Program-made: the position numbers and the translations under genes | NCBI GenBank assembly: GCA_963756595.1 | Contig: CAVWOZ010000017.1 | Span: 26,597 to 90,596 of the forward strand | Direction of reading: 5' to 3' | From: an uncultured Acidobacteriota bacterium | GTDB taxonomy: Bacteria; Acidobacteriota; Thermoanaerobaculia; Multivoradales; UBA5704 | DNA: 64,000 nt | The notes under the pieces: model-generated | Told to the model about the DNA's origin: nothing | Database searches by the model: none | The model's input: the letters and a program-made list of their open reading frames with translations, nothing else | Part shown: one piece after another, positions 1 to 64,000 of the stretch | Layout of the letters: every line of letters begins with the position of its first letter | How positions within the stretch are numbered: the stretch's first letter is position 1

Positions 1-307
1 CCAGGCGGACCTCGCGGTCGCCCTCGCCGACCTGGCGCCCGACGGCCGCGTCGACGTGATCCTCCTCGACGAGGCGCCGGATTTCCTGCGGCAGCGGATC
101 ATGGTGACCGGCCGGGTCCTGCTCAACCGCGACAACGACGCCTGGAAAGAGTTGCGGGTCCGCACCATGCGCGAGTACGGCGATTCCGAATACTACCGGC
201 GGATCTACCGCGAGGCGCAGAAGCGCCGACTGGAACGAGGGGAGCCGAGTGGTCGATCAGCAAAAGCTATCGAGTCGCTTAAGCGCGTTGGAAAGCTACC
301 TCGCTGA
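1..307 (+). CDS. Minimal nucleotidyltransferase (MntA-like antitoxin), 5'-truncated by window edge
   Basis: The frame is open from position 2 (QADLAVALADLAPDGRVDVILLDEAPDF...) and resembles the C-terminal part of a MntA/DUF1814-type nucleotidyltransferase. Stop is at 305-307, overlapping the start of the downstream HepT-like gene, the typical mntA-hepT arrangement. Confidence 0.45.
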   Translation, partial: QADLAVALADLAPDGRVDVILLDEAPDFLRQRIMVTGRVLLNRDNDAWKELRVRTMREYGDSEYYRRIYREAQKRRLERGEPSGRSAKAIESLKRVGKLPR

Positions 308-665
308 GCTGCGCGCGTTCCGGGCTTACCCCCGCGAGCAGTTCATCGCCGAGCCGGCGCTCCACCACCTCGCCGAGCGATATCTCCATCTCGCCTGCGA
401 AGCCGTCCTCGACATCGCGCAGCACGTGATCGCCGACCAGGGCTACGCTCAGGCCGAGACCTACAAGAACGCCATCGAGGTCCTCCACGAGGAGGAGCTG
501 ATCGATCAGGATCAGTCCGACCGGCTGAAGCGCTGGATGGGGTTCCGCAACGTGCTGGTCCATCTCTATCTGGAGATCGACCACGGAAGGGTCTACGACG
601 CGATCCGGGAGGATCTTGGGGACCTCGAAGGGTTTGCGGCTCAGATCAGCAAACGGTTCCAATAA
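249..665 (+). CDS. HepT/DUF86 family HEPN-domain toxin
   Basis: 138 aa with a GTG start at 249. Carries the HEPN Rx4-6H motif (FRNVLVHLY) near the C-terminus, matching HepT/DUF86 size and position after the NTase gene. Confidence 0.7.
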   Translation: MVDQQKLSSRLSALESYLAELRAFRAYPREQFIAEPALHHLAERYLHLACEAVLDIAQHVIADQGYAQAETYKNAIEVLHEEELIDQDQSDRLKRWMGFRNVLVHLYLEIDHGRVYDAIREDLGDLEGFAAQISKRFQ

Positions 666-694
666 AAAGGGCGGCCTCGCGGCCGCCCTTTGTC
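664..694. terminator. Bidirectional rho-independent terminator hairpin between convergent hepT and mlaD
   Basis: AAAAAGGGCGGCC-TCGC-GGCCGCCCTTTGT: perfect 10-bp GC stem with a 4-nt loop, an A-tract on one side and a T-tract on the other, directly after the HepT stop (663-665). Confidence 0.5.
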
Positions 695-727
695 GTTCGA
701 TCAGACTTCGGGCAGATTTCCTGAACC

Positions 728-2200
728 CTACCGGATCCCCGAGCTCGCCAGACCCAGCAGCTTCTTGATGTTGTCGTCGGTCCACTTGATGCCGGCGCCG
801 AGGAAGAAGGAGCGGCGCTTCTGGACGAGGGGGTCGTCGTAGCCTCCGACGAGGTAGAGGTTGGGGGCGAACTGGTAGCGGCCGAGGAGGCGGAGGTGGG
901 CGTTCTCGTCGTTCGGCCGGTTGAAGTCGAAGGCCTCGAAGGAGAGGAGGAGACGGCGGTCTAAGACCGGCAGCGGGTACTCGATCTGGGCGCCGCCGCT
1001 CCCTTCGATGATGCCGGTGTAGAGGCGGGTGTCCATCGGTCCCTTGTAACCGAAGAGGCCGGTCGCCGAATAGCTCCGTTCATCCGAGACGGTATGGATG
1101 GTCGTCGTCTCGGGGATGCCGCTCGGCGGGGTCACCGTGTAGGTCTGCGTCTTGTCCGTCCGCTTCCCCTCGGGGGTGCTGACCAGGCCGGCGCGGTAGA
1201 GGTGCTTGCCGTCCTGGGGGTCGATGTCGAGGCGCAGGCCGGACTGCGAATCCTTGGTCTTCTGCAGATAGAAGGCCTGCATGTCGAGGTCGATCTTGAA
1301 CTTGTTCAGGCCCCCGAAGCTCTCGCTCAAGCTGGACACCCCGGTCTGGATGCTGTCGAGGGTCGAGAGGACGTCGTTGTAGGCCTTCTCGTCGTTGACC
1401 AGCTTGCCGATCGTCCCCTGGCCGCTCGCGATCTTGTCGGAGATCTTGTTGAGGTTGTCGGCCGAGGTCTGCAGCTTCCCCGTCAGCTCCTTGATGTTCC
1501 CCAGGCTCGCCGAGACGTTGCCGCGGTTCTCCTGCACCAGCGAGGAGATCTGGTCGAGGGCGCGGTTGGTCTCGGCGGCGAGGCGCGGCAGCTCGCGGGC
1601 GAGGATCGCCGTCAGCTGGTCGAAGTTGCGGATCCCCTGGGCGACGTTGGCGCGGTTCTCCGCCACCATGGCGCGGATCTCGGCCGAGGTGAGCTGGACG
1701 TCCGCCGCGAGGCGGTTCAGGCCGCCGCCGACGTCGGTGCCGGCGAGCTGGCCGGTGACCTGCTGGATCGCCGAGCCGATGTCGTTGATCTTCGCCATCG
1801 CGTCGTCGAGGCTGGGCGGCGTCGTCCCCTCGAGGACGGTGCCCGGGGGGAGCCGCGGCGCGTTCAGGGGGCCGGGGATCAGCTCGACGTACTTCTCGCC
1901 GAGCAGGCCGAGGGTGGCGATCTTCGCCTTGGTGCCGACGGTGAGCGGCTGCGGCTTGTCGAGCACCAGGTGGATGAGCGCCCGCGTCCCGGAGAGGCCG
2001 ACGCCGTCCACCTGCCCCACCTGCACCCCCGCGATGCGCACCGTGGCTTTGTTGTCGAGGCCGGCCACCGAGTCGAAGACGGCGTCGAAGTGCTGCCCCT
2101 TGGTGCCGAACGGGTTCCAGTCCTCGATCTTCCAGATCAGAATGCCGAGGGCGATGAGACACAGGGTCGCGAAGACCCCGACTTTGATCAGTGATTTCAT
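728..2200 (-). CDS. mlaD: MCE/MlaD-family substrate-binding protein (long form with C-terminal extension)
   Basis: N-terminal TM helix, then an MCE domain (ATVRIAGVQVGQVDGV...) and a long coiled-coil or low-complexity C-terminal region. Lies last in the mlaE-mlaF-mlaD order, with a 4-bp overlap to mlaF. Confidence 0.8.
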   Translation of the reverse strand: MKSLIKVGVFATLCLIALGILIWKIEDWNPFGTKGQHFDAVFDSVAGLDNKATVRIAGVQVGQVDGVGLSGTRALIHLVLDKPQPLTVGTKAKIATLGLLGEKYVELIPGPLNAPRLPPGTVLEGTTPPSLDDAMAKINDIGSAIQQVTGQLAGTDVGGGLNRLAADVQLTSAEIRAMVAENRANVAQGIRNFDQLTAILARELPRLAAETNRALDQISSLVQENRGNVSASLGNIKELTGKLQTSADNLNKISDKIASGQGTIGKLVNDEKAYNDVLSTLDSIQTGVSSLSESFGGLNKFKIDLDMQAFYLQKTKDSQSGLRLDIDPQDGKHLYRAGLVSTPEGKRTDKTQTYTVTPPSGIPETTTIHTVSDERSYSATGLFGYKGPMDTRLYTGIIEGSGGAQIEYPLPVLDRRLLLSFEAFDFNRPNDENAHLRLLGRYQFAPNLYLVGGYDDPLVQKRRSFFLGAGIKWTDDNIKKLLGLASSGIR

Positions 2201-3066
2201 AGCTCTCCCGCTGCCGGTGTCCGGGGCGCCGTCCGCGGGCCCGCGCTCTTCGGCGCCGCCTCGGACAGCGGACCGTCCGCCTCCCCGTGAATGAACTGCT
2301 GGACCCGCGGGTCCTCGAGTTTCTTGAACTCCTCCGGGGGGGCCTCGGCGATGATTTTACCCTGATAGAGCATGGCGACACGGTCGCCGATGCGGAACGC
2401 GCTCGCCATGTCGTGGGTGATGGTGAGGGTGGTCGTCTTCAGGCGGTCCGAGAGGTCGATGATCACCTCGTCGATCAGCGCCGTGGTCACCGGGTCGAGC
2501 CCCGTCGTCGGCTCGTCGAAGAGGAGGATCTCCGGCTCGTGCGCCACCGCCCGCGCGAACCCCACCCGGCGGCGCATGCCGCCCGAGAGCTGCGAGGGGA
2601 GCTTGTCGCTCACCCCTTCGAGGCGCACCATCTCCAGGCACTCCTTGACCCGCTCGTCGATCTCCTTGTGCGACTTCTTGGTCAGCCGCTGGAGGGGGAA
2701 GGCGACGTTCTGCCAGATGGTCATCGAGTCGAACAGCGCCCCTTCCTGGAACGCCATGCCGAACTTGCGGCGGAACTCGGTGATCTGCCGGTTGCCGAGC
2801 GTGTCGACGCGGATGCCGTCGACCTCGACGAGCCCCGAGTCGGGCTTGAGCAGGCCGATGATGTGCTTCAACATCACGCTCTTGCCCGTCCCCGAGCCGC
2901 CGATGATCACCAGCGACTCGGCCGGCGCCACGTCGAGGCTCAAGCCGTCGAGCACCACCTTCGGCCCGAACGACTTGTGCAGGTCGCGGATGTGGATCTT
3001 CGGCTGGTCCGACTCCGACAGGTCGGAAGGCCCTCGTGAGACCGGCTGCCGCGTTTCATTCGCCAT
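2197..3066 (-). CDS. mlaF: ABC transporter ATP-binding protein, MlaF-like
   Basis: Walker A GGSGTGKS, ABC signature LSGGMRRRVGFARA, Walker B LLFDEPTTGLD, H-loop ITHD. Confidence 0.85.
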   Translation of the reverse strand: MANETRQPVSRGPSDLSESDQPKIHIRDLHKSFGPKVVLDGLSLDVAPAESLVIIGGSGTGKSVMLKHIIGLLKPDSGLVEVDGIRVDTLGNRQITEFRRKFGMAFQEGALFDSMTIWQNVAFPLQRLTKKSHKEIDERVKECLEMVRLEGVSDKLPSQLSGGMRRRVGFARAVAHEPEILLFDEPTTGLDPVTTALIDEVIIDLSDRLKTTTLTITHDMASAFRIGDRVAMLYQGKIIAEAPPEEFKKLEDPRVQQFIHGEADGPLSEAAPKSAGPRTAPRTPAAGEL

Positions 3067-3078
3067 CAGCAGTCGTCC

Positions 3079-3830
3079 TCAGAAGAGCAGCCGGGTCAGG
3101 AAGAAGTCCGAGATCAGGATCGCCATGCTCGCCACCACCACGGCGGCGGTGGTCGAGCGCCCCACCCCCTCGGCGCCGCCGGAGGTGTAGAACCCCTGCA
3201 GGCAGCCGATCGAGGAGAGCAGGAAGCCGAAGACGGCCGCCTTGATCAGCCCCGAGACGAGGTCGTTGATATCCATGTACTGGAACGTCCGGTTGATGTA
3301 GCTGACCGGGTTCGCCTTCATCAGCACCACCGCCACCACGTAGCCGCCGGCGATGCCGATGAAGTTGCCGAGCACCACCAGCAGCGGCATGGTCAGCGTG
3401 GTGGCCCACACCCGCGGCACCACCAGGTAGTGGACGGGGTCGGTCGCCATCACCTCGAGGGCGTCGATCTGCTCGGTCACCCGCATGGTGCCGAGCTCGG
3501 CCCCCATCGCCGAGCCGGCGCGGCCGGCGACGGTCAGCCCCGAGAGGACCGAGGAGAGCTCGCGCACCATCGAGAGGGCCACCAGCGACCCCACGAAGCT
3601 CTCGGCGTTGAAGCGGCGCAGCACCGAGAAGGTCTGGAGCGCCAGCACCATGCCGGTGAAAAGCGTGGTCAGCAGCACCACCGGCAGCGAGTTGACCCCC
3701 ACCTTCACCATCTGGCGGAAGAGCTCGCGCCAGTCGTACGGCGGCCGGAAGGTCCAGGCGAAGATCCGCCCCACCATCTGCACGTAGCGCCCCATCTGCT
3801 CGAGAAATCTCTCGATCAGCCCCGGCGTCT

Positions 3831-3834
<4 letters not shown>
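3079..3834 (-). CDS. mlaE: ABC transporter permease, MlaE-like
   Basis: 251-aa polytopic membrane protein matching the MlaE/Ttg2B family along its length. Sits upstream of mlaF in the same operon, and its start overlaps the alr stop by 4 bp. Confidence 0.85.
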
Positions 3835-5066
<1,232 letters not shown>

Positions 5067-5112
5067 GTGCCCCTCGGGCCCGTCGTCCGGCGTCGTCGGC
5101 TGCGAAAGCAGA

Positions 5113-6474
5113 TCAGAAGGGAGCAGCGCCGGGGTCCGATCCATGCCGGTCGAGGTTCTTGAAGCTGGTGGTCTCACCGAGGAAGACGAGGTCGATGGTG
5201 CCGGTCTCGCCGTTCCGGTGCTTGGCGATGATCAGCTCGGCGAGCCCCTTGTTCTCGTCGGTCGGGTTGTAGACCTCGTCGCGGTAGATGAACGCCACCA
5301 TGTCGGCGTCCTGCTCGATGCTGCCGCTCTCGCGCAGGTCGGAGAGCTGCGGCCGGTGGTCGCTCCCCCGCCGCTCGGTCTGCCGCGAGAGCTGCGAGAG
5401 GGCGATCACCGGGATCTCGAGCTCCTTGGCGAGCTGCTTCAGGCCGCGGCTGATGGCGGCGATCTCGAGGTTGCGGTTCTCGTAGCGCCCCCCCGCCTGC
5501 ATCAGCTGGAGGTAGTCGAGGACGATCAGCGCCAGCCCCCGCTCCGCCTTCAGCCGCCGCGCCTTCGAGGCGACCTCGAGCAGGGTCGGGTTCGGCGAGT
5601 CGTCGATGTAGAGCGGCGCGTCGCCGATCGCCCGCACGGTCTGGATGATCCGCGTCCACTCCTTCTGCGACACCCGGTTCGAGCGCAGGCGGGAGAAGGA
5701 GATGTCCGCCTCCGAGCAGAGGATGCGCAGCGCCAGCTCCTGCTGGCTCATCTCGAGCGAGAAGATCCCCACGGTCTTCCGCTCGCGCACCGTCACGTGC
5801 TGGCAGACGTTGAGCGCGAAGCTGGTCTTCCCCATGCCGGGGCGGCCGGCGATGATCACCAGGTTCCCCTTGTTCAGCCCTTGGCTCATGCGGTCGAAGT
5901 CGACGAAGCCGCTCGGCACCCCGGTCAGCATCGTCCCCGGGCGCTCCTCGAGCTCCTCGAGGGTGGCGTGGAGGACGTTCGACAGCTGCGCGAAGCCGCG
6001 CTGGATCGCCTCCTCGCCGAGCCCGAGGATCGCCTGCTCCGCCCGCCCCAGCGCCTCCTTCGCCTCGAGCCCGCCGTCGAGGCAGTTGCGGATGATCTGC
6101 CCCGAGAGCTGGATCAGCCGCCGGCGCACCGAGCGCTCCTTGACGATCTCGACGTAGGCGTCGATCCGCCCGATGTCCGGCAGGTCGAGGTCGAGCCCCG
6201 TCAGGTAGGCGAGGCCGCCGATCATCACCAGCTGCGAGCGCTGCTCGAGTCGCGCCTGCAGCGTGCGCAGGTCGATCTCCACCTGCTCGTCCTGGAGGTC
6301 GAGCATCGCCTGGTAGAGGAGCTGGTGGCGCTCCGAGTAGAAGTCCTCCGCCCGCAGCCGCCCCGAGATCGTGGGCAGGATCGACGGGTCGAGCAGCACC
6401 CCGCCGAGCACCGCGCGCTCCGACTCCTCGCTGTGCGGCAGCGCCTTCTGTTGTTGGGGGAGGACGTCGATCAT
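5113..6474 (-). CDS. dnaB: Replicative DNA helicase DnaB
   Basis: DnaB N-terminal domain (AVLGGVLLDP), Walker A GRPGMGKTSFALN, and the C-terminal IIAKHRNGETG motif. Confidence 0.9.
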   Translation of the reverse strand: MIDVLPQQQKALPHSEESERAVLGGVLLDPSILPTISGRLRAEDFYSERHQLLYQAMLDLQDEQVEIDLRTLQARLEQRSQLVMIGGLAYLTGLDLDLPDIGRIDAYVEIVKERSVRRRLIQLSGQIIRNCLDGGLEAKEALGRAEQAILGLGEEAIQRGFAQLSNVLHATLEELEERPGTMLTGVPSGFVDFDRMSQGLNKGNLVIIAGRPGMGKTSFALNVCQHVTVRERKTVGIFSLEMSQQELALRILCSEADISFSRLRSNRVSQKEWTRIIQTVRAIGDAPLYIDDSPNPTLLEVASKARRLKAERGLALIVLDYLQLMQAGGRYENRNLEIAAISRGLKQLAKELEIPVIALSQLSRQTERRGSDHRPQLSDLRESGSIEQDADMVAFIYRDEVYNPTDENKGLAELIIAKHRNGETGTIDLVFLGETTSFKNLDRHGSDPGAAPF

Positions 6475-6590
6475 CGGGGCGTCGGCAGGATATCAGGGGG
6501 CGTCGTCCCCATTCTCCCGCGAGGACGGGAGACGGCGCAAGCGTCCAAAAGGATGAGGTCATCAAAGTCAGCCCGGAGGGCGACCTTCCC

Positions 6591-6656
6591 GTAGCCCAGG
6601 GTGTGAACCCTGGGACCGTCAGCCGCGACCCGCCCAGGGTTTACACCCTGGGCTAC
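6591..6656. repeat. REP-like palindromic hairpin with 24-bp arms
   Basis: GTAGCCCAGGGTGTGAACCCTGGG ... CCCAGGGTTTACACCCTGGGCTAC has one mismatch between arms. The GTAGCCC(R)GG core is shared with the inverted-repeat ends of the MITE-like elements at 16.7 and 24.6 kb. Lies between the desaturase 3' end and the dnaB promoter. Confidence 0.6.
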
Positions 6657-6726
6657 AGGAAGGCCGCCCTATCGGGCTTGCGTTGAGACCGACCGAACGG
6701 CCTACTCTATGGTCGGGGTTTGGGGG

Positions 6727-7746
6727 TTACCGCACGATCGCCCGGAACGGGTACAGGAACTGCCCCACGATCGACCCCAGGGTCCCCAGCCGCCCCGGGT
6801 TCTGCTCGAACGGGAAGTCGTCGTCCTCGATGCCGGTGTCGGGGTACTCGTCGTACCCCCGGTACTGGGTGCCGAACAGGTGGTCCCAGAGGCTGAAGGT
6901 GAGGCCGAAGTTCTTGTCGTGGTGGCGGGGCTCGACCGAGTGGTGCACCCGGTGCGACTGCGGGGTCACCAGCAGGTAGCGCAGCGGCCCGAAGTTGGAG
7001 CGGATATTGGCGTGGTACATCCGGGTGTGCCAGTGGCGGATCCAGACGATGGCGACCACGGTCACGAACGAGGGCTCGACCATGAACAGCGGGATGAATC
7101 CGATCGTATAGATGAACAGGTCGTCCACCGGATGCACCCGGTATTCGGTGAAGAAATTGAGCTCCTTCTGCGAGTGGTGCACGGCGTGGAAGTGCCAGAG
7201 GAAGGTCACCTTGTGCCGCACGATGTGGGTCGCCCAGAAGATCAGGTCGCTGAACAGCAGGGCGAGCACCAGCCGGGCGAGCCAGGGCCAGTGGGTGACG
7301 CTCCGGATCGTCAGGAACCCCAGGTGGCGGTCGTAGAGGAAGCGCAGCAGCGCCAGGTACAGCGGCAGCATCCAGGCATAGATCGCGATCTTGATCACCA
7401 CCCAGAGGAAATCCGCGCGAGCCCCCCGCGTCAGGCTCCCCTGCCCCGCCTTGGCCGGCACCAGCCGCTCGAGCAGGAGCACCAGGGCGAACACCCCATA
7501 GAACCAGGGATTGAGGAAGATCTCCTCGACCAGCGTGCGGTAGAGCGTCCCGTACGTCTCGCCGAACGCCTTGGCGGCGGACGCCTGGAACCCCGCGTCC
7601 CGCCAGGCGTACCAGCCGCCGAGCACGAGCAGCGCCAGGGAGAGCGCCAGCAAGGCGGCCCCGGCGAGGTTCCACCGTGCACCGCCCGTCCGGGACGGCG
7701 CCACCTCGGCCTCGGAAGGTGCCAGCACGGCCTCTGAATCGCCCAT
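6727..7746 (-). CDS. Fatty-acid hydroxylase / sterol desaturase superfamily membrane protein
   Basis: Three histidine boxes (HIVRHK, HAVHHS, HRVHHS) in a multi-TM protein. The longest ORF runs to 7875 but its first 43 aa are low complexity, so the ATG at 7746 (MGDSEAV...) is the more plausible start. Confidence 0.7.
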   Translation of the reverse strand: MGDSEAVLAPSEAEVAPSRTGGARWNLAGAALLALSLALLVLGGWYAWRDAGFQASAAKAFGETYGTLYRTLVEEIFLNPWFYGVFALVLLLERLVPAKAGQGSLTRGARADFLWVVIKIAIYAWMLPLYLALLRFLYDRHLGFLTIRSVTHWPWLARLVLALLFSDLIFWATHIVRHKVTFLWHFHAVHHSQKELNFFTEYRVHPVDDLFIYTIGFIPLFMVEPSFVTVVAIVWIRHWHTRMYHANIRSNFGPLRYLLVTPQSHRVHHSVEPRHHDKNFGLTFSLWDHLFGTQYRGYDEYPDTGIEDDDFPFEQNPGRLGTLGSIVGQFLYPFRAIVR

Positions 7747-7879
7747 CGACGTAAAAAACCTACGGCGCGGGATTTTACCACGGGCTGTGGAGGGAAAAAA
7801 TGGTCCTGGCGCCGCTTCGTTTCCGCCTCGGAAGGGTCCGATCCGCTCGCGCGTTGGCGACAAACAGCCTCCCAACCCT

Positions 7880-8160
7880 TCGCGAGTCCTGTTTCAAGGG
7901 AAATTTCTCGTCCGCGAAGCCTTGCGCGGCTGTTTTCTCGGTTGAAAAGTCTCTTCGCTGAGCTGTTTTTGTCCTCCGCGAAGCTTGTGCAGCTCTCTTC
8001 ACAGCCTCGCGAAGAGGTTTTCAAGCCAGAAAACTCTCCGCACAAGGGACATCAAGGAAGATTTCAAGGCTGACGAGGCGCTCGCGAGGCCTGAAAACGG
8101 CCCGCGCAAGGGAAATTTGTCTTCCGCGCAAGCTTCGCGAGGTCTTGCGGTCTAGTCTCA
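7880..8160. repeat. AT-richer degenerate tandem-repeat region (non-CRISPR)
   Basis: Seven or more imperfect 25-45-bp units of the form T-rich...CGCGAAG / CGCAAGG (for example TTTTCTCGGTTGAAAAGTCTCTTCGCTGAGCTG, TTTTTGTCCTCCGCGAAGCTTGTGCAGCTC, TTTTCAAGCC...CGCACAAGGG). It sits inside a 1.4-kb stretch with no convincing ORF (7750-9160), and local GC is far below the roughly 70% background. Confidence 0.4.
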
Positions 8161-9163
8161 CTGAGGAGCGGAGCCCGATGTTCGGGAGAAACCGCGTGTT
8201 GGATGAGCCATTTTCGACGCTTTCCTGATGCTCCAAAAAGGCCGTCGAAAACGCCCGGCCGCATGCGGCCGTGTGGCAGGCATGCCGACCGGCGCTCTTC
8301 GACGCGACGGCCGCCCGCCTGCTCCTGCTCTCGTTTCCTCGCGAAGCTTCCCCGCCGCCGATCGATGGGCGCGCTCTCCACGAGGACGTTCCCGGGGCCC
8401 GAGCCTGACTGGCGCGTCTGCCTCAGCGACCTGACGGTTGCCGAGGCCGAGCGACGGCGCATTCGCGGACGAGATCGAACCCCCTGCGCCGCGCCATCGG
8501 GGATCGACCGGACAGGCATCGGTCCCCATGCGGAACCCCCGAGATCCCACCGACCTGCCACGTGCCCAGTGGCTCCACGTCCCCATCGCCTCGTCAACCG
8601 AGCAACCTCCGCGCCGGCCCTGGGCACGGCGAGGAGTCCTTCGGACCGCGCACCCCGGAGTGGCCACCGGAGCCTCGCCAGCCTCGCTGAGCTCCTCTAG
8701 GACACCCTCCGCCTCCAGATTCGAGCGCCGCAGCCATTTGAGGAGCCACACCCTTGAGATCGACGAAGAGGCCCTCGGGTCGACGTCTTCCTGAAGCCAC
8801 AACGGCCGCACGAACCGGCCGCGGCTCTTCGTGAAATCCACCGTCCTGCCCTACGAAGAGACGTCCCGCCGTCCCCGTGGCCTGCAGAGGTTCTCGTTAT
8901 GCGCTGGGAACGTCTCTCCGGGACGGTTGCACGAGGTCGGAGCGACGGCGCGTTTCCGGACGTAGGATCGGTCCCCCTGCGGAACCGTCGGGGTCACGAC
9001 GACGTGCCCGTAGAGACGCTCCCAGCGATGAACGAGAACGCGACGCAGGCCATGGGGACGGCGGGCGTCTCTTCGCAGGGCAGGACGCACCGGGATTCGC
9101 GGGCGCCCTGATCTCTGCACCCTCCCGGCTCCGCTCAACCGCACCCATTTCAGGAGAACACCT

Positions 9164-11517
9164 TTGGCGGATGAAACCTTCGACGTCTTCCTGAGCCACA
9201 ACAGCCGCGACAAACCCGCGGTGATCGAGATCGCCGAGGCGCTGCGGCGACAAGCGCGGCCTCAAGGTCTGGCTCGACGACTGGGAGTCTGCCGCCGGGC
9301 CGGCCGCTGGATCGACGGCTCTAGAGGCCGTCCTCAAGACCGTCCGATCGGCGCTGTATTCATCGGCAAGGACGGGCTGGGGCCCTGGGAGACCCCGAGA
9401 TGCGGGCGCCCTGAACGAGATGGTCCGCCGAAGGCTGCCGGTGATCCCCGTCCTTCTGCCTGGGGCGCCGGCGAAGTCTCCCGAGCTCCCCCTCTTCCTA
9501 CCCAGAATCACCTGGGTCGAACTCCGGAGCGGCCTCACCGAGGACGGGCTGGACCGGCTGCAATGGGGAATCACCGGCGAGAAGCCGGAGCTTCGCCGAC
9601 CGTCCCCCGCCCCACCGCCCCCCGCCGCCACAACCTCCCCTTCCCCAGCCTGGGAGACCTCTTCAAAGGGCGCGACGCCGAGCTTCGCACCTTGAGCGAC
9701 GGTCCGGCGACCGCGATCACCCAGGCGCAGACGCTCTTTGGCCTCGGCGGCATCGGCAAGACCCGGCTGGCCGTCGAGCACGCCTGGCGCTCGGGGGACC
9801 GGTACGACAAGGCGCTCTTCGTGGTGGCGGAATCGCCGCAGGCGCTCCGCTCCAACCTGGCGCAGCTCGCCCGGCCGGACCTCCTCGATCTGCCGCAACA
9901 CGAGACGGCCTCCGAAGAGAGCAACGTGGAGGCCGTCCTGGGCTGGCTGCAGGAGCACGACCGGTGGCTGGTGATCCTCGACAACGTGGACACCCCGGAA
10001 GCGGAAAAGGCGGTCCTGGAGATCCTTCCGTCCCTCGCCACGGGGCGCGTCCTCATCACCTCCCGGCTCCGGGAATGGCCGGCGAGCGTCCGGAGACAGC
10101 CGCTCGAGCTCCTCGGCCCGGAAGAAGCCCAGCGTTTCCTCCTGGAGCGCACGGCGAACGACCGCGGAGAGCAGGACGATCCGGAAACCGCCCGCCGGCT
10201 GGCCGAGACGCTGGGGTACCTTCCTCTCGCGTTGGAACAGGCGTCGGCGTACATCGCCCATCACCAGATGAGCCTCTCCGACTATCTGGAGGAGTGGCAA
10301 CGCGAGCGGGAGAAGGTCCTGCGCTGGTACAGAGCAGACGTCATGCAATATCCCGACTCCCTCGCCGTGACCTGGCAAAAGACGTTTCAGCAGCTCAGCC
10401 CCACGGCCGCGACGATCCTCCGCCTGTCCGCCTACCTTGCGCCCGAGCCCATCCCGGTGGAGATGTTCGAGCAGGGGGCGTCGATCGTCGAGGAGTCCGT
10501 CCAAGCCTTTTGCGAGGAAACCGGGGTTGAGGCCGGCGATTCATCGATCCAGTCCGCCCTCGCCGATCTCGCCGCCTTCTCGATGGCGACCCGCGCCGGG
10601 AGCGAGCTTCGTGGTTCACCGGATGGTGCAGGAGGTCCTGAGATCCAGCCTTCCCGAAGAGCACCGGCGAGATTGGATCGAGCGCTCCCTGCGGTTGGTC
10701 AACGATTACTCGCCAGCCGATCCTGATGATGTGCGGACCTGGCCGGTATGGGATCCGCTTGCGGCCGCATGCGGCGGTCGTCGTTCAACATGCCGATGCT
10801 GCCGCCATTTTCAGCCCTACAAGCAGATTGATGATTCAACTGGCGGTCTTTCTGTTGGCAAAATCACTCTACAACGAAGCTGAGCCTTTGATGCGGCGCG
10901 CTCTCGAGATCGATCAACAGGTCTTTGGTGAAAATCATCTAAAGGTCGCGGACTGACTCAACAACCTGGCTCAGTTGCTTAAGGCCACCAACCGCCCGGC
11001 CGAAGCCGAGCCCTTGATGCGGCGCGCCCTCCAGATCGACCAACAAGCCTTCGGTGAAAATCACCCAAACGTCGCCATCCGACTCAACAACTTGGCTCAG
11101 TTGCTTAGGGCTACCCACCGCCTGGACGAAGCTGAGCCCTTGATGGTGCAGGCTCTCCAGATCTTCGAGCAGGCCTTCGGTGAAAATCACCCAAACGTCG
11201 CCATAGAGCTCAGCAACCTGGCTGCGTTGCTTCAGGCCACTAACCGCCTAGCCGAAGCCGAGCCCTTAATGCGGCGCGCCCTCCAGATCGACCAACAAGC
11301 CTTCGGTGAAAATCACCCAAACGTCGCCATCCGACTCAACAACTTGGCTCAGTTGCTTAGGGCTACCCACCGCCTGGACGAAGCCGAGCCCTTGCAGCGG
11401 CACGCTCTGGCCGTCTTTGAACAGAGCCTGGGGCCAGGGCACCCAAACACCGGGATCTTGCGCAGGAACCTGGACGCTCTGCTAGCGGAGATCGCCGCGG
11501 AGTCCCAACAGGGATGA
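9164..11517 (+). pseudogene. Decayed TIR-NB-ARC-TPR (STAND NTPase) gene, copy 1, with multiple frameshifts and an in-frame stop
   Basis: TTG start at 9164 with an AGGAG SD (MADETFDVFLSHNSRDKPAV = TIR N-terminus). The TIR domain is broken by at least two frameshifts; it continues in the ORF at 9420-9695 (MVRRRLPVIPVLLPGAP...LDRLQWGITG). The NB-ARC P-loop GLGGIGKTRLA is intact. Further frameshifts fall near 10610 and 10726, and an in-frame TGA at 10955 interrupts a TPR repeat (KVAD*LNNLAQLL). TPR_10/12 repeats continue to 11517. Confidence 0.7.
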
Positions 11518-11637
11518 GAGGCGCCCATCGGCCTCTCTTCGAAGGGCCAGCCACACCGAAACAGAATCCCCCGGAGAGACACGACGTTCTGGACGCTACT
11601 GTACCCTGCAGCTCATCCTTTTTCAGGAGGCCCACCC

Positions 11638-14263
11638 TTGACGGATGACATCTTCGACGTCTTCCTGAGCCACAACAGCCGCGACAAGCCCGCCGTGATC
11701 CGGATCGCGGAGGCGTTGCGCGACCGCCGCGGCCTCAGGGTCTGGCTCGACGTCTGGGAGCTGCCGCCGGGGCGGCCGTGGCAGGAGGCGCTCGAGACGA
11801 TCCTGCGCACGGTGCGCTCGGCGGCGATCCTGGTCGGGCAGGACGGGCTGGGGCCTTGGGAGATCCCGGAAATGCGGGCGGCGCTGAACGAGATGGTGCG
11901 GCGCCAGATGCCGGTGATCCCCGTGCTGCTCCCGGGCGCTCCGCGCTCTCCGGAGCTCCCGTTCTTCCTGGCCCAGAACACCTGGGTGGACCTGCGCGAC
12001 GGCCTCTCCGAGGAGGGGCTCGACCGGCTGCAATGGGGGATCACGGGGACGCGGCCGCCGCTGCGGCCGGTGCCGTACCGGGCGGTGGCGCCGCGCCTCC
12101 ACAACCTCCCTTTCTCCTCGCTCGGCGACCTGCTCAAGGGGCGCGACGACGAGCTGCGGAGCCTCGACGCGGCGGGGCAGACGACGGCGATCACCCAGGC
12201 GCAGACGATCTCGGGGCTCGGCGGCATCGGCAAGACGCGGCTCGCCGTCGAGTACGCCTGGCGCTCGGGGGAGCGCTACGACGCGGCGTTCTTCGTCGTC
12301 GCCGAGTCGCCGCAGGCGCTGCGCGCCAACCTCGCGCATCTCGGCCGGCCGGAGCTCCTCGACCTGCCGGAGCATGGGACGGCGGCCGAGCAGAGCCTCG
12401 GGGCGGTGCTGCGCTGGCTGCGCGAGCACGAGCGCTGGCTGGTGATCCTCGACAACGTCGACACCCCGGAGGCGCAGGCCGCCGTGATGGAGATCCTGCC
12501 GTCGCTCGCGGCCGGCCGCGTCCTCATCACCTCGCGCATCCGCGACTGGGCGCCGGTCGTCGAGCGCGCAGATCCTCGCACGGCTGGGGCCGGACGAGGC
12601 GCAGCGCTACCTCCTCGACCGCACCGCCGGCGACCGCGTCACGACCGCCGACGACCGCGACCTCGCCGCCCGGCTGGCCGACAAGCTCGGCGGCCTGCCG
12701 CTCGCGCTCGCCCAGGCCGCCGCCTACATCGCCCACTACCAGACGAGCCTCGCCGACTACCTGGAGACCTGGCAGAAGGAGCGCGACGAGGTCCTCACCT
12801 GGCACGACCCCGCCGTGATGCAGTATCCCGCCTCGGTCGCCGCGACCTGGCAGACGACCTTCCGCCAGCTCTGCCCGCGGGCGACCGCCGTCCTCCGCCT
12901 CGCGGCCTTCCTGGCGTCCGATCCCATCCCGGTCGCGATCTTCGAGCAGGGGGAGGCGATCGTCGCCGAGGCGGTGGCGCTGCTCGGCGAGGAGACCGGG
13001 AACCCTCCGGGCGAGCCGACCCTGAAGGACGCGATCGCCGGCCTCGCCGCCTGCTCGCTGGTGACGCGGAAGGAGACGAGCTTCACGGTGCACCGCATGG
13101 TGCAGGAGGTGCTGCGGGCCGGGGTGCCGGCGCGGCGGCGGCGCGACTGGATCGAGCGCTCCCTGCGCCTGGTGGCCGCCTTCTGCCCGGCGGAGTCGGA
13201 CGACGTGCGCACCTGGCAGACCTGGGACGTGCTGCGCCCGCACGCGGCGCGGATCGTGCGCTTCGCGGATCACGAGGGGATCCACCATCCTACCTCGGAG
13301 CTGATGAGCCGCCTCGCGCTCCTCTACTTCAGCAAGGGGCTGGCCGGCGAGGCCGAGCCGCTGATGCGGCGGGCGCTCCAGATCGAGGAGAGCTGCTTCG
13401 GCCCCCAGGACCCGAACGTCGCGAGCCGCCTCAACAACCTCGCCCTCCTCCTCCAGGACACCAACCGCCTGGCCGACGCCGAGCCCCTGCTGCGCCGCGC
13501 CCTGCGCATCGACGAGGCCGCCTACGGCCCGCGCCACCCAGACGTCGCCCGCGACCTCAACAACCTCGCCCAGCTCCTCCACGACGCCGACCGCCCCGCG
13601 GACGCCGAGCCGCTGCTGCGCCGCGCCCTGGCGATCGACGAGCGCGCCTTCGGCCCCACCCACCCGAACGTCGCCATCCGCCTCAACCATCTCGCCCGCC
13701 TCCTCCAGGCGACGGGCCGGCTGGCCGACGCCGAGCCGCTGATCCGGCGCGCCCTCGAGATCGACGAGACCGCCTTCGGCCCGCAGCATCCCGAGATCGC
13801 CATCGACCTCAACAACCTCGCCCAGCTCCTCCAGGCGACCGGCCGCCTCGCCGAAGCCGAGCCGCTGCTGCAACGCGCCCTGGCGATCGACGAGGCCGCC
13901 TGCGGCCCGCAGCACCCGAACGTCGCCATCCGCCTCAACAACCTCGCCCGCCTCTTGAGCGCCGCCGGCCGTCTCCCCGACGCCGAGCCCCTGATGCGCC
14001 GCGCCCTGGAGATCGACGAGCGAACCCTCGGAGCCCACCACCCCGACGTCGCCCTCGTCCTCAACAACCTGGCGCTGCTGCTGGAGGAGACCCACCGCCC
14101 CCACGAGGCCGAGTCCCTGATGCGAAGGGCGGTCGAGATCTTCGAGGGGAGTCTGGGGACGGATCACCCGAAGACGCGGACGGCACGGAAGAATTTGACG
14201 GCGCTGTGCAAGGCGAACGTTTGTGAGGAGGCGGGGGTGGGAGGGGGCGGGACGCAGGGATAG
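11638..14263 (+). CDS. TIR-NB-ARC-TPR STAND NTPase, copy 2, with a single +1 frameshift near 12565
   Basis: TTG start at 11638 with an AGGAG SD (MTDDIFDVFLSHNSRDKPAV). It has an intact TIR domain, a P-loop GLGGIGKTRLAVEYAW, and the RVLITSR (hhhTTR-like) motif. The frame switches from frame 1 to frame 2 at about 12565 (VVER | QILARLGPDEAQRYLL), then continues intact to 14263 with about eight kinesin-light-chain-type TPR repeats (AEAEPLxRRALxIDExxxGPxHPNVAxxLNNLAxLL). Collinear with copy 1. Confidence 0.75.
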
Positions 14264-14348
14264 GGCTTTGGCAGGATTGGGTTTCGCCGATCCGGAGGGC
14301 TTCCTGATTCGGCTCGTCGGCGCCGCCGCCGGGCCCTCACTCCCCCGG

Positions 14349-14507
14349 CCCCTCTCTCCCCGCCGCCCTCCCGTCCGACCGGGAGAGAGGGGAGAACTGC
14401 TTGATTAGAAAGCCGGCGGGACGCCGGCGCTCCCAGGAGGGCAAACCCGCGATCGTAGGGCCCCCCTCTTCTCCCGGCGGGCTGGGGGGGAGGCGGGGAG
14501 AAGAGGG
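14349..14507. repeat. Pair of GC-rich hairpins (REP-like or terminator) downstream of TIR-STAND copy 2
   Basis: Hairpin 1: CCCCTCTCTCCCC, 19-nt loop, GGGAGAGAGGGG (14349-14392). Hairpin 2: CCCTCTTCTCCCG ... CGGGGAGAAGAGGG (14464-14507). A further palindrome CCGGCCGCCACTGGCGGCGGCCGG lies at about 14590. Confidence 0.5.
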
Positions 14508-14634
14508 TCGGGGTGATGAGGGTCAACGCCCCGAGAACGCCAACGCCGAACGGTTCGACCGCCGCCGAGGGTTATAGTTCCCCAGATCTCCGGCCGCCAC
14601 TGGCGGCGGCCGGAAGGACACGGGAGGGCGTGCG

Positions 14635-14907
14635 ATGGCGGAAGTCCCCTGCACTCATCTGGACCAGATCCAGGAAGGCGTCAAGCCGCACACCCGCGGT
14701 TGCGAGGAGTGCCTGAAGATGGGCGACACCTGGGTCCATCTGCGGCTCTGCCTCGTCTGCGGCAAGGTCGGCTGCTGCGACAGCTCGAAGAACAAGCACG
14801 CGACCAAGCACTTCGTGGCCACCCGCCACCCGCTGATCCAGTCGATCGAGCCGGGCGAGGACTGGGTCTGGTGCTACGTGGACGAGGTGATGATGGAGCC
14901 CGGCTGA
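14635..14907 (+). CDS. UBP-type zinc-finger domain protein (stand-alone zf-UBP)
   Basis: 90 aa with a Cys/His ligand pattern typical of zf-UBP: CTHL...HTRGCEEC...HLRLCLVCGKVGCCDSSKNKHATKHFVATRHP. A GGGAGGG SD lies 7 nt upstream of the ATG. Confidence 0.6.
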   Translation: MAEVPCTHLDQIQEGVKPHTRGCEECLKMGDTWVHLRLCLVCGKVGCCDSSKNKHATKHFVATRHPLIQSIEPGEDWVWCYVDEVMMEPG

Positions 14908-14936
14908 AGCGGGCATCTTGGAGTCGGGCTGAGCCC

Positions 14937-16640
14937 TCAGACCTCGCTCAGGTACTGGTGGATGAAGGAGATGGTGATCGACCCCTCGCCGACGCCGGAG
15001 GCGACGCGCTTGACCGAGCCGTGGCGGACGTCGCCGGCGACGAAGACCCCGGGGACGCTGGTCTCGAGCAGGTAGGGGTCGCGGTCGGGCTGCCAGCCGG
15101 CGGGGCGCTTGCCGTCCGGCATCAGGTCGGGGCCGGAGAGGATGAACCCCTTGTCGTCGCGGGCGACCACCCCTTCGAGCCAGCGGGTGCGCGGCTGGGC
15201 GCCGATGAAGATGAAGAGGGAGCGGGCGGGGTGGCGGATGGTCTCCCCCGTCTCCGAATTGTGGACGTCGATCGCCTCGAGGTGCTCGTCGCCGTGGGCC
15301 TCGGCGACGTTCGAGCGGCTCCAGACCTCGATGTTCGAGGTGGCGCCGATCTGGTCGATCAGGTACTGCGACATCGACTTGTTGAGCGACTCGCCGCGCA
15401 CCAGCATGATCACCCGCCGCGCGTACTTGGCGAAGAACATCGCCGCCTGCCCCGCCGAGTTGGCGCCGCCGACCACGAAGACGTCCTCGTCGCCGCACCC
15501 CATCGCCTCGGTCATCGCGGCGCCGTAGTAGACGCCGGCGCCGGTGAGCTTCTCGACGCCGGGGACGTCGAGCTTGCGGTAGGAGACGCCGGTGGCGATC
15601 AGCAGGGCGTGGCAGCTCACCTCGCGGTCGTCGCCGAGGGTGAGGATGCGGTAGGAGTCCTCGAGGCGCAGCCGCTTCGCCTCCTGCGGGGCCAGGATCT
15701 CGACGCCGAAGCGCTGCGCCTGGGTGACGGCGCGGCGGGCGAGGTCGGCGCCGGAGAGCCCGGAGGGGAAGCCGAGGTAGTTCTCGATCCGCGAGCTGGT
15801 CCCCGCCTGGCCGCCGGGGGCGTGCCCCTCGATCATCAGCGTGCGCAGCCCCTCCGAGGCGCCGTACACCGCCGCCGCCAGCCCCGACGGCCCGCCGCCG
15901 ACGATCGCCAGGTCGTAGAACGGCCGCTCGGCCTGGGTGCGCAGCCCCACCTTGGCCGCCAGCTCCGCGCGGGTGGGCTTGGCGAGGTGCGTGCCGTCGG
16001 CGAGGACGACCAGGGGGAGGAGATCGGCCGGGGACTCGGCGGGGGGATCGGCGGGCTCGCCCGCCTTCCGCTCCGCCTGGAGCGCCGCCAGCAGCTCGAC
16101 CCCCTCGGGATTCTCCTCGACGTCGAGCCAGCGGTAGGGGACCTGGTTGCGGGCCAGGAAGTCGCGGATCTGGAAGGCGTCCGGCGACCAGCGGTGGCCG
16201 AGCACGCGCACCCCCTCGAACGGCGGCCGGAAGGCGGCCTGCCAGTCGGCGAGGAGGTCGTCGAGCACCGGATAGAGGAGCTGCTCGGGAGGGTTCCACG
16301 GCTTCATCAGGTAGTAGTCGACGCGCGCCGTGTTGATGGCGCGGATGGCGGCGTCGGTGTCGGCGTAGGCGGTGAGCAGCACCCGCTTGGCGGCGGGAAA
16401 GAGGGGGATCGCCGCCTCGAGGAACTCGACGCCGGTCATCTGCGGCATCCGCTGATCGACCAGGAAGAGGGCGACGGGCGTCGTGCGCACCTTGAGCTGC
16501 TCGAGCGCCTCGAGCGCCTGCGGCCCCGAGCTCGCCCGCATCACCCGGTAGGCCTCGCCATACTGCCGCCGCAGGTCGCGGTCCACCGCGCGCAGCACCT
16601 CGGGGTCGTCGTCGATCGCGAACAGGACGGGCTTGGCCAT
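14937..16640 (-). CDS. Response-regulator receiver domain fused to a thioredoxin-reductase-like FAD/NAD(P)-binding oxidoreductase
   Basis: N-terminal CheY-like receiver (VLFAIDDDPEVLRAV...LVDQRMPQMTGVEF...KPW). C-terminal half has a dinucleotide-binding fold, IVGGGPSGLAAAVYGASEG, and a second GxGxxG, VFVVGGANSAGQAA. The TrxR redox-active CxxC is absent (AMGCGDEDV instead). The likely start is the ATG at 16640 (MAKPVLF); the longest ORF runs to 16682. Confidence 0.75.
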   Translation of the reverse strand: MAKPVLFAIDDDPEVLRAVDRDLRRQYGEAYRVMRASSGPQALEALEQLKVRTTPVALFLVDQRMPQMTGVEFLEAAIPLFPAAKRVLLTAYADTDAAIRAINTARVDYYLMKPWNPPEQLLYPVLDDLLADWQAAFRPPFEGVRVLGHRWSPDAFQIRDFLARNQVPYRWLDVEENPEGVELLAALQAERKAGEPADPPAESPADLLPLVVLADGTHLAKPTRAELAAKVGLRTQAERPFYDLAIVGGGPSGLAAAVYGASEGLRTLMIEGHAPGGQAGTSSRIENYLGFPSGLSGADLARRAVTQAQRFGVEILAPQEAKRLRLEDSYRILTLGDDREVSCHALLIATGVSYRKLDVPGVEKLTGAGVYYGAAMTEAMGCGDEDVFVVGGANSAGQAAMFFAKYARRVIMLVRGESLNKSMSQYLIDQIGATSNIEVWSRSNVAEAHGDEHLEAIDVHNSETGETIRHPARSLFIFIGAQPRTRWLEGVVARDDKGFILSGPDLMPDGKRPAGWQPDRDPYLLETSVPGVFVAGDVRHGSVKRVASGVGEGSITISFIHQYLSEV

Positions 16641-16700
16641 GGGTTCTCGGGTCTCCGCGGAGGAATATACCCGAGGTGTCAAGGGGGAGAGCTCGCAGGG

Positions 16701-16845
16701 CCCCGCCCGGGCATGAATGCCCGGGCTACAGTGGAAACGAAAAGCCGGCTGAAGCCGGCTCCGAAATCAAGGTTTCTCCTCCAGGAGCCGGGTTCACCCG
16801 GCTTTTTGGTCGCAGCGTAGCCCGGGCATTCATGCCCGGGCGGGG
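16701..16845. repeat. MITE-like palindromic element, copy A (about 145 bp, 29-bp perfect terminal inverted repeats)
   Basis: The inverted-repeat ends are CCCCGCCCGGGCATGAATGCCCGGGCTAC and GTAGCCCGGGCATTCATGCCCGGGCGGGG. Internal sub-hairpins are AGCCGGCTGAAGCCGGCT and AGCCGGGTTCACCCGGCT. About 85% identical to the copy at 24597-24739. Confidence 0.65.
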
Positions 16846-16895
16846 CCATGCCACCTCCTTCACGAGGTAGGAAGCCGCCAGCCGTGGGAGCCTTT

Positions 16896-17006
16896 CTCCT
16901 CCCCCGTACTCGGGGGAGGCCGGGAGGGGGTGCTCGCAGGCTGAGACGCTTCCTTGGTTGGAACGTTGCGGGCCCCCTCCTGACCTCCCCCGAGTACGGG
17001 GGAGGA
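16896..17006. repeat. Second palindromic element in the same intergenic region (24-bp inverted repeats about 65 bp apart)
   Basis: CTCCTCCCCCGTACTCGGGGGAGG (16896-16919) and its reverse complement CCTCCCCCGAGTACGGGGGAGGA (16984-17006). Confidence 0.55.
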
Positions 17007-17172
17007 AAAAAGCAACGCAGCTCTCCGGCGTAGGGGTTGGAGGCCCCGGCATCCGCTCCCCCCCCAACCCTGGCACCGCCTTCGCTTACAATACCCGGTC
17101 GACGCGGAGCGCGGGGCGGAACCAGGCGTAAGGGCCGCTGCCGATCCTAGGGGAACGCAGGTCTTCGAGGAA

Positions 17173-18771
17173 ATGGATCAGGCAGGCTTGAGACAAAAAA
17201 TTGGAACTTTTTGCAGCGTTCTGGCCCTTCTCGGGCAGTGGGCGGCCATGGCCCAATCGCCGCAATCGCCGCAGCCACGCCCGGTGGCGCCGGCCAGCCC
17301 TCCCCCATCCTCGGCCTCTGCGGACGCCCCCCACAAGACGGTGCTGCTGTCGATCGACGACGCTCTGCGCATCGGCTCGGGGGAGAGCGAGGCGGTGTGG
17401 ATCGCCGAGGCGGGGGTGATGCGGGCGGTGGGGACCGAGATGACCACGCGCAGCACCCTCTTCCCGCAGCTCTCGGCGAACGGCGCCTACATCCGGACGC
17501 TGCGCAGCCAGTTCGGCAACATCAAGATCCCGGCGGGCCCCGGCGGCGGGACCGAGACGCTCCCGTTCGGCCAGAAGAACGAGTACTCGCTGGGGCTCAA
17601 CTTCTCGCAGCTGATCTTCGACGGCCAGACCCTGCCGCGCACCAAGGCGTCCGAGTCGCGGCGGCGCTCGGCGGAGATCAACGCCGACTCGGCGCGGGCG
17701 GAGGCGCTGCTCGACCTCACCGGCGCCTACTACGACGCCCTGCTGGGCGAGCGGCTGGTGGCGATCGCCGAGGCGTCGCTCGCGCAGCAGGACGAGATCC
17801 TGCGCCAGACGACGGTGGCCCAGCAGGTGGGGGACAAGTCGGAGTTCGAGCTGCTCCAGGCGCGCGTCTCGCGCGACAACCAGCTGCCGCAGGTCCTGCA
17901 GAGCCGCAACCAGCGCCAGGTCTCCTACCTGCGCCTGAAGCAGCTCCTCAACCTGCCGCTCACCGACGAGCTGCAGCTCACCTCGCCGCTCGAGGAGCTG
18001 CCGGCCCGCTTCGCGGCCCCCGCCGACCTGTCGACCGAGGCGCGGGCGCCGGTGCGCCAGGCGCAGGAGGAGGTGACGGCGAACCAGTCGCTGCTCACCG
18101 CCGCCAAGGGGGAGCGCTGGCCGACCCTCTCGCTCGCTTCGAACTACAACCCGGTGGCCTACCCGAGCGGCCTACCCACCTACGGCGACTTCCTCACCAA
18201 CTGGTCGGTGACGCTGAGCGTCTCGGTGCCGATCCTGAACGGCGGCCGACTCGCCGGCGACGAGCTGACGGCGCGCGGCAACCTGTCGACGGCGCGGGCG
18301 GAGCTCCAGCAGACCCGCAAGGCGGCGGAGCTCGACGTCGAGACCTCGCGCCTCAACCTCGCCAACGCCGAGGCGATCCTGAAGAGCAACGAGGGGACCG
18401 TCGACTCGGCCCGCCGCGGCTGGGAGATCGCGCAGCTGCGCTACCGCGAGGGGCTGGGGAGCCAGATCGAGCTGCAGAACGCCCGCCTCCTCTTCGAGCA
18501 GTCCGAGGTCAACCGGGCGCAGGCGCTGCGCGACGTGCAGGTGGCGCGCGCCCGCCTCGCCCTGATCCGCGACCTGCCGGTGACAGCGGGCAACGGCGCC
18601 GGCAACGCCACGGCGCAGAACGGCGCGAACGGCTTCGGGAACGGGAGCGGGAGCAACGGCATCGCCGCCGGATCGTCACAGCCCGCGCAGACGTCGCAGC
18701 CGCAGACCGGGCAACCGTCCACGAGCCCCGGCACGACGGGAACCACCATCCCCGGAGTCTCCCCGCCATGA
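17173..18771 (+). CDS. Outer-membrane efflux protein (TolC/OprM family outer membrane factor)
   Basis: Signal peptide, then two repeats of the OEP coiled-coil/beta-barrel pattern. The stop overlaps the start of the next gene (ATGA), giving a three-gene efflux operon. Confidence 0.8.
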   Translation: MDQAGLRQKIGTFCSVLALLGQWAAMAQSPQSPQPRPVAPASPPPSSASADAPHKTVLLSIDDALRIGSGESEAVWIAEAGVMRAVGTEMTTRSTLFPQLSANGAYIRTLRSQFGNIKIPAGPGGGTETLPFGQKNEYSLGLNFSQLIFDGQTLPRTKASESRRRSAEINADSARAEALLDLTGAYYDALLGERLVAIAEASLAQQDEILRQTTVAQQVGDKSEFELLQARVSRDNQLPQVLQSRNQRQVSYLRLKQLLNLPLTDELQLTSPLEELPARFAAPADLSTEARAPVRQAQEEVTANQSLLTAAKGERWPTLSLASNYNPVAYPSGLPTYGDFLTNWSVTLSVSVPILNGGRLAGDELTARGNLSTARAELQQTRKAAELDVETSRLNLANAEAILKSNEGTVDSARRGWEIAQLRYREGLGSQIELQNARLLFEQSEVNRAQALRDVQVARARLALIRDLPVTAGNGAGNATAQNGANGFGNGSGSNGIAAGSSQPAQTSQPQTGQPSTSPGTTGTTIPGVSPP

Positions 18772-19928
18772 GATGCAACCGCCTGACACTCCGGACCCTG
18801 ACTGCGCTCCTCGCCCTGCTCCTGCTCGCCGCCGCCGGCTGCAAGAAGGGAGGCGACGCCGCCGCCAAAACGGGGAAAGATGGCAAGCCCGCTCTCCCTC
18901 CCACCATGGCGCTCGGCCCCGAGGACACGGCAGTGGTGACGCCGGGCGCGGTCGAGAACGGCCCGGCCCTCACCGGCACGCTGACGGCGCAGCGCCAGGC
19001 GTCGATCCGCGCCCAGATCGCCGGGTCGGTGCTGACGGTGACCGCCGAGCCCGGGCAGGCGGTGACCAGGGGCGAGACCCTCGCCCGCCTCGATTCGAGC
19101 TCGCTGACCGACGCCTACAACTCGGCGCGCTCGAACGCCGCCAGCGCCAAGAGCGCCCTGGCGGTCGCCGAGCGCGAGGCGGCGCGCCAGGAGACGCTGG
19201 TCAAGGCGGGCGCGGTGGCGCAGAGGAACGTCGAGACGGCGCAGCAGTCCGTGGTGCAGGCGCGGGCCACCCTCTCCCAGGCCCAGGCGCAGATCGCCAG
19301 CGCCGAAAAGCAGCTCGCCAACACCACCGTCACGGCCCCGTTCTCCGGGGTGGTCAGCGAGCGGCCGGTGTCGGCCGGCGACGTGGTGCAGCCCGGCACC
19401 AGCCTCTACACGGTGGTCGATCCGTCGAGCCTCCAGCTCGAGGCGGCGATCCCCGCCGAGCAGCTCGCCTCGCTCAAGGTGGGGTCGCCGGTGCGCTTCA
19501 CCATCACCGGCTACGGCGACCGCACCTTCAAGGGAGCGATCACGCGGATCAATCCGAGCGCCGACCCCACCACCCGCCAGGTGCGGGTCTACGCCGAGAT
19601 CCCCAACCCGGGCGGCCTGGTGGCCGGCCTCTACGCCGAGGGGCGGGTGGAGAGTGAGTCGCGCCACGGGCTGACCCTGCCGATGGCGGCGATCGACCGC
19701 CGGATGGCGAAGCCGGCGGTGCTCCTGGTGCGCGACGGCAAGGTGGCGCGGGTCGACGTCGAGCTCGGCCTCGCCGACGAGAAGGCGCAGCGGGTCGAGG
19801 TGCTGCGCGGCGTCGCGGCCGGCGACGTGGTCCTCCTCGGCGCCGCGCAGGAGATCGCGCCGGGGACGCCGGTGACCCTGCCGCCGTCGGTGCAGCAGGC
19901 GGCGGAGAGGCTGGCGCAGACGCTATGA
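18768..19928 (+). CDS. RND efflux membrane fusion protein (HlyD/AcrA family), lipoprotein
   Basis: ATG at 18768 with a lipobox LLAAAGC. Biotinyl-lipoyl-like hairpin (TVTAPFSGVV) and beta-barrel domains. The 905-aa ORF listed from 17211 is a spurious upstream extension in the same frame. Confidence 0.8.
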   Translation: MRCNRLTLRTLTALLALLLLAAAGCKKGGDAAAKTGKDGKPALPPTMALGPEDTAVVTPGAVENGPALTGTLTAQRQASIRAQIAGSVLTVTAEPGQAVTRGETLARLDSSSLTDAYNSARSNAASAKSALAVAEREAARQETLVKAGAVAQRNVETAQQSVVQARATLSQAQAQIASAEKQLANTTVTAPFSGVVSERPVSAGDVVQPGTSLYTVVDPSSLQLEAAIPAEQLASLKVGSPVRFTITGYGDRTFKGAITRINPSADPTTRQVRVYAEIPNPGGLVAGLYAEGRVESESRHGLTLPMAAIDRRMAKPAVLLVRDGKVARVDVELGLADEKAQRVEVLRGVAAGDVVLLGAAQEIAPGTPVTLPPSVQQAAERLAQTL

Positions 19929-22900
19929 CGATCTCCGATTTCGCCATCAAGCGCCCGATCGTCACCGTGGTGGTGATGCTGGCGCTGGTCATCTTCGGCA
20001 TCTTCGCCCTCTTCCAGATCGACGTCGACGAGTTCCCCGACCTCTCGAACCCGATCGTCTTCGTCTCCGTCCCCTACCCCGGCGCCTCGCCGTCGCAGGT
20101 CGAGCAGGAGGTGGTGGAACGGATGGAGGAGGCGTTCAGCGGCCTGTCGGGGATCGACGAGATCCGCTCCACCTCGCTCGACGGCTTCGCCACCATCACC
20201 GTGCAGTTCGTCTTCGGCAAGGACCCCGACCAGGCGGCGCAGGACGTGCGCGACGCCATCTCGGGGATCCGCAACGACCTGCCGACCGAGATGAAGGAGC
20301 CGGTGCTCAAGAAGTTCGACCCCGACGACTTCCCCATCGTCTCGCTCGTCCTCGCCTCCGACCGCCTGTCGCCGGCCGAGATGACCCTGCTCGCCGACCC
20401 CGGGATCACCCGCGTCCTGCGCGGCATCAACGGCGTCGCGCAGGTGACGGTGGTCGGCGGCGCCGACCGCGAGATCTCGGTCGACATCCGGCCGAACGAC
20501 ATGGCGGCGTCGGGGGTGACGGTGTCGCAGGTCTTCGCGGCGGTCGCGGCGCAGAACCTGGCGTCGCCGGTCGGCCAGCTCCAGGGGCGGCTGACCGAGC
20601 AGGCGATCCGCCTGCGCGGCCGGCTCGAGACCCCCGAGGACTTCGCGCGGCTGGTGGTCGGCTCGCACAACGGCCAGCTCATCCGCCTCGGCGAGGTGGC
20701 GAACGTGCGCGACGGCACCACCGAGCAGCGCTCGCTCGCCCTCTTCAACGGCCAGCTCGCGGTCGGCATCGACATCACCAAGTCGAAGGGGGCGAGCACC
20801 ACCAAGGTCGCCGACGCCATCAAGGCGGCGATCCAGAAGATCCAGCCCACCCTGCCGCCGGGGGTGAAGATGTCGGTGGTGCGCGACGCCGGCGAGCGGG
20901 TGCGCCAGTCGGTGCGCAACGTCGAGGAGGCGCTGATCGAGGGCGCTCTCCTCACCGTGCTGGTGGTCTTCGTGTTCCTCAACTCCTGGCGCTCGACGGT
21001 GATCACCGGCCTCGCGCTGCCGGTCTCCGTGCTCAGCTCCTTCATCGCGGTGTGGGCCTGCGGCTTCACGCTCAACACCATGTCTCTCCTCGGCCTCTCG
21101 CTCGCCATCGGCATCCTGATCGACGACGCCATCGTGGTGCGGGAGAACATCGTGCGCCACGTCGAGATGGGCAAGGACCACATGGAGGCGGCGCACGTCG
21201 GCACCAACGAGATCACCATGGCGGTGGCGGCCACCACCTTCTCGATCGTGGCGGTGTTCGCGCCGGTCGCCTTCATGCAGGGGATCGCCGGGCAGTGGTT
21301 CAAGCCGTTCGCGCTGACCATCGCCTGCGCCGTTCTCGTCTCCCTCTTCGTCTCCTTCTCGCTCGACCCGATGCTCTCCGCCTACTGGCCGGACCCGCAG
21401 CTCGAGGCGCACGAGCGGAAGAACGTGATCGCGCGGGCGCTCGACCGCTTCAACCAGTGGTTCGACCGCATGGCCGACCGCTACAAGGGGCTGGTCGCCT
21501 GGGCGCTCGACCACCGGCTGGCGGTGCTGGCGATCGTGGCGGTGTCGTTCTTCGGGGCGATCGCCCTCCAGGTCTTCTTCGGCGGCGGCGGCTTCATCCC
21601 GGACAGCGACCGCTCGGAGATCACCCTGTCGATCGAGACCCCGCCGGGGTCGAACCTGAGCTACACGGCGATCAAGGCGCGCGAGCTCTCCGCCATCGCC
21701 CGCACCCACAAGGAAGTGGCCTACACCTACACCAGCATCGGCAGCGCCACCGGCTCGGGGGACGTCGACACCGGCAGCCTCTACATCAAGATGGTGCCCA
21801 AGAAGCAGCGCGACATCTCGCAGCAGGCGCTCGCCGCCCAGCTGCGCACCGAGACGGCGCGGGTCGCCGGCGTCACCACCTACCTCTCGCAGCAGGGGGG
21901 GCCGGGGGGCAACCAGCGGCAGATCCAGGTGCAGCTGCGCGGCCAGAACATGGCGAGCCTCAGCAAGGCGGCGCTGGCGATCGAGGGTGAGATGCGCAAG
22001 GTCAAGGGGGCGACCGACATCGGCCTCTCCACCCGCGGCGACCGCCCCGAGCTCGAGGTGCAGCTCAACCGCGGCCTCGCCGGCAGCCTGGGGCTCAACG
22101 TCAGCCAGGTGGCGCAGTCGATGCGCCCCGCCTTCGCCGGCGTCAAGGCGGGAGACTGGATCGATCCCCTCGGCAAGACCCGCGACGTCACCGTCCGCCT
22201 CGCCCCCGAGGCGCGGGCGAACGTCGCCGACATCGAGAGGCTGCCGCTGGTGGTGAGCGGCGGCGGCTCGGCGGCGGCGGCGGCTCAGGGCGGCGCGGCG
22301 GGCTGCGGCGGGAGCGGCGGCAGGCGCCCCGATCGCGTCCGGCGGCGGCGCGCCGTCGCTGATCCCGCTCGGCCAGGTGGCGACGATCACCAACAGCACC
22401 GGCCCGGCGCAGATCGATCACCTCGACCGCGACAAGGTGGTGACGGTGGGGGGCAACGTCGCCGGGCGCTCGCTCTCCGAGGTGACGCGCGACCTCAACA
22501 AGCGGGTGGCGAAGCTCCACCTGCCGGCCGGCGTCTCCCTGTCGCAGGGGGGCGAGGTGAAGAACCAGAACGAGGTCTTCGGCAAGATCTTCGCCGCCCT
22601 GGCCCTCGCCGTGCTGATGATGTACCTGATCCTGGTCGTCCAGTTCGGCTCGTTCCTCGACCCGCTGGCGATCCTCCTCTCGCTGCCGCTGTCGCTGGTC
22701 GGCGTCGTGCTGATGCTGCTGATCACCCACGACACCCTCAACCTGATGAGCCTGATCGGCGTCATCCTCCTGATGGGGATCGTGGCCAAGAACGCCATCC
22801 TGCTGATCGACTTCGCGAAGTGGAACCACGAAAAGGGGATGCCGCTGCGCGACGCCCTGATCGAAGCCGGCCGCGTCCGCCTCCGCCCCATCCTGATGAC

Positions 22901-23149
22901 CACCGTCGCCCTCATCGCCGGCATGATCCCCGTCGCCATGGGGCTCGGCGAAGGCGCCGACTTCCGCGCCCCGCTCGGCCGCGCGGTGATCGGCGGCACC
23001 ATCACCTCGACCCTGCTCACCTTGCTGGTGATCCCGACGATCTACGAGATTTTGGTGGAGACGCGGGAGAAGGTCTTGGGGTGGTTCGGGCGGGGGAAGA
23101 AGGCGGGGGCGGCGGCCACCCCGGAAGCCGCCGTGGTGAAGTCTTGAAA
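19925..23149 (+). CDS. RND efflux pump (AcrB/HAE1 family), frameshifted at about 22260-22330
   Basis: The N-terminal 780 aa are in frame 2 (MTISDFAIKRPIVTVVVML...). The C-terminal roughly 270 aa, including TM7-12 and the RND C-terminus, are in frame 0 (ORF 22377-23147; ...APSLIPLGQVATITNSTGPAQIDHLDRDKVVTVGGNVAGRSL...). The switch falls inside a GGC/GCG-repeat tract encoding an unusual Gly/Ala-rich insert (VVSGGGSAAAAAQGGAAG...). Confidence 0.8.
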
Positions 23150-23202
23150 CCGACACGCCGGTGACCCCGGCGGCAGGGCGGCAGGGAGATCGGGGCCGCC
23201 CA

Positions 23203-24402
23203 CTATCCGCTTGATAGCGTGGGGTAAGATACGGCGAGAGGCGCCAGATCGGTATTGATCCGCGACAACGACAGGGCTCGCACATTTTCCGCGAGAGGAA
23301 ACGTGTGCTCGCCGGCATGGACCATGTCGAGGCTGTCGAGCTTCAGGTCGGCGAGAGCGATGTGGATCGATCGGGTGATTCGGGGCGCGTCGCTGTACTT
23401 GAATTCGAAGCCGAGCCTCCGGCCGCCACGCACGACGAGAAGGTCGAGCTCGGCGCCGCTATGAGTCGACCAGAAGAAGCATTCTCTGGGCCGCGCACCC
23501 AAGCGGGCGATCACCTCCGCCAAGCCAAAGCCTTCCCAGGAGGCTCCAATCTTGGGGTGTCCCGCCAGGTCGGCAAAAGTCTCCAGGTTGAGGAGTGTGT
23601 GCAGGAGCCCGCTGTCGATGATGTAGACCTTGGGGGATTTGACCTGGCGCTTCTGGAGATTCTCGTGCCAGGGCGTAAGCTGGCGGATGACGAGAGCGCC
23701 GGTGAGGACATCGCGATAGCGGGCCACGGTCGTATCCGAGACTCCGAAGGCGCGGGCGAGCTCAGAGCTGTTCCAGATCTGCCCGTGGTAGTGGGCGATC
23801 ATGGTCCAGAATCGCCCCAAGGTCGTCCCGGGTATCTGGATGCCGAGCTGCGCGAGATCGCGCTCCAGGAAAGTCCGCACGAACTGGTGCCGCCAGTCAG
23901 CGCTGAGAACGTCGGACGGCGCCAGGAAGGAGCAGGGGAAACCGCCGCGCAGCCAGAGGGTGCGCAACGCGCCCTCCCCAACTTCCGCGAGGGTGAAGCC
24001 TTCGAGATCGTGGAAGGCGATCCGCCCGGCAAGAGATTCAGAACTCTGTTGCAGGAGGTCCTGGCTCGCACTGCCCAGAACGAGGAAACGGGCAGGAATT
24101 TCCGGCCGGTCTGCCAGCACGCGCAGGATGGGAAAGATCTCGGGAAGGCGCTGAATTTCGTCCAAGACGACGAGCCCCCGAAGCTCGCGCAATGCAAGCA
24201 GCGGATTGGCGAGCCGCGCGAGGTCAGCCGGATCTTCAAGGTCAAACAAGGTAGTCGGCCCAGGGTACCGGGCCAGAAGCTGCCGGGCCATCGTCGTCTT
24301 ACCAGTCTGCCGCGGGCCTAGAATGGCGACCACCGGGAAGCGCTGAAGGAGTCCTTCCAGAGTGAGGAGATGCTGGGCTCGCTCGATCACGGGAGCTATC
24401 AT
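23203..24402 (-). CDS. AAA+ ATPase with C-terminal DUF4143 domain
   Basis: P-loop GPRQTGKTT, Walker B VVLDEIQ, and the DUF4143 region (YIIDSGLLHTLL). The probable start is the ATG at 24402 (MIAPVIERAQ...); the longest ORF runs to 24612. Confidence 0.7.
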   Translation of the reverse strand: MIAPVIERAQHLLTLEGLLQRFPVVAILGPRQTGKTTMARQLLARYPGPTTLFDLEDPADLARLANPLLALRELRGLVVLDEIQRLPEIFPILRVLADRPEIPARFLVLGSASQDLLQQSSESLAGRIAFHDLEGFTLAEVGEGALRTLWLRGGFPCSFLAPSDVLSADWRHQFVRTFLERDLAQLGIQIPGTTLGRFWTMIAHYHGQIWNSSELARAFGVSDTTVARYRDVLTGALVIRQLTPWHENLQKRQVKSPKVYIIDSGLLHTLLNLETFADLAGHPKIGASWEGFGLAEVIARLGARPRECFFWSTHSGAELDLLVVRGGRRLGFEFKYSDAPRITRSIHIALADLKLDSLDMVHAGEHTFPLAENVRALSLSRINTDLAPLAVSYPTLSSG

Positions 24403-24596
24403 ACCTTGAAAACTCGGCGCCACCCACCGAGATTTCAAGGCACTTCTTGGCAGGTCCATGGAAAATTCGACGTCTTCGGCCGAGATTTCAAGGATGGAAG
24501 AAGCAGGCCGGTCGGCGGCGGACGCAGGAAAGGCCGAGCCGGCGGGGGCGGCGGGCGGGCACTGAGCGGCGAGACCCGTCCACACGACCAGCGCTT

Positions 24597-24739
24597 CCCG
24601 CCCGGGCATCAATGCCCGGGCTACGTCCGCAACGAAAAGCCGGCTGAAGCCGGCTCCGAAGTAACGGCGATCTTCCAGGAGCCGGGTTCACCCGGCTTTT
24701 CGGTCCAAGCGTAGACCGGGCATTGATGCCCGGGCGGGG
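24597..24739. repeat. MITE-like palindromic element, copy B
   Basis: The inverted-repeat ends are CCCGCCCGGGCATCAATGCCCGGGCTAC and GTAGACCGGGCATTGATGCCCGGGCGGGG. The internal AGCCGGCTGAAGCCGGCT and AGCCGGGTTCACCCGGCT blocks match copy A at 16701-16845. Lies between the convergent AAA-ATPase and VWA genes. Confidence 0.65.
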
Positions 24740-24761
24740 CCGAGGCACCTGACAGACGTCC

Positions 24762-27680
24762 CTACGGCCGCGCCGACACCCCGCTCACCGTCCGCGCCGT
24801 CAGCCCGGGCCGTCCGGTCACCGCCACGTCGATCTTGCTCCAGGCCGCGGGGGGGGCGGTGTCCTTGGGGTAGAAGGCGACGGTGTACTGGCTGCGCAGC
24901 TCGGAGAGGATCTGGCCGTAGACGTTCGCCAGGTTCTGGTTGGGGTGGATGAAGTAGACCTGGCCGCCTCCCGCCTGGGCGAGGCGCTCGAACTTGGCGG
25001 CGGCGGGCTCGGTGAGGAAGCCGCCGTCGTCGCCGTGCTCCTCGCGGGGGTTCGAGACGATCAGGTAGATGGGGACGCCGCTCTCGCGGGCGGCTTTGAG
25101 GCAGGCCGGGAAGGAGGCGTGCTCGGCCTCGTCGATGCCGTCCGAGTAGATCACCAACGCCTTGCGCCCCGAGATCCCCTGCAGCTGGCCGAGCGAGTAG
25201 GTGATGGCGTCCCAGAGCGCGGTGCCGCCGTCGGGCTGGAGCTGGTCGAGGGCGGCGGCGACCGAGGCGAGGTCGCGGGTCACCGGGCGGACCAGCCGGG
25301 CCTTGGAGTCGAAGTCGACCAGCATCGCGCGGTCGCGAGAGGCGAGGCCGGTGTCGAGGAGCGCGGCGACGGCCTTCTTCACGTCGGGGAGCTTGAGGAA
25401 CATGCTGGCCGAGGAGTCGATGGCGAGCGCCAGGGTGAGCGGCAGCTCGCCGGCGTTCTCGAAGGCGGCGATCTCCTGCGGCTCGCCGTCCTGGCGGACC
25501 TGGAAGGCCTCCTTGGGCAGCCCGGGGACCGGCTTGCCGCCGGCGTCGGTCACCACCACGGCGAGCTGGATCAGGCGGACGTCGATGCGCGCCCCGAGGT
25601 CCGAGGCGTTCAAGGTGATGGCGTCCTCGGCGGTCGAGCCGTCGTCGAGCATGGCCGCCGCCCGCAGGTACCCCTCGGAGCGCTGCCGCGGCACCTTCAC
25701 GGGATAGCGGAAGGGGGGCTCGTAGAGGGTCGCCGCCAGCTCGTCGTTCCAGTAGAGCTCCACCTTCTCGATCCGCCGGCCGGCGGGGACCCGCACGTCG
25801 GCTTCGACGTTCACCGTCCCCACGCCGCGCCGGCTGGCGGGCTCGACGATGCGGACGCCGAAGCTGCCGGCGGGCTCGTTCAAGCGCACGGCGTCGTGGG
25901 CCACCACTTTCCCCGCGGCGTCGTAGGCGATCCCCTGCACGACCTGCGGCCGGGCGCGGCGGCCGAGGTCGAGCTCGGCGTCGCAGGGGACCGTCGCGCA
26001 GGTCGCGGCGCGCCTCCCCTCGAGCTTGACCTCGACCCTGGCGATCCCCGTCCCCTCGCCGTTCACCCGCAGCCGGACCTTGCCGGTCAGCGCGGTGCCG
26101 GCGGGGGGGATCAGGCGGATGCCGGAGCGGACGTTGAGCACCGCGTCGGCCTCCGGCAGCGGGCCGGCCAGGCTCACCACCTGCCCGCCCCACGGGCCGC
26201 CGCTCAGCGGCTCGAGCAGCACGGCGACGACATCCCCCTCGGGGAGGGGGATGCCGAGGTGATAGACCCCCGGCTCGGTCCCAGCGCGGTCGGCGGCGGC
26301 GAGGAGGTGATGGAACGCGCCGCCGGTCAACCCCGCGACGGTGACGCGCAGCGGGCCGGCGGGGATCTTCGGCGACTCGACCCGGAGGTCGAGGATCGCC
26401 CGCCGCTCGCTGCTCCCGGCCGCCGCCGCCGCAGGTGCAGACGTGTCCGGCTGGAGATGGGCGGAGATCTCGAGGCCGAGCCCCTCCTCCTCGTCGGCCA
26501 GGAGGTGGGCGGCGCGCGCCGCGCCCACGGCCCCGGGGATGCCGGCGACGTCCCAGCGCCGCGCCTTGACCACCAAGTCCGGCCGCGAGGTGAGGACCTC
26601 GAGCGGGAGCGGGCGGCCGTCGACCGGGAGAGGCGCCTCCCAGCGGACGGTCGAGCGGGCGCGCAGGTGGACCAGGGCGCCGGCCAAGGCCGAAGCCTGG
26701 AGGACCATCTCGCCGCCGGTCGCCTCGGCCATCCAGGTGAGCGGCTGCTGCGGCGCGAGGAGGGCGGGGGGCGGCGCGGGCTGGTCGGGGGACGGCTCTT
26801 TGCGGCGGTCGAGGGTGATGGTGCCGCCGATGGGCGCTTTGAGGGTCGAGCGCGGCTTGACCCGCCGCAGGTCCGGGAGGGTCGAGTCCCCCATCGGCAC
26901 GGGGATCACCGTCCAGCCGAGCGCCGCGACGGTCCGCGCGATCTCGAGCCCGGCCGTCTCGAGGGCACCCGCGGCCGGCTTCTCCCCGGGCGACAGGAGC
27001 TCGGTGCGGTAGAACTTCGCCGGATCGACGTCGTAGCCGTCGCTGACCAGGAAGACGGCGCGCGGCCCGGTGCCCCCTTGCGCCAGCAGCCACTCGGCGA
27101 AGGCGTCCTGCTGCCGGCGGACCACGTGCACCTCGGAGTCGATCGCCGCCGCGGCCCGGGCGGCGGGGTCGTCCCCCTCCCCCTTCTCGGGGCGTTCGTC
27201 GCGGAAGCGGCGGCGGAGGGCGCGCAGGTCGTCCCGCCCCTCGCTCTCCAGCCAGAGCTTGGAGAGCGCCTCGTCGATCGCCTGCACGTCGCGGGTGGGG
27301 GCGAGCGCCACCCGCGGCTGCGGCTCGGCCACCACCACCTCGACGGTCCCCAGCGCGGCGAGCGTCCGCGCCTGCTCGGCGAGGGTACCGGCGGCGGCGC
27401 GCAGGGTGCGCGAGCCGGAGAGGACGCGGTCGGCCCAGATGACGATCCGCCACGGCTGGTTGACCGGCGTGAGCGCCGTCACCGGCCAGGGCTTGCCGTT
27501 CTCGACCACGGTGAGGTCGTTGACCCCCACCGTGCGCGGCGCCTCCCCCTGGCGGTCGAGGATGAGGACGGGAAGCTCGCGAACGGTGGGGGTGGCGGCA
27601 GGAGAATCCTGGGTCTGCGCGGGAGAGGAGAGGATGCTGGGGGCGAGGAGGACGGCGAGGGAGAGCGGCTTGAGATTCAC
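24762..27680 (-). CDS. Secreted protein with two von Willebrand factor type A domains
   Basis: Signal peptide MNLKPLSLAVLLAPSILSSPAQT. C-terminal VWA with a MIDAS motif (LALAIDSSASM ... GGTALWDAI ... LVIYSDGID) and an N-terminal VWA-like region (IVIWADRV...VFLVSDGYD). Confidence 0.7.
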   Translation of the reverse strand: MNLKPLSLAVLLAPSILSSPAQTQDSPAATPTVRELPVLILDRQGEAPRTVGVNDLTVVENGKPWPVTALTPVNQPWRIVIWADRVLSGSRTLRAAAGTLAEQARTLAALGTVEVVVAEPQPRVALAPTRDVQAIDEALSKLWLESEGRDDLRALRRRFRDERPEKGEGDDPAARAAAAIDSEVHVVRRQQDAFAEWLLAQGGTGPRAVFLVSDGYDVDPAKFYRTELLSPGEKPAAGALETAGLEIARTVAALGWTVIPVPMGDSTLPDLRRVKPRSTLKAPIGGTITLDRRKEPSPDQPAPPPALLAPQQPLTWMAEATGGEMVLQASALAGALVHLRARSTVRWEAPLPVDGRPLPLEVLTSRPDLVVKARRWDVAGIPGAVGAARAAHLLADEEEGLGLEISAHLQPDTSAPAAAAAGSSERRAILDLRVESPKIPAGPLRVTVAGLTGGAFHHLLAAADRAGTEPGVYHLGIPLPEGDVVAVLLEPLSGGPWGGQVVSLAGPLPEADAVLNVRSGIRLIPPAGTALTGKVRLRVNGEGTGIARVEVKLEGRRAATCATVPCDAELDLGRRARPQVVQGIAYDAAGKVVAHDAVRLNEPAGSFGVRIVEPASRRGVGTVNVEADVRVPAGRRIEKVELYWNDELAATLYEPPFRYPVKVPRQRSEGYLRAAAMLDDGSTAEDAITLNASDLGARIDVRLIQLAVVVTDAGGKPVPGLPKEAFQVRQDGEPQEIAAFENAGELPLTLALAIDSSASMFLKLPDVKKAVAALLDTGLASRDRAMLVDFDSKARLVRPVTRDLASVAAALDQLQPDGGTALWDAITYSLGQLQGISGRKALVIYSDGIDEAEHASFPACLKAARESGVPIYLIVSNPREEHGDDGGFLTEPAAAKFERLAQAGGGQVYFIHPNQNLANVYGQILSELRSQYTVAFYPKDTAPPAAWSKIDVAVTGRPGLTARTVSGVSARP

Positions 27681-27749
27681 CCGCTCATTCTACGCCCTCC
27701 CCTCACGGCCCCCTTTTCGCGGCGGTTTTTCCTGACAGGTGTCGGGCCG

Positions 27750-28367
27750 TCAGCTCAGGAATTTCGCGAAGGCGTCCGGGTGGATCCCCCAGGAGAAGAA
27801 GCCGGCGAGCCCCATCACGACGCCGAAGCCGGCGAACAGGATGGCGAGCCCCACCAGCCACTTCTTGCGGGTCAGGGCGCTGACGCCGAGGAGAGCGATG
27901 GCGATGCTCATCGTCGCCTCGGACATGTCGAACTGGTCGTCGTGGGTGTTCAGGCGGTCGTACTCCGCCTGCGCCCCCTCGGCCTCCTTCTTGATGTCCG
28001 CCTTCTCCTTCTCGTACTTCTTGACCTGCTGGGTGTAGGTGGCGATCTCCTTGTCGACCAGCGGCATCGCCGCCCCCGCCCCCTCCGCCTTGCGCAGCTG
28101 GAGCTGGTCGAGGACGCTCTCGGCGAGGTTCTGCTTCGTCCCCTTCGCCTGGTAGTAGGACCACTGATCGACCGCCTTCGCCTGCTCCTGCGACATCGCC
28201 TGCACGATGTTGCCGTCCTTGATGTTGCAGAGCGCCATGAAGGTGGCCAGCAGGGCGACCAGGACGGCGATCACATTATTGAGGGTATCGTTCGATTCCT
28301 TCGCTTTTTCGACCGCTTCGGAGACGGTCTCCGTGATCTCGCTCATGGACGTTGCGTTCCTCGCCAA
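27750..28367 (-). CDS. DUF4337 family membrane protein
   Basis: About 200 aa with an N-terminal acidic helix (MSEITETVSEAVEKAKES), a TM helix, a central Lys/Glu-rich coiled coil and a C-terminal TM pair. The true start may be the M8 ATG at 28346. GC is somewhat lower than flanking DNA. Confidence 0.5.
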   Translation of the reverse strand: MARNATSMSEITETVSEAVEKAKESNDTLNNVIAVLVALLATFMALCNIKDGNIVQAMSQEQAKAVDQWSYYQAKGTKQNLAESVLDQLQLRKAEGAGAAMPLVDKEIATYTQQVKKYEKEKADIKKEAEGAQAEYDRLNTHDDQFDMSEATMSIAIALLGVSALTRKKWLVGLAILFAGFGVVMGLAGFFSWGIHPDAFAKFLS

Positions 28368-28395
28368 AAGGTTGCCGGCCGCGGGGGCCGGACCT

Positions 28396-29535
28396 TCAAA
28401 CTAACACGGACCGGGCTCCCCAGCGCCTCCCCGTCTCGCCGACGTACGCCGATTCCGGACGGATCAGGCGGCCGGTGGCCAGCTGCTCGAGAGCGTGGGC
28501 CGTCCACCCCGCCACCCGGCCGACGGCGAAGAGGGGGGTGAAGAGATCGGTCGGGAACCCCAGCCCGTGGAGCAGCAGCGCGGTGTAGAACTCGACGTTG
28601 GTGTCGAGCGGGCGGTCGGGCTTGCGCTCGCGCAGCAGGCGCAGGGCGGTCGCCTCGACGGAACGGGCGAGGTCGTAGAGCGCCTCGTCGCCGCCGCGGC
28701 GGTAGAAGCGCTCGGCCGCCGCCGCGAGGACGTCGGCGCGCGGGTCGCGCACCCGGTAGACGCGGTGGCCGAACCCCATCAGCCGCTCGCCGCCGTCGAG
28801 CTTGGCGCGCAGCACCTCTTCGGCCCGCTCAGGCGTGCCGATCTCGAACACCATGTCGAGGGCGGGTCCCGGGGCGCCGCCGTGGAGCGGCCCCTTGAGC
28901 GCCCCCACCGCGCCGGTGATCGCGGAGATCAGGTCCGACCGCGTCGAGACGATCACCCGGGCGGTGAAGGTCGAGGCGTTCAGGCCGTGGTCCGACACCG
29001 TGTTGAGGTAGGTCTCGAGGCCGCGCACCCGCTCGGCGTCCGGCTCCCCGCCGTCGAGCATGTAGAGGAGGTTCGCCGCGGCCCCCAGCTCCGGCCGCGG
29101 CGCCAGCGGTTCCTCGCCGCGCAGCAGCCGCTGGTAGGCGGCCACCAGGGTGGGGAACGCCGCCACCAGCAGCACGGCGTCGTCCTCCGGAGAGGCTCCC
29201 GAGCCCGGAGCGAGGCTCAGGCTTCCGGCGGCCATGCGCAGGGCGTCCATGGCCGGCACCCGCCGCCGCGCCGCCGCGCGCAGCAGCTCGATCGTCTCCG
29301 CCGGCACGCCGTGGCGCCCGGCCAGGCGGCGCCGGAACGCCGCCAGCTCTTCGGGGGTGGGAAGATCGCCGTGCCAGAGGAGCCAGACGACCTCCTCGAC
29401 CGTGGCGTTCGGAGCCAGCTCCTCCACCGGGAAACCGGCGAGGAGGAGAATCCCCGCCGCGCCGTCGACGCTGCTCAAACGGGTCGTGGCCGCCACGACC
29501 CCTTCCAGTCCCTGTCCTTGCGATGTGGTCATCAC
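28396..29535 (-). CDS. Citrate synthase family protein (short form)
   Basis: Citrate-synthase fold motifs: LNASTFTARVIVSTRSD, GPLHGGA, the catalytic-His region GFGHRVYRVRDPR, and the C-terminal helix hairpin. 379 aa. Confidence 0.75.
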   Translation of the reverse strand: MMTTSQGQGLEGVVAATTRLSSVDGAAGILLLAGFPVEELAPNATVEEVVWLLWHGDLPTPEELAAFRRRLAGRHGVPAETIELLRAAARRRVPAMDALRMAAGSLSLAPGSGASPEDDAVLLVAAFPTLVAAYQRLLRGEEPLAPRPELGAAANLLYMLDGGEPDAERVRGLETYLNTVSDHGLNASTFTARVIVSTRSDLISAITGAVGALKGPLHGGAPGPALDMVFEIGTPERAEEVLRAKLDGGERLMGFGHRVYRVRDPRADVLAAAAERFYRRGGDEALYDLARSVEATALRLLRERKPDRPLDTNVEFYTALLLHGLGFPTDLFTPLFAVGRVAGWTAHALEQLATGRLIRPESAYVGETGRRWGARSVLV

Positions 29536-29581
29536 GTTCTCCTTCCACGATCGATCTTCGATCCCCTTCTGTAGGTTGTCA

Positions 29582-29603
29582 ATCTTGATTCGCCAATCAA
29601 GAT
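29582..29603. promoter_or_regulatory. Perfect 9-4-9 AT-rich palindrome (candidate operator) in the divergent promoter region
   Basis: ATCTTGATT-CGCC-AATCAAGAT, 16 bp upstream of the ATG of the HTH-citrate-synthase-like gene. It stands out against the roughly 70% GC background. Confidence 0.45.
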
Positions 29604-29619
29604 ATGGAATCGTGGCGGC

Positions 29620-30823
29620 ATGGAAGAGCGCTTCTTGAACGCCCAGGAGGCGGCCGCCGAGCTCGGCGTGTCGCTCGCCACCCTCTACGCCTACGCGAGC
29701 CGCGGGATGCTGCGCTCGGAGTCGGTTCCAGGCGAGTCGCGCGCGCGGCGCTACCCGCGCGAGGACGTGCTGCGGCTCAAGGAGAAGAAGGAGCTGCGCC
29801 GCGACCCCGAGCGGGTGGCGCCGAAGGCGCTCTCGTGGGGGGCGCCAGTGCTGTCGTCGGCGATCACGCTGGTCGAGGACGGGCGCCTCTACTACCGCGG
29901 GCGGGACGCGACCGAGTTGGCGCGGACGACGGTCGAGGAGGTGGCGGCGCTGATCTGGACCGGCGATGGGGACGCCGCCCAGTCGCTGTTCGCCGGCGAG
30001 CTCCCTCCCCTACCCGGTTGGAGCCTGCCGGCGGGGCTGACCCCGATCGAGCGCTGCCAGGTGGCTGTCCCCTGGATGGGGGCGGCGGACCTCGCGGCGT
30101 GGGACCTGCGGCCAGCGGCGGTGGCGGCGACCGGAGCGCGCATCCTGCGGCGGCTGGCGGGGGTGGCGGCCAGTCTCTCCCAGCGTTGGCGGCATCGCGT
30201 CCATCCTCCAGGCCGGCTGGGCGCCGGGGCGTCCGGAGGTGGCGGCGCCGATCGGCGCGGCACTGATCCTCGCCGCCGACCACGAGCTCAACGTCTCGGC
30301 GTTCACCGCCCGCTGCGTCGCCTCGGCCGCCGCCTCACCCTGGGACGTGGTCTCGGCCGGGCTCGCAGCGCTCAAGGGGGCGCGCCACGGCGGCCACACG
30401 GCGCGAGTGGAGGCGCTGTTCCGGGAGATCGGAACGGCGGCGGAGGCGCGGCAGGTCCTCGCCGGCCGCCTGCGGCGCGGCGAGGAGATCCCGGGGTTCG
30501 GGCACCCGCTCTACCCGGATGGCGACCCGCGCGGCGCGGCGCTGCTCGCGCTGGCGGCCGGGCTCGCCCCGGATTCGCCGGCGGTCGGCGAGGCGCGGGC
30601 GCTCGCCGAGGCCGGGCGCGAGCTGCTCGGCGAGCACCCCACGATCGACCTCGGCCTGGTCGCCTTGAGCCACGCCCTCGACCTGCCGGAGCACACGCCG
30701 CTGGCCCTCTTCGCGCTCGGCCGCACTATCGGCTGGATCGGTCACGCCATCGAGGAATACGCCGCGAACCGGCTGATCCGCCCGCGCGCCGCCTACGTCG
30801 GCGAGCCTCCCGCGCCCGGCTGA
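29620..30823 (+). CDS. HTH (MerR/excisionase-type) domain fused to a citrate-synthase-like domain, frameshifted near 30180
   Basis: N-terminal HTH_17-like motif LNAQEAAAELGVSLATLYAYASRGML. The citrate-synthase-like body changes frame at about 30180 (frame 1 ...RLAGVAASLS | frame 2 VGGIASILQAGW...AALILAADHELNVSAFTARCVAS...EIPGFGHPLYPDGDPR). Confidence 0.65.
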
Positions 30824-31025
30824 CGTCGGCAGGTCCGGTTCCATCGAGATGTCCCTATCTACTCACCGGGACGCACCTCTCTTTACGAAGAGTGGCTGAA
30901 TTTCAGTCCTGTTTTCAATCAATTGCAGGTTACTCCAGGATGGACCGCCGCGCACCGCGGCCTTTTCGACCAACCCTTCCGGCGTCCCTTCCCCACGCGA
31001 ATGGACCCTCAGAAAGGATAGATCC

Positions 31026-32045
31026 ATGCCGAAGTTTGTGCTCGACCACGACGAGGTGGCGTCGATCCAGAAGCTGCTCGCCGGGATCGCGGCGAAGTAC
31101 CGCTCGGCCGAGGACCCCGAGCTCCTGCTCGAGGCGAATCTGCTGGCCCACGAGCTCCCCCGCCGCCTGCGCGCCGCTCTCAACGAGTTCCGCCTCACCG
31201 AGCCCGACGAGGCGATGCTGGTCATCTCGGGGTTCCCGGTCGACGACGTGAAGATCGGCTTGACGCCCGAGCACTGGAAGCTGTCGTCGGAACAGCGGGA
31301 GCCCACCCTCGAGGAGGAGATCCTCTTCGTGCTCGCCGGCTCGCTGCTCGGCGAGTGCATCGGCTGGGCGACCCAGCAGGACGGCCGGATCGTGCACGAC
31401 GTGATGCCGGTCAAGGGGATGGAGCAGGAGCAGATCGGCATCGGCAGCGAGCAGACCATCTGGTGGCACACCGAGGACGCCTTCCACCCGCTGGCCGGCG
31501 ACTACATCGGGCTGATGTTCCTGCGCAACCCGGACCACGTGCCGACCACTTTCGCCCCCGTCGCCGATCTGGGGCTCGCCGACGAGGACCTCGACCTCCT
31601 CTTCGCGCCCCACTTCACCATCCAGCCCGACAAGTCGCACCGGCCGGAGAACGCCGGCGACGCCAAGGGGGAGGGGGACGGCCACCTCTTCGATCACATC
31701 GAGGAGCTGCGCAAGGCGCCGCCGAAGATCGCCATCCTCTCCGGCGACCGCAAGTCCCCCTACATCCGGATCGACCCCTACTTCATGGACCCGGCGGCCG
31801 ACAGCCCGCGGGCGCTCCAGGCGTTCGAGGCGCTGGTCAAGGCGCTCGACGCGCGGATCGGCGACCTCGCCCTCGACGCCGGCGAGATCTGCTTCGTCGA
31901 CAACCGCAAAGCGGTGCACGGCCGCCGCGCCTTCAAGGCGCGCTACGACGGCCACGACCGCTGGTTCAAGCGGATGAACATCACGCGCGACCTCCGGAAG
32001 TCGCGGGAGGCCCGCTCCGACGCGGCGTCACGGATCATCCAGTAA
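31026..32045 (+). CDS. Fe(II)/2-oxoglutarate-dependent oxygenase, clavaminate-synthase-like (VioC/AsnO/MppO-type amino-acid beta-hydroxylase family)
   Basis: 339 aa with the HxE/D facial-triad motif WHTEDAFHP and the distal H...R pair in RKAVHGRRAF. Size and motif spacing match VioC/AsnO. AAAGGA SD before the ATG. Adjacent to the NRPS cluster. Confidence 0.65.
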   Translation: MPKFVLDHDEVASIQKLLAGIAAKYRSAEDPELLLEANLLAHELPRRLRAALNEFRLTEPDEAMLVISGFPVDDVKIGLTPEHWKLSSEQREPTLEEEILFVLAGSLLGECIGWATQQDGRIVHDVMPVKGMEQEQIGIGSEQTIWWHTEDAFHPLAGDYIGLMFLRNPDHVPTTFAPVADLGLADEDLDLLFAPHFTIQPDKSHRPENAGDAKGEGDGHLFDHIEELRKAPPKIAILSGDRKSPYIRIDPYFMDPAADSPRALQAFEALVKALDARIGDLALDAGEICFVDNRKAVHGRRAFKARYDGHDRWFKRMNITRDLRKSREARSDAASRIIQ

Positions 32046-32110
32046 ACAGACGGCGCCGGGCGCTGTGATATGAAAGCCCGCTCATTACGCGCCACCTAGG
32101 AGATCGAAGC

Positions 32111-32833
32111 TTGGACCCACTCCCCCGCCGCCGACCGAAGTCCGGAAACGCCGCCTTCCCCGCCTCCGGCGGCGGGATGCGGGCGCTGTTCCTGGGGAGC
32201 AGCCTCACCTACGCCAACGACATGCCCTTCATCGTGCAGGCGATGGCGCGGGCGATCGGCAAATCGCTCGACGTCGCCGTGGTGGCGCAGGGCGGGGCCA
32301 ACCTCGAGGACCAGTGGCACCGCGGCGAGGCGCTGCGCAAGATCAAGGAGGGGGGGTGGAGCTTCGTGATCCTGCAGCAGGGGCCGTCGACGGTGCCGGA
32401 GAACCGCGAGAACATGCGGGAGTACACGCGCCGCTTCGCCGAGCCGATCCACAAGGCGGGAGGCCGGCCGGCGCTCTACATGGTCTGGCCGAGCGCCGAC
32501 CGCATGGCCTGGTTCGACGAGGTCCGCAAGTCCTACACGCTGGCCGCCGAGGACGTCGGCGGCATGCTGATCCCGGCCGGCGAGGCCTGGCGGGCGGCGT
32601 GGCGGCGCGATCCCGACGTTTCCCTGCTCAAGCGCGACGGCGTCCACCCCACCCCGGCGGGGTCGTTCACGGTGGCGCTGTCGATCTTCGGCATGCTGTT
32701 CAGCCGCTCGCCGGTGGGGCTGCCGGCGCGCGTGAGGCTGCGCCACGGCGCCTTCGCGCAGGTGGCGCCGTCCCTCGCGCCCCTCCTCCAGGACGCGGCC
32801 GCCGAAGCCAACGACCAGTACGGCCTGCGATGA
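32111..32833 (+). CDS. SGNH/GDSL-like hydrolase family protein (DUF4886-like), paralog 1
   Basis: Block I ALFLGSSLTYAND (a GNSL-like motif) and a DxxH-like C-terminal motif (DGVHPTPAG). TTG start at 32111 preceded by a TAGGAGA SD; the alternative ATG is at 32177. No signal peptide is evident. Confidence 0.5.
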   Translation: MDPLPRRRPKSGNAAFPASGGGMRALFLGSSLTYANDMPFIVQAMARAIGKSLDVAVVAQGGANLEDQWHRGEALRKIKEGGWSFVILQQGPSTVPENRENMREYTRRFAEPIHKAGGRPALYMVWPSADRMAWFDEVRKSYTLAAEDVGGMLIPAGEAWRAAWRRDPDVSLLKRDGVHPTPAGSFTVALSIFGMLFSRSPVGLPARVRLRHGAFAQVAPSLAPLLQDAAAEANDQYGLR

Positions 32834-32885
32834 ACCCCCACGGCGCGATCCCGCGCTCCATCCATCACCCATGGGAGACCGGCAG

Positions 32886-33680
32886 ATGTCGATTCGAGGC
32901 AACGGCCTTTCCGTCGCCGGCGCGGCTTCGCGCCTCGCGATCATCCTGTCCCTGCTGTTCGGCTGCGCCGGCAAGTCCGGCGCGGAGCCCGAGAAAGGCG
33001 AACCCGTGAAATCCGGCAAGACTCTGCGCGTCCTCTTCCTCGGCAACAGCCTGACCTACGCCAACGAGATCCCGCTCATCGTGCAGGCGCTCGCCAGGTC
33101 GGCCGGCCAGGAGCTCTACGTCGAATCGATCACGTATCCCAACTTCAACCTCGAGGACCAGTGGAACCAGGGGGACGCGCTGCGCGCCCTCGACACCAAG
33201 AAGTGGGATTACGTGGTGATGCAGCAGGGACCCTCGTCGCTGATCGAAAACCGCGAGGACATGCGCAAGTGGGCCAAGCAGTTCGCCCCCCGGATCAAGA
33301 AGGCCGGCGCCCGCCCCGCGATGTACATGGTGTGGCCGGACAAGAGCCGGATGGCCTACTTCGACGACGTCCGCGAGGCCTACTCGCTCACCGCCTCGGA
33401 CATCAAGGGGATGTTCATCCCCGCCGGCGAGGCGTGGCGGGCGGCCTGGAAGCGGGATCCGGGCGCCCCGCTCTACTCCTACGACGACTTCCATCCGTCG
33501 GTCGCCGGCTCCTACACCTCGGCGCTGTCGATCTACGGCATGCTCTACAACCGGCCGTTGCAGGGGCTCCCCGCGAAGCTCACGATCGCCGGCAGCCACG
33601 ACATCGAAGTCCCCGCGCCGCTCGCCAAGCTTCTCCAGGAGGCGGCGACCGAGGCGAACCAGAAGTACGGCCGCCCCTGA
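32886..33680 (+). CDS. SGNH/GDSL-like hydrolase family lipoprotein, paralog 2
   Basis: About 55% identical to paralog 1 (VLFLGNSLTYANEIPLIVQALAR...MYMVWPDKSRMAYFDDVREAY...DDFHPSVAGSY). Lipoprotein signal MSIRGNGLSVAGAASRLAIILSLLFGCAG with a GGGAGA SD. The longest ORF begins at 32871. Confidence 0.55.
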   Translation: MSIRGNGLSVAGAASRLAIILSLLFGCAGKSGAEPEKGEPVKSGKTLRVLFLGNSLTYANEIPLIVQALARSAGQELYVESITYPNFNLEDQWNQGDALRALDTKKWDYVVMQQGPSSLIENREDMRKWAKQFAPRIKKAGARPAMYMVWPDKSRMAYFDDVREAYSLTASDIKGMFIPAGEAWRAAWKRDPGAPLYSYDDFHPSVAGSYTSALSIYGMLYNRPLQGLPAKLTIAGSHDIEVPAPLAKLLQEAATEANQKYGRP

Positions 33681-33712
33681 AAACCTTTCTATAAAGATCG
33701 TCCCAAAATCAA

Positions 33713-33760
33713 CGGGCCGCCGGCGATCTCACGATCGCGGCGGCCCGTTCGCTTTTCACC
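33713..33760. terminator. Hairpin terminator between the convergent SGNH gene and the OMP gene
   Basis: CGGGCCGCCG, a palindromic loop CGATCTCACGATCG, then CGGCGGCCCG, followed by TTCGCTTTTC. Confidence 0.5.
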
Positions 33761-33765
33761 CCGGC

Positions 33766-36156
33766 CTAGTACAGGAAGGCGTAGCCGATCTTCACGAAGA
33801 AGGAACGGTCGGTCTGCGTCAGGGGGATGCCGAAGATCCCCTGCCGGGTGTTGGTGTAGCCGGTGAACAGCACGGTCTGCGGGTTGATCTTGTAGGAGAA
33901 GAGGAACTGCCCGAAGAGGTTCTTGTCGTGCCGCTCGACTGGGAAGGTGTAGAGGTCGGGGTCGCGGCTGATGTCCTGGTACTGGATGATGGCGCGCACG
34001 AAGGTGCGGACGTTGAACTGGTAGACGATGCGCGCCTGCGAGAGCTGGGCGTCGAACAATTCGCCCCCGGCCACGCGCAGCTTCTCGTCCTCGTAGGAGC
34101 CGGTGAGCTGGAGGTGATCGCCGAGGCGGATCTGCGCCGAGGGGAGCCAGGTCACCGAGCGCGCCGGCCGCGTGTTGTCGAAGTCGATGTCGTCGCCGAA
34201 CTGGGTGGAGAGGCTGAGCTTGAGCCCGCCCGTCGGGTTGAAGGTGAAGTTGACGAGTTGCTGGTCGTAATCGAAGGTGACCCCGTTGAAGAACGTCTTG
34301 TTCTGGTAGTAGTGGGCGTCGAGCGCCGACTGCAGCGGCCCGGCGTAGGTGCCGTAGAGCTCGACGGTCTGGTCGGTCAGCGTCCCCTGATGGTCCTCGG
34401 TGCGCAGGGCGTGGAGGCCGACGCTCGCCTGCGCGTACCAGCCGCCCCGGCGATCGCTGTAGAAGTCGCGCTCGATCTCCCCCTCGGAGGTCTTGATGTC
34501 GACCCGCGGGATGAAGCCGCTGTCGGCGCGGAAGCCGGGGCCGAGGTCCTCGTAGGTGGCGAAGCCGCGCCAGGTGCGCGAGATGTGGTTGTACTGCAGG
34601 TGATAGGCGTCGTCCTGGAAGGCGTTGACCGACTGATCGTTGCGCTGCGCGACGGCCAGCGGATACTGGGTGTCCGAGCGCAGGTACTGGACGCGCACGG
34701 TGTCCGACGGGGTGAGGCGGAAGAAGCCGTCGAGCCCGCCCAGCCGGTTGTGGTAGTCGTCCCCCTTCCCCTCGCGGTCGGTGTAGAGGACGCCGAGCGT
34801 CGAGCGGTCGCCGACGTCGCGCCGGTAGCGCACCACGCTGCTGTCCACCTTGTCGTCGAGGAAGGCGAACGAGGAGTTCTGGTTCGAGGGGATGATCAGG
34901 TTGTTGAGGGCGTCCTGCGCCACGAACAGGCCGAGGGCGTTCTTCCCCTCCTTGGCGTTGACCTTGATCCCCCAGTCCGGGTCGGCCACCGTGCGGGTGA
35001 AGACGGCCTGGAGCGGGGTCAGGAAGAGGTCGGCCCCCTCGAGGAAGAACGGGCGCTTCTCCGGGTAGAAGAGGGCGAAGCGGGTGTTGATCGCGAGCTG
35101 GGCGACGTCGGCCTCGACCTGCGAGAAGTCGGGGTTGACCGCCGCTTCGAGCGAGACGTTCGGGGTGACCCCCCAGCGCGCGGTGATGCCGGGGTCGACC
35201 TTCGACTTGTCCTTCTGGAGATGCCCGTCGGGGAAGGAGTCGAGGGTGTCGCTGCGCAGGCCGGTCAGCGTCGGATCGAGCTCGAGGTTGCGGCCGGGCG
35301 CGATCCCCTGGAAACCGGAGATCTTGTTCTCTTCGCAGAGGGTGCAGTCCTTGGCGCGGTCGGTGTGGCGCGAGGAGATGCGGTGGCGGACGTTGCGCGG
35401 ATAGCTCCGGAACATCTCGATCCCCCAGGTCTGCGCCGCCGCGGTGCGCGGGAAGCGCAGCTGGCGGAAGGGGATGGCGACCTCGGCCACCCAGCCGTCG
35501 GCGGTGATCCGTCCGGCGGAGTTCCAGATCGCGTCCCAGGAGAAGTCCTCCACCCCGTTGGCCTCGGCGAACACGCCGTCGACCTGCACGCCGAGCGGGT
35601 TGACGCGGAACTGGAAGGCGCGCCGCTCGTCGTTGAAGGTGTCGATCTGGAAGCCGACGTGGTCGTCCTGAACGAACGGTCCGGTGGCGTCGCGGTCCAT
35701 GTAGTGGGCGCGGATCGCCTTCGGATCGGGGTCCTGGCAGCGGAAGGCGACGTAGAGGTTGTCGCCATCGTAGGTGACCAGCGCCTCGGTCTTCACCGGC
35801 GGAGTGACGTTGTCGCCGGGGTACCACTCGTAGGGAAGATCGATCACCGTCGCCGTCTTCCAGGCGTCCTCGTCGAGGATGCCGTCGATCTTGATCGGCG
35901 TCGTGGCGCGGGTGACCTGGAACTGGCGCAGCCCGATGGCCTCCGGCTGCGGCGGGACCGGGTGCTCGGGCACCGGCGGGGTGAGGTGCTCGGGCTGCGG
36001 CACGGCGGGCATGGCGGGCTGCGCCTGGGGCTGGGCCGGCGCGGGCGGCTGGGCCGGCGCGACGGTCTCCTGCGCCCGGGCGCCGCCGGCGAGCAGGGCG
36101 GCGAGCCCGGTGGCGGCGAGCAGACCGGTGCGGATTCTATGCATAGAGGCTCTCAT
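33766..36156 (-). CDS. Outer-membrane protein with N-terminal CBM9/DOMON-like domain and DUF5916 beta-barrel
   Basis: Signal peptide (MRASMHRIRTGLLAATGLAALLAGGARAQE) and a Pro-rich linker. The CBM9-like region is IKIDGILDEDAWKTATVIDLPYEWYPGDN...NLYVAFRC. The C-terminal residue is aromatic (...IGYAFLY), an OMP beta-barrel signature. The longest ORF runs to 36210. Confidence 0.55.
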   Translation of the reverse strand: MRASMHRIRTGLLAATGLAALLAGGARAQETVAPAQPPAPAQPQAQPAMPAVPQPEHLTPPVPEHPVPPQPEAIGLRQFQVTRATTPIKIDGILDEDAWKTATVIDLPYEWYPGDNVTPPVKTEALVTYDGDNLYVAFRCQDPDPKAIRAHYMDRDATGPFVQDDHVGFQIDTFNDERRAFQFRVNPLGVQVDGVFAEANGVEDFSWDAIWNSAGRITADGWVAEVAIPFRQLRFPRTAAAQTWGIEMFRSYPRNVRHRISSRHTDRAKDCTLCEENKISGFQGIAPGRNLELDPTLTGLRSDTLDSFPDGHLQKDKSKVDPGITARWGVTPNVSLEAAVNPDFSQVEADVAQLAINTRFALFYPEKRPFFLEGADLFLTPLQAVFTRTVADPDWGIKVNAKEGKNALGLFVAQDALNNLIIPSNQNSSFAFLDDKVDSSVVRYRRDVGDRSTLGVLYTDREGKGDDYHNRLGGLDGFFRLTPSDTVRVQYLRSDTQYPLAVAQRNDQSVNAFQDDAYHLQYNHISRTWRGFATYEDLGPGFRADSGFIPRVDIKTSEGEIERDFYSDRRGGWYAQASVGLHALRTEDHQGTLTDQTVELYGTYAGPLQSALDAHYYQNKTFFNGVTFDYDQQLVNFTFNPTGGLKLSLSTQFGDDIDFDNTRPARSVTWLPSAQIRLGDHLQLTGSYEDEKLRVAGGELFDAQLSQARIVYQFNVRTFVRAIIQYQDISRDPDLYTFPVERHDKNLFGQFLFSYKINPQTVLFTGYTNTRQGIFGIPLTQTDRSFFVKIGYAFLY

Positions 36157-36237
36157 CGAAAGTTCGTCTCCAGAAAAAATCGGATCGAAAACGGAGGGCG
36201 GGGGCGGCACCTGCGCGGCGCGCCCCCGCCTCCTCGC

Positions 36238-37629
36238 TCAGGCCTGGGCGGGAGCCGCCTCGTCGGGGACGTCGGCCGCCGCCTCGGGCTCCGGCTCCGG
36301 CTCCGGCGCCTTCCGCTTGGGGGCGTCGGGAAGCTCGGCCTCGACGTTGCGCACGCGCGGGTTGAGCAGCCCCATCAGGGCGACGAGCGCGGGGACCAGC
36401 GCCATCGAGACCATCAGCAGGCCGATGCCGCGGCCGGGACCGACGCCGATCACCCGGCCGGCGACCGTGCCGGCGAGCACGCCGCCGACCATCATCGCCG
36501 GGTTGAAGATCTTGTCGGCCAGCGGGCCGGCCGAGAAGTCGCCGAGCGGTACGGTGAACTGGGCGATCATGCGGCGCACCGCGAAGACCCGCCCCTGGAC
36601 GTCGCCCGGGGTCTTGCTCTGCCAGATCGCCTGGCTCGAGGCGTTCATGATCGGCAGGCCGATGTACCAGAGCAGCACGCCCGCCCCCACCATGTAGATG
36701 TTGGGACGCAGGCCGATGATCACGAACCAGACGCCGAGCGCCGCCCAGGCGCCGAGCACGCCGTAGATCCGCTTCTTGGGGCCGCCGGTGGCGGTCATGA
36801 TGGCGCCGCCGATCAGCGTGCCGACGCCGACCAGACCCATGATCGTCCCCACCGCCGCCTCGTTGGCGAAGGCCGCGATCATCGGCAGGATGGCGACGCC
36901 GCACATCGACATCACGAAGTTGATCAGGGCGAACAGGAGGAGGAGGTTGAAGAGGCCCGGCCGCTCGCGGATGAAGGTCCAGCCGAACGCCGCCTCCTTC
37001 CAGATCGAGCCCTTGGCGCGCTTCCCCTCCTCGCTCTGCTCCGGCCGCGGCACGTGCACGAACAGCAGCGCGCCGGCGGCGAACAGGAAGGTGACGAAGT
37101 CGATGACCAGGATCTTCGCGATGCCGCCGAAGATGACCATCAGGAAGCCGCCGATGGCGGGGCCGGCGATGGTGGTCGCCGAGCCGGCGAACTCGAGGAA
37201 GCCATTGACCCGCCCGTAGTCCTTGGGCTGCACCAGCAGGGTGATGGCCGCGATGTAGGCCGGCCACTGGAAGGTTGCGATGATCGAGTTGAAGATCACC
37301 CCGATGTAGATGTGCCAGACCTGGAGCTGGTTCTGCGACAGCAGGTAGGCGTAGGTTCCCACCGTGATCGCCGGGCCGATGCTGCACCAGAAGAGGACCC
37401 ACTTCCGGTCCCAGCGGTCGACGAGGGCGCCGGCGATCGGCCCGATGAAGATCCCGGGGAGCCCCGCGAAGACGATCGTCAAGGTGAACTGGGTCACCGA
37501 GTGGGTGTGCTTGAGCACCCACAGGCTGAGCGCGAAGCTGGTCAGCCCGGAGCCCATCAGGGAGACGAACTGTCCCACCCAGATGATCACGAACGTCTTG
37601 AAGGCACTGCTTTCTTTTGGTTCTGACAT
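36238..37629 (-). CDS. MFS transporter (EntS/macrolide-exporter-like), probable peptide exporter
   Basis: 12-14 TM helices and the MFS motif GALVDRWDRK. Lies immediately downstream of the last NRPS gene on the same strand, 55 bp away. Confidence 0.8.
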   Translation of the reverse strand: MSEPKESSAFKTFVIIWVGQFVSLMGSGLTSFALSLWVLKHTHSVTQFTLTIVFAGLPGIFIGPIAGALVDRWDRKWVLFWCSIGPAITVGTYAYLLSQNQLQVWHIYIGVIFNSIIATFQWPAYIAAITLLVQPKDYGRVNGFLEFAGSATTIAGPAIGGFLMVIFGGIAKILVIDFVTFLFAAGALLFVHVPRPEQSEEGKRAKGSIWKEAAFGWTFIRERPGLFNLLLLFALINFVMSMCGVAILPMIAAFANEAAVGTIMGLVGVGTLIGGAIMTATGGPKKRIYGVLGAWAALGVWFVIIGLRPNIYMVGAGVLLWYIGLPIMNASSQAIWQSKTPGDVQGRVFAVRRMIAQFTVPLGDFSAGPLADKIFNPAMMVGGVLAGTVAGRVIGVGPGRGIGLLMVSMALVPALVALMGLLNPRVRNVEAELPDAPKRKAPEPEPEPEAAADVPDEAAPAQA

Positions 37630-37684
37630 GTTTTCCCTTTGCTCGCGGAGCCGCGCCGAGCGGTCTCGTGAAAATGGTGGAAAC

Positions 37685-40600
37685 TCAGGAGGCGGCGCCG
37701 GCGCCGCGGGTCCGATAATCGTTGACGAACCAGCGCAGCACCTCGCGGCAGTGCGCCGCCAGCGCCTGCACCGTTTCGACCTTGTGCAGGTTGGTGTTGT
37801 GCTCCCACTTGATCAGCAGCTTGTCCTCGATGACGTAAGCGCCGATGGTGATCGGGCAGAGCCGCTTGGTGCCGCGGTCCTGGTGATAGCCGCCGAACAT
37901 CTGGAGCTTGCGCAGCCGCTCGAGCTCCTTGGCGTTGTCGGGGCCGAGGTAGTTGAAGAAGACCTGCGGCTCGAGCGCCTTGTGCATGTGGTCGACGACG
38001 TCCGGATCGGTCGAAAGATAGCGCAGCAGCCCGAAGCCCGTGCCGCCGTGCGGGATGCGCCGCAGCTGGCGGTTGAGCTCGCGGGCGCTGGCGATCCAGT
38101 CCGGGTCGGGACCGAGGTCGAGGAGCACCGGATAGATGGTGTTGAACCAGCCGATGCTGCGCGTCAGGTCCATGTCGTCGTAGAGCGCCTCGCGGCCGTG
38201 GCCGAGGAGGAGGATGGGGAGCGAGCGCGAGCCGATCCAGCGCTCGAAGGCGGTGAGCACGGCGGCGACCAGCACGGCGTCGATCTGCACGCCGAGGAAG
38301 CGCGGCACCTGCTGCAGCAGGATCTGGGTCTCCTCGAGGTCGAACTCGGCGGGCTGGAAGCGCGCCGAGATCCAGTCGTTCGGCCCCAGCTCGTGATCCA
38401 TCGGGAAGCGCGGCGGATTGATCGGCGCCTGCGCCAGCCAGTAGTCGAGCTCCTGCTGCGGCATCCCCCCCGGCTTCGCCCGCGCCGCCAGCCGCTCGGC
38501 CCACTGCTGCGCCGAGGTGGTCTTGCGCGGCACCGAGATCGCCTCCCCCGCCTCGAGCTGCCGGTAGGCGGCGTCGAGGTCGTCGAGCAGCATCTGCCAG
38601 GAGTTGATGTCGGCCGCCATGTACTGCCCGGTGATGTGAAGAAAACGGATCTTCCCCGGCTGGAGATCGAACATAACGGTACGAATCAGGTTGCCTTCCG
38701 CCATTTTGCAGCTTATCACGAGCTCGCGGACCGCCTTCGACATCACCAGCATCTGCTGGTCCTCGGCGACCTCGGAGAGGTCGACCCGCAGCAGGTTGAC
38801 CGGCGCGCCCGGCGGGTCGATGACGAGCGAGAGGCCCTTCCCCGCGACTCCCTCGCTCTCCTCGCCGACCACCCGCACCCGCAGGTTGTCGTGGTGGCGC
38901 ATGACGTGCTCCATCGCCGCCTGGAAGAGGTGGAACTGGAGGTCGCCGTCCTTCGGCTCGAACAGCATGCCGATCGTGTGGTAGTCGGGGTTCGGGTGGT
39001 GCTGGTCGAGGAAATGGAGCTGCGCCGGCGTCCAGCCGACCGCCCCGGTGACCGGACCCTGCTCGGCGACGATCTCGATGGTGCCGGCGACGGCGGCCAG
39101 CTCGGCGACCGTGCGGTGCTGGAAGACCTGCTTGGTGGTGATCCCCATCGCCGCCTTGTTCGCCTTGGTGACCACGCGGATGACGAGGAGCGAGTCGCCC
39201 CCCAGCTCGAAGAAGTCGTCGTTGATCCCCACCCGCTCGAGCGAGAGGAGCTCGGCCCAGAGGGCGCAGAAGAACTCCTCCTTCTCGTCGCGCGGCGCCA
39301 CGTACTCGCGGGCCGCCGAGGCGCGGTCGGGGGCCGGCAGGGCGCGGCGGTCGACCTTGCCGTTGGGGGTCAGCGGCATGGCGTCGAGGAAGGTGTAGAC
39401 CGCCGGCACCATGTACTCCGGCAGCTTCTCCTTGAGATAGGTGCGCAGGTCGGTGACGTTCGGCTTATCAGTACCGGCGGCGGTCACCAGATAGGCGGCG
39501 AGCTGCTTGCTGCCGGGCGAATCCTCGCGCGCCACCACCACCGACTGGCCGACCGCCGGATGGTGGTCGAGGGCGGCCTCGATGTCGCCGAGCTCGATGC
39601 GGAAGCCGCGCACCTTGACCTGGTGGTCGATGCGGCCGAGGAACTCGACGCGGCCGTCGGCGAGATGGCGCGCCAGATCGCCCGTGCGGTAGAGGCGCGC
39701 TCCCGGCTCCTCGACCAGCGCGGCGAACGGATGCGGGATGAACTTCTCGGCGCTGAGGTCCGGGCGCCCCCGGTAGCCGCGGGAGAGGCCGGCGCCGCCG
39801 ATCAGCAGCTCGCCCGGCACCCCGGCCGGCACCGGCTTGAGCTGGCGCGAGACGAGGTAGATCTCTGTGTTGTCGAGCGGCCTGCCGATGGTGATCGGCC
39901 CGGACGAGCCGACCTGGTCGAGGGTCGACCAGATCGTCGCCTCGGTCGGGCCGTAGACGTTCCACAGCGAGCCGCAGGCGGCGAGCAGCTGGCTCGCGAG
40001 GTCGCGCGGCAGCGCCTCGCCGCCGCAGAGGATCTTCAGGTCGCGGTCGCCGAGCCACCCCGCGGCGAGCAGCAGCCGCCAGGTGGCGGGGGTCGCCTGC
40101 ATGGCGGTGACCCCCTTCTGCTCGAGGACCTCGCGGAGCTTCTCCCCCGCCTGCGTGGTCTCGCGGGTGACCAGGATCAGCCGCGCGCCGCAGACCAGCG
40201 GCAGGTAGAGCTCGAGCCCCGCGATGTCGAAGGAGAGGGTGGTGACGGCGAGCAGGGTGTCGGCGCTGGTCAGCCCCGGGCGCTTGCGCATCGAGTTGAG
40301 GAAGTTGACCACCGCCGAGTGCGGGATCTGCACCCCCTTCGGCTTCCCCGTCGACCCCGAGGTGTAGATCACGTAGGCCACGTTCCCCGCCTGGACGCCG
40401 GCGTCGAGGGGGTCGGCGCTCTCGGCGGCGATCGCCGCCGCGTCGCGGTCGACCGCCACGATCCGCGCGCCGTGCTCGGGGAGGCGCTCGATCAGGTGTT
40501 CCTGGGTGAGGAGCACCGGTACCCGCGAGTCGTCGAGCATGTGGGCGAGGCGCTCCTTCGGGTACTCGGGGTCGAGCGGCACGTAGCCGCCCCCCGCCTT

Positions 40601-42340
40601 GAGCACCGCGAGCACCCCGGCCAGCATGTCGAGCGAGCGCTCCATGGCGAGGCCGACCAGCGTCTCCGTCCCCACGCCGTGGCGGCGCAGGTGATGGGCC
40701 AGGCGGTTGGCCCGCTCGTCGAGCTGGCGGTAGGTCAGCCGGCTCTCCTCGAGCTCGACGGCGACGGCGTCCGGGGTCTCCCGCACCCGTTCCTCGATCC
40801 AGCCGTGGAGGGTGACGGCGGGGACCTCGGCCGCGGTGGCGTTCCAGTCGACCAGCACCTGCCGCCGCTCCTCGTCCGAGAGCAGCGGCAGCTCCGAGAG
40901 GTGGAGTCCGGGGTGCGCGATCACCGCCGCCAGCACCCGCCGGTAGTGGTCGAGCAGGCGCTCCATGGTGCCGCGCTCGAAGAGGTCGGTGTTGTACTCG
41001 AGGAAGCCGTCGATGCCGGTCGGCGTGTCGGTGAAATAGAGGGTCAGCTCGGTCTTCGAGGTGCGGCTGTCGATCGCCACCGGCTGCAGCTTGAGCCCCG
41101 GCAGGTCCATCGCCTCGCCGGGGGCGTTCATCAGGATCAGCATCACCTGGAAGAGCGGCGTGCGGGCCATGTCGCGCGGCGGGTTGAGCTCCTCGACGAG
41201 CTTCTCGAACGGCACGTCCTGATGGGCGTAGGCGTCGAGCGACACCTCGCGCTCGCGCCCCAGCAGCTCGCGGAAGGTCGGGTCGCCGGAGAGGTCGCTG
41301 CGCAGCACCAGGCTGTTGGCGAAGAAGCCGATCAGCACCTCGATCTCCGGCTGGCGGCGGTTCGCGATCAGCGTGCCGACCGCGATGTCCTCCTGGGTGG
41401 TCCAGTGATGGAGGAGCGCCTTGAAGGCCGCCATCAACGCGATGAACAGGGTCGACCCCTCGCGCTGCGCGAAGGCCTTGAGGTCGCCCGCCAGACGGTC
41501 GCCGAGCACCAGCGGGATGGCGGTGCCGTTGTGCGAGCGCACGGCCGGGCGCGGGTGGTCGGTCGGCAGCTCGAGCGGCGGCACCGAGCCGAGCTGGCGG
41601 CGCCAGAAGGCGAGCTGCGCCTCGAGCACCTCGCCGGAGAGCCACTCCCGCTGCCAGACCGCGAAGTCGAGGTACTGGATGGGGAGGTCGAGCAGCGTCG
41701 AGGGGATGCCGGCCGCGAAGGCGTCGTAGATCGCCGCCAGCTCGCGGGCGAAGATCCCCATCGACCAGCCGTCGTAGGCGATGTGGTGCACGTTGTAGTA
41801 GAGCAGGTACTCGCGCTCGCCGGCGCGGAAGAGCTTGGCGCGCATCAGCGGCCCGAGGGTGAGGTCGAACGGCTCGCGGGCGTCGGCGGCGGCGAGACGC
41901 AGCGCCTCCCCCCAGGCGTCGGCCGGGTCGCTCACCCGCGGCCGCGCGTCGACGTAGGGGACCTCCATGTCGACCACCTGCGCGATCACCTGCGCCGGCG
42001 TCCCCTCGATCGAACGGAAGGTGGTGCGCAGCGTCTCGTGGCGGCGCACCACCTCGCGGAGCGCCTTCTGCATCACCTCCGGATCGAGCTCGCCGACGAT
42101 GCGGAAGGCCTGCGGGATGTTGTACTCCGGGCTCTCCGGCTCGAAGTTGTTGAGGAACCAGAGTCGCTGCTGGGCGAAGGAGAGCGGGTAGGTCTCGCTC
42201 TCGCGGGGCTGGCGCGGGATGCGCTTCGCCTCGCCGGCCGGCTTCTCCTTTTCCCGCTGTTTCTGGAGCTGCTCGAAAAGGAGCATGCGCTTCTCGAGCG
42301 GCAGCTCGGCGATGCGCTTGGCGATTTCTGTTTCCGTCAT
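37685..42340 (-). CDS. NRPS, final module: C-A-T plus terminal condensation-like domain
   Basis: N-terminal docking helix, then a C domain (YPLSFAQQRLWFL). A-domain core motifs are YTSGSTGKPKG, NVYGPTE, YRTGDLAR and VKVRGFRIELGDIE; T-domain motif is FFELGGDSLL. The C-terminal roughly 450 aa form a C-like domain with a degenerate His motif (LHITGQYMAADINSW). No thioesterase domain is present. Hand-extracted specificity code DILQLGVIWK matches the Gly code DILQLGLIWK at 9 of 10 positions. Confidence 0.9.
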   Translation of the reverse strand: MTETEIAKRIAELPLEKRMLLFEQLQKQREKEKPAGEAKRIPRQPRESETYPLSFAQQRLWFLNNFEPESPEYNIPQAFRIVGELDPEVMQKALREVVRRHETLRTTFRSIEGTPAQVIAQVVDMEVPYVDARPRVSDPADAWGEALRLAAADAREPFDLTLGPLMRAKLFRAGEREYLLYYNVHHIAYDGWSMGIFARELAAIYDAFAAGIPSTLLDLPIQYLDFAVWQREWLSGEVLEAQLAFWRRQLGSVPPLELPTDHPRPAVRSHNGTAIPLVLGDRLAGDLKAFAQREGSTLFIALMAAFKALLHHWTTQEDIAVGTLIANRRQPEIEVLIGFFANSLVLRSDLSGDPTFRELLGREREVSLDAYAHQDVPFEKLVEELNPPRDMARTPLFQVMLILMNAPGEAMDLPGLKLQPVAIDSRTSKTELTLYFTDTPTGIDGFLEYNTDLFERGTMERLLDHYRRVLAAVIAHPGLHLSELPLLSDEERRQVLVDWNATAAEVPAVTLHGWIEERVRETPDAVAVELEESRLTYRQLDERANRLAHHLRRHGVGTETLVGLAMERSLDMLAGVLAVLKAGGGYVPLDPEYPKERLAHMLDDSRVPVLLTQEHLIERLPEHGARIVAVDRDAAAIAAESADPLDAGVQAGNVAYVIYTSGSTGKPKGVQIPHSAVVNFLNSMRKRPGLTSADTLLAVTTLSFDIAGLELYLPLVCGARLILVTRETTQAGEKLREVLEQKGVTAMQATPATWRLLLAAGWLGDRDLKILCGGEALPRDLASQLLAACGSLWNVYGPTEATIWSTLDQVGSSGPITIGRPLDNTEIYLVSRQLKPVPAGVPGELLIGGAGLSRGYRGRPDLSAEKFIPHPFAALVEEPGARLYRTGDLARHLADGRVEFLGRIDHQVKVRGFRIELGDIEAALDHHPAVGQSVVVAREDSPGSKQLAAYLVTAAGTDKPNVTDLRTYLKEKLPEYMVPAVYTFLDAMPLTPNGKVDRRALPAPDRASAAREYVAPRDEKEEFFCALWAELLSLERVGINDDFFELGGDSLLVIRVVTKANKAAMGITTKQVFQHRTVAELAAVAGTIEIVAEQGPVTGAVGWTPAQLHFLDQHHPNPDYHTIGMLFEPKDGDLQFHLFQAAMEHVMRHHDNLRVRVVGEESEGVAGKGLSLVIDPPGAPVNLLRVDLSEVAEDQQMLVMSKAVRELVISCKMAEGNLIRTVMFDLQPGKIRFLHITGQYMAADINSWQMLLDDLDAAYRQLEAGEAISVPRKTTSAQQWAERLAARAKPGGMPQQELDYWLAQAPINPPRFPMDHELGPNDWISARFQPAEFDLEETQILLQQVPRFLGVQIDAVLVAAVLTAFERWIGSRSLPILLLGHGREALYDDMDLTRSIGWFNTIYPVLLDLGPDPDWIASARELNRQLRRIPHGGTGFGLLRYLSTDPDVVDHMHKALEPQVFFNYLGPDNAKELERLRKLQMFGGYHQDRGTKRLCPITIGAYVIEDKLLIKWEHNTNLHKVETVQALAAHCREVLRWFVNDYRTRGAGAAS

Positions 42341-42382
42341 CTGTAAATCTCCTGTCGTTACCCTTGCGAAGCGCGGAGCCGT

Positions 42383-45300
42383 TCAGCCCGGCAGGCCTTC
42401 CATCTCGCGCAGCAGCCTGGCCAGCAGGTCGTCGTCGGCCCGCGCCAGCTCTTTTTGAACGATCGCCTCGGCGAGTCCGGCCACCGTCGGGCTGTCGAAG
42501 ATGACGCGCAGCGGCAGCTCGATCGCGAAGGCGTCGCGCATCCGCGACAGCACCTGCGTCGCCATCAGCGAGTGGCCGCCCAGCTCGAAGAAGTTGTCGT
42601 GCGCCCCCACCCGCTCGAGGCGGAGCACCTCGGCCCAGATCGCCGCCACCTTCTCCTGCACCGCCCCCTCGGGCGGCACGAAGTCGCGCCCCAGCTCGGG
42701 ACGGGCGCCGTCGGGGGCCGGCAGCGCCTTCCGGTCCACCTTGCCGTTGGCGGTCAGCGGCAGAGCCGGCAGCGCCACGAACCACGACGGGATCATGGGC
42801 TCCGGCAGCGCCTCCTTGAGCGCCGCGCGCAGGTCGGAGACGGTGAGCGGCTGTGCCGCTGCCTCGTCCGCCGGCACGTAGTAGGCGGCGAGCTGCGGGT
42901 TGCCGGGCGTGTCCTCCCGCACCATCACCGTCACCCCGGAGATCGCCGGCAGGCGCGAGAGGGCCGCTTCGATCTCCCCCAGCTCGATGCGGAAGCCGCG
43001 GATCTTCACCTGGTGGTCGATCCGCCCCAGGTACTCGAGGTCGCCGTCCGGCAGGCGGCGCGCCAGGTCGCCCGAGCGGTAGAGGCGGGCGCCGGCCGGG
43101 CCGAACGGATCGGGGACGAAGCGCTCCGCCGTCAGCTCGGGCCGGCCGAGGTAGCCGAGGGCCACCCCTTCTCCACCCACCACCATCTCCCCCGGCACGC
43201 CGACCGGCTGCACGCTGAGAGCCGCGTCCACGATGTGGAGGGTGAGGTCGGGGATCGGCACGCCGAGCACGCTCCCCCGCCCGGCGGCGAGGTCGGCGCG
43301 GCGGATCGGCCGGTAGGTGACGTGGACGGTGGTCTCGGTGATGCCGTACATGTTGACCAGCAGCGGCCGCTCGTCGCCGTGGCGCGCGAACCAGGGGGCG
43401 AGCGAGGGCAGGTCGAGCGCCTCGCCGCCGAAGATCACCCGCCGCAGGGCGAGCGACGGTGCGGCCCCGGCGAGGACCGTCTCCTCCGCCCACAGGAGCT
43501 GGCGGAAGGCGGACGGCGTCTGGTTGAGCACCGTCACCTTCTCAGTCGCCAGCAGGGCGTAGAACGCCTCCGGCGAGCGGCTCTCCCAGTAGGGGACCAC
43601 CATCAGCCGGCCGCCGTAGAGGAGCGCTCCCCAGATCTCCCACACCGAGAAGTCGAAGGCGTAGGAGTGGAAGAGGGTCCACACGTCCTCGGGGCCGAAA
43701 GCGAACCACGGGGCGGTGGCGCTGAGCAGACGGGTGACGTGGCCGTGCGGGATCACCACCCCCTTCGGGCGGCCGGTCGAGCCCGAGGTGTAGATCACGT
43801 AGGCCGGCAGCTCGGCGTCGGCCGGCACGCCGGCGCTCGTCGGCTCGCGGGCGGCGATCGCCGCCGCCTCGGCCGCGAGGTCGATCACCTTCAGCCCCGG
43901 CCGCTGCGGCAGGGAGGCCGCCGCTTCCCCCTGGGTGAGGACGACGGCGACGTGGCTGTCCGCCAGGGCGAAGGCGAGGCGCTCGGCGGGGTACGACGGG
44001 TCGAGCGGCAGGTAGCCGGCGCCCGCCTTGAGCGTCGCCACGATCGCCACCACCAGCTCGAGCGAGCGCTCGAAGCAGAGCCCCACGAGGTCCCCCGGCC
44101 GCACGCCGGCGGCGAGCAGGTGGCGGGCGAGGCGGTTGGCCCGCTCGTCGAGCTCGCGGTAGCTGAGGGCCTCCGCGCCGAGCGACACCGCGGGCCGGTC
44201 GGGGGTCTGCTCCGCCTGCGCCTCGAAGAGGCGGTGGATCGGGGCCCGTCCCTTGTCCAGGGGCACCGCCGCCGGGTTCCACTCCGCCACCATCTGATGG
44301 CGCTCGGCTTCACCGAGCAGCGGCAGGTCGGCGATCCGCGCCGGCGCCTCGGCCAACATACCCGTGAGCAGGTGGACGAAGGAGAAGCAGAGGCGGCTGA
44401 TCGTCGCCGGATCGAACAGCTCGGTGCTGTACTCGACGTCGAAGATCGTCCGCTCGCCATCGGCCTGCACGGCGAGGGTGAGGTCGAACTTCGCCGTGCC
44501 GCTGGCGGCGCCGAGCGGCGTCACCCGCAGCCCCTCGGCCACGAAGTCCCGGCGGGCCAGGTTCTGGAACGCCAGCACCACCTGGAAGAGGGGCGAATGG
44601 CTCATGCTGCGCTCGGGCGACAGCTCCTCGACCAGCTTCTCGAACGGCACGTCCTGGTGGGCGTCGGCGTCGAGCACCGTCTCGCGGAGGCGCTCGACGA
44701 GGGCGCGGACCTCGTCCTCGCCGGCGACGTCGCAGCGCATCACCAGGGTGTTGACGAAGAAGCCGATCAACGGCTCGATCTCCACCCGGTTGCGGCCGGC
44801 GACCGGCACCCCGACGGCGAAGGTCGATTGGCCGCTGAAGCGATGGAGCAGCGCCGCGAAGCCGGCGAGGAGGACCATGAACGGCGTCGCCGCGAGGCGC
44901 CGCCCGGCGAGCTTCAACGCCGCGGAGAGGTCGCTGCCGAGGGCGATCCGGCGCCCGGCGCCGCGCCGGCTGCGCACCGCGGGGCGCGGGCGGTCGGTGG
45001 GGAGCTCGATCAGCGGCGGCAGGCCGGCGAGCCGCTCGCGCCAGTGCGCCAGCTCCGCCGCCAGCGTCTCCCCCGAGAGCCAGCGGCGCTGCCAGTGGGC
45101 GAAGTCGGCGTACTGGATGGGCAACGCCGGAAGAGACGCGGGCTTGCCCAGGGTCAGCTCGGCGTAGAGGGCCGACATCTCGTGCACGAAGATCGGCAGC
45201 GACCAGCCGTCGCTGACGATGTGGTGCAGGGTGACCAGGAGGACGTGCTCCTCGCCCCCCAGGCGCAGCAGGGTCGCACGCAGCAGGGGGCCGTGGTCGA

Positions 45301-48300
45301 GCGAGAACTGCAGCCGGCTCTCGACGGCCATGCACACCCGCGCCTCCCTCCCCCGCCGCGCCTCCTCGAGGGCGCTGAGGTCGACCACCGGCAGGGCTCC
45401 GGGAACTGGCGGATGGACCACTTGCAGCGGCAGCCCGTCGACGGCCGTGAAGGTGGTGCGCAGCGCCTCGTGGCGCCGCACGATCCCGTCGATCGCCCCG
45501 GCCAGCGCGGCGACCTCCAGCGCTCCTTCGAGGTGGAGCGCCATCGGGATGTTGTAGGTGGCGCTCTCCGGCTCCAGGCGGTCGAGGAACCAGAGGCGCT
45601 GCTGCGAGAACGACACCGCCAGCGCCTCGCCGCGCGGCACCGGCTCGATCCGCGGCGGCCCCGCGACCTCGCCAGCGGCGCCGGCGCGGCGGATCTCCTC
45701 GATGGTGCGGGCGAGCCCGGCGAGGGTGGGATTGTCGAACAGGGCGCGCAGCGGCAGCTCGACGCGGAACTGCTCGCGTGCCCGGGAGATCACCTGGGTG
45801 CCGAGCAGCGAGTGGCCGCCGAGGTCGAAGAAGTCGTCGTGGGCGCCGGCCCGCGGCACCCCCAGCACCTCGCACCAGATCCCCTCGAGGATCTCCTCGG
45901 CCGCCGTGCGCGGCGCCACGTACCCCCCCTCGCTCTCGGCGTGCTCGTAGACGGGCTCCGGCAGGGCGCGCTGGTCGACGCGGCCGTTCGAGGTCAGCGG
46001 CAGGGCGTCGAGCAGCACCACGGCGGCGGGGATCATGTGCTCTGGGAGACTCTCGCGGAGGAAGTCGCGCAGCTCGCGGACCGTCGCCTCCGTCCCCGGC
46101 ACCAGCGTCGCGTAGCCGACCAGCCGCTTCCCCAGCCGGCCGTCGCTGCGCACCAGGACGATGCTGTCCTTCACCGCCGGGTGGCGCGCCAGCACCGCGC
46201 CGACCTCCGCCGGCTCGACGCGGAAGCCGCGGATCTTCACCTGGTCGTCGCGCCGCCCGAGGTACTCGAGGTCGCCGGTCGGCAGCCAGCGGCCGACGTC
46301 CCCCTGGCGGTACATGCGCAGCCCCTCGCCGTAGCCGAGGCTGGCGGCGAACGGGTCAGGGAGGAAGCTCGCCGCCGTGCGGTCGGGCCAGTTGGCGTAG
46401 CCGCGCGAGACGTTGGGGCCGCCGATGTAGACGTCCCCCGCCACCCCCGCCGGCACCGGCTCGAGCGCGGCGTCGAGCACGTAGGCGCAGCAGTTGTGGA
46501 TGGTGCGGCCGACCGGCACGCGGTCGCCGGCGCGGAAGCGCGCCAGGTCCTCGACGCCGGGCTGGTAGACCACGGCGGTGACCGTCGCCTCGGTCGAGGC
46601 GTAGCTGTTGTTGAGGGCCACGCGGTCGCCGACCAGCGCGAGCCACTCCGCCACCCGCTCGGGGAGCGCCTGCTCGGTGCCGATGACGACCAGGCGCAGC
46701 GGCTCCGGCGGCGGCGTCATCGCCCGCGCCAGCTCCCCCACCCACTCGTGCCAGTAGGCGGTCGGCAGGTCCATGGCGGTGATCCCGTAGCGCTCGATCA
46801 GCTGCCAGAGCTCGCCGAACGACGGGAAGAGGCCCGGCGGACGCGGCACCACGGCGCCGCCGTGGATCCAGGTCGGGAAGATCTCCTCCGAGGTGATGTC
46901 GAAGCTGATCGAGGTGAACTGGAGAGTGCGGTCGCGCGGCCCCATGCGGTAGGCGAGGCCGCAGGCGGTGACGTGGTTGATCATCGCCCGGTGCGGCACG
47001 GCGACCCCCTTCGGCCGCCCCGTCGAGCCCGAGGTGTAGACGATGTAGGCGAGGCTCTCGGGGTCGATCTCCCAATCCGGCGCCTCCGCGCTCTCCGCCG
47101 AGAGATCGAGGCCGTCGACAGCGATCACCGCCGGCCCGCCGGCGAGCGCGGGGAGGCGGTCGGCGAGGTGCGACTGGATGAGCAGCACCGGCATGGCGGT
47201 GTCCTCGATCATCAGGGCGAGGCGCTCCTGCGGATACTCGGGGTCGAGCGGCACCCAGGCGCCCCCCGCCTTGAGCACGGCGAGGAGGACCAGCGGCATC
47301 TCGAGCGAGCGCTCGACGCAGACGCCGACCGACATCTCGGCCCCCACCCCCAGCCGGCGCAGGCGGCGGGCCAGGCGGTTGGCCTGCGCCTCGAGCTCGC
47401 CGAAGGTGAGCACGCGGTCGCCGAAGAGGACGGCCGGCGCGTCGGGGTTCCGGCGCGCAGCCTCTGCGACGCGGTCGAGGATGGTGGCGGGAGCTCCGGC
47501 GTAGCGCTGGTTCCAGTCGACCAGGATCTGCCGCCGCTCCTCCGGCAGCAGCATCGGCAGCTCGCCGACCCCCCGCTCGGGGGCGGCGAGGACGGCCGCC
47601 AGCAGGGTCTCGAAGTGGCCGGCCATGCGCGCCACCGTCGCCCGCTCGAAGAGGTCGGTGCTGTACTCGAGATAGCCGCCGAGGCCGCCGGGATGCTCGA
47701 ACATCTCGAGGGTGAGATCGATCTTCGCGAGCCCGCGGTCGACCGGCAGGCTCGACAGCGCCAGCCCCGGCAGGGCGAGCGCGCCGCCGCCACCACCCAT
47801 GGCGTTCTGGAGCGCGAAGACCACCTGGAAGATGGGGTTGTGCGACAGGTTGCGGTCCGGCTGCAGCTCCTCGACCAGCTTCTCGAAGGGGAGGTCCGAG
47901 TGGCCGAAGACGGCCAGCGCTTCGGCGCGCACGCGGCCGAGCAGGGCGAGGAACCCCTCCTCCGGCCGCAAGGTGGCGCGCACCAGCAGGGTGCTGGCGA
48001 AGCAGCCGACCACCCGCTCGTGCTCGGTGCGGTTGCGGTTGGCGACCGGCACCCCGACCACGAAGTCGCCCTGCCCCGTATAGCGGAAGAGGAGGAGGTC
48101 GAAGAGGGTGAGGAGCGCCATGAACGGCGTCGCCCCCGCCCCCTGGGCCAGCGCCTTGAAGCGAGCCGCGGCGGGATCGGGGATCTCGAAGCGCACCGCG
48201 TCGCCGCGCGGCGAGGCCATGTGGCGCCGGGGATGGTCGGTGGGGAGCTCGAGGACGGTGGGCGCTCCCTCCAGCCGCTCCCGCCAGAAGGCGATCTCCT

Positions 48301-48999
48301 GGCGCAGCGCCTCGCCGTGCAGGCGCTGGCGCTGCGCGCGGGCGAAGTCGGCATAGCTCGCCCGCAGCGCCGGGAGGTCGGGCTTCCCACCGGTGGCAAA
48401 GGCAGAATAGAGCGCGGCGAAGTCGCGCAGGATCAGCCCCACCGACCAGCCGTCGCTGACGATGTGGTGGTGGCAGAGCAGGAGCACGTGCTCCTCGCCC
48501 CCCAGACGCAGCAGCGTGGCGCGGAAGAGCGGCCCGCGGGCGAGGTCGAACGGCCGGCGCGACTCCTCGCCGGCGAGCGCCGTCGCCCGCTCCAGGGCCT
48601 CCTCCGGCGCCAGTCCGGTGAGATCGACGACCCTGACCAGAGGGCCGGCACCCGGAAGCTCACGCTCGACGCGCTGCACCGGCTCCGCCCCCTCGAGAGG
48701 GAAGCGGGTGCGCAGCGACGCGTGGCGGCGGACCAGCCCGTCGAGCGAGCGCTCGAGCGCCCCGCGGTCGAGGACCCCCGTCAGGCGCAACGCCCGGAAC
48801 ATGTTGTCGAGGTAGCTGCCGGGGTCGAGCTGGTCGAGGAACCAGAAGCGCTGCTGCGCGAAGGAGAGCGGATAGTCCCCCGGCTCGGCCGCCGATACCG
48901 CGGGAGGGGCGCCGCCCATCGCCTTTTCACGGGCGAGGCGGGCGACGAGGGCGAGCTTCTCCTCGCGCGAGAGGTTGGCGAGATCGGCCGGGGCGACGC

Positions 49000-49003
<4 letters not shown>
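42383..49003 (-). CDS. NRPS, two modules (C-A-T-C-A-T)
   Basis: The real start is a GTG at 49003 overlapping the upstream gene's TGA (GTGA); the protein begins MSVAPADLANLSREEKLALVARLAREKA. C domains carry HHIVSDGWS motifs. A1 has a non-canonical A5 (NSYASTE) and the code DIEDVGSVTK (acidic pocket). A2 reads DFWNIGMVHK, an exact match to the Thr code. It ends with a COM-like tail. The 3789-aa ORF listed for this frame is an upstream artifact. Confidence 0.9.
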
Positions 49004-55551
<6,548 letters not shown>

Positions 55552-55566
55552 AGTAGGGATGACTCC

Positions 55567-64000
<8,434 letters not shown>

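What the first reader, a model, noticed from the sequence alone, without database searches (positions are those of the whole stretch)
9164..14263. Tandem TIR-NB-ARC-TPR (STAND/NLR-like) genes: one fossil copy and one near-intact copy
Two collinear genes share the architecture TIR (DVFLSHNSRDKPAV...), NB-ARC (GLGGIGKTRLAVE..., LVILDNVDT, RVLITSR), then TPR_10/12 repeats. TIR-STAND proteins of this kind act in other bacteria as NAD+-consuming antiphage or abortive-infection sensors. Both use a TTG start 10-12 nt after an AGGAG SD, which argues that they are real genes. Copy 1 carries at least four frameshifts and an in-frame TGA. Copy 2 has one +1 shift near 12565. The pair sits in a 6.5-kb segment bounded by an AT-richer repeat region and hairpins next to dnaB, consistent with a small defense or accessory island.
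Basis: partly seen in the sequence, partly recalled or inferred. Interest (0 to 1): 0.65.

Follow-up and report, generated by a model that had tools for sequence, protein, structure and literature searches.

The report
Two decaying bacterial TIR-NLR-like genes
Two side-by-side copies of a bacterial "NLR-like" immune-type gene (TIR enzyme + NB-ARC switch + TPR sensor) sit here in an Acidobacteria genome. One is a dead fossil and the other is broken by a single extra base. It is an ordinary case of a common, already catalogued gene family being lost.

Summary
Window 9164-11517 and 11638-14263 (+) are tandem paralogues (66% aa identity) with the architecture TIR_2 / NB-ARC / DUF7779 / TPR_10-12.

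Copy 2 differs from an intact 878-aa orthologue (91% identity, Acidobacteriota MAG) by one frame-breaking lesion, an extra G at 12568. It shows no relaxed selection (dN/dS 0.22). The lesion is therefore very recent or an assembly error.

Copy 1 is a true pseudogene. It has 8-12 one- or two-base indels in the TIR/linker (9248-9602), frameshifts at 10601 and 10758, an in-frame TGA at 10954, and one TPR unit missing.

In the related MAG both copies are intact at the same dnaB / zf-UBP locus. A third, more distant MAG carries a single, independently dead copy there.

The family is very large (1,556 50%-identity cluster representatives at E<=1e-30). It has been described computationally (TIR-AP-ATPase-TPR; NCBIfam fxsT), but it matches no experimentally validated defence-system model. 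An antiphage NADase role is an inference.

The one mildly unusual feature is that lesions concentrate in the TIR core in both dead genes, while the NB-ARC stayed under purifying selection. The hairpin upstream of copy 1 belongs to a dispersed palindromic repeat family and is not a specific element.

The parts
9164..11517 (+). Copy 1: pseudogene of a TIR / NB-ARC / DUF7779 / TPR (5 x 42-aa units) STAND protein. It is the orthologue of the intact 829-aa P0037 in L001.
   Evidence: Overall nt identity to L001 7387-9876 is 88%.
9248..9602 (+). Lesion-dense TIR-core/linker tract of copy 1, with 8-12 one- or two-base indels. It is only about 68% identical to the orthologue, while the flanking parts of the gene are 91-95% identical.
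   Evidence: Binomial P=1.6e-4 for the clustering.
10601..10601 (+). +1 frameshift in copy 1 (winged-helix/DUF7779 region).
10758..10758 (+). +1 frameshift in copy 1 (before the TPR array).
10954..10956 (+). In-frame TGA in the TPR array of copy 1. The orthologue has GAT here.
11638..14263 (+). Copy 2: TIR (aa 8-131) / NB-ARC (190-369) / DUF7779 (407-496) / 7 TPR units. It is 874 aa once one base is removed, and is the orthologue of the intact 878-aa P0001 (91% identity).
12568..12568 (+). Single inserted G (GAGCGC[G]CAGATC). It is the only frame-breaking lesion of copy 2 and falls between the RNBS-B (TSR) and GLPL motifs of the NB-ARC.
11869..11871 (+). Codon for E78 of copy 2, the predicted catalytic glutamate. 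W74 lies 4 residues upstream, as W204/E208 do in AbTir.
9152..9156 (+). Shine-Dalgarno AGGAG of copy 1 (TTG start at 9164).
11625..11630 (+). Shine-Dalgarno AGGAGG of copy 2 (TTG start at 11638).
8739..8815 (+). Degenerate 5' stub of a further TIR gene (SD-like GAGGAG, TTG, and a remnant of ...DVFLSHN..R). The same stub is better preserved in L001 at 6965-7045.
8842..9087 (.). A ~245-nt near-perfect hairpin, 77 nt upstream of the copy 1 start. It belongs to a dispersed palindromic (MITE/REPIN-like) repeat family.
   Evidence: (dG -186 kcal/mol, z -12.4).
8433..8559 (+). Partial, degenerate second copy of the inner part of the same repeat.
   Evidence: (D15).

Best explanation
These are two tandem paralogues of a single-protein STAND/NLR-like system in an Acidobacteriota (Thermoanaerobaculia-like) chromosome. 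Each has an N-terminal TIR NAD+-cleaving effector, a central NB-ARC (AP-ATPase) nucleotide switch with a winged-helix region, and a C-terminal kinesin-light-chain-type TPR sensor.

Inferred mechanism, by analogy with Apaf-1, plant TNLs and bacterial Avs/TIR-NLR:
1. The TPR array binds a trigger, most likely a phage protein.
2. The NB-ARC exchanges nucleotide and oligomerises.
3. This brings TIR domains together to form composite active sites.
4. The active sites cleave NAD+ or make cyclic ADPR-type products, giving growth arrest or abortive infection.

In this genome the system is being lost.
- Copy 1 is dead. Its TIR core carries a block of indels, most simply explained by replacement or conversion with a diverged, already broken TIR cassette. 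Three recent downstream lesions follow.
- Copy 2 carries one extra G in the NB-ARC. As written, that truncates the protein to TIR plus half an ATPase followed by out-of-frame sequence.

What is shown: architecture, motifs, orthology, and the positions of the lesions.
What is inferred: NADase activity, the trigger, the antiphage role, and the conversion origin of the TIR lesions.
For: Domains and motifs:
- Domain profiles are above Pfam cutoffs.
- In 95 homologues the P-loop G192-L-G-G-x-G-K198 and Walker B D272 are invariant. The TSR, GLPLAL and VHRM motifs are at least 90% conserved, as are W74 and E78.
- E78 and W74 align to catalytic E208 and W204 of AbTir, PDB 7UWG. The roles of those residues are taken from 10.1101/2022.05.07.491051.

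Structure:
- The AlphaFold model of orthologue P0001 has pLDDT 89.6 and pTM 0.72.
- Its TIR + NB-ARC part matches the plant TNL RPP1 (7dfv/7crc), Apaf-1 (1z6t) and NRC2. Its TPR part matches kinesin light chain.

Orthology and synteny:
- L001 has both genes intact at the same dnaB / zf-UBP locus.

Lesions:
- Copy 2 has a single frame-breaking indel and dN/dS 0.22 against its orthologue.
- Copy 1 lesions are.
- The copy 1 NB-ARC block is 95% identical to its orthologue (dS 0.13, dN/dS 0.26). On its own branch it has 7 synonymous and 2 nonsynonymous changes. Its TIR core is only about 68% identical, with sharp boundaries at nucleotide-conserved motifs.

Precedent:
- A TIR-NLR single-gene system protects E. 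coli from phages (PMC9122126).
- TIR + AP-ATPase + TPR proteins have been described as conflict-system effectors (PMC7159879).
Against: - No experimentally validated defence model matches. PADLOC returns only weak TIR-domain hits with E>=4e-9.
- No other defence genes, integrase or tRNA flank the pair in the window.
- No homologue was found in 50,697 phage records.
- No donor for the TIR-core tract was found; the best database identity was 70%.
- The frameshift in copy 2 could be an assembly error. Another gene in the window (AcrB-like, 22257-22322) is out of frame relative to a 99.45%-identical strain.
Confidence: 0.8

Rival explanations
1. Assembly artefact. The extra G in copy 2, and possibly the indel cluster in the copy 1 TIR core, are consensus or polishing errors in a metagenome-assembled genome. 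In the organism one or both genes would then be intact and functional.
For: - Copy 2 shows no sign of relaxed selection, and it has exactly one lesion, inside a GCGCGC run next to a GATC site.
- The AcrB-like gene has five indels within 70 nt of a (GGC)n stretch and is out of frame, whereas the 99.45%-identical strain L126 is in frame.
- The relatives come from MAG projects.
- The TIR module is multi-copy in these bacteria, with 10,281 representative proteins at E<=1e-10. Multi-copy modules invite mis-polishing.
Against: - About 8 kb of flanking genes (MlaD/E/F, alr, dnaB, response regulator-oxidoreductase) have ORF lengths equal or close to those in L001.
- The copy 1 tract also carries about 30% substitutions, which consensus error does not produce.
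- The most paralogue-conserved 90 nt at the 5' end, where mis-mapping would be worst, are clean and 95% identical to the orthologue.
- Copy 1 also has a TGA and a clean 126-nt unit deletion.
Confidence: 0.3
2. Not an antiviral sensor. The genes are stand-alone relatives of the TIR-AP-ATPase-TPR ('fxsT') component of FxSxx-COOH / vWA-MoxR ternary conflict or signalling systems, or a STAND regulator like AfsR or MalT. On this reading they respond to an endogenous peptide or metabolite signal.
For: - NCBIfam equivalog NF040586 FxSxx_TPR scores 350 bits against a cutoff of 300.
- Homologues are annotated fxsT on plasmids and in MAGs.
- Kaur et al. 2020 describe exactly this architecture downstream of FxSxx peptide-processing systems.
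Against: - No radical-SAM/SPASM, metallopeptidase, MoxR or FxsA-like gene was found among the genes scanned around the pair: the four on each side in the window, and ORFs in the corresponding variable regions of L001 and L003.
- The nearest vWA protein (24762-27680) is 10 kb away beyond an RND efflux operon.
- There is no DNA-binding domain.
- The conserved catalytic TIR argues for an effector role, not a regulator.
Confidence: 0.15
3. After losing its TIR, copy 1 persisted as a functional TIR-less NB-ARC-TPR protein. It could have served as a sensor or helper partner, or a decoy, for copy 2, as in paired plant NLRs. It was lost only recently.
For: - Lesions are non-uniform: 8 or more of 11 fall in the first 19% of the gene (P=1.6e-4). 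In L003, 11 of 13 do (P=5e-7).
- The NB-ARC block has 7 synonymous and 2 nonsynonymous changes on its own branch.
- The indels in the TIR tract sum to a multiple of 3, so the NB-ARC stays in frame with the TTG start, and ORF 9164-10726 is open. The same holds for L003 apart from one TAG.
Against: - A net-zero frame has a 1-in-3 chance per gene.
- Open out-of-frame ORFs are common at 70% GC. For example, the wrong frame of copy 2 runs 552 codons.
- A single recent import of a dead TIR cassette explains the same data without any function.
- The synonymous divergence of the tract (dS 0.63 against 0.13) shows a different history, not just a longer decay.
- No expression data are available.
Confidence: 0.12

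Closest known systems
TIR-AP-ATPase(NB-ARC)-TPR proteins of FxSxx-type systems (NCBIfam NF040586 'fxsT'; Kaur, Burroughs, Iyer & Aravind 2020, PMC7159879)
   Same: Same three-part architecture. The HMM score is above the curated cutoff. Homologues carry this name in public records.
   Different: The pair stands alone. No FxsA peptide, FxsB radical-SAM maturase, metallopeptidase or vWA-MoxR partner lies nearby. Only model positions 10-370 of 830 make up the best match.
E. coli P4-satellite 'TIR-NLR' defence gene (Rousset et al. 2022, PMC9122126)
   Same: A single polypeptide with an N-terminal TIR and a STAND NTPase. It is experimentally antiphage. This is the best functional precedent.
   Different: No PADLOC model of a known system matched beyond the TIR domain, so there is no detectable family-level relationship. 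The host phylum differs, and the locus is chromosomal, not on a satellite.
Avs/AVAST antiviral STAND ATPases (Gao et al. 2020, 2022)
   Same: Effector - STAND NTPase - TPR-like sensor logic, with oligomerisation on binding a phage protein.
   Different: No Avs model hit. The ATPase here is the NB-ARC/AP-ATPase clade. The sensor is a regular 42-aa TPR_10/12 array.
Plant TIR-NLRs (RPP1, ROQ1) and TIR-NB-ARC-TPR 'TNP' proteins (PMC9806590)
   Same: The TIR + NB-ARC fold matches RPP1 (Foldseek E about 2e-10 over about 546 columns). The catalytic Glu and the alphaC Trp are present. TNPs share the TPR C-terminus.
   Different: Sequence identity is 14-15%. The gene is bacterial, with no EDS1-type downstream pathway. 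In TNLs the sensor is LRR.
Bacterial NACHT proteins (bNACHT; Kibby et al., 10.1101/2022.07.19.500537)
   Same: NLR-like tripartite logic. Some members are antiphage.
   Different: Walker B here reads LVILDNVDT, which does not fit the NACHT D[GAS]hDE signature quoted. Pfam assigns NB-ARC, not NACHT.

Membership tests
TIR domain NADases (Pfam TIR_2) | Profile match above the gathering score | tested here: met
   Copy 2 scores 80.9 bits and reconstructed copy 1 scores 61.6 bits, against a cutoff of 28. The uncorrected copy 1 ORF gives no TIR hit.
TIR domain NADases (Pfam TIR_2) | Catalytic glutamate, with the alphaC tryptophan 4 residues before it (AbTir W204/E208) | tested here: met
   Copy 2 W74/E78 align to the AbTir DWTNYE motif. 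Both residues are at least 90% conserved in 95 homologues. In copy 1 the GAG codon survives, but single-base deletions flank it at 9393 and 9407.
TIR domain NADases (Pfam TIR_2) | NAD+ cleavage activity | not testable with these tools
   This needs an enzyme assay on an intact orthologue such as P0001.
NB-ARC / AP-ATPase clade of STAND NTPases | Profile match, plus Walker A GxxGxGK[T/S], Walker B hhhhD, and RNBS-B (TSR), GLPL and MHD-like motifs | tested here: met
   NB-ARC scores 34.1 bits (copy 2) and 35.7 bits (copy 1), against a cutoff of 23.5. The motifs GLGGIGKT, LVILDNVD, ITSR, GGLPLAL and VHRM are present and conserved.
NB-ARC / AP-ATPase clade of STAND NTPases | NBD-HD-WHD fold like Apaf-1 and plant NLRs | tested here: met
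   The model of P0001 (pLDDT 89.6) matches RPP1, Apaf-1 and NRC2 at probability 1.00.
FxSxx-COOH system TPR protein (NCBIfam NF040586, equivalog) | HMM score above the curated cutoff | tested here: met
   350.2 bits against a cutoff of 300.
FxSxx-COOH system TPR protein (NCBIfam NF040586, equivalog) | Genomic association with the FxsA precursor, the FxsB radical-SAM/SPASM maturase, a metallopeptidase and vWA-MoxR genes | tested here: not met
   The flanking genes are Mla, alr, dnaB and a fatty-acid hydroxylase on one side, and zf-UBP, a response regulator-oxidoreductase and an RND efflux operon on the other. None of the system genes is present in the L001 or L003 variable regions either.
Validated defence systems in PADLOC-DB v2 (Avs1-5, bNACHT, TIR-NLR, Thoeris, etc.) | Match to a system protein model over more than the TIR domain | tested here: not met
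   The only hits are to TIR-containing models, over aa 2-69 at best (E 4e-9 to 4e-3).
NACHT clade | D[GAS]hDE signature after Walker B | tested here: not met
   The sequence reads D-N-V-D-T. There is no NACHT Pfam hit.
Defence island / mobile island | Clustering with other defence genes, or integrase, tRNA or att boundaries; content that varies between strains | tested here: inconclusive
   Variable content is met. Between the window, L001 and L003 the interval differs by a 2.1-kb block, a 6.9-kb block, a Phd-PIN toxin-antitoxin pair, and copy number. Clustering and mobility markers are not met. The only tRNA is at 30436, and the flanking genes scanned gave no recombinase/integrase domain.

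The most novel reading that the evidence does not exclude
In these Acidobacteria the TIR core may behave as an exchangeable cassette. It is bounded by two nucleotide-conserved anchors: the 5' FDVFLSHNS segment and the HNLPF segment. Ectopic conversion between the many TIR paralogues, including dead ones, would then swap effector cores. On this reading, NLR-like genes are switched off, and perhaps back on (the L001 copy 1 carries a different, intact core), by cassette exchange and not by gradual decay. The NB-ARC-TPR sensor is preserved in the meantime.
Probability: 0.15. Interest if true: 0.5.

Novelty: new member of a known kind. Interest (0 to 1): 0.25.

Why it matters
The finding matters little by itself. 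It adds one more example of TIR-STAND (NLR-like) genes in an under-studied soil phylum. It also shows three states at one syntenic locus: both copies intact, one dead and one nicked, and a single dead copy. That pattern illustrates the rapid gain and loss expected of costly immune genes.

Two points may be useful:
1. The intact orthologues P0001 and P0037 are good candidates for testing whether this very abundant TIR-NB-ARC-TPR family, which is not covered by the PADLOC models tried here, is truly antiviral.
2. Damage concentrated in the TIR core, alongside a conserved sensor, could inform how effector modules of NLR-like proteins turn over.

Tried and rejected
1. Hairpin as a dedicated regulatory element or ncRNA. 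The ~245-nt hairpin upstream of copy 1 looked promising. It is conserved upstream of TIR-STAND genes in L001 and in the unrelated locus L002, with compensatory arm changes. I rejected the idea because:
- its 26-mer occurs in at least 120 metagenome stretches, often several per contig;
- only 5 of 122 loci have any TIR-STAND similarity nearby, and one of those (L052) is the same locus as L002;
- Rfam has no match in the window.

2. A third full copy. tblastn of copy 2 against the whole window finds none. Only a 5' stub at 8739-8815 is present.

3. Programmed frameshift in copy 2. The site has no slippery sequence or stalling stop, and all three close orthologues are in frame there.

4. A shared frameshift hot spot between copy 2 and L003. 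The sites are about 7 codons apart and in different sequence, so this is coincidence.

5. Finding the source contig, or another assembly covering copy 2.
- Exact-product look-ups failed for three ORFs.
- The near-identical strain contig L126 starts 20 nt before the copy 2 stop.

6. Finding the donor of the copy 1 TIR core. The best database identity is 70%.

7. A short-motif array in the low-GC stretch at 7880-8160. It is not above chance.

8. Shared ancestry of the copy 1 and L003 TIR lesions. The tracts are 66% identical with different indels, so the lesions are independent.

9. Phage or plasmid origin. There is no phage hit. The plasmid hits are distant (no more than 44% identity) fxsT-like genes.

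Full report
**What is in the sequence**

The window is about 70% G+C. The six-frame ORF list and a three-frame translation show two collinear genes on the + strand.

Copy 2 starts at TTG 11638, 7 nt after AGGAGG.
- It reads in one frame up to ...RVLITSRIRDWAPVVER.
- It continues in the +1 frame from QILARLGPDEAQRY... to the stop at 14263.
- Removing one G from GAGCGC[G]CAGATC at 12568 restores an 874-aa protein.

Copy 1 starts at TTG 9164, 7 nt after AGGAG. Its reading frame has to be pieced together from all three frames.

**Domain identity**

For the repaired copy 2, Pfam gives:
- TIR_2, aa 8-131, 80.9 bits;
- NB-ARC, aa 190-369, 34.1 bits against a cutoff of 23.5;
- DUF7779, aa 407-496;
- TPR_12 and TPR_10, 310 and 210 bits, as seven 42-aa units.

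The frameshift-corrected copy 1 gives the same set with five TPR units. The uncorrected ORF 9164-10726 retains only the NB-ARC hit.

NCBIfam places copy 2 in NF040586, 'FxSxx-COOH system TPR protein', at 350 bits against a cutoff of 300. PADLOC returns only weak hits to TIR-containing models over the first about 70 residues. No Avs, bNACHT, TIR-NLR or Thoeris system model matches beyond that.

**Lesions**

I mapped copy 1 in two ways:
- a frameshift-aware protein-to-DNA dynamic-programming alignment against copy 2;
- a DNA alignment to its orthologue in locus L001.

Both agree on the following:
- single-base indels at 9248, about 9283-9288, 9306, 9311-9316, 9351-9353, and 9393-9407;
- a possible compensated pair at 9500/9509;
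- a 2-nt insertion near 9600;
- +1 at 10601-10604;
- +1 at 10758;
- an in-frame TGA at 10954-10956;
- one missing 126-nt TPR unit.

Copy 1 and copy 2 are 66% identical in protein.

Aligned to its orthologue, copy 2 has exactly one indel that is not a multiple of three, the G at 12568.

**Relatives and organism**

A protein search found 2,366 hits at E<=1e-10 among the 8,000 candidates scored.
- The best is P0001: 878 aa, 91% identity, intact.
- Many hits come from Thermoanaerobaculia/Acidobacteriota MAGs. Sources name them 'tetratricopeptide repeat protein' or 'FxSxx-COOH system TPR protein'.

A genome scan returned three loci.

*L001* is an uncultured Acidobacteriota MAG.
- Its flanks are 92.7% identical to the window.
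- It carries both genes intact in tandem: 829 aa (P0037) and 878 aa (P0001). They lie between the same dnaB side and zf-UBP side genes.

*L003* is another Acidobacteriota MAG.
- Its flanks are 83% identical to the window.
- It has a single copy at the same locus, and that copy is also dead: a TAG at codon 36, ten frameshifts between codons 61 and 155, and two more downstream.

*L002* has an intact copy in a different genomic context.

The interval between dnaB and zf-UBP is therefore variable.
- The window has an extra about 2.1 kb, comprising the fatty-acid hydroxylase gene 6727-7875 and repeats.
- The window lacks about 6.9 kb of CarboxypepD_reg/TonB-receptor genes that are present in L001 and L003.
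- L003 has a Phd/YefM-PIN pair.

No integrase or other recognisable defence gene is present in the window interval. The only tRNA is at 30436.

**Active-site and structural checks**

In an alignment of 95 homologues:
- the P-loop (G192, L193, G195, G197, K198) and Walker B D272 are invariant;
- TSR, GLPLAL and VHRM are at least 90% conserved;
- so are W74 and E78.

phmmer against PDB sequences aligns copy 2 PWEIPE to AbTir DWTNYE (7UWG). In AbTir, E208 is the catalytic residue (E208A is inactive). W204, four residues upstream, is needed for ADPR cyclisation (10.1101/2022.05.07.491051). The effector is therefore predicted to be catalytically competent, and possibly a cyclase.

AlphaFold on the alignment, for P0001, gave pLDDT 89.6 and pTM 0.72. 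Foldseek against the PDB matched:
- the TPR array to kinesin light chain (35-40% identity);
- the TIR + NB-ARC part to the plant TNL RPP1, to Apaf-1 and to NRC2.

Walker B reads D-N-V-D-T. This does not fit the NACHT D[GAS]hDE signature.

**How old are the lesions?**

Copy 2 against P0001 has dN/dS 0.22, with no relaxation downstream of the frameshift (TPR 0.18). The G insertion is therefore very recent, or not real.

Copy 1 is heterogeneous.
- Its NB-ARC/WH block is 95% identical to L001 (dS 0.13, dN/dS 0.26).
- Polarised with copy 2 sequences as outgroup, that block has 7 synonymous and 2 nonsynonymous changes on its own branch.
- Its first 90 nt and the region after the HNLPF motif are 95% and 91% identical to L001.
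- The 360 nt between them are only 68% identical to L001, 75% to copy 2 and 66% to L003. The dS there is 0.63.

Synonymous divergence cannot rise fivefold simply because constraint was lost. The TIR core of either the window copy or the L001 copy must have a different origin. The boundaries fall at nucleotide-conserved motifs that all paralogues share.

The lesions cluster in this tract: at least 8 of 11, binomial P=1.6e-4. In L003, 11 of 13 cluster in the same part of the gene (P=5e-7). The two tracts are independent, because they share no indels.

The simplest reading is that the TIR core was replaced by ectopic conversion from a diverged, already broken paralogue. A few later lesions then followed. 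This TIR type is extremely multi-copy and is fused to many architectures:
- 25,634 representative proteins at E<=1e-3;
- 1,556 at E<=1e-30;
- many are 65-74% identical over the TIR alone.

I could not find a donor; the best identity was 70%. This step remains an inference.

**Could it be an artefact?**

About 8 kb of flanking genes keep ORF lengths equal or close to those in L001, so the assembly is not globally noisy.

However, the AcrB-like gene is split between two frames.
- Pfam model positions 1-785 lie in the frame of ORF 19925-23164, and positions 793-1019 lie in ORF 22377-23147.
- The break is inside a (GGC)n loop.
- A strain that is 99.45% identical (L126) is in frame there.

Local indel noise therefore cannot be excluded for the single G in copy 2. 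For copy 1 an artefact is unlikely. Its tract also carries about 30% substitutions, and the gene additionally has a nonsense codon and a clean unit deletion.

**Upstream region**

A ~245-nt near-perfect hairpin (8842-9087; dG -186 kcal/mol, z -12.4) lies 77 nt upstream of copy 1.
- It is conserved in L001.
- A diverged version with compensatory arm changes lies upstream of the L002 gene.

This looked like a dedicated element. It is not.
- Its terminal 26-mer occurs in at least 120 metagenome stretches, several per contig.
- Only 5 of 122 loci show TIR-STAND similarity nearby.

It is a dispersed MITE/REPIN-like palindromic repeat.

Just upstream, at 8739-8815, is a degenerate 5' stub of another TIR gene (SD, TTG...DVFL..HN..). 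It is better preserved in L001 at 6965-7045. It is probably the remnant of a deleted third copy.

**Comparison with known systems**

The architecture is the TIR-AP-ATPase-TPR protein that Kaur et al. (PMC7159879) described next to FxSxx peptide-processing/vWA-MoxR systems. NCBI names it fxsT. Here none of the partner genes is present, so the context-defined membership fails even though the HMM criterion is met.

The best functional precedents share the logic but not detectable family membership:
- the single-gene TIR-NLR of P4 satellites (PMC9122126);
- Avs proteins.

**Verdict**

This is a new, decaying instance of a known and very abundant kind. The antiviral NADase role is plausible but untested for this family. 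The modestly interesting residue is the damage confined to the TIR core alongside a conserved sensor, seen twice independently.

Noticed in passing
window 19925-23164 (break at 22257-22322): The AcrB-like RND transporter gene is split between two frames inside a (GGC)n Gly/Ala-rich loop. A 99.45%-identical strain (L126, ENA ERZ25039594 contig_15053) is in frame there. This is either a second real frameshift or local assembly indel noise.
   Followed up: yes
window 8842-9087 (partial copy 8433-8559); L001 7065-7307; L002 9705-9945; L004-L123: A family of ~245-nt near-perfect hairpins, dispersed in soil Acidobacteria metagenomes (at least 120 stretches, several per contig). Each arm is about 65 nt and is bounded by AGAGACG...CGTCTCT (BsmBI-like sites). 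The arms occur in two arrangements, with spacing of about 195 nt or 122-179 nt. The family is MITE/REPIN-like. No associated transposase was identified.
   Followed up: partly
window 8739-8815; L001 6965-7045: A 5' stub of a further TIR gene (SD + TTG + about 18 codons) lies immediately upstream of the hairpin repeat. It is probably the remnant of a deleted third tandem copy.
   Followed up: partly
L003 9992-12501: A single TIR-NB-ARC-TPR gene at the syntenic locus in a more distant MAG is independently dead. It has a TAG at codon 36, ten frameshifts in codons 61-155, and only two more in the remaining about 670 codons. The ten TIR-region shifts sum to zero.
   Followed up: yes
L003 9228-9850 (-): A Phd/YefM antitoxin - PIN toxin pair sits between dnaB and the TIR-STAND pseudogene in L003. 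It is absent from the window and from L001.
   Followed up: partly
window 6577-6670; L001 6355-6520: A 38-nt-arm inverted repeat (CCCAGGGT..ACACCCTGGGCTACAGG) lies just downstream of dnaB. The arms are conserved in L001, but there they are separated by about 95 nt instead of 18 nt. Similar 'CCCTGGG' palindromes recur near 16680-16870. This looks like a REP-like family.
   Followed up: no
window 7750-8250: A lower-GC (0.57) non-coding stretch lies upstream of the fatty-acid hydroxylase gene. It contains a 29-nt direct repeat (7895-7923 and 8107-8135). A wider motif array was not above chance. Part of the stretch is conserved in L001 at 6861-7017.
   Followed up: partly
window 14334-14522: A 53-nt-arm imperfect inverted repeat (75% complementary) lies between the end of copy 2 and zf-UBP. 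In L001 and L003, 6.9-8 kb of outer-membrane receptor genes lie at this position. It may be a deletion scar or another repeat element.
   Followed up: no
window 37685-63891 (-): A large non-ribosomal peptide synthetase cluster (C-A-T modules; ORFs of 1551, about 2200, 2183 and 2774 aa). An MFS transporter and a TauD-like dioxygenase lie nearby.
   Followed up: no
L001 17536-19606 (-): The TonB-dependent receptor in L001 appears split between two overlapping frames: Plug in one and the beta-barrel in another. This suggests frameshifts, or errors, also occur in that MAG.
   Followed up: no

What the first reader, a model, noticed from the sequence alone, without database searches (positions are those of the whole stretch)
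16701..17006. Two stacked palindromic mobile-element-like repeats in the divergent promoter region between the RR-flavoprotein gene and the efflux operon
A 145-bp element with perfect 29-bp terminal inverted repeats (CCCCGCCCGGGCATGAATGCCCGGGCTAC) and internal sub-hairpins is followed 50 bp later by a second element with 24-bp inverted repeats (CTCCTCCCCCGTACTCGGGGGAGG). These look like non-autonomous MITE/REP-type elements that have landed in a regulatory region. They could supply terminators, RNA stability elements or promoter spacing for the TolC-MFP-RND operon.
Basis: seen in the sequence. Interest (0 to 1): 0.55.

Follow-up and report, generated by a model that had tools for sequence, protein, structure and literature searches.

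The report
Two stacked mobile palindromic repeat elements
Two small palindromic "junk-DNA" repeats, one clearly a recent insertion, sit between two back-to-back genes; they belong to repeat families scattered through soil Acidobacteria, and one family appears to be spread by a small single-strand-DNA transposase. This is an ordinary kind of bacterial repeat in a group where it had not been described.

Summary
E1 (16701-16845) has perfect 29-nt inverted ends. E2 (16886-17013) has 41-nt arms, each built around a perfect 22-nt hairpin.

E1 is a dispersed repeat. A second copy lies at 24597-24740, and I found 107 related places in 841 kb from more than 25 Thermoanaerobaculia/Acidobacteriota MAGs. 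A syntenic relative at about 93% nucleotide identity (L150) lacks E1 at both window sites but keeps E2. More distant relatives have only a 116-168 nt spacer with neither element.

E1 consists of two GTAG-tagged REP hairpins in inverted orientation, tags inward, around two terminator-like hairpins. Compensatory changes support four local hairpins. In relatives, an IS200-class Y1 transposase gene sits inside the same frame: REP-CTAC-hairpin, tnpA, hairpin plus T-tract, GTAG-REP. So E1 is a REPIN-like, non-autonomous derivative of a REPtron.

E2 is a second dispersed palindromic family. It occurs in non-orthologous contexts, has no GTAG tag, no T-tracts after its hairpins, and no transposase found.

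The elements lie between the two conserved promoter-like blocks, so at this site they are probably neutral spacers or insulators rather than operon terminators.

Verdict: new member of a known kind, of modest interest.

The parts
16701..16845 (.). E1: a 145-nt REPIN-like element, i.e. an inverted dimer of GTAG-tagged REP hairpins with a structured spacer
   Evidence: Perfect 29-nt inverted ends. nhmmer E = 4e-38 to the family model. Absent from the orthologous site in L150.
16705..16726 (.). Left REP hairpin GCCCGGGCAT-GA-ATGCCCGGGC. The inner tag CTAC lies at 16726-16729 and the outer CCCC at 16701-16704.
   Evidence: The tag is nearly invariant in 38 family members. Compensatory changes occur within the hairpin.
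16739..16760 (-). Left internal stem-loop AGCCGGC-TGAA-GCCGGCT preceded by AAAA. Read on the - strand it is a hairpin followed by UUUUCG, i.e. terminator-like.
   Evidence: Sequence. RNA fold -15.2 kcal/mol. 99.6% of cells paired across the family. Not called by the simple terminator scan.
16786..16810 (+). Right internal stem-loop AGCCGGG-TTCA-CCCGGCT followed by TTTTTGGT, terminator-like on the + strand. It is homologous to the hairpin directly after the tnpA stop codon in L155 and L157.
   Evidence: -18 kcal/mol. Three stem positions show 8, 9 and 19 double-sided changes in 38 sequences. Position after tnpA.
16817..16845 (.). Right end: GTAG tag (16817-16820), REP hairpin GCCCGGGCAT-TC-ATGCCCGGGC (16820-16841) and outer GGGG
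16689..16864 (.). The block present in the window but absent from the close relative L150. It comprises 12 nt, E1, then about 19 nt. No direct repeat is seen at the junctions.
   Evidence: Pairwise alignment A2; BLAST synteny
16886..17013 (.). E2: a 128-nt palindromic repeat of a second family, with 41-nt arms around a 42-nt, less conserved centre
   Evidence: Matches of 84-88% identity in the non-orthologous metagenome contigs L136, L139, L143 and L147. Conserved in L150 with 37 and 41 identical arm bases while the centre has diverged. Absent in L151, L152 and L154.
16898..16919 (.). E2 left hairpin CCTCCCCCG-TACT-CGGGGGAGG, with a T-rich tract on its outer (5') side
16984..17005 (.). E2 right hairpin CCTCCCCCG-AGTA-CGGGGGAGG, followed by AAAAAA
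24597..24740 (.). Second E1 copy: 87% identical, same orientation. It starts 22 nt after the stop codon of the VWA gene (24762-27680, -) and lies upstream of an AAA_14/DUF4143 gene.
   Evidence: L150 has no E1 at the corresponding site; a DUF2252 gene lies there instead.
16662..16687 (-). Conserved block next to the response-regulator gene (CCCCCTTGACACCTCGGGTATATTCC on the - strand). E1 sits just outside it, separated by 13 nt of extra sequence.
   Evidence: Conserved in the window, L150, L151, L152 and L154. A promoter or operator role is inferred, not tested.
17071..17086 (+). Conserved sigma-54-like -24/-12 element TGGCACcgcctTCGCT upstream of the TolC-like gene. Both repeats lie upstream of it.
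   Evidence: GG-N10-GC is kept in all seven orthologous spacers. Assignment as a promoter is by resemblance to the consensus only.

Best explanation
The 532-nt divergent spacer holds two independent insertions of non-autonomous palindromic repeats.

E1 (16701-16845) belongs to a family spread through Thermoanaerobaculia-type Acidobacteriota. It has two GTAG-tagged REP hairpins in inverted orientation with the tags facing inward. These bracket two GC-rich stem-loops, each followed in its own reading direction by a short T-tract. In related genomes the same frame encloses a single small IS200-class Y1 (HUH) transposase gene. The order there is REP-CTAC, A-tract plus hairpin, leader, tnpA, hairpin plus T-tract, GTAG-REP. 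E1 is therefore the gene-less, REPIN-like derivative of that REPtron.

Inferred steps for E1. It is copied in trans by that transposase, which would recognise the GTAG-plus-hairpin ends on single-stranded DNA and leave no target duplication. The right-hand internal hairpin is the transposase gene's own terminator, so every copy would carry a terminator-like hairpin for each direction.

E2 (16886-17013) belongs to a second, unrelated palindromic family. It entered this spacer earlier, before the window lineage and L150 split. Its hairpins have no GTAG tag and no T-tract after them, and its mobilising enzyme is unknown.

Both elements landed in the roughly 20-nt gap between the two conserved promoter-like blocks. 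Different palindromic elements fill that same gap in other lineages. At this locus the elements most likely change only the spacing between, or the insulation of, the divergent promoters. The second E1 copy, 22 nt after a stop codon, is positioned where it could terminate or stabilise a transcript.
For: Shown:
- Repeat structure and non-chance status.
- Second window copy.
Nearly all are from Thermoanaerobaculia, Holophagales or Acidobacteriota MAGs. nhmmer finds 107 places.
- The elements are essentially intergenic, often 0-50 nt after a stop codon (using a rough GC3-based gene caller).
- Presence/absence: L150 is about 93% identical and syntenic, yet lacks E1 at both sites and keeps E2.
- The ancestral spacer is 116-168 nt with neither element (L151, L152, L154). 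Other palindromes fill the same gap in L120, L153 and L154.
- The four local hairpins are 99.0% paired, with 49 double-sided changes; 0 of 500 shuffles reach this. The long-stem alternative breaks wherever the stems vary.
- The GTAG/CTAC tags are nearly invariant, matching the GTAG-REP definition and the 'tail-tail dimer' form in PMC3733652.
- A Y1_Tnp gene (Pfam E = 4e-25) is flanked by E1-type ends in L032.
- Homologues fetched by protein identity: L157 sits inside a complete E1 frame, L156 has two tandem E1-like dimers starting 42 nt downstream, and L158 (52% identity) has a hairpin-ATAG-REP unit downstream. L155 also sits inside a complete frame, but it is the same place as the REP-seeded locus L112, so it is not an independent retrieval.
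- A second, different Y1 gene with the same architecture and a different REP lies in L107.
- E2-like elements occur in unrelated contexts, for example between convergent genes in L143.
Against: - No transposase gene was found in the 64-kb window, and the source genome was not available. Trans-mobilisation in this organism is therefore inferred from relatives.
- The transposase scores as IS200/IS605 (74 bits, cut-off 55) and fails the RayT model (24 bits, cut-off 80). Classical IS200/IS605 ends are direct, not inverted.
- The simple terminator scan called neither internal hairpin. The T-tracts are short (TTTTYGGTT).
- Divergent spacers are not depleted among family sites in my rough survey (16 of 58 classifiable sites). 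A strongly terminating element might be expected to be depleted there.
- The filled and empty sites differ by about 176 nt, not 145, so the exact mobile unit and the target site are not defined.
- E2's arms are perfectly conserved between the window and L150 while its centre has diverged. That could indicate a host function.
Confidence: 0.75

Rival explanations
1. The palindromes are locus-specific regulatory DNA for the divergent genes. Under this reading E2's two 22-bp dyads are upstream activator sites for a sigma-54 enhancer-binding protein driving the TolC-MFP-RND operon, and E1 is an operator or attenuator.
For: A conserved sigma-54-like TGGCAC-N5-TCGCT element lies at 17071-17086. Taking transcription to start about 12 nt downstream of that element, the E2 dyads are centred roughly 190 and 100 nt upstream of the start. 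E2's arms are identical in the window and L150 while the centre has diverged.
Against: - E1 is absent from L150, and E2 is absent from L151, L152 and L154. All of these keep the same genes and promoter-like blocks.
- Both elements recur in unrelated gene contexts.
- I scanned only the genes between 8.8 and 27.7 kb and saw no enhancer-binding protein gene there.
- Secondary co-option of E2 is not excluded.
Confidence: 0.08
2. E1 is primarily a host-maintained bidirectional transcription terminator or mRNA-stabilising module. Its spread reflects selection for that function, and the transposase association is incidental.
For: - There are two GC-rich hairpins with conserved T-tracts, one for each direction, and strong compensatory change in the stems.
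- Many copies lie 0-50 nt after stop codons, including the window copy at 24597.
- In L155 and L157 the right-hand hairpin directly follows the tnpA stop codon.
Against: - The copy in this finding lies between divergent promoters, where nothing needs terminating.
- Divergent sites are not depleted.
- The most conserved parts are the GTAG-REP ends, which a terminator does not need.
- The terminator scan does not call the hairpins.
- This is better seen as a side-effect or later exaptation than as an alternative origin.
Confidence: 0.12
3. E1 encodes a small structured RNA (sRNA) gene present in many copies.
For: The fold is very stable (-125 kcal/mol, z = -14) and the hairpins show covariation.
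Against: - No Rfam family reaches its gathering score. The only hits are spurious miRNA-precursor models matching a long hairpin.
- No promoter-like site was found.
- Copies occur in both orientations relative to their neighbours.
- The near-perfect two-fold symmetry and the transposase-framing arrangement fit a DNA-level element.
Confidence: 0.03

Closest known systems
GTAG-tagged REP elements, REP dimers (BIMEs, REPINs) and REPtrons (Nunvar 2010; Bertels & Rainey 2011, PMC3116915; Di Nocera et al. 2013, PMC3733652; Quentin et al. 2018, PMC6006769)
   Same: - A 22-nt palindrome carries a GTAG tetranucleotide at one end.
- Units are paired in inverted orientation with the tags inside, the 'TT dimer' of PMC3733652.
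- The spacer contains stem-loops, as described there for some A. tumefaciens dimers.
- Copies are many, dispersed and intergenic.
- A Y1/HUH transposase gene is flanked by the same units (a REPtron).
- No target duplication is seen.
- The stem GTAGCCCGGGCA resembles the REPs flanking a Desulfatibacillum alkenivorans tnpA-REP gene listed in the supplement of PMC6006769.
   Different: - The associated transposase fits the IS200/IS605 model and fails the RayT model. Its tyrosine motif is YVENQ, not Y..NP.
- Each half-unit couples the REP to a terminator-like hairpin with a T-tract.
- The host clade (Thermoanaerobaculia MAGs) was not, as far as I could find, covered in those surveys.
IS200/IS605 insertion sequences and their gene-less derivatives (PATEs)
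   Same: The transposase is a small (about 140-150 aa) IS200-class TnpA. The ends are hairpins. No target duplication is seen. Short derivatives lack the gene.
   Different: IS200/IS605 left and right ends carry their hairpins on the same strand in direct orientation (from my own knowledge of the family). Here the ends are inverted. The transposase gene appears on one contig per cluster and shares a neighbouring gene in two genomes, L156 and L157. That resembles a domesticated RAYT more than a multi-copy IS.
Classical bacterial MITEs such as Correia elements (Neisseria), ERIC/IRU and RUP
   Same: Size is 100-150 nt. They have terminal inverted repeats, lie between genes, can fold into a long hairpin, and are reported to affect termination or RNA stability (from my own knowledge).
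   Different: Those elements are thought to be moved by DDE transposases and leave short target duplications, for example TA for Correia. No duplication is visible at the E1 filled and empty sites, and the partner enzyme here is a Y1 transposase.
TIRtrons/TIRYTs of Acidobacteria and the class 3 TnpA-Y1 genes with atypical hairpins (PMC3733652, PMC6006769)
   Same: This is a possible home for E2. Both papers describe Acidobacteria Y1 transposase genes flanked by non-GTAG inverted repeats or atypical hairpins, which can be repeated hundreds of times in a genome. One E2 arm has CTGA (a CnGA-type foot) 5' of the hairpin.
   Different: No transposase was found next to any E2-like copy. The other E2 arm has CCGG, and family members have CTAA. 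This is a lead only, not a membership claim.

Membership tests
GTAG-REP / REPIN (REP dimer) | Short (20-40 nt) palindromic unit able to form a stem-loop | tested here: met
   E1 ends: a 9-10 bp stem and 2-4 nt loop. 98.7-99.4% of cells are paired across 38 copies, with compensatory GC-to-CG and AU-to-CG changes.
GTAG-REP / REPIN (REP dimer) | Conserved GTAG tetranucleotide at one end of the palindrome | tested here: met
   E1: CTAC/GTAG is nearly invariant in alignment A3. E2: no GTAG or CGTC tag, so E2 is not filed here.
GTAG-REP / REPIN (REP dimer) | Two units in inverted orientation forming one larger element | tested here: met
   34 exact pairs spaced 79-133 nt in the fetched loci. The tags face inward.
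GTAG-REP / REPIN (REP dimer) | Many dispersed, mostly intergenic copies within a genome | tested here: inconclusive
   There are 2 copies in the 64-kb window. The copy number in the source genome could not be measured.
GTAG-REP / REPIN (REP dimer) | A Y1 transposase gene flanked by the same repeat (REPtron) | tested here: met
   Seen in L032, L155, L156, L157 and L158. It was met in relatives only; none is present in the window.
GTAG-REP / REPIN (REP dimer) | The transposase belongs to the RAYT (RayT) class | tested here: not met
   NCBIfam REP_Tyr_transpos scores 19-25 bits against a cut-off of 80. IS200/IS605 scores 70-77 bits against a cut-off of 55.
GTAG-REP / REPIN (REP dimer) | Mobility: presence/absence at orthologous sites | tested here: met
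   E1 is absent at both window sites in L150, at about 93% nucleotide identity.
Classical MITE (derivative of a DDE-transposase IS) | Target-site duplication flanking the terminal inverted repeats | tested here: not met
   There is no direct repeat at the filled and empty junctions, and no consistent flanking repeats among 34 copies.
IS200/IS605-derived PATE | Left and right ends with hairpins in direct orientation on one strand | tested here: not met
   E1's ends are inverted. Only the rearranged L032 copy shows direct units.
Intrinsic (Rho-independent) terminator | GC-rich stem-loop followed by a run of T | tested here: inconclusive
   The hairpins fold at -15 and -18 kcal/mol with TTTT(Y)GGTT tails, but the consensus scan does not call them. 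In L157 the tail is TTTTCTTTT and begins right after the tnpA stop codon. Function was not tested.
Known RNA families (Rfam 15) | Match at or above a family's gathering score | tested here: not met
   Only sub-threshold miRNA-precursor and PrrB/RsmZ hits were found.

The most novel reading that the evidence does not exclude
In Thermoanaerobaculia an IS200-class Y1 transposase, not a RAYT-class one, has been domesticated into a vertically inherited, single-copy REPtron. Its REPIN-like offspring each carry two opposed terminators, so the host genome is seeded with portable bidirectional terminator/insulator cassettes. The ~20-nt gap between the divergent promoters studied here is a recurrent landing pad for several such palindromic families.
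Probability: 0.3. Interest if true: 0.55.

Novelty: new member of a known kind. Interest (0 to 1): 0.35.

Why it matters
REP/REPIN-transposase systems have been studied mainly in Proteobacteria such as Pseudomonas and enterobacteria.

This work gives a well-defined family in uncultured soil Acidobacteriota. It has a clean filled-versus-empty site and strong compensatory evidence for its hairpins. It also has a candidate partner enzyme that sits, by sequence, on the IS200 side of the IS200/RAYT divide.

That makes it a useful test case for two questions: how REPIN-like populations arise from insertion sequences, and whether such elements spread ready-made terminators.

Practically, these elements explain long, very stable hairpins in intergenic DNA of these MAGs. 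Such hairpins can break assemblies, garble long-read consensus sequence, and mislead searches for regulatory motifs or RNA genes.

Tried and rejected
- **Rfam search of 16000-17800.** It returned only sub-threshold miRNA-precursor hits, which are artefacts of a long hairpin.
- **Promoter and terminator scan.** Nothing was called.
- **First transposase motif search.** I searched six-frame translations of 117 loci plus the window for RAYT motifs (HxH ... Y..NP) and found nothing. A looser IS200-type pattern found the transposases afterwards.
- **E2 as an ancestral activator site for a sigma-54 promoter.** Dropped because E2 is missing from L151, L152 and L154 and occurs in unrelated contexts.
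- **A single long REPIN stem as the selected structure for E1.** Rejected because stem variants are compensated within each hairpin and break the long-range pairs. The REP loop base does correlate between the two arms (27 of 38 pairs, against roughly one third expected by chance, by my own estimate). I attribute that to subfamilies copied as whole units.
- **Widely spaced REP pairs (L032, L034, L075) as frames for a gene.** The genes between them are ordinary, for example an RtcB-like ORF.
- **L118, the closest relative (98% protein identity).** It could not be used. Its spacer is a T/C-rich, low-complexity, degraded version, probably from consensus errors through the hairpins.
- **BLAST of E1 and E2 against PLSDB plasmids.** No match.
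- **BLAST of E2 against the 841 kb of E1-seeded loci.** No match.
- **Gene-context survey.** It uses my own rough GC3-based gene caller, and 13 apparent overlaps with genes are probably miscalls. Treat those proportions as approximate.

Full report
**Observation**

The sequence is as described. E1 spans 16701-16845. Its first 29 nt (CCCCGCCCGGGCATGAATGCCCGGGCTAC) are the exact reverse complement of its last 29 nt, and the whole element is a quasi-palindrome with 74-nt arms at 85% complementarity. Each end contains a 22-nt palindrome, GCCCGGGCAT-NN-ATGCCCGGGC.

Inside E1 are two further hairpins:
- AAAA-AGCCGGC-TGAA-GCCGGCT at 16739-16760.
- AGCCGGG-TTCA-CCCGGCT-TTTT at 16786-16807.

E2 is built on CCTCCCCCGTACTCGGGGGAGG at 16898-16919 and its inverse at 16984-17005. 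The arms extend to 41 nt at 90% complementarity (16890-16930 and 16973-17013).

Shuffled controls expect essentially no such matches. Folding z-scores are -14 and -9.

Pfam confirms the context. A response-regulator/pyridine-nucleotide-disulphide oxidoreductase gene lies at 14937-16640 (-). It diverges from the OEP (TolC-like), HlyD-type MFP and AcrB-type RND genes, which start at 17173 (+).

**E1 is a dispersed repeat**

- A second copy lies at 24597-24740. It is 87% identical and in the same orientation. It starts 22 nt after the stop codon of a VWA-domain gene and lies upstream of an AAA_14/DUF4143 gene.
Nearly all are from Thermoanaerobaculia, Holophagales or other Acidobacteriota MAGs. 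Many are pairs spaced 79-133 nt apart.
- An nhmmer model finds 107 places in these 841 kb. They fall into a short class (about 105 nt) and a long class (about 135-145 nt).
- None of these loci matches the window outside the element, so the source genome itself was not retrieved.
- With a rough GC3-based gene caller, the elements are essentially intergenic. In co-directional contexts they usually lie 0-50 nt after the upstream gene's stop codon.
- Divergent spacers are not obviously avoided: 16 of 58 classifiable sites are divergent.

**Anatomy and structure**

I aligned 38 long-class copies. They share this order: outer CCCC, REP hairpin, CTAC, about 10 nt, A-tract, hairpin with loop TGAA, a variable centre, hairpin with loop TTCA, TTTT(Y)GGTT, about 5 nt, GTAG, REP hairpin, outer GGGG.

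- Counting pairs for four local hairpins gives 99.0% paired cells and 49 cells changed on both sides. None of 500 shuffles reaches this.
- The right internal stem switches among GCCGGG, GCCGGC, GCCTCC, GCCGCC and GCCCCC, always compensated.
- REP stems switch between GCAT/ATGC and GGAT/ATCC or GCCT/AGGC within one hairpin, while the other arm of the same element stays unchanged.
- The alternative of a single long stem is broken exactly where the stems vary.
- So the conserved structures are local hairpins, even though the minimum-energy fold of an isolated copy is one long hairpin (-125 kcal/mol).
- The unpaired REP loop base does correlate between the two arms (27 of 38 pairs). I read this as subfamilies being copied as whole units.

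**E1 is an insertion**

Close homologues of the response-regulator protein led to syntenic loci.

- L119/L150 is a JGI contig at about 93% nucleotide identity. It has the same genes on both sides across 21 kb. It aligns to the window up to 16688 and again from 16893.
- About 30 nt in L150 replace 204 nt of the window. The pairwise alignment places the extra block at roughly 16689-16864, and E1 is absent.
- No direct repeat flanks the block.
- At the second site, L150 has a DUF2252 gene where the window has E1 plus the AAA_14/DUF4143 gene.

**E2 is older, but also an insertion and a repeat**

- L150 carries E2 at the same place. Its arms are identical to the window's over 37 and 41 nt, while the 42-nt centre has diverged.
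- More distant orthologous spacers are only 116-168 nt long (L151, L152, L154) and lack both elements.
- Those short spacers contain two conserved blocks about 20 nt apart:
  - A sigma-54-like TGGCA(C/T)-N5-TCGC(T/A) element on the TolC side (window 17071-17086).
  - CTTGACAcCTCgGgTATATTCC next to the response-regulator gene (window 16662-16687).
- In L120, L153 and L154 the same gap is filled by other palindromic elements, some of them nested. The gap is therefore a recurrent landing site.
- A metagenome scan for the E2 hairpin found 29 contigs.
- Four of them (L136, L139, L143, L147) carry full E2-like elements, 84-88% identical over 16886-17013. Their flanks do not match the window.
- In L143 the element lies between convergent genes, beside an ordinary terminator.
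- E2 has no GTAG or CGTC tag. Its T-rich and A-rich tracts lie on the outer side of the hairpins, so neither strand reads as a hairpin followed by U's.
- No E2-like copy was found in the E1-seeded loci or elsewhere in the window.

**The partner enzyme for E1**

- In L032, a 149-aa ORF flanked by E1-type REPs is a Y1 transposase. It matches Pfam Y1_Tnp at E = 4e-25 over the full domain. NCBIfam IS200/IS605 scores 74 bits against a cut-off of 55. The RayT model scores only 24 bits against a cut-off of 80.
- Its family in the 5.8-billion-protein collection is small: 47 clusters, nearly all seen on one contig each. Some sources name members RayT.
- I fetched four homologues by protein identity:
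  - L155 (82% identity) and L157 (66%) have tnpA inside a complete E1 frame. The order is CCCC-REP-CTAC, A-tract plus hairpin, a 60-90 nt leader, tnpA, then immediately hairpin plus T-tract, GTAG-REP-GGGG. The flanks match the short and long E1 classes respectively. L155 is the same place as the REP-seeded locus L112, so only L157 is an independent retrieval of this arrangement.
  - L156 (63%) has two tandem E1-like dimers starting 42 nt downstream. It shares its other neighbour, a dynamin-like GTPase gene, with L157.
  - L158 (52%, from a lower-GC organism) has a hairpin-ATAG-REP-GGGG unit downstream and a full dimer upstream.
- L107 holds a different Y1 transposase framed in the same way by another GTAG REP, GCCCTGGATTGAAATCCAGGGC, plus a stem-loop.

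E1 is thus the gene-less version of a REPtron, and its right internal hairpin is the transposase gene's terminator.

**Comparison with known systems**

- The GTAG tag, the inverted pairing with tags inside ('tail-tail dimer'), the structured spacers and the transposase-framing arrangement are all features described for GTAG REPs and REPtrons (PMC3733652; PMC6006769).
- A similar stem, GGTAGCCCGGGCAG, flanks a Desulfatibacillum alkenivorans tnpA-REP gene in the latter paper's supplement.
- The differences are the IS200-class transposase, the REP-plus-terminator half-unit, and the host clade.
- Classical MITE membership fails on the absence of a target duplication.
- IS200/IS605-derived PATE membership fails on the inverted ends.
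- I found no paper describing this sequence.

**Likely function at this locus**

Both elements lie upstream of both conserved promoter-like blocks. E1 sits just upstream of the response-regulator block. Nothing needs terminating there. I infer a neutral insertion that adds about 300 nt of very stable hairpin DNA between divergent promoters, with possible insulation. The copy at 24597 is where a terminator or 3'-end stabiliser would sit. These functional statements are inferences; no expression data exist here.

**Verdict**

The IS200-type transposase link is supported for E1 in relatives. The operon-terminator idea is not supported for this site. This is a new member of a known kind, of modest interest.

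Noticed in passing
window 22240-22380 (within AcrB-type gene 19925-23164): The RND pump gene is frameshifted inside a GGC-rich low-complexity linker. Pfam ACR_tran positions 1-785 are in the frame of 19925, and positions 793-1019 are in another frame (22377-23147). L150 differs by a net 5 nt here, which would restore one frame. This is either a pseudogene or an assembly error in the window.
   Followed up: partly
window 17071-17086; also L150, L120, L151-L154: A conserved sigma-54-like -24/-12 element (TGGCAC-N5-TCGCT, with GG-N10-GC kept in all seven orthologous spacers) lies upstream of the TolC-like gene. It suggests an enhancer-dependent efflux operon. No activator gene was identified.
   Followed up: partly
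window 16641-16687 (- strand): A conserved motif, CCCCCTTGACACCTCGGGTATATTCC, is followed by a nested palindrome (CTCGGGT...CTCCGCGGAG...ACCCGAG) just before the response-regulator start codon. The 7-nt TTGACA-to-TATATT spacing is not a canonical sigma-70 promoter.
   Followed up: no
window 23203-24459 (-): An AAA_14/DUF4143 ATPase gene with lower third-position GC (0.75 against about 0.95 for its neighbours) occupies the place of a DUF2252 gene in the relative L150. It lies next to the second E1 copy and looks like a gene replacement or acquisition.
   Followed up: partly
L107 1477-2266: A second REPtron: a different Y1 transposase (1552-2058, -) is framed by inverted GTAG REPs, GCCCTGGATTGAAATCCAGGGC, each with an adjacent stem-loop. 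One more REP follows downstream.
   Followed up: partly
L120 3567-4000; L153 1062-1500; L154 1333-1500: The same ~20-nt gap between the two conserved blocks is occupied in other lineages by other palindromic elements. L120 and L153 share outer arms CCCTCACCCCC...GGGGGTGAGGG with nested inner palindromes. L154 has a GGGACAGCAGGGAC-type inverted repeat.
   Followed up: no
L032 2440-3120: A roughly 700-nt non-coding stretch beside the transposase gene is full of repeated CTTTCACG...CGTGAAAG palindromes. I could not tell what they are.
   Followed up: no
L118 3300-4000: In the closest relative (98% protein identity) the spacer where E1 and E2 should lie is a T/C-rich, low-complexity, degraded version, and the TolC-like gene was not called. 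This is probably consensus error through strong hairpins in a long-read assembly.
   Followed up: no
window 9148-13174 versus L150: The NB-ARC/TPR genes are only 73-76% identical to L150 while neighbouring genes are about 93% identical, so this region is evolving quickly or has been rearranged. Relatives L120 and L151-L154 also have a cNMP-binding histidine-kinase-like gene after the response-regulator gene, which the window and L150 lack.
   Followed up: no
L121-L149 (metagenome contigs): The exact 22-nt E2 hairpin also heads a different, more abundant repeat (…CCTCCCCCGTACTCGGGGGAGG-GYYRGGGAGAGGGCAGGCCTTGCGAGAG…) in other soil contigs. The hairpin module is therefore shared between distinct repeat families.
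   Followed up: no

What the first reader, a model, noticed from the sequence alone, without database searches (positions are those of the whole stretch)
28396..30823. Divergent pair of citrate-synthase-like genes, one fused to a HTH domain, with a perfect AT-rich palindrome in the shared promoter
A short citrate-synthase paralog (28396-29535, minus) is transcribed divergently from a gene encoding an N-terminal MerR/excisionase-type HTH fused to a second citrate-synthase-like fold (29620-30823, frameshifted near 30180). The 9-4-9 palindrome ATCTTGATT-CGCC-AATCAAGAT lies 16 bp before the HTH gene's ATG. It is a plausible auto-operator, which would make the HTH-citrate-synthase-like protein a ligand-sensing regulator rather than an enzyme. 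Its position at the edge of the NRPS cluster raises the question of whether it regulates or feeds the pathway.
Basis: partly seen in the sequence, partly recalled or inferred. Interest (0 to 1): 0.5.

Follow-up and report, generated by a model that had tools for sequence, protein, structure and literature searches.

The report
Citrate-synthase-fold regulator with conserved operator
A citrate synthase gene sits back-to-back with a gene for a DNA-binding domain fused to a second citrate-synthase fold, and the palindrome between them is the local copy of a DNA site that is almost unchanged in bacteria from more than eight phyla, which points to a widespread, unstudied family of enzyme-derived gene regulators.

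Summary
A 378-aa short-type citrate synthase (CS-A, 28396-29532, minus) faces a winged-HTH/citrate-synthase fusion gene (29620-30823, plus). The fusion gene is split by a 2-nt deletion at about 30170-30172. The 9-4-9 palindrome (29582-29603) is unique in the window.

The palindrome is the local form of a motif, T(T)GTCAAT-N-TTGATT-N4/5-AATCAATAT. That motif occurs upstream of the fusion gene in 78 of 84 non-redundant related loci as an exact pattern match, and in all but one with up to 2 mismatches. Its left edge is a TTGAC(A) -35 box on the opposite strand, followed 17 nt later by nAnnnT in 52/80 loci. This is a promoter for the divergent gene, which is a CS in 51 loci, an HMGL-like synthase in 9 and a CoA-transferase in 10.

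The partner CS carries Glu at the catalytic Asp position (45/47). The fusion keeps the full pocket in this window, but 20/70 diverse members and 47/120 close relatives have lost a catalytic residue.

Best reading: a CS-fold, ligand-sensing transcription factor that controls the divergent CitA-type gene. No link to the NRPS cluster is conserved. I found no paper on this family.

The parts
28396..29532 (-). CS-A: a 378-aa short-type (CitA-like) citrate synthase. It has Glu (NVEFY) at the position of the catalytic Asp; both catalytic His and the three substrate-binding Arg are present.
   Evidence: Pfam Citrate_synt 391 bits. NCBIfam NF009005 367.8 bits, above the cutoff of 332. The best PDB match is B. 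subtilis CitA 2C6X, which also has NVEFY. It is 92% identical to the 378-aa gene of L001. Glu is found in 45/47 partner CS proteins.
29554..29559 (-). Predicted -10 hexamer GAAGAT of the CS-A promoter. This is an inference. The predicted transcription start is near 29547 on the minus strand.
   Evidence: nAnnnT lies 17 nt after TTGAC(A) in 52/80 loci, against 0-8 (once 20) at spacings outside 16-18. The tool's stricter consensus scan reports no promoter here.
29577..29582 (-). Predicted -35 hexamer TTGACA of the CS-A promoter. It overlaps the left flank of the operator.
   Evidence: TTGACA occurs in 45/79 related loci and TTGAC in 71/79, always in the same register with the dyad.
29576..29606 (.). 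Conserved operator block TTGTCAATCTTGATTCGCCAATCAAGATATG. It contains the perfect 9-4-9 palindrome at 29582-29603 and a third half-site, GTCAAT, at 29578-29583.
   Evidence: Unique in the window, against 0.01 expected. The exact pattern is found once, upstream of the fusion gene, in 78 of 84 non-redundant loci from many phyla.
29620..30171 (+). Fusion gene, 5' part (frame 1). The winged HTH is residues 5-61 (29632-29802), the flexible linker is about residues 62-79, and the citrate-synthase fold then begins.
   Evidence: Pfam HTH_17 and MerR_1. AlphaFold2 gives pLDDT above 90 for residues 1-60 and below 50 for 67-79. Foldseek matches Xis, SoxR, BldC and RacA.
30170..30172 (+). Frameshift site: a 2-nt deletion relative to intact orthologues, in a variable loop encoded by a GGCGGC-rich tract.
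   Evidence: It is the only frame-split gene among 11 shared with L001. Divergence from L001 is dominated by third codon positions both before and after the site.
30173..30823 (+). Fusion gene, 3' part (frame 2): the rest of the citrate-synthase fold, with His222, His257, His296, Arg305, Asp344, Arg369 and Arg388 (numbering of the repaired protein).
   Evidence: Pfam Citrate_synt covers residues 73-390. PDB alignments. Residue counts. The model of the 92%-identical orthologue P0002 has pLDDT 94 and a target-normalised TM-score (TMt) of 0.78 to T. thermophilus CS.

Best explanation
The pair is one copy of a widespread two-gene module. The fusion protein is a transcription factor. Its citrate-synthase (CS) fold supplies dimerisation and a ligand pocket. 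Two MerR/Xis-type winged-HTH domains hang from it on flexible linkers of about 15-20 residues. They bind the two arms of the dyad TTGATT-N4-AATCAA, and probably the adjacent GTCAAT half-site as well.

The dyad is centred at about -45 relative to the start of a sigma-70-type promoter (TTGACA-17 nt-GAAGAT) that drives the divergent CitA-type CS gene, and it overlaps that promoter's -35 box. It also lies 16 nt upstream of the regulator's own start codon. Occupancy of the site therefore controls CS-A and probably the regulator itself.

Shown here: the architecture, the conservation of the motif, its fixed register with the divergent promoter, and the pattern of pocket-residue conservation.

Inferred: that the fusion protein is what binds the motif; that the effector is a CS ligand (oxaloacetate, acetyl-CoA/CoA or citrate); and that ligand-induced domain closure changes DNA binding.

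The sign of control is unknown. My guess is repression relieved by substrate, because half-sites cover a consensus -35 box.

In this window the regulator gene carries a 2-nt deletion. If that is real, the regulator is inactive here.
For: Family size and spread:
- The N-terminal 147 residues find 1221 clusters at 50% identity with E<=1e-10.
- At least 596 species-representative genomes encode the TLYAYVSRG helix.
- The phyla include Acidobacteriota, Chloroflexota, Actinomycetota, Gemmatimonadota, Deinococcota, Myxococcota and Alpha-, Beta- and Gammaproteobacteria.

Operator:
- An exact pattern match occurs once per locus, upstream of the fusion gene, in 78 of 84 non-redundant loci. With up to 2 mismatches it is found in all but L058.
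- The motif stays with the fusion gene whatever the divergent gene is: CS in 51 loci, HMGL-like in 9, CoA-transferase III in 10.
- The recognition-helix residues L22, Y23, Y25, S27, R28 and G29 are invariant or at least 90% conserved (invariant; L22 and S27 at >=90% in the larger alignment), matching the invariant DNA motif.

Promoter of the divergent gene:
- TTGAC is present in 71/79 loci. nAnnnT follows at exactly 17 nt in 52/80, with 13-14 more at 16 or 18 nt.

Structure:
- The N-terminal domain is modelled as a beta-alpha-alpha-beta-beta-alpha winged helix with pLDDT above 90, followed by a disordered linker.
- It matches Xis, SoxR, BldC and RacA at TMt 0.74-0.82.

Pocket residues:
- The substrate-binding residues (Arg329, Arg401, Arg421 and His238 equivalents) are kept in 94-97% of 65 diverse members. 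The catalytic His320 and Asp375 equivalents are kept in 83-85%.
- 20/70 diverse members have at least one change. Among 120 close relatives, the His320 equivalent is Gln in 46.
- By contrast, the partner CS keeps all positions in 45-47 of 47.
- The fusion fails every curated CS model.
Against: There is no experimental evidence, and DNA binding by this protein is inferred only from co-occurrence.

The window's copy and 68/77 species-level orthologues keep the whole catalytic set, so the protein could also be an active enzyme.

The Foldseek E-values for the small HTH domain are 0.03-0.1, which is not significant on their own.

The -10 hexamer in this window matches TATAAT at only 3 of 6 positions, and the tool's promoter scan finds nothing.

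The conserved TTGTCA/TTGACA could be a protein half-site rather than a -35 box, or both.

The gene is frameshifted in this window, so the mechanism may not operate in this organism.
Confidence: 0.7

Rival explanations
1. The protein is both enzyme and regulator. The fusion would be an active citrate (or 2-methylcitrate) synthase that also represses its own promoter region, in the manner of PutA or BirA. DNA binding would then report catalytic state or flux.
For: The complete His-His-Asp plus three-Arg pocket is present in the window's copy, in 50/70 diverse members and in 68/77 species-level members. The CS fold is modelled confidently (pLDDT 94).
Against: Catalytic residues are lost repeatedly: 20/70 diverse members have a change, and His is replaced by Gln in 46/120 close relatives. 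The partner CS never loses them. The fusion scores far below every curated CS or methylcitrate synthase cutoff.
Confidence: 0.2
2. The fusion acts on the partner CS protein rather than on DNA. It would form a heteromer with CS-A or titrate its substrates, and the conserved DNA motif would belong to some other, unlinked regulator or be only a promoter element.
For: CS enzymes are obligate dimers with shared active sites, and the two paralogues are always co-encoded in 51 loci.
Against: The motif and the fusion gene persist together where the partner is an unrelated HMGL-like enzyme or a CoA-transferase. The invariant recognition helix parallels the invariant motif. A 25-nt block conserved across phyla is far more than a generic promoter requires.
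Confidence: 0.05
3. The pair belongs to the neighbouring NRPS cluster, either as its pathway regulator or as a supplier of citrate for a siderophore-like product.
For: The pair lies about 7 kb from the NRPS genes, with a TauD-like gene and an MFS_3 exporter between them. In A. fabrum pAt the pair sits next to ECF-sigma/FecR/TonB-receptor genes.
Against: An NRPS homologue lies near the pair only in the syntenic contig L001, out of 88 loci. Relatives at 77-80% identity have unrelated flanking genes. No second operator copy exists anywhere in the 64-kb window.
Confidence: 0.05

Closest known systems
MerR-superfamily winged-HTH proteins: MerR/SoxR/BmrR and the small members BldC, RacA and phage Xis (Pfam MerR_1, HTH_17)
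   Same: The N-terminal beta-alpha-alpha-beta-beta-alpha winged helix passes the Pfam thresholds and has its best structural matches here. The site is a dyad in a divergent promoter region, and in some loci it lies inside a 19-nt spacer when read towards the regulator gene.
   Different: There is no long coiled-coil dimerisation helix and no C-terminal MerR effector domain. The HTH is tethered by a disordered linker to a CS fold of about 320 residues. For the target promoter the dyad lies upstream of and over the -35 box, not inside its spacer, which has the ordinary 17-nt length.
Enzyme-derived transcription factors such as MocR/GabR/PdxR (HTH plus aminotransferase fold), PutA, BirA and NadR (from my own knowledge)
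   Same: A DNA-binding domain is fused to a complete enzyme fold that supplies dimerisation and a small-molecule pocket. The gene usually lies divergent to the metabolic gene it controls.
   Different: The effector fold is citrate synthase and the HTH is MerR/Xis-type rather than GntR-type. I found no characterised example with a CS fold.
B. subtilis citA-citR, a minor citrate synthase with a divergent dedicated regulator, and the citrate-responsive regulator CcpC (from my own knowledge)
   Same: A CitA-type minor CS is controlled from a divergent promoter by its own regulator. CS-A's best solved relative is B. subtilis CitA (2C6X), which shares the Glu-for-Asp change.
   Different: CitR and CcpC are LysR-type proteins unrelated to CS. 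Here the regulator is itself a CS paralogue, 33-37% identical to its target over about 200 residues.
Short-type citrate and 2-methylcitrate synthases (T. thermophilus 1IXE, M. tuberculosis PrpC 3HWK, M. tuberculosis CitA 8GM9/6WGY)
   Same: The fold is the same, with target-normalised TM-scores of 0.7-0.8. The pocket residues are also shared.
   Different: None of the solved proteins has an N-terminal HTH. The fusion is about 40 residues shorter across the Pfam model and falls below all curated family cutoffs.
Caulobacter CitA, a citrate synthase that controls the cell cycle independently of its catalysis (bioRxiv 10.1101/799742, found)
   Same: It is a CS paralogue with a regulatory role that does not need enzymatic activity.
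   Different: The Caulobacter protein has no DNA-binding domain, and no operator is known for it.

Membership tests
Citrate synthase family (Pfam PF00285) | Domain match above the gathering score | tested here: met
   CS-A scores 390.9 bits and the fusion 199.8 bits, against a cutoff of 27.
Citrate synthase family (catalytically competent enzymes) | Catalytic His274, His320 and Asp375 (pig numbering), plus His238, Arg329, Arg401 and Arg421 | tested here: inconclusive
   Fusion: all seven are present in this window, but they vary across the family (His320 is Gln in 46/120 close relatives; 20/70 diverse members have a change). CS-A: all are present except Asp375, which is Glu, as in B. subtilis CitA. 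Activity was not measured.
NCBIfam NF009005 (PRK12350, 'citrate synthase' subfamily, CitA-like) | Whole-protein score above the curated cutoff of 332 | tested here: met
   CS-A scores 367.8 bits. The fusion scores 135.5 bits and is therefore not a member.
Type II (hexameric, housekeeping gltA) citrate synthase (TIGR01798 / NF004126) | Score above the curated cutoff (485 / 505) | tested here: not met
   CS-A scores 179.6 and 213.3 bits. The fusion scores 74.2 and 87.7 bits.
HTH_17 / excisionase-type HTH (PF12728) | Domain match above the gathering score of 27 | tested here: met
   30.4 bits over residues 5-57. TIGR01764 'excise' scores 21.3 bits, below its cutoff of 28.8.
MerR family regulators | N-terminal winged HTH of MerR type | tested here: met
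   PF13411 MerR_1 scores 29.7 bits against a cutoff of 21.6. PF00376 scores 19.7 bits, below its cutoff of 28.2. Structural matches are SoxR, HiNmlR, MtaN and BmrR.
MerR family regulators | Long antiparallel coiled-coil dimerisation helix after the wing, followed by a C-terminal effector-binding region | tested here: not met
   The models show a 15-residue helix (47-61), then a low-confidence segment (62-79), then the CS fold.
MerR family regulators | Operator dyad inside an over-long (19-20 bp) spacer of the target promoter | tested here: inconclusive
   Read towards the fusion gene, TTGTCA-19 nt-TATATN scores at least 4 of 6 in 29/79 loci. Read towards the divergent target gene, the spacer is 17 nt and the dyad lies upstream of the -35 box.

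The most novel reading that the evidence does not exclude
The citrate-synthase fold serves here as the effector domain of a previously unrecognised class of bacterial transcription factor. The classical oxaloacetate-induced domain closure of the enzyme would be used to move two tethered winged-HTH domains on or off a single operator sequence that has stayed almost invariant across more than eight phyla. A CS paralogue would thus measure the substrates of the enzyme whose gene it controls. The target would be interchangeable among three kinds of enzyme that all use an acyl-CoA: Si-type CS, HMGL-like synthase and CoA-transferase.
Probability: 0.45. Interest if true: 0.8.

Novelty: new variant of a known kind. 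Interest (0 to 1): 0.62.

Why it matters
If it is right, this adds a large family to the enzyme-derived transcription factors: at least 1200 protein clusters at 50% identity and at least 596 species. It would come with a ready-made operator consensus and a predicted target promoter.

It would also give a natural sensor for central metabolites (oxaloacetate, acetyl-CoA or citrate). That is of interest both for understanding how minor CitA-type citrate synthases are controlled and as a biosensor scaffold.

The module occurs in tractable organisms, including A. fabrum C58 plasmid pAt, Deinococcus and Burkholderia/Paraburkholderia. The hypothesis can therefore be tested directly with gel-shift and reporter assays.

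The Glu-for-Asp change that marks all partner synthases also defines a distinct CS subgroup whose catalytic consequences are worth measuring.

Tried and rejected
- Literature. Five on HTH/MerR plus citrate synthase, enzyme-derived regulators and 'citrate synthase family protein' found no paper on this fusion; one apparent hit (PMC9394381) was irrelevant. Separate searches for work on M. tuberculosis CitA and on Re-citrate synthase gave nothing usable, and two searches on the A. fabrum pAtC58 genes are listed under the transcription-start item.
- Transcription start in A. fabrum. I looked for an experimental start site for the A. fabrum pair in File S1 of PMC10469942. There was no entry for these genes or coordinates in the stored, truncated file. 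Two searches, for pAtC58/'Atu5' with 'citrate synthase' and for 'Atu530' with 'citrate synthase', found no paper on this pair.
- Built-in promoter and terminator scan of 29400-29750. It found nothing at its threshold. The promoter call therefore rests on the cross-locus enrichment instead.
- NRPS link. Rejected (and the flanks).
- Other operator copies in the window. None, even with 3 mismatches.
- Pseudogene decay. Divergence from L001 is dominated by third codon positions both before and after the frameshift, so the lesion is recent or an artefact.
- Re-citrate synthase. I considered calling the HMGL-like partners Re-citrate synthases. I did not, because no reference model or sequence was available and they fall below all NCBIfam cutoffs.
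- Scripting errors. One line (the CS-A comparison) was run on the wrong strand and is ignored. The upstream-ORF picker chose spurious long ORFs in some GC-rich loci; the tblastn-based classification replaces it.
Full report
**What is in the window**

The window is 70.7% G+C. On the minus strand, 28396-29535 is an ORF with a full-length Citrate_synt domain (391 bits). It passes the curated NCBIfam subfamily NF009005 (PRK12350), with 367.8 bits against a cutoff of 332. It falls far below the type II gltA models. Its best solved relatives are B. subtilis CitA (2C6X, 300 bits) and T. thermophilus CS. The likely start is ATG 29532, which has GGAG 6 nt upstream and gives the 378 aa called in the syntenic contig L001.

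On the plus strand, ATG 29620 opens a gene whose first 60 residues match HTH_17 (30.4 bits, cutoff 27) and MerR_1 (29.7 bits, cutoff 21.6). The rest matches Citrate_synt (200 bits, residues 73-390).

The reading frame changes at about 30170-30172. Against the 90%-identical contig L001, the window lacks 2 nt in a GGCGGC-rich tract that encodes a variable loop.

The 22-nt palindrome ATCTTGATT-CGCC-AATCAAGAT is at 29582-29603, 16 nt before the ATG. It is unique in the window, against 0.01 expected by chance.

**The frameshift**

All 120 listed homologues (72-93% identical) are intact proteins of about 400 aa. Ten other genes shared with L001 are collinear in one frame each; only this gene is split. 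Divergence from L001 is dominated by third codon positions both before the shift (31 of 47 differences) and after it (37 of 62). The lesion is therefore either very recent or a local assembly error. The tools available here cannot decide between these. My 401-aa 'repaired' protein differs from the ideal repair by two or three residues in that loop.

**The pair is a conserved module, unrelated to the NRPS genes**

Thermoanaerobaculia relatives at 77-93% identity have the same divergent CS/fusion pair. Their flanks are different, and only the syntenic contig L001 has the NRPS genes.

The N-terminal 147 residues (HTH, linker and the start of the CS fold) find 1221 cluster representatives at 50% identity with E<=1e-10. 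These come from the following groups:
- Chloroflexota
- Actinomycetota (Rubrobacteraceae, Gaiellaceae)
- Gemmatimonadota
- Acidobacteriota
- Deinococcota
- Myxococcota
- Binatia
- Latescibacterota
- Alpha-, Beta- and Gammaproteobacteria

In the best 80 of these loci plus the earlier ones, the gene immediately divergent to the motif is distributed as follows:
- a CS in 51 loci;
- an HMGL-like synthase of the homocitrate/isopropylmalate/citramalate-synthase superfamily in 9;
- a family III CoA-transferase in 10;
- a methyltransferase or a LeuB-like dehydrogenase, with the CS behind it, in 3.

A homologue of the window's NRPS lies near the pair only in L001.

**The palindrome is the local copy of a deeply conserved site**

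Aligning the intergenic regions gives T(t)GTCAAT-N-TTGATT-N4-AATCAAtaTat (58 loci). In 21 loci, mostly Alpha- and Betaproteobacteria, the spacer is N5.

The exact pattern TCAA[TC]NTTGA[TC]-N5-7-[AG]T[CA]AA occurs once, upstream of the fusion gene, in 78 of 84 non-redundant loci. With up to 2 mismatches it is found in all but L058.

The consensus is itself a 9-4-9 palindrome (ATATTGATT-N4-AATCAATAT). The window's version keeps the symmetry with a C...G pair at the third position. L001 and L002 do not, so the perfection of the outer three base pairs is specific to this window.

The motif stays with the fusion gene whichever gene lies on the other side. The predicted recognition helix is conserved to match: L22, Y23, Y25, S27, R28 and G29 are invariant, and are invariant or at least 90% conserved in the larger alignment. 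This is the main argument that the fusion protein binds this site. It is an inference from co-occurrence, not a demonstration.

**Promoter geometry**

On the opposite strand, the left flank of the motif reads TTGACA in 45/79 loci and TTGAC in 71/79. Exactly 17 nt downstream, nAnnnT occurs in 52/80 loci (TAnnnT in 35). There are 13-14 more at 16 or 18 nt, and 0-8 (once 20) at every other spacing from 8 to 35 nt. The sequence there is otherwise unconserved, so this is independent evidence for a sigma-70-type promoter that fires towards the divergent gene.

In the window the elements on the minus strand are:
- the -35 box TTGACA at 29582-29577;
- the -10 hexamer GAAGAT at 29559-29554;
- a predicted start near 29547, about 15 nt before the CS-A ATG, with GGAG in between.

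The dyad centre is then at about -45.5, and the third half-site lies over the -35 box.

The tool's stricter scan reports no promoter here, because GAAGAT matches TATAAT at only 3 of 6 positions.

The distance from the motif to the fusion gene's start varies. It ranges from 0 to about 160 nt, and reaches about 1 kb where another gene is inserted. The register with the divergent -35 box, by contrast, is fixed.

Read towards the fusion gene, TTGTCA-19 nt-TATATN resembles a MerR-type promoter in 29/79 loci. In several loci, however, the start codon abuts the motif, so I treat that reading as unresolved.

**The two proteins**

The AlphaFold2 model of residues 1-125 shows a beta-alpha-alpha-beta-beta-alpha winged helix with pLDDT above 90. 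It is followed by a segment with pLDDT below 50 (residues 67-79). The best Foldseek matches are mycobacteriophage Pukovnik Xis, SoxR, BldC, RacA and HiNmlR. They have target-normalised TM-scores (TMt) of 0.74-0.82 and rmsd of 1-2 A over about 50 residues. The E-values are only 0.03-0.1, because the domain is small.

The full-length model of the intact 92%-identical orthologue P0002 has pLDDT 94.2. It superposes on short-type CS and 2-methylcitrate synthases at a target-normalised TM-score of about 0.78. No solved structure has this architecture.

The window's fusion keeps the equivalents of pig His238, His274, His320, Arg329, Asp375, Arg401 and Arg421. Across the family the picture is mixed:
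- Among 120 close relatives, the His320 equivalent is His in 73, Gln in 46 and Leu in 1.
- Among 65 diverse members, His238 and the three Arg are kept in 94-97%, His274 in 91%, and His320 and Asp375 in 85% and 83%.
- 20 of 70 diverse members carry at least one change.
- In 77 species-level loci the full set is kept in 68, whatever the partner type.

The partner CS, in contrast, keeps every position in 45-47 of 47 sequences. It always has Glu where other CS enzymes have the catalytic Asp (45/47). B. subtilis CitA and the A. fabrum partner share this Glu.

The two paralogues are 33-37% identical over about 200 residues. They form two separate orthologous groups across phyla.

**Interpretation**

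The best-supported reading is a transcription factor whose effector and dimerisation domain is a citrate-synthase fold. It binds a dyad that overlaps the -35 box of the divergent CitA-type gene and precedes its own gene.

Two observations fit a sensor that uses the CS pocket: the substrate-binding residues are conserved more strictly than the catalytic acid and base, and the targets are all enzymes that use an acyl-CoA. Oxaloacetate, acetyl-CoA/CoA and citrate are the obvious candidate ligands. The sign of control is open.

I lean towards repression relieved by ligand, for two reasons. Half-sites cover a consensus -35 box, and in 28/80 loci a further half-site lies in the target promoter's spacer. 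A bifunctional enzyme-regulator is the main rival, because most members keep a complete active site.

**What is known**

The five full-text searches aimed at this fusion found no paper on it. NCBI annotates it only as 'citrate synthase family protein'.

The closest concepts are enzyme-derived regulators such as MocR/GabR, the B. subtilis citA-citR pair, and Caulobacter CitA, which has a catalysis-independent regulatory role (10.1101/799742). The first two comparisons rest on my own knowledge.

The module is present on A. fabrum C58 plasmid pAt (ATU_RS25365/ATU_RS25370) with the operator GGTCAATCTTGATTTATATAATCAATAC. It is also on Deinococcus, Burkholderia, Paraburkholderia, Ensifer and Chelatococcus replicons. 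The hypothesis can therefore be tested directly.

**Verdict**

The operator idea is strongly supported by comparative evidence. 'Regulator rather than enzyme' is plausible but unproven. The NRPS link is rejected. In terms of novelty, this is a new variant of a known kind, namely an enzyme-fold transcription factor, and it belongs to a large uncharacterised family.

Noticed in passing
L014, L023, L036, L039 (Calidithermus), L044, L046, L060 and L083 (Deinococcus), L067: about 40-120 nt left of the operator: In these loci the divergent partner of the fusion gene is not a CS. It is a 435-476-aa HMGL-like synthase of the homocitrate/isopropylmalate/citramalate-synthase superfamily, below all NCBIfam cutoffs. 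Re-citrate synthases belong to this same superfamily. The operator and the -35 overlap are unchanged.
   Followed up: partly
L062, L063, L071, L072, L077-L079, L081, L084 (Burkholderia, Paraburkholderia, Pandoraea, Telmatospirillum, Xylophilus), L038: Here the divergent partner is a family III CoA-transferase (PF02515). Its N-terminal extension of about 200 residues matches no family.
   Followed up: partly
L088 (A. fabrum C58 plasmid pAt, NC_003064.2 299436-306831): The CS/fusion pair (ATU_RS25365/ATU_RS25370) lies next to genes for an ECF sigma factor, FecR and a TonB-dependent siderophore receptor. The annotated start of the fusion gene overlaps the CS gene and is probably about 100 nt too far upstream.
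   Followed up: partly
L008 3819-3925: There are two full operator copies 85 bp apart in a 348-bp intergenic region of an Anaerolineae MAG.
   Followed up: no
L016 2982-3944; also L033 and L047: A gene of about 1 kb sits between the operator and the fusion gene, presumably co-transcribed with it. In L016 it encodes a PLP-dependent PALP-family enzyme.
   Followed up: partly
window 32111-32833 and 32871-33680 (+): These are tandem paralogues, 53% identical, of 240 and 269 aa. They have at most a weak DUF4886 match. They lie between a TauD-like gene (31026-32045) and the CBM9/DUF5916, MFS_3 and NRPS genes.
   Followed up: no
window 37685-63999 (-): This is a run of very large NRPS ORFs (37685-42340, about 42383-49000, 49000-55551, 55567-63891) that extends off the window. 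The mechanical ORF 42383-53752 overlaps the next gene in another frame, which is probably an open-frame artefact of the high G+C content.
   Followed up: no
window 24762-27680 and 27750-28367 (-): A VWA_2/Big_7 protein (972 aa) and a DUF4337 protein lie to the left of CS-A. This left flank is shared with L001 and L005 but not with L002 or L006.
   Followed up: no

Follow-up and report, generated by a model that had tools for sequence, protein, structure and literature searches.

A VioC/OrfP-type oxygenase, putatively an arginine 3-hydroxylase, is conserved in an NRPS cluster of uncultured Acidobacteriota and may supply a variant adenylation domain

The feeding of non-ribosomal peptide synthetase (NRPS) modules by trans-acting beta-hydroxylases is a textbook arrangement, and in the enzymes of the VioC/OrfP type arginine is bound via a Gln (to the alpha-amine), an Arg (to the carboxylate), and an acidic sub-pocket (to the guanidinium). 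VioC and CmnC, from the biosynthesis of viomycin and capreomycin, respectively, are stand-alone enzymes encoded in NRPS clusters of actinomycetes and partnered by VioD and CmnD. OrfP, the L-arginine 3,4-dihydroxylase of the streptothricin pathway, leads to streptolidine jointly with the cyclase OrfR, the pathway being non-modular, and GntD (guanitoxin) and MppO (mannopeptimycin) belong to the same superfamily. As to the adenylation (A) domains, a D-x-E-D-(I/V)-G scaffold recurs in ApnA-A1 (anabaenopeptin), ScoA and MmaA (isonitrile lipopeptides), MxcG, and CphC.

A likewise stand-alone oxygenase is encoded in an uncultured soil acidobacterium, unlike the actinomycete enzymes, at positions 31026..32045 (+) of the window (the whole stretch of 64,000 nucleotides analysed). 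The ORF begins with ATG, has a GC3 of 0.93, and codes for 339 aa including WHTEDAF (aa 147–153) and HGRRAF (aa 298–303). From these motifs a preliminary description had recognized a clavaminate-synthase-like oxygenase, and NCBIfam and PDB matches far beyond chance bear this out. In the PDB search, OrfP (4e-87) and VioC (9e-86) were among the best matches together with CmnC; the protein shares the fold and family of VioC and CmnC and ~45% full-length identity with them. AsnO (1.6e-33) and lysine hydroxylases came far behind the arginine hydroxylases (1e-85 or better). Of the initial label “VioC/AsnO-like”, the VioC half therefore stands and the AsnO half is too loose: a close relationship to the asparagine beta-hydroxylase AsnO is not seen, and Lys or Orn/Dab chemistry is not indicated either. 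The PF02668 (TauD/TfdA) model matched residues 250–317 only (36.8 bits), with no full-length match, which is a superfamily-level resemblance; clustering with taurine/TfdA-type dioxygenases, envisaged beforehand as the alternative placement, was not seen, the protein belonging instead to the VioC/OrfP clade.

The NCBIfam scan placed the GntD model (NF041363) on top with 464.5 bits (cutoff 345), and the score with the VioC model TIGR03946 (418.3 bits) fell 0.3 short of its cutoff of 418.6; the VioD-linked homologues L006 and L007 reach 401 and 418 bits with the latter. Homologues in metagenome-assembled genomes (MAGs) bear the PGAP name GntD. Since the authentic arginine hydroxylases OrfP (415 bits) and VioC (398 bits) also pass the GntD cutoff, this model is non-discriminating, and the functional assignment as GntD was dropped after this control. 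Hence, the name is unreliable for the oxygenase clade in MAGs, for which arginine 3-hydroxylase seems a better reading. Overall, the oxygenase is a VioC/OrfP-type Fe(II)/2-oxoglutarate (2OG) amino-acid hydroxylase, neither AsnO- nor TauD-like.

The facial triad (H148/E150/H298) and the Arg residues for 2OG and the carboxylate (R300, R312, R316) align with H168, E170, H316, R318, R330, and R334 of VioC. The contacts to the substrate, Q117, D202, S204, and D250 plus R316, are kept as well, being the equivalents of Q137, D222, S224, D268, and R334 in VioC/CmnC. Three positions differ: in place of L156, S158, and D270 of VioC/CmnC the oxygenase has Q136, G138, and Y252, as OrfP does (Q142/G144/Y257), so that both have a Tyr where VioC has D270, its second Asp for the guanidinium. 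Nearly all 84 homologues, including the 36 adjacent to VioD, carry this Q/G/Y set; it is therefore a family default, and its use as a predictor of dihydroxylation was dropped. Even so, given these positions shared with OrfP, the reaction may be a mono- or a dihydroxylation and of either stereochemistry.

The substrate is suggested by genomic partnership. Homologues 57–62% identical to the oxygenase adjoin an aminotransferase which is a VioD equivalog (495 bits with the VioD model, cutoff 390.9; only 246 bits with the GntC model, cutoff 415). Homologues beside VioD, the capreomycidine synthase, must use L-Arg. Between the oxygenase clade and the 36 homologues linked to VioD, the metal, 2OG, and substrate contacts are all identical, and none of these contacts is fixed differently in this clade and its VioD+ sister clade. 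From the partnership and the identical active site, we infer that the clade is arginine-specific and that free L-Arg would be hydroxylated at C3. The clade nests within VioD+ acidobacterial lineages in a neighbour-joining tree that carries no bootstrap support.

The oxygenase ORF and the last NRPS gene are ~5.6 kb apart, which places the former in the cluster flank, as initially described. It is followed by genes for two SGNH-fold hydrolase paralogues, both retaining the catalytic Ser60, Gly120, Asn127, Asp205, and His208: the first (32111..32833, +; likely true start, ATG 32174) has no signal peptide and co-varies with the oxygenase across loci, and the second (32871..33680, +; 269 aa) bears a lipoprotein-type signal, LLFGC. 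On the opposite strand lie the genes for a CBM9/DUF5916 protein (33766..36210, −; 814 aa) and an MFS_3/EntS-like efflux transporter (36238..37629, −; 463 aa). The former protein, with its N-terminal signal-like region and aromatic C-terminus, is presumed to be an outer-membrane component and is kept in most cluster versions; in every orthologous cluster, the transporter gene follows the NRPS immediately downstream.

The NRPS genes occupy the rest of the window on the reverse strand. The first of them, nrpsA (55567..64000, −), is cut by the window end and reads ...A(m1)-T-C-A(m2)-T-C-A(m3)-T, with the codes DVQFIAHVAK (m1, Pro-like), DAWFAGHVVK (m2, unassigned), and DVQFIAQVVK (m3, identical to a listed Pro code). 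It is followed by nrpsB (49000..55551, −; C-A(m4)-T-C-A(m5)-T; m5, DILQLGLVWK, Gly), nrpsC (42383..49003, −; C-A(m6)-T-C-A(m7)-T; m7, DFWNIGMVHK, Thr), and nrpsD (37685..42340, −; C-A(m8)-T-C-like; m8, DILQLGVIWK, Gly), whose terminal C-like domain has QYMAAD where HHxxxDG is expected. No stand-alone A domain is visible. Neither the window nor the 10 kb flanks of seven related loci (L001–L005, L008, L011) gave a tblastn match to a VioD-like PLP gene, nor was a GntC-like one found in the window or in orthologous flanks, and the cluster gene lists contain no Pfam families of enduracididine enzymes; a partner resembling OrfR is not seen either. When the nrpsA fragment was used to look for the 5' end of the cluster, it returned generic NRPS matches of ≤55% identity and no orthologue. 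Since this end lies outside the window, a PLP partner may be located there, and so may a further A domain of the Arg type.

The block comprising the oxygenase, SGNH hydrolase(s), the DUF5916 protein, the MFS transporter, and the NRPS is found repeatedly in Acidobacteriota between outer flanks that are unrelated, e.g., rny-ymdB in L001 and L002 or citrate synthases in L003, L008, and the window; it is also present in L011 and, rearranged, in L005. An NRPS match lies within 10 kb in most of the 78 genome loci, and ~50 orthologues of nrpsD (67–95% identity) were found. The recurrence of the block between unrelated flanks marks the oxygenase as a conserved component of this NRPS cluster, and this cluster family is widespread in uncultured Thermoanaerobaculia-type Acidobacteriota. 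Two oxygenases of the same clade (L017 and L020; 65% identical) belong to another cluster, which includes a sulfatase-like gene, and gave no information.

The A-domain codes were numbered by a GrsA reference sequence, which reproduces DAWTIAAICK and K517. The procedure also recovered the published ApnA-A1 code DVESIGVIAK (PMC5311044). Two of the domains, m4 and m6, share the D-x-E-D-(I/V)-G scaffold, E239 and D278, a DLPTA(F/Y)WHE segment, and 44% identity; for both, ApnA-A1 (Arg/Tyr) is the nearest solved structure and the best structural relative among single domains. Their nearest codes being Lys or Arg ones, the assignment of these acidic pockets to the basic-amino-acid class in the preliminary description holds. 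In literature searches for the exact codes, only the isonitrile-lipopeptide paper matched.

The m4 domain (52552..54189, −) has canonical core motifs and exactly the code stated previously, DTEDIGTIVK, which is identical in six orthologous clusters. It fits the Lys pattern D-x-E-(D/S)-I-G-T-(V/I)-(V/I)-K, agrees at 8/10 positions with the Lys codes DAEDIGTIIK, DAEDIGTVVK, DIESIGTIVK, and DTEDVGTVVK (ScoA), and displays two hallmarks of Lys codes, T322 and, at 331, a hydrophobic residue (V331); the agreement with Arg codes such as DTEDIGAVDK is 7/10. Judging by this code, m4 most likely loads unmodified L-Lys.

The m6 domain (45944..47566, −) is less conventional. Its E239, D278, and the atypical A5 motif NSYASTE (46589–46609; canonical NxYGPTE) were described correctly at the outset, except that the tenth code residue is Arg, not Lys, and the code is DIEDVGSVTR. 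This Arg lies in the A10 motif, NGRVDQ, at the position of GrsA K517 (R1008, codon 45980–45982). Compared with Arg/Lys A domains, m6 thus has an Arg in A10, GTE for GGE, and YASTE for YGPTE, and compared with its seven sister domains it differs at ~8 otherwise invariant positions; A3, A8, and D235 are intact. R517 is confined to eight of the 163 A domains surveyed. In the eight assemblies harboring them, NGRVDQ and NSYASTE are conserved, and 9/10 of the pocket residues are invariant at 71–86% identity. The A10 Arg, GTE, and YASTE are absent from the other 149 A domains surveyed and from the published code tables consulted. GTE and YASTE are conserved in K517-bearing (K-type) m6 orthologues as well and hence represent family traits, not decay. 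The dN/dS of m6 (0.25) is like that of the canonical domains (0.20–0.25). On this ratio and the conservation of the pocket, the view of m6 as a decaying domain was rejected: it is a lineage-specific domain under purifying selection and probably functional.

The code of m6, by itself, appears ambiguous between Lys and Arg. The R-type code is closest (8/10) to DIEDVGSVVK of MmaA, a domain shown to prefer L-Lys, and its S322 is commoner in Lys/Orn codes than in Arg codes, which have A322. The K-type code, in turn, agrees at 8/10 positions with the Arg/Har code DVESIGGVTK.

More can be drawn from the co-occurrence of m6 with the oxygenase, which was followed over a few loci with visible cluster boundaries. 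An intact oxygenase is present in the window and its counterpart L008 as well as in L089, where the full-length gene stops 32 bp short of the gene that opens with an m6-type module. A truncated remnant occupies the same place in L168, and a different clavaminate-synthase-like oxygenase is inserted there in L091 and L092. Conversely, the oxygenase and SGNH genes are missing at the visible boundary in L167 and L170, whose m6 (DIEN.GGVTK) retains K517, and in L169, whose m6 is outside the view. In L166, an R-type m6 and an SGNH gene are present, and the 10 kb around nrpsD contain no oxygenase. The m4 code, in contrast, is also found alongside the K-type m6 (L092, L096) and so does not vary with that feature of m6 which goes along with the oxygenase. 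By gene order as well as by presence or absence, it seems to be the m6-type domain alone that tracks the oxygenase, and with its code ambiguous the link between them rests on few loci. Of the initially suggested pairing of the oxygenase with two A domains, the part concerning m6 is retained and that concerning m4, a Lys-type domain without such tracking, is not.

Taken together, these findings favor, by a small measure, a joint reading in which the oxygenase is the arginine C3-hydroxylase of the cluster, its product goes uncyclised to m6, and m4 takes Lys. As a dedicated tailoring or precursor enzyme, it would act on free L-arginine as VioC does. With no VioD-type PLP cyclase in the visible cluster, the 3-hydroxy-Arg would probably be incorporated as such, and not as capreomycidine; its most likely acceptor would be m6, which precedes m7 in nrpsC. 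Over the visible modules, the product would then read ...Pro-X-Pro-Lys-Gly-(3-OH-Arg)-Thr-Gly.

As to the reaction catalyzed, an OrfP-like 3,4-dihydroxylation, a NapI-like desaturation, or a 3R-hydroxylation of L-Arg, with the NRPS taking the respective product, is unlikely: the OrfP-diagnostic Q136/G138/Y252, the marginally better PDB match of OrfP, and the existence of a 3R-specific arginine hydroxylase, FuzA, speak for it, but the same three residues accompany VioD, whose substrate is 3-hydroxy-Arg, in 36 of the homologues. Far less credit can be given to a GntD/MppO-type beta-hydroxylation of L-enduracididine leading to a peptide with beta-hydroxy-enduracididine. It draws on the top score of the GntD model and the PGAP naming; OrfP and VioC pass the same cutoff, however, the partner of homologues showing this score pattern is VioD and not GntC, no PLP gene of either kind or enduracididine-forming gene is visible here, and the enduracididine code of Txo2, DAEDVAAMIK, is unlike those of both m4 and m6.

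The fate of the product can also be construed differently. A hydroxylase supplying both m4 and m6, hence a peptide with two hydroxylated cationic residues, would agree with the features common to the two domains, the 108.5 bits scored by the m4 pocket segment against ApnA-A1, and the 7/10 agreement of m4 with Arg codes; we nevertheless regard it as rather improbable in view of the Lys signature of m4 (T322, V331, four Lys codes at 8/10), its invariance next to the K-type m6, and the Arg-type pocket of the oxygenase. K517 is regarded as invariant and essential for adenylation (PMC11253843), so a domain with R517 may adenylate poorly. Together with the departures of m6 at ~8 invariant positions and the location of the 5' part of the NRPS beyond the window, this leaves a slim chance that m6 is structural, skipped, or loaded in trans, with the hydroxylase product going to an outside module or a non-NRPS fate. 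Opposed to this are the canonical-like dN/dS, the near-invariant pocket in eight assemblies, the intact A3 and A8, the lack of a visible stand-alone A domain, and the persistence of GTE/YASTE in the K517-bearing orthologues.

The pairing of the oxygenase with the NRPS adds a new case to a well-known type of arrangement and defines a widespread NRPS cluster family of uncultured Acidobacteriota whose product is not known; the odd detail is the Lys-to-Arg change in A10 of m6, a domain under purifying selection despite an Arg at the supposedly essential lysine and with a variant state which tracks the presence of the hydroxylase. Within the reading with m6 as the acceptor, the replacement of N278 by D/E and of the A10 Lys by Arg would have arisen in the sub-lineage carrying the oxygenase and SGNH hydrolases. 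A bolder and rather doubtful version is that m6 constitutes a new A-domain subtype, in which R517 and the change of N278 co-evolved with the gain of these genes as the specificity shifted from Arg to uncyclised 3-OH-Arg; it would represent a natural adenylation domain independent of the A10 lysine and direct NRPS incorporation of beta-hydroxy-arginine. If active, m6 would call for the revision of a rule on which every A-domain predictor relies, and it would form with the oxygenase a pair of enzymes by which beta-hydroxy-arginine could be introduced into peptides.

As for the VioD+ loci, their codes with K/Q239 and D278 (DAKDLGVVAK, DAQDLGLVGK) were considered as capreomycidine-type, and this was withdrawn, as they agree at 9/10 positions with listed Glu codes; among these loci, only L052 (DPQDLGVVIK) resembles CmnG (DPQDIGIVNK).

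The oxygenase gene (31026..32045, + strand; 339 aa, ATG start, GC3 of 0.93 in a window with ~70% GC) proved to be a real open reading frame, and the motifs noted in the preliminary description were located in its product (WHTEDAF, residues 147-153; HGRRAF, residues 298-303). Its sole Pfam match is C-terminal, to the TauD superfamily. Among the NCBIfam models, it scored 464.5 bits for GntD (cutoff 345) and 418.3 bits for VioC (cutoff 418.6), with clavaminate synthase far below. As a control, OrfP and VioC sequences rebuilt from the structure-search alignments were scored with the GntD model and also exceeded its cutoff (415 and 398 bits, respectively); hence, the 'GntD' label assigned by PGAP to this clade in MAGs is non-diagnostic. 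The nearest solved structures are the L-arginine hydroxylases OrfP (4e-87), VioC (9e-86) and CmnC; in the same comparison, AsnO (1.6e-33) is a distant match, as are the lysine hydroxylases (1e-19 to 4e-24).

The strongest anchor for the function of the oxygenase is gene context. In about 35 of the 78 genome loci with an oxygenase homologue, the latter is directly adjoined by an aminotransferase, which at two relatives' loci, L006 and L007, is a VioD capreomycidine-synthase equivalog (~495 bits vs. a cutoff of 390.9) and falls under the cutoff of the GntC model (~245 vs. 415 bits). Since VioD consumes 3-hydroxy-L-Arg, the oxygenases of these loci, 57-62% identical to that of the window, must be arginine 3-hydroxylases. 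At the known metal, 2OG and substrate contacts, the orthologues of the window oxygenase and 36 VioD-linked homologues are all identical; there are zero fixed differences between the orthologue clade and its VioD-positive sister clade, and a neighbour-joining tree (no bootstrap) places the former inside VioD-positive acidobacterial lineages. The positions distinguishing OrfP (Q142/G144/Y257) from VioC and CmnC (L/S/D) (PMC9513391) read Q/G/Y in the window oxygenase, and likewise in nearly all 84 homologues, so this signature is no predictor of dihydroxylation. The VioC-VioD pairs located beside NRPSs constitute a large, mostly acidobacterial clade (L006, L007 and about 35 other loci) whose oxygenases are called 'GntD' by PGAP; judging from its size, residues of the capreomycidine type may be common among uncultured soil phyla.

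The oxygenase belongs to the NRPS cluster. Across related loci, a block comprising the oxygenase, one or two small paralogues, a CBM9/DUF5916 gene, an MFS gene and the NRPS recurs; it is also held by locus L011 and is rearranged onto one strand in L005. Its outer flank is formed by rny-ymdB together with ribosomal or tRNA-synthetase genes in L001/L002 and by a citrate-synthase pair in L003, L008 and the window. As the outer flank varies between loci, the cluster border is placed at the oxygenase. The source of L008 (96% identical) is an Acidobacteriota MAG; the relatives belong to the Thermoanaerobaculia. About 50 orthologues of the last NRPS gene, nrpsD (67-95% identity), indicate that the cluster family is widespread. 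No VioD-like gene was found in the window or in the flanks of the orthologous loci.

Four minus-strand genes, spanning 37685 to the window end, encode the NRPS: nrpsA (55567-64000, cut by the window end), nrpsB (49000-55551), nrpsC (42383-49003) and nrpsD (37685-42340). The codes of their eight A domains, m1-m8, were read by alignment to a fragment of GrsA-PheA, the numbering of which reproduces DAWTIAAICK and K517; the code published for ApnA-A1 was recovered by the same method. The domains read DVQFIAHVAK (m1), DAWFAGHVVK (m2, module 2 of nrpsA, minus strand, 59900-60900), DVQFIAQVVK (m3), DTEDIGTIVK (m4), DILQLGLVWK (m5), DIEDVGSVTR (m6), DFWNIGMVHK (m7) and DILQLGVIWK (m8). The m2 code, with no close counterpart in the published code tables compared, resembles the Leu-type code DAWFLGNVVK. 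For m4, the code described earlier is correct, as are the Glu239/Asp278 pattern and the NSYASTE motif; the final residue of the m6 code, previously read as Lys, is Arg.

By published codes, m4 and m6 both fall into the basic-amino-acid class. The m4 code matches at 8/10 positions DAEDIGTIIK, DAEDIGTVVK and DIESIGTIVK, all given in PMC12283262 Table S10 for Lys or beta-OH-Lys/Lys, and, equally, the DTEDVGTVVK code of ScoA, a domain preferring L-Lys by ATP-PPi exchange (bioRxiv 10.1101/121228). Its pocket has T322 and a hydrophobic residue 331; Arg codes in published lists cluster on A322 and T/D331. The m4 code is unchanged in six orthologous clusters. The m6 code is ambiguous: in the window it is 8/10 to the MmaA Lys code DIEDVGSVVK; its T331 is an Arg-consensus residue, but some Lys and Orn codes in the lists have it too; and the K517-bearing orthologous form, DIENIGGVTK, shares 8/10 positions with the Arg/homoarginine code DVESIGGVTK. 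Among solved single A domains, ApnA-A1, an activator of Arg and Tyr, is closest to both m4 and m6; ApnA variants DVEDIGA(I/V)EK incorporate Arg (PMC5311044).

Gene context is more discriminating than the codes as to which A domain partners the oxygenase. Two m6 forms exist, R-type (D/E278 and R517: window, L086-L090, L166, L168) and K-type (N278 and K517: L091-L093, L096, L167, L170). At L089, a full-length oxygenase orthologue stops 32 bp before an NRPS gene with an m6-type first module. The same layout is seen at L168, where only 137 C-terminal oxygenase residues remain (2855-3262), flanked by a MacB-like gene and the NRPS gene that bears m6; the loss is due to a truncation or to an assembly artefact. 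The same spot, between nrpsB-like and nrpsC-like genes and directly before a K517-type m6 module, is taken in L092 (6762-8612) and L091 (2967-4823) by a gene for a protein of 616-618 aa in which DUF4350 (GIFT-like) is fused to a clavaminate-synthase-like oxygenase (NCBIfam CS1, ~250 bits; 30% identity to the window oxygenase). R-type clusters carry SGNH hydrolase gene(s), with an intact oxygenase in the window/L008 and L089; the exception is R-type L166, with no oxygenase within 10 kb of nrpsD. K-type L167 and L170, where the far border is visible, lack both oxygenase and SGNH genes, and so does L169 (m6 outside the visible part). In place of these genes, L167 (18456-19874) and L169 (9448-10917) have a methyltransferase of 472-489 aa, apparently a different tailoring cassette occupying this edge of the cluster; the outer flank of L169 is citrate-synthase, as in the window.

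Compared with its seven sister domains, m6 is changed at about eight positions that are invariant in the others (GGE->GTE, YG->YA, GE->GD, GDL->GDV, DG->TG, EIE->EVG, GK.DR->GR.DQ), GTE and YASTE being common to 14/14 m6-type domains. The Arg replacing the 'invariant' A10 Lys, nrpsC R1008 (45980-45982, minus strand), occurs in 8 of 163 A domains surveyed, precisely the eight R-type m6 domains; since these come from eight independent assemblies, R517 is no long-read indel error. K517 is regarded as essential (PMC11253843). The view of m6 as a decaying domain was rejected: it is under purifying selection, with a dN/dS of 0.25 (m7 and m8, 0.20-0.25; m4 and m5, 0.31-0.53), and its pocket is invariant at 9/10 positions in eight assemblies.

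In the mechanism proposed, the oxygenase would hydroxylate free L-Arg at C3; the 3-hydroxy-Arg, staying uncyclised because no VioD is present, would be adenylated and loaded by m6, and m4 would load L-Lys. The visible peptide would read ...Pro-X-Pro-Lys-Gly-(3-OH-Arg)-Thr-Gly, with putative export via the MFS transporter. From L-Arg onwards, we infer all of these steps; they are weakest in that R-type m6 has a Lys-like code, informative loci are few, K517 is supposedly essential and the 5' end of the cluster lies beyond the window. Stand-alone clavaminate-synthase-like hydroxylases that serve an NRPS are a known kind of system (VioC, CmnC, MppO, AsnO), of which the window oxygenase is a new, uncharacterised member from Acidobacteriota. 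Uncyclised hydroxy-arginine has precedents in EDHA and the fuscazines; the fuscazine pathway employs an ATP-grasp ligase and a hydrazine synthetase in place of an NRPS A domain. In a limited literature search, no A domain characterised as activating 3-hydroxy-Arg was found. The sole feature that would surprise a specialist is the conserved A10 Lys-to-Arg change.

The two SGNH-fold paralogues (32111-32833 and 32871-33680, + strand; 54% identical) lie directly downstream of the oxygenase and come and go with it and R517-type m6 across related loci. The catalytic Ser/Gly/Asn/Asp-x-x-His residues are invariant in both, one bears a lipoprotein signal, and an AlphaFold model (pLDDT 67.8) matches DUF4886 (4i8i, 3e-8), an SGNH hydrolase and TesA; an esterase or thioesterase role may be considered. 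No TE domain was found in any window NRPS gene. NrpsD ends in a condensation-like domain (37688-39055, minus strand), where QYMAAD replaces HHxxxDG with the loss of both catalytic His; it is kept in about 50 orthologues of ~1,540-1,555 aa. An HTH(MerR/excisionase)-citrate-synthase-like fusion gene (29620-30823, + strand) is frameshifted at ~30000-30160 relative to the intact 407-aa L003 orthologue, representing either a pseudogene or an assembly indel. An AcrB/RND pump gene (19925-23164, + strand) has an apparent frameshift near 22260, Pfam ACR_tran 1-785 being matched in one frame and 786-1019 in another (22257-23147); two such genes in one window suggest long-read indel errors.

Follow-up and report, generated by a model that had tools for sequence, protein, structure and literature searches.

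The window, meaning the whole stretch of 64,000 nucleotides that was analyzed, carries an NRPS assembly line whose last gene encodes a single module, C-A(Gly)-T-E*, in which the closing domain (E*) is, by sequence and predicted fold, an epimerization (E) domain that has lost its catalytic residues. This arrangement is a conserved stand-alone termination module that recurs in related loci. The best explanation of the region, to which as a whole we give about an even chance, is that it comprises the last eight modules, at the 3′ end, of an orphan NRPS line devoid of a thioesterase (TE) from an uncultured Acidobacteriota bacterium, probably one related to Thermoanaerobaculia, that E* acts as a non-catalytic partner of the last T domain, and that the finished chain is released in trans. 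The cluster is an orphan with an unusual ending, yet it is no new kind of system.

The assembly line is encoded by four collinear genes on the minus strand, whose boundaries and domain orders are as follows.

55567 to 64000, minus strand: NRPS gene D, partial, running past the window (frame open at 63999); [C tail]-A(Pro)-T-C-A(Leu-like)-T-C-A(Pro-like)-T, closed by a short acidic tail …LLTAELDDPELEETD
49000 to 55551, minus strand: NRPS gene C; DCL-type C-A(basic, Lys-like code)-T-LCL-A(Gly)-T (Pfam and specificity codes)
54202 to 55551, minus strand: first C domain of gene C, DCL-type, with the COM-acceptor-like N-terminus MSKQNVEDIYPLSASQQGMLFH
42383 to 49003, minus strand: NRPS gene B; C-A(basic, Lys-like code)-T-C-A(Thr)-T (Pfam and specificity codes)
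37685 to 42340, minus strand: NRPS gene A; stand-alone terminal module C-A(Gly)-T(GGDSL)-E* (Pfam and specificity code)
37685 to 39076, minus strand: E*, catalytically degenerate epimerization domain (PDB phmmer search, alignment, AF2/Foldseek)

According to Pfam, these genes together contain eight AMP-binding, eight PP-binding, and eight full Condensation-family domains (three, three, and two of which, respectively, belong to gene D), and the tail of a ninth Condensation-family domain is present at the window edge. The earlier note on this DNA, made from the sequence alone, had described at least eight modules in four tightly coupled genes, and both points hold: there are eight A domains with gene D open at the edge, only 15 nt separate the gene D stop codon from the ATG start of gene C, the GTG start of gene B overlaps the gene C stop (GTGA) and is served by a GGAGGAG ribosome-binding site, and a gap of 42 nt lies between genes B and A. 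GGAG-like ribosome-binding sites occur at every NRPS gene junction. Downstream of gene A, the MFS exporter gene follows after 55 nt and a gene for a CBM9/DUF5916 protein after a further 27 nt, which agrees with the earlier statement that exporter genes continue the series. Also in keeping with that account, the line lacks a thioesterase, since no TE domain, MbtH protein, or GxSxG thioesterase motif is found anywhere in the 64 kb. A scan for promoters and terminators returned nothing exceeding chance, and an exact-sequence look-up of gene A matched no record.

The specificity codes were re-extracted from all eight A domains. Those of gene D are DVQFIAHVAK (Pro), DAWFAGHVVK (Leu-like), and DVQFIAQVVK (Pro-like); those of gene C, DTEDIGTIVK (basic) and DILQLGLVWK (Gly); those of gene B, DIEDVGSVTK (basic) and DFWNIGMVHK (Thr); and that of gene A, DILQLGVIWK (Gly). 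They reproduce the residue order that had been derived by hand, with its undefined residues from acidic-pocket A domains now read as basic, and if the subunits work in the order of their genes (D, C, B, A), as is most likely, the C-terminal residues of the product would be …Pro–(Leu-like)–Pro–basic–Gly–basic–Thr–Gly. The two basic-residue A domains, the only ones in the window, have codes nearest to the Lys codes DIEDVGSVVK and DTEDVGTVVK (9/10 and 8/10 identical). Literature searches found nothing characterized for the relatives or for matching specificity codes, and no match among characterized Acidobacteriota nonribosomal peptides.

The E-type identity of the terminal domain is indicated by both sequence and model. 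In a phmmer search of the PDB, 10/10 matches to E* were E domains, with the E domain of PvdL at 4e-51, and when an AF2 model of E* (pLDDT 88) was compared using Foldseek, the top 13 matches were E domains (TM 0.82-0.88), with C, X, and Cy domains at about 0.72 and the fungal CT structure TqaA absent from the top 50. The motifs TPAQLHF, GHGRE, SIGWFNTIYP, PHGGTGFG, and FNYLG are visible, such that E1 and E3-E7 can be recognized. In an alignment with PvdL E, the HHxxxDG motif reads QYMAADI and EGHGRE reads LGHGRE; Tyr takes the place of the second His in HHxxxD, and Leu that of the Glu in EGHGRE, and the same substitutions at both catalytic motifs are found across relatives. C, E, and CT domains all require the second His (reviewed in PMC1894796; PMC10510592), and with both the catalytic His and Glu lost, E* would neither epimerize nor condense in the canonical way. 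Nor does it qualify as a terminal C or CT domain, for the second His is missing and C domains score far below E domains.

The surroundings of E* are likewise distinctive. It follows a module for the achiral residue Gly and ends the gene A protein without the COM-donor tail (TPSDF…LDQ). The T domain ahead of it contains GGDSL, the other seven T domains of the line having GGHSL; GGDSL is typical of T domains that serve E domains. The earlier note had ended the line in a condensation-like release domain with a degenerate active site, and part of that description survives: the domain does belong to the C superfamily and is degenerate, but it is of E type rather than a generic C-like release domain. 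The active-site reading 'HITGQ...D' was mis-registered with respect to the residues aligned with HHxxxDG, and a role as condensation-like release catalyst finds no support in an E homolog with His-to-Tyr and Glu-to-Leu replacements, preceded by Gly and a GGDSL T domain. The statement that E domains and dual C/E signatures were absent is incorrect, given the E-type terminal domain and the DCL-type C domain that opens gene C.

E* is not peculiar to this genome. When a clade was defined by [QH][YF]xxxD plus LGHG[RK]E in a census of 333 E-like domains, 12 domains fell within it, and 300/333 had HH plus E. Every one of the 12 has Tyr or Phe in place of the catalytic His and Leu in place of Glu, and lies at the C-terminus of its protein (12/12), and none (0/12) carries the TPSDF…LDQxxLD tail seen in normal E domains. 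Wherever the code is readable, the A domain ahead of E* is of Gly type, by Stachelhaus code in the window, L001, L079, P0327, P0331, and P0391, and from a partial NVYGPTEATIW motif in P0003 and P0006. Proteins with the size and architecture of the gene A product occur elsewhere (P0327, 1556 aa; P0391, 1546 aa), and the clade spans Acidobacteriota and Chloroflexota-labelled MAGs, with E* conserved as a folded domain over 33-79% identity. In the five E* loci examined (the window, L001, L079, L081, and L082), the E* gene closes the NRPS series and has the MFS gene directly after it (5/5), and DUF5916 is present in 4/5. Such strict conservation of a domain that is always terminal and always placed after Gly argues for a specific role, perhaps for non-canonical catalysis. 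The clade-specific residues are H27, H33, D266, N312, N335, and D380, among which no alternative catalytic base or nucleophile is convincing clade-wide. Tentatively, and well short of an even chance, C-A(Gly)-T-E* could be an undescribed termination module, in which a repurposed E fold serves either as a Gly-thioester-specific off-loader or as a docking site coupling release to MFS export.

By analogy, the closest precedent is the inactive E domain after Gly in LgrA, which has the order F-A-T-C-A(Gly)-T-E* and hands Val-Gly to LgrB (PMC10510592). In both systems a Gly module, its T domain, and a catalytically inactive E domain close a subunit. However, the LgrA domain resides at an internal junction, to LgrB, of a line that itself ends in a reductase domain, whereas here the last NRPS gene encodes E*, which lacks a COM tail and is followed by no visible downstream subunit or release domain, and the arrangement is kept as a cassette with the MFS exporter gene. 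GrsA-E, TycA-E, PvdL-E2, and BacC-E share with E* the fold (TM 0.82-0.88), motifs E1 and E3-E7, and GGDSL upstream, but E* differs from these canonical E domains in its His-to-Tyr/Phe and Glu-to-Leu replacements, its achiral Gly, and the absence of a following DCL domain or COM donor. Similar comparisons can be drawn with glycopeptide X domains, fungal CT domains, and bacterial terminal C domains, all C-superfamily members at or near the end of a line. The X domain, in which the second His is replaced by Arg and which acts as a scaffold (PMC1894796; PMC10510592), resembles E* in its degenerate His, but is derived from LCL domains, has a TE next to it, and recruits P450s, which are absent here. 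The CT domain keeps the catalytic second His (SHxxxD), and both in sequence and in fold E* lies nearer to E domains than to X or CT domains.

Assembly lines whose chains are released in trans by PBP-type thioesterases (such as SurE and DsaJ) also have no cis-acting TE, and an E domain commonly closes their final module. These lines are actinobacterial, however, and their E domains are active. No PBP/beta-lactamase-family gene is present in the window or the related loci, and the literature on terminal E domains with PBP-type TEs yielded no match. The stand-alone PBP-type releasing enzyme prefers a C-terminal D-residue, although an engineered G235L variant of SurE accepts C-terminal Gly (PMC11735501).

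All close homologs come from MAGs. The closest relatives are Acidobacteriota/Thermoanaerobaculia MAGs with 81–86% nucleotide identity, the gene D orthologs in L002 and L004 are 81% identical at the nucleotide level, and the best match among GTDB representatives is 75% identical in amino acids. In L080/L002 the gene D ortholog opens with an A-T loading module five modules upstream, giving 13 modules in total, and D, C, B, and A there constitute a closed 13-module set of matching tails and heads. An upstream walk in L080 covered 18.8 kb upstream of the D1 equivalent, as far as a 3301-aa gene; a further NRPS gene (U) is immediately upstream of the D ortholog in this locus. The window covers its own line only as far as position 64000, and a TE or further subunits could lie past that point.

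The first C domain of gene C stands apart from the other six C domains, to which it is 25-30% identical, while they are 39-55% identical to one another. Its best PDB matches are McyB-C1 (371 bits), BacC, PvdL (C3), SrfA-C, and TycB1, with scores of 230-371 bits for C domains that follow an E domain and 73-84 bits for LCL domains, and its N-terminal motif is found in 27 C domains from other loci that are situated directly behind an E domain. It is the single DCL-type C domain of the cluster. No donor E domain precedes it: a T domain and an acidic tail form the end of gene D and of its counterparts in L002 and L004, and no active E domain is found ahead of this C domain in the cluster. A dual E/C function was considered, but the marker of such domains, an N-terminal second His motif HH[I/L]xxxxGD (Rausch 2007; PMC1894796), is absent and GMLFHLLFAADKGQVY occurs instead, and the domain is classed only as DCL-type. 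Since gene C opens with a DCL-type domain, the preceding Pro-like residue may be handled as a D-residue. A DCL-type C domain after a T-terminated subunit without an E domain is left unexplained by the collinear model. The acidic tail of D would dock with the COM-acceptor head of C, and gene C, whose C-terminal docking tail is …DDELDALLGSMLAEEKHS, would join B, and B would join A, through tails of the 'DDELDALL' type and heads of the 'LSxEEK' type. The same tail and head types are found between neighboring genes in L081 and L082.

Beyond gene A lie five genes that bear on export, release, and tailoring.

36238 to 37629, minus strand: MFS exporter (MFS_1/MFS_3, EntS/Mef-like; Pfam and NCBIfam)
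33766 to 36210, minus strand: secreted CBM9 + DUF5916 protein (Pfam CBM9_1, DUF5916)
32871 to 33680, plus strand: SGNH-like hydrolase 2 (weak DUF4886; GNSLTY and DDFHP motifs)
32177 to 32833, plus strand: SGNH-like hydrolase 1 (weak DUF4886 and Lipase_GDSL_2; GSSLTY and DGVHP motifs)
31026 to 32045, plus strand: Fe(II)/2-oxoglutarate beta-hydroxylase of VioC/OrfP/GntD type (PDB and NCBIfam)

An MFS gene directly behind the E* gene is found in L001, L079, L081, and L082 as well, at 43-78% amino acid identity. The CBM9/DUF5916 protein (82% conserved in L001, 69% in L081, and 54% in L079) begins with a signal-peptide-like segment, has …GYAFLY as its C-terminus, and is probably an outer-membrane beta-barrel. 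The two SGNH-like hydrolases are paralogs (55% identical). The first has no signal peptide, and its sole PDB match is an uncharacterized protein (4s1p, 3e-11); the second has a lipoprotein-type signal sequence (…LLFGC) and is kept in L001 but not in L079, L081, or L082.

Pfam, PDB, and NCBIfam matches agree with the earlier note on the presence of SGNH genes and a VioC-like hydroxylase in the flank. The hydroxylase matches OrfP (4e-87), VioC (1e-85), and AsnO (2e-33), scores 464 bits as GntD (cut-off 345) and a borderline 418.3 as VioC (cut-off 418.6), and displays the motifs WWHTEDAF and AVHGRR together with the HxD/E…H iron-binding pattern. Its likeness to VioC, OrfP, and GntD is at the family level; a point of difference from these arginine/enduracididine beta-hydroxylases is that the basic A domains of the window carry Lys-nearest codes. 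The gene is the last to be syntenic in the closest relative, L001, where its product is 73% identical and synteny ends near position 31000. As the VioC/OrfP-type hydroxylase is kept with the cluster, a hydroxy-Arg or a hydroxylated basic residue may form part of the product. The citrate-synthase genes reported in the flank are indeed there, but they are not conserved with the cluster in L001. A siderophore, an idea prompted by the combination of citrate synthases, hydroxylase, and outer-membrane protein, was considered as the product and rejected: the citrate synthases are non-syntenic in L001, the outer-membrane protein is of CBM9/DUF5916 type and no TonB receptor, and the hydroxylase belongs to the Arg type.

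In the favored explanation, E* would be retained as the non-catalytic partner of the last T domain while the Gly-thioester is freed in trans by a hydrolase, for which the cytoplasmic SGNH-like hydrolase 1 is the candidate here; in more distant clusters an alpha/beta-hydrolase may be the trans-releasing enzyme. Export of the freed peptide would then run through the neighboring MFS pump together with the CBM9/DUF5916 protein. SGNH-like hydrolase 2, being a lipoprotein, cannot act on a cytoplasmic synthetase. The SGNH pair is conserved in L001, and among the five E* loci only the window and L001 have SGNH genes; the alpha/beta-hydrolase occurs only in L079 and L081 (52% identity), and L082 has neither gene within 10 kb. 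No hydrolase is common to all five loci, so trans-release draws on weak, non-homologous candidates. One could instead suppose, with the earlier note, that E* is itself the release catalyst, performing condensation-like off-loading through macrocyclization or through amidation by a free amine; it would then be an analog of fungal CT or bacterial terminal C domains, but with a non-canonical active site, and the strict need for Gly could reflect a sterically tight pocket. The window has no TE, R, or other release domain, nor do four related loci over the 10 kb downstream, which would fit this idea, as would the invariably last position of E*, its strongly conserved fold, and the clade-specific residues listed above; moreover, the loader of L080 is a bare A-T, and the free N-terminal amine could cyclize head-to-tail onto the C-terminal Gly. 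Even so, this seems unlikely: the essential second His is Tyr or Phe and the E-domain Glu is Leu in every member of the clade, no replacement base or nucleophile is apparent clade-wide, and sequence and fold group E* with E domains rather than with C or X domains, TqaA lying outside the top 50.

Less probable still is a hand-over of the kind seen in LgrA, in which the inactive E* would pass the chain to the D-specific C domain of a next subunit and the order of action would depart from gene order. The acceptor could be the DCL domain of gene C or an upstream NRPS such as gene U of L080, with a TE-bearing terminus outside the window. There is a precedent in the LgrA module order with its inactive E domain (PMC10510592), the lone DCL-type C domain of the cluster has a COM-acceptor-like N-terminus and is not preceded by any active E domain, and L080 has another NRPS gene immediately upstream. 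The E* clade, however, is without the COM-donor tail of normal subunit-terminal E domains, and in L080/L002 gene D starts at the loading module, so that the chain of matching tails and heads from D to A is closed and no head is left free for A; it is chiefly for these two reasons that transfer from E* to the DCL domain ranks lower. In addition, the E* gene is the last NRPS gene with the exporter next in 5/5 loci, and no DCL-type domain is found within 10 kb upstream in L079, L081, or L082. A similarly small probability attaches to E* as a recruitment platform, in which the dead E fold would draw a partner to the final carrier protein: either a tailoring or release enzyme, or the MFS exporter, which would link release with export. 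The E* and MFS genes adjoin in 5/5 loci even though E* identity drops to 33-47%, and the X domain, a catalytically dead member of the C family, offers a scaffold precedent (PMC1894796; PMC10510592). Adjacency to an exporter is common in biosynthetic clusters, though, and may only reflect operon inheritance; recruitment also overlaps with the favored explanation of a non-catalytic partner and release in trans, and does not exclude it.

The manner in which an NRPS releases its chain determines the type of product, be it amidated, cyclic, or linear, and is one of the main hurdles to re-engineering NRPSs. Apart from its E* ending, the region is one among very many orphan NRPS clusters. Acidobacteriota are a phylum with few natural products known, and the region marks an orphan peptide cluster family in uncultured soil members of this phylum, with two basic residues encoded by the window's part of the line and 13 modules in the one relative whose start has been seen. 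A TE-less line that closes with a dead epimerase after Gly, beside an exporter, would point either to an unrecognized trans-acting enzyme or to a new use of the condensation/epimerization fold.

The NRPS assembly line occupies four large minus-strand open reading frames, whose third codon positions show the GC bias expected of genuine genes, in a window of ~70% G+C:

37685-42340, minus strand: NRPS gene A (1551 aa), probably last in the line
42383-49003, minus strand: NRPS gene B (2206 aa)
49000-55551, minus strand: NRPS gene C (2183 aa)
55567 to beyond 64000, minus strand: NRPS gene D, probably the first of the four to act, its frame open at the window edge

Pfam assigns genes A-D eight domains each of the AMP-binding, PP-binding and (full-length) Condensation families; at the window edge, gene D also holds the tail of a ninth C domain. 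No thioesterase, reductase or methyltransferase domain is found in these genes, and the 64-kb window as a whole contains no TE, no MbtH and no GxSxG thioesterase motif. D and C are separated by a 15-nt gap, C and B overlap by GTGA, and B and A lie 42 nt apart, with a GGAG-like ribosome-binding site before the start at each junction. Gene A is followed after 55 nt by an MFS gene, and this after 27 nt by a CBM9/DUF5916 gene. This anatomy is known with high confidence and agrees with an earlier note, made from the sequence alone, that had described four minus-strand genes with at least eight modules, these junctions and the absence of a thioesterase.

The final 460 residues of gene A are a homologue of epimerization (E) domains, referred to here as E*. 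All ten matches in a PDB sequence search are E domains (from PvdL, BacC, GrsA, TycA and TycB; 4e-51 to 5e-36), and close homologues carry the JGI annotation TIGR01720. With an AlphaFold model (pLDDT 88, pTM 0.85) as the Foldseek query, the 13 best matches are E domains (TM 0.82-0.88); C domains, a Cy domain and the X domain of glycopeptide synthetases come next (TM ~0.70-0.75). The generic condensation-like domain of the earlier note is thus an E domain, and the active-site motif proposed for it, HITGQ…D, was out of register: in the HMMER alignment QYMAADI stands in place of HHxxxDG and LGHGRE in place of EGHGRE, so that Tyr replaces the catalytic His and Leu the catalytic Glu. The T domain before E* carries GGDSL, a variant typical of carrier proteins serving E domains, in place of the GGHSL of the other seven, and the A domain before it is predicted from its code to load achiral Gly.

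E* belongs to a small clade. When homologues from two database searches were pooled and 333 E-like domains aligned, 300 had HH plus E, and 12 combined [QH][YF]xxxD with LGHG[RK]E. All 12 of the latter lie at the extreme protein C-terminus, without the TPSDF…LDQxxLD tail seen on normal subunit-terminal E domains. Wherever readable, the A domain before E* is of the Gly type, by code in the window, L001 and L079 (DILQLGVIW) and in the homologous proteins P0327 and P0331 (DILALGVI.K) and P0391 (DILALGLV.K); in two others (P0003, P0006) only a partial motif, NVYGPTEATIW, can be read. P0327 (1556 aa) and P0391 (1546 aa) resemble gene A in consisting of a single C-A-T-E* module. Genomic context was recovered for four related loci (L001, L079, L081, L082; E* identities 33-75%); in all of them the NRPS genes end with the E* gene, an MFS gene comes directly next (43-78% aa identity), and three of the four also have the CBM9/DUF5916 gene. 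This recurring order defines a conserved cassette, C-A(Gly)-T-E* / MFS / (DUF5916).

Substrate codes were read by aligning the eight A domains to a GrsA-PheA segment, which yields the known code DAWTIAAICK. The predicted codes are DVQFIAHVAK (Pro), DAWFAGHVVK (Leu-like) and DVQFIAQVVK (Pro-like) in gene D; DTEDIGTIVK and DILQLGLVWK (Gly) in gene C; DIEDVGSVTK and DFWNIGMVHK (Thr) in gene B; and DILQLGVIWK (Gly) in gene A. The alignment returns the order already proposed, Pro-Leu-Pro-X-Gly-X-Thr-Gly, in which the X positions are acidic-pocket domains. Their codes are identical at 8/10 and 9/10 positions, respectively, to DTEDVGTVVK and DIEDVGSVVK, predicted Lys codes in isonitrile-lipopeptide NRPSs (bioRxiv 10.1101/121228).

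Six of the C domains are LCL-like, with 39-55% identity among themselves. Gene C's first C domain stands apart (25-30% identity to the other six), and its N-terminus, MSKQNVEDIYPLSASQQGMLFH, is similar to the COM-acceptor/DCL heads that GrsB and TycB carry. Its best PDB matches, McyB-C1 (371 bits), BacC, PvdL, SrfA-C and TycB1, all accept from E domains, versus only 73-84 bits for LCL domains, and its N-terminal motif recurs in 27 C domains that directly follow an E domain at other loci. The HH[I/L]xxxxGD motif that defines dual E/C domains (Rausch et al., PMC1894796) is not found in it. Given this DCL-type signature, the claim that no E or dual C/E signatures are visible was wrong. Gene D, which precedes this domain, ends in a T domain, and the collinear model offers no explanation for D feeding it. 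The second C domain of gene C (50890-52290) comes after the first basic-residue module. Its HHFVHDGWS motif is unusual, its C1 motif reads PLSFPQERVWF, and its closest counterparts, in L081 (63%) and L082 (46%), hint that this subtype is conserved.

The closest loci come from MAGs labelled uncultured Acidobacteriota or Thermoanaerobaculia, with nucleotide identities to the window of 81-86% (L001, L002, L004) and about 74-78% (L003). In one relative (L002/L080) the D orthologue extends five modules further upstream, with codes DVWLTGIVV, DIFHFGLII (twice), DAFFLGVTF (Ile/Val-like) and DFWNIGMVH (Thr), and starts with a loading module, A-T, in which a C domain is lacking; there D, C, B and A make a closed 13-module line. 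L003 carries at least three further modules in cis without an intervening gene boundary, so relatives differ in how many upstream modules they have. Directly upstream of the D orthologue in L080 lies a further NRPS gene (U; 1-2854, 3301 aa), whose end overlaps the first 7 nt of that orthologue. U closes with a T domain and tail almost identical to those ending D; it could belong to a second assembly line or be a duplicate. L002 also has, between its D and C orthologues, a gene (18412-20265), lacking in the window and L004, for a 617-aa fusion of a DUF4350-like domain with an oxygenase of the TauD/clavaminate-synthase-like type.

The tail of D is acidic and the head of C is of the COM-acceptor type. 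Tails of the types DDELDALL and DDDLLARLL would pair with heads LSREEKLAL and LPLEKRMLL, and these types recur where neighbouring genes meet in L081 and L082. Together with the loading module of the D orthologue, these sequence features support a putative subunit order D→C→B→A, in which the line would therefore end on Gly-S-T beside a dead E domain.

Synteny with L001 stops at the hydroxylase gene, near position 31000. Of the flanking genes pointed out earlier, the hydroxylase and two SGNH-like genes are conserved in L001, whereas two citrate-synthase genes, one frameshifted, fall outside the conserved cluster. The hydroxylase, described as VioC/AsnO-like, is of the VioC/OrfP/GntD type (OrfP 4e-87, VioC 1e-85; NCBIfam GntD 464 bits, cut-off 345), the AsnO likeness being far weaker (2e-33). 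The SGNH-like proteins are paralogues (55% identity) with GxSL and DxxH motifs, one bearing a lipoprotein signal and the other, SGNH1, none; their genes are absent from L079, L081 and L082. In two distant clusters, L079 (14832-16190) and L081 (16052-17470), an alpha/beta-hydrolase-like protein (450-470 aa, GYS[LT]GG motif, 52% identity) is encoded beside the E*-MFS-DUF5916 cassette; it is a candidate trans-acting release enzyme, and no homologue was found in the window.

Several non-NRPS genes are split between frames, namely those for AcrB (19925-23164 and 22377-23147), an HTH-citrate-synthase-like protein (29620-30200 and 30239-30823), a TIR-NB-ARC-TPR protein (11638-12820 and 12815-14263) and an NB-ARC plus TPR protein (9164-10726 and 10975-11517), a pattern that suggests pseudogenes or indel errors from long-read sequencing; the NRPS genes, 26 kb in all, are intact. 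The last two, adjoining STAND NTPase genes at 9164-14263, overlap a lower-G+C patch (0.64, 10-12 kb) and may form a defence-type island. Housekeeping genes at 728-6474 (MlaD, MlaF-like ABC protein, MlaE, alanine racemase, DnaB) indicate that the cluster is chromosomal.

How the chain leaves gene A can be framed by the nearest precedent, LgrA, an F-A-T-C-A(Gly)-T-E* protein (PMC10510592) in which A(Gly)-T is likewise followed by an inactive E domain. In LgrA, E* sits at a subunit junction and passes the chain to LgrB. Here neither an acceptor subunit nor a COM tail nor a release domain can be seen. A hand-over like that in LgrA, with gene C or a subunit not seen here as the acceptor, is one rival explanation. 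Alternatively, E* might itself be a non-canonical release catalyst, as the earlier note had it, or might serve as a recruitment platform for the exporter encoded next to it.

The reading that we tentatively favour is that E* is non-catalytic and has been kept to partner its T domain, while the chain would be released hydrolytically in trans, a step given clearly less than an even chance, with SGNH1 as the candidate hydrolase in the window's cluster. The MFS and DUF5916 proteins would then export the product.

As an orphan NRPS, the cluster is of a familiar kind. A literature search found no description of a TE-less C-A(Gly)-T-E* plus MFS arrangement, and what is unusual here is this conserved termination module without a thioesterase, in which a dead E domain follows Gly and always adjoins an MFS gene.
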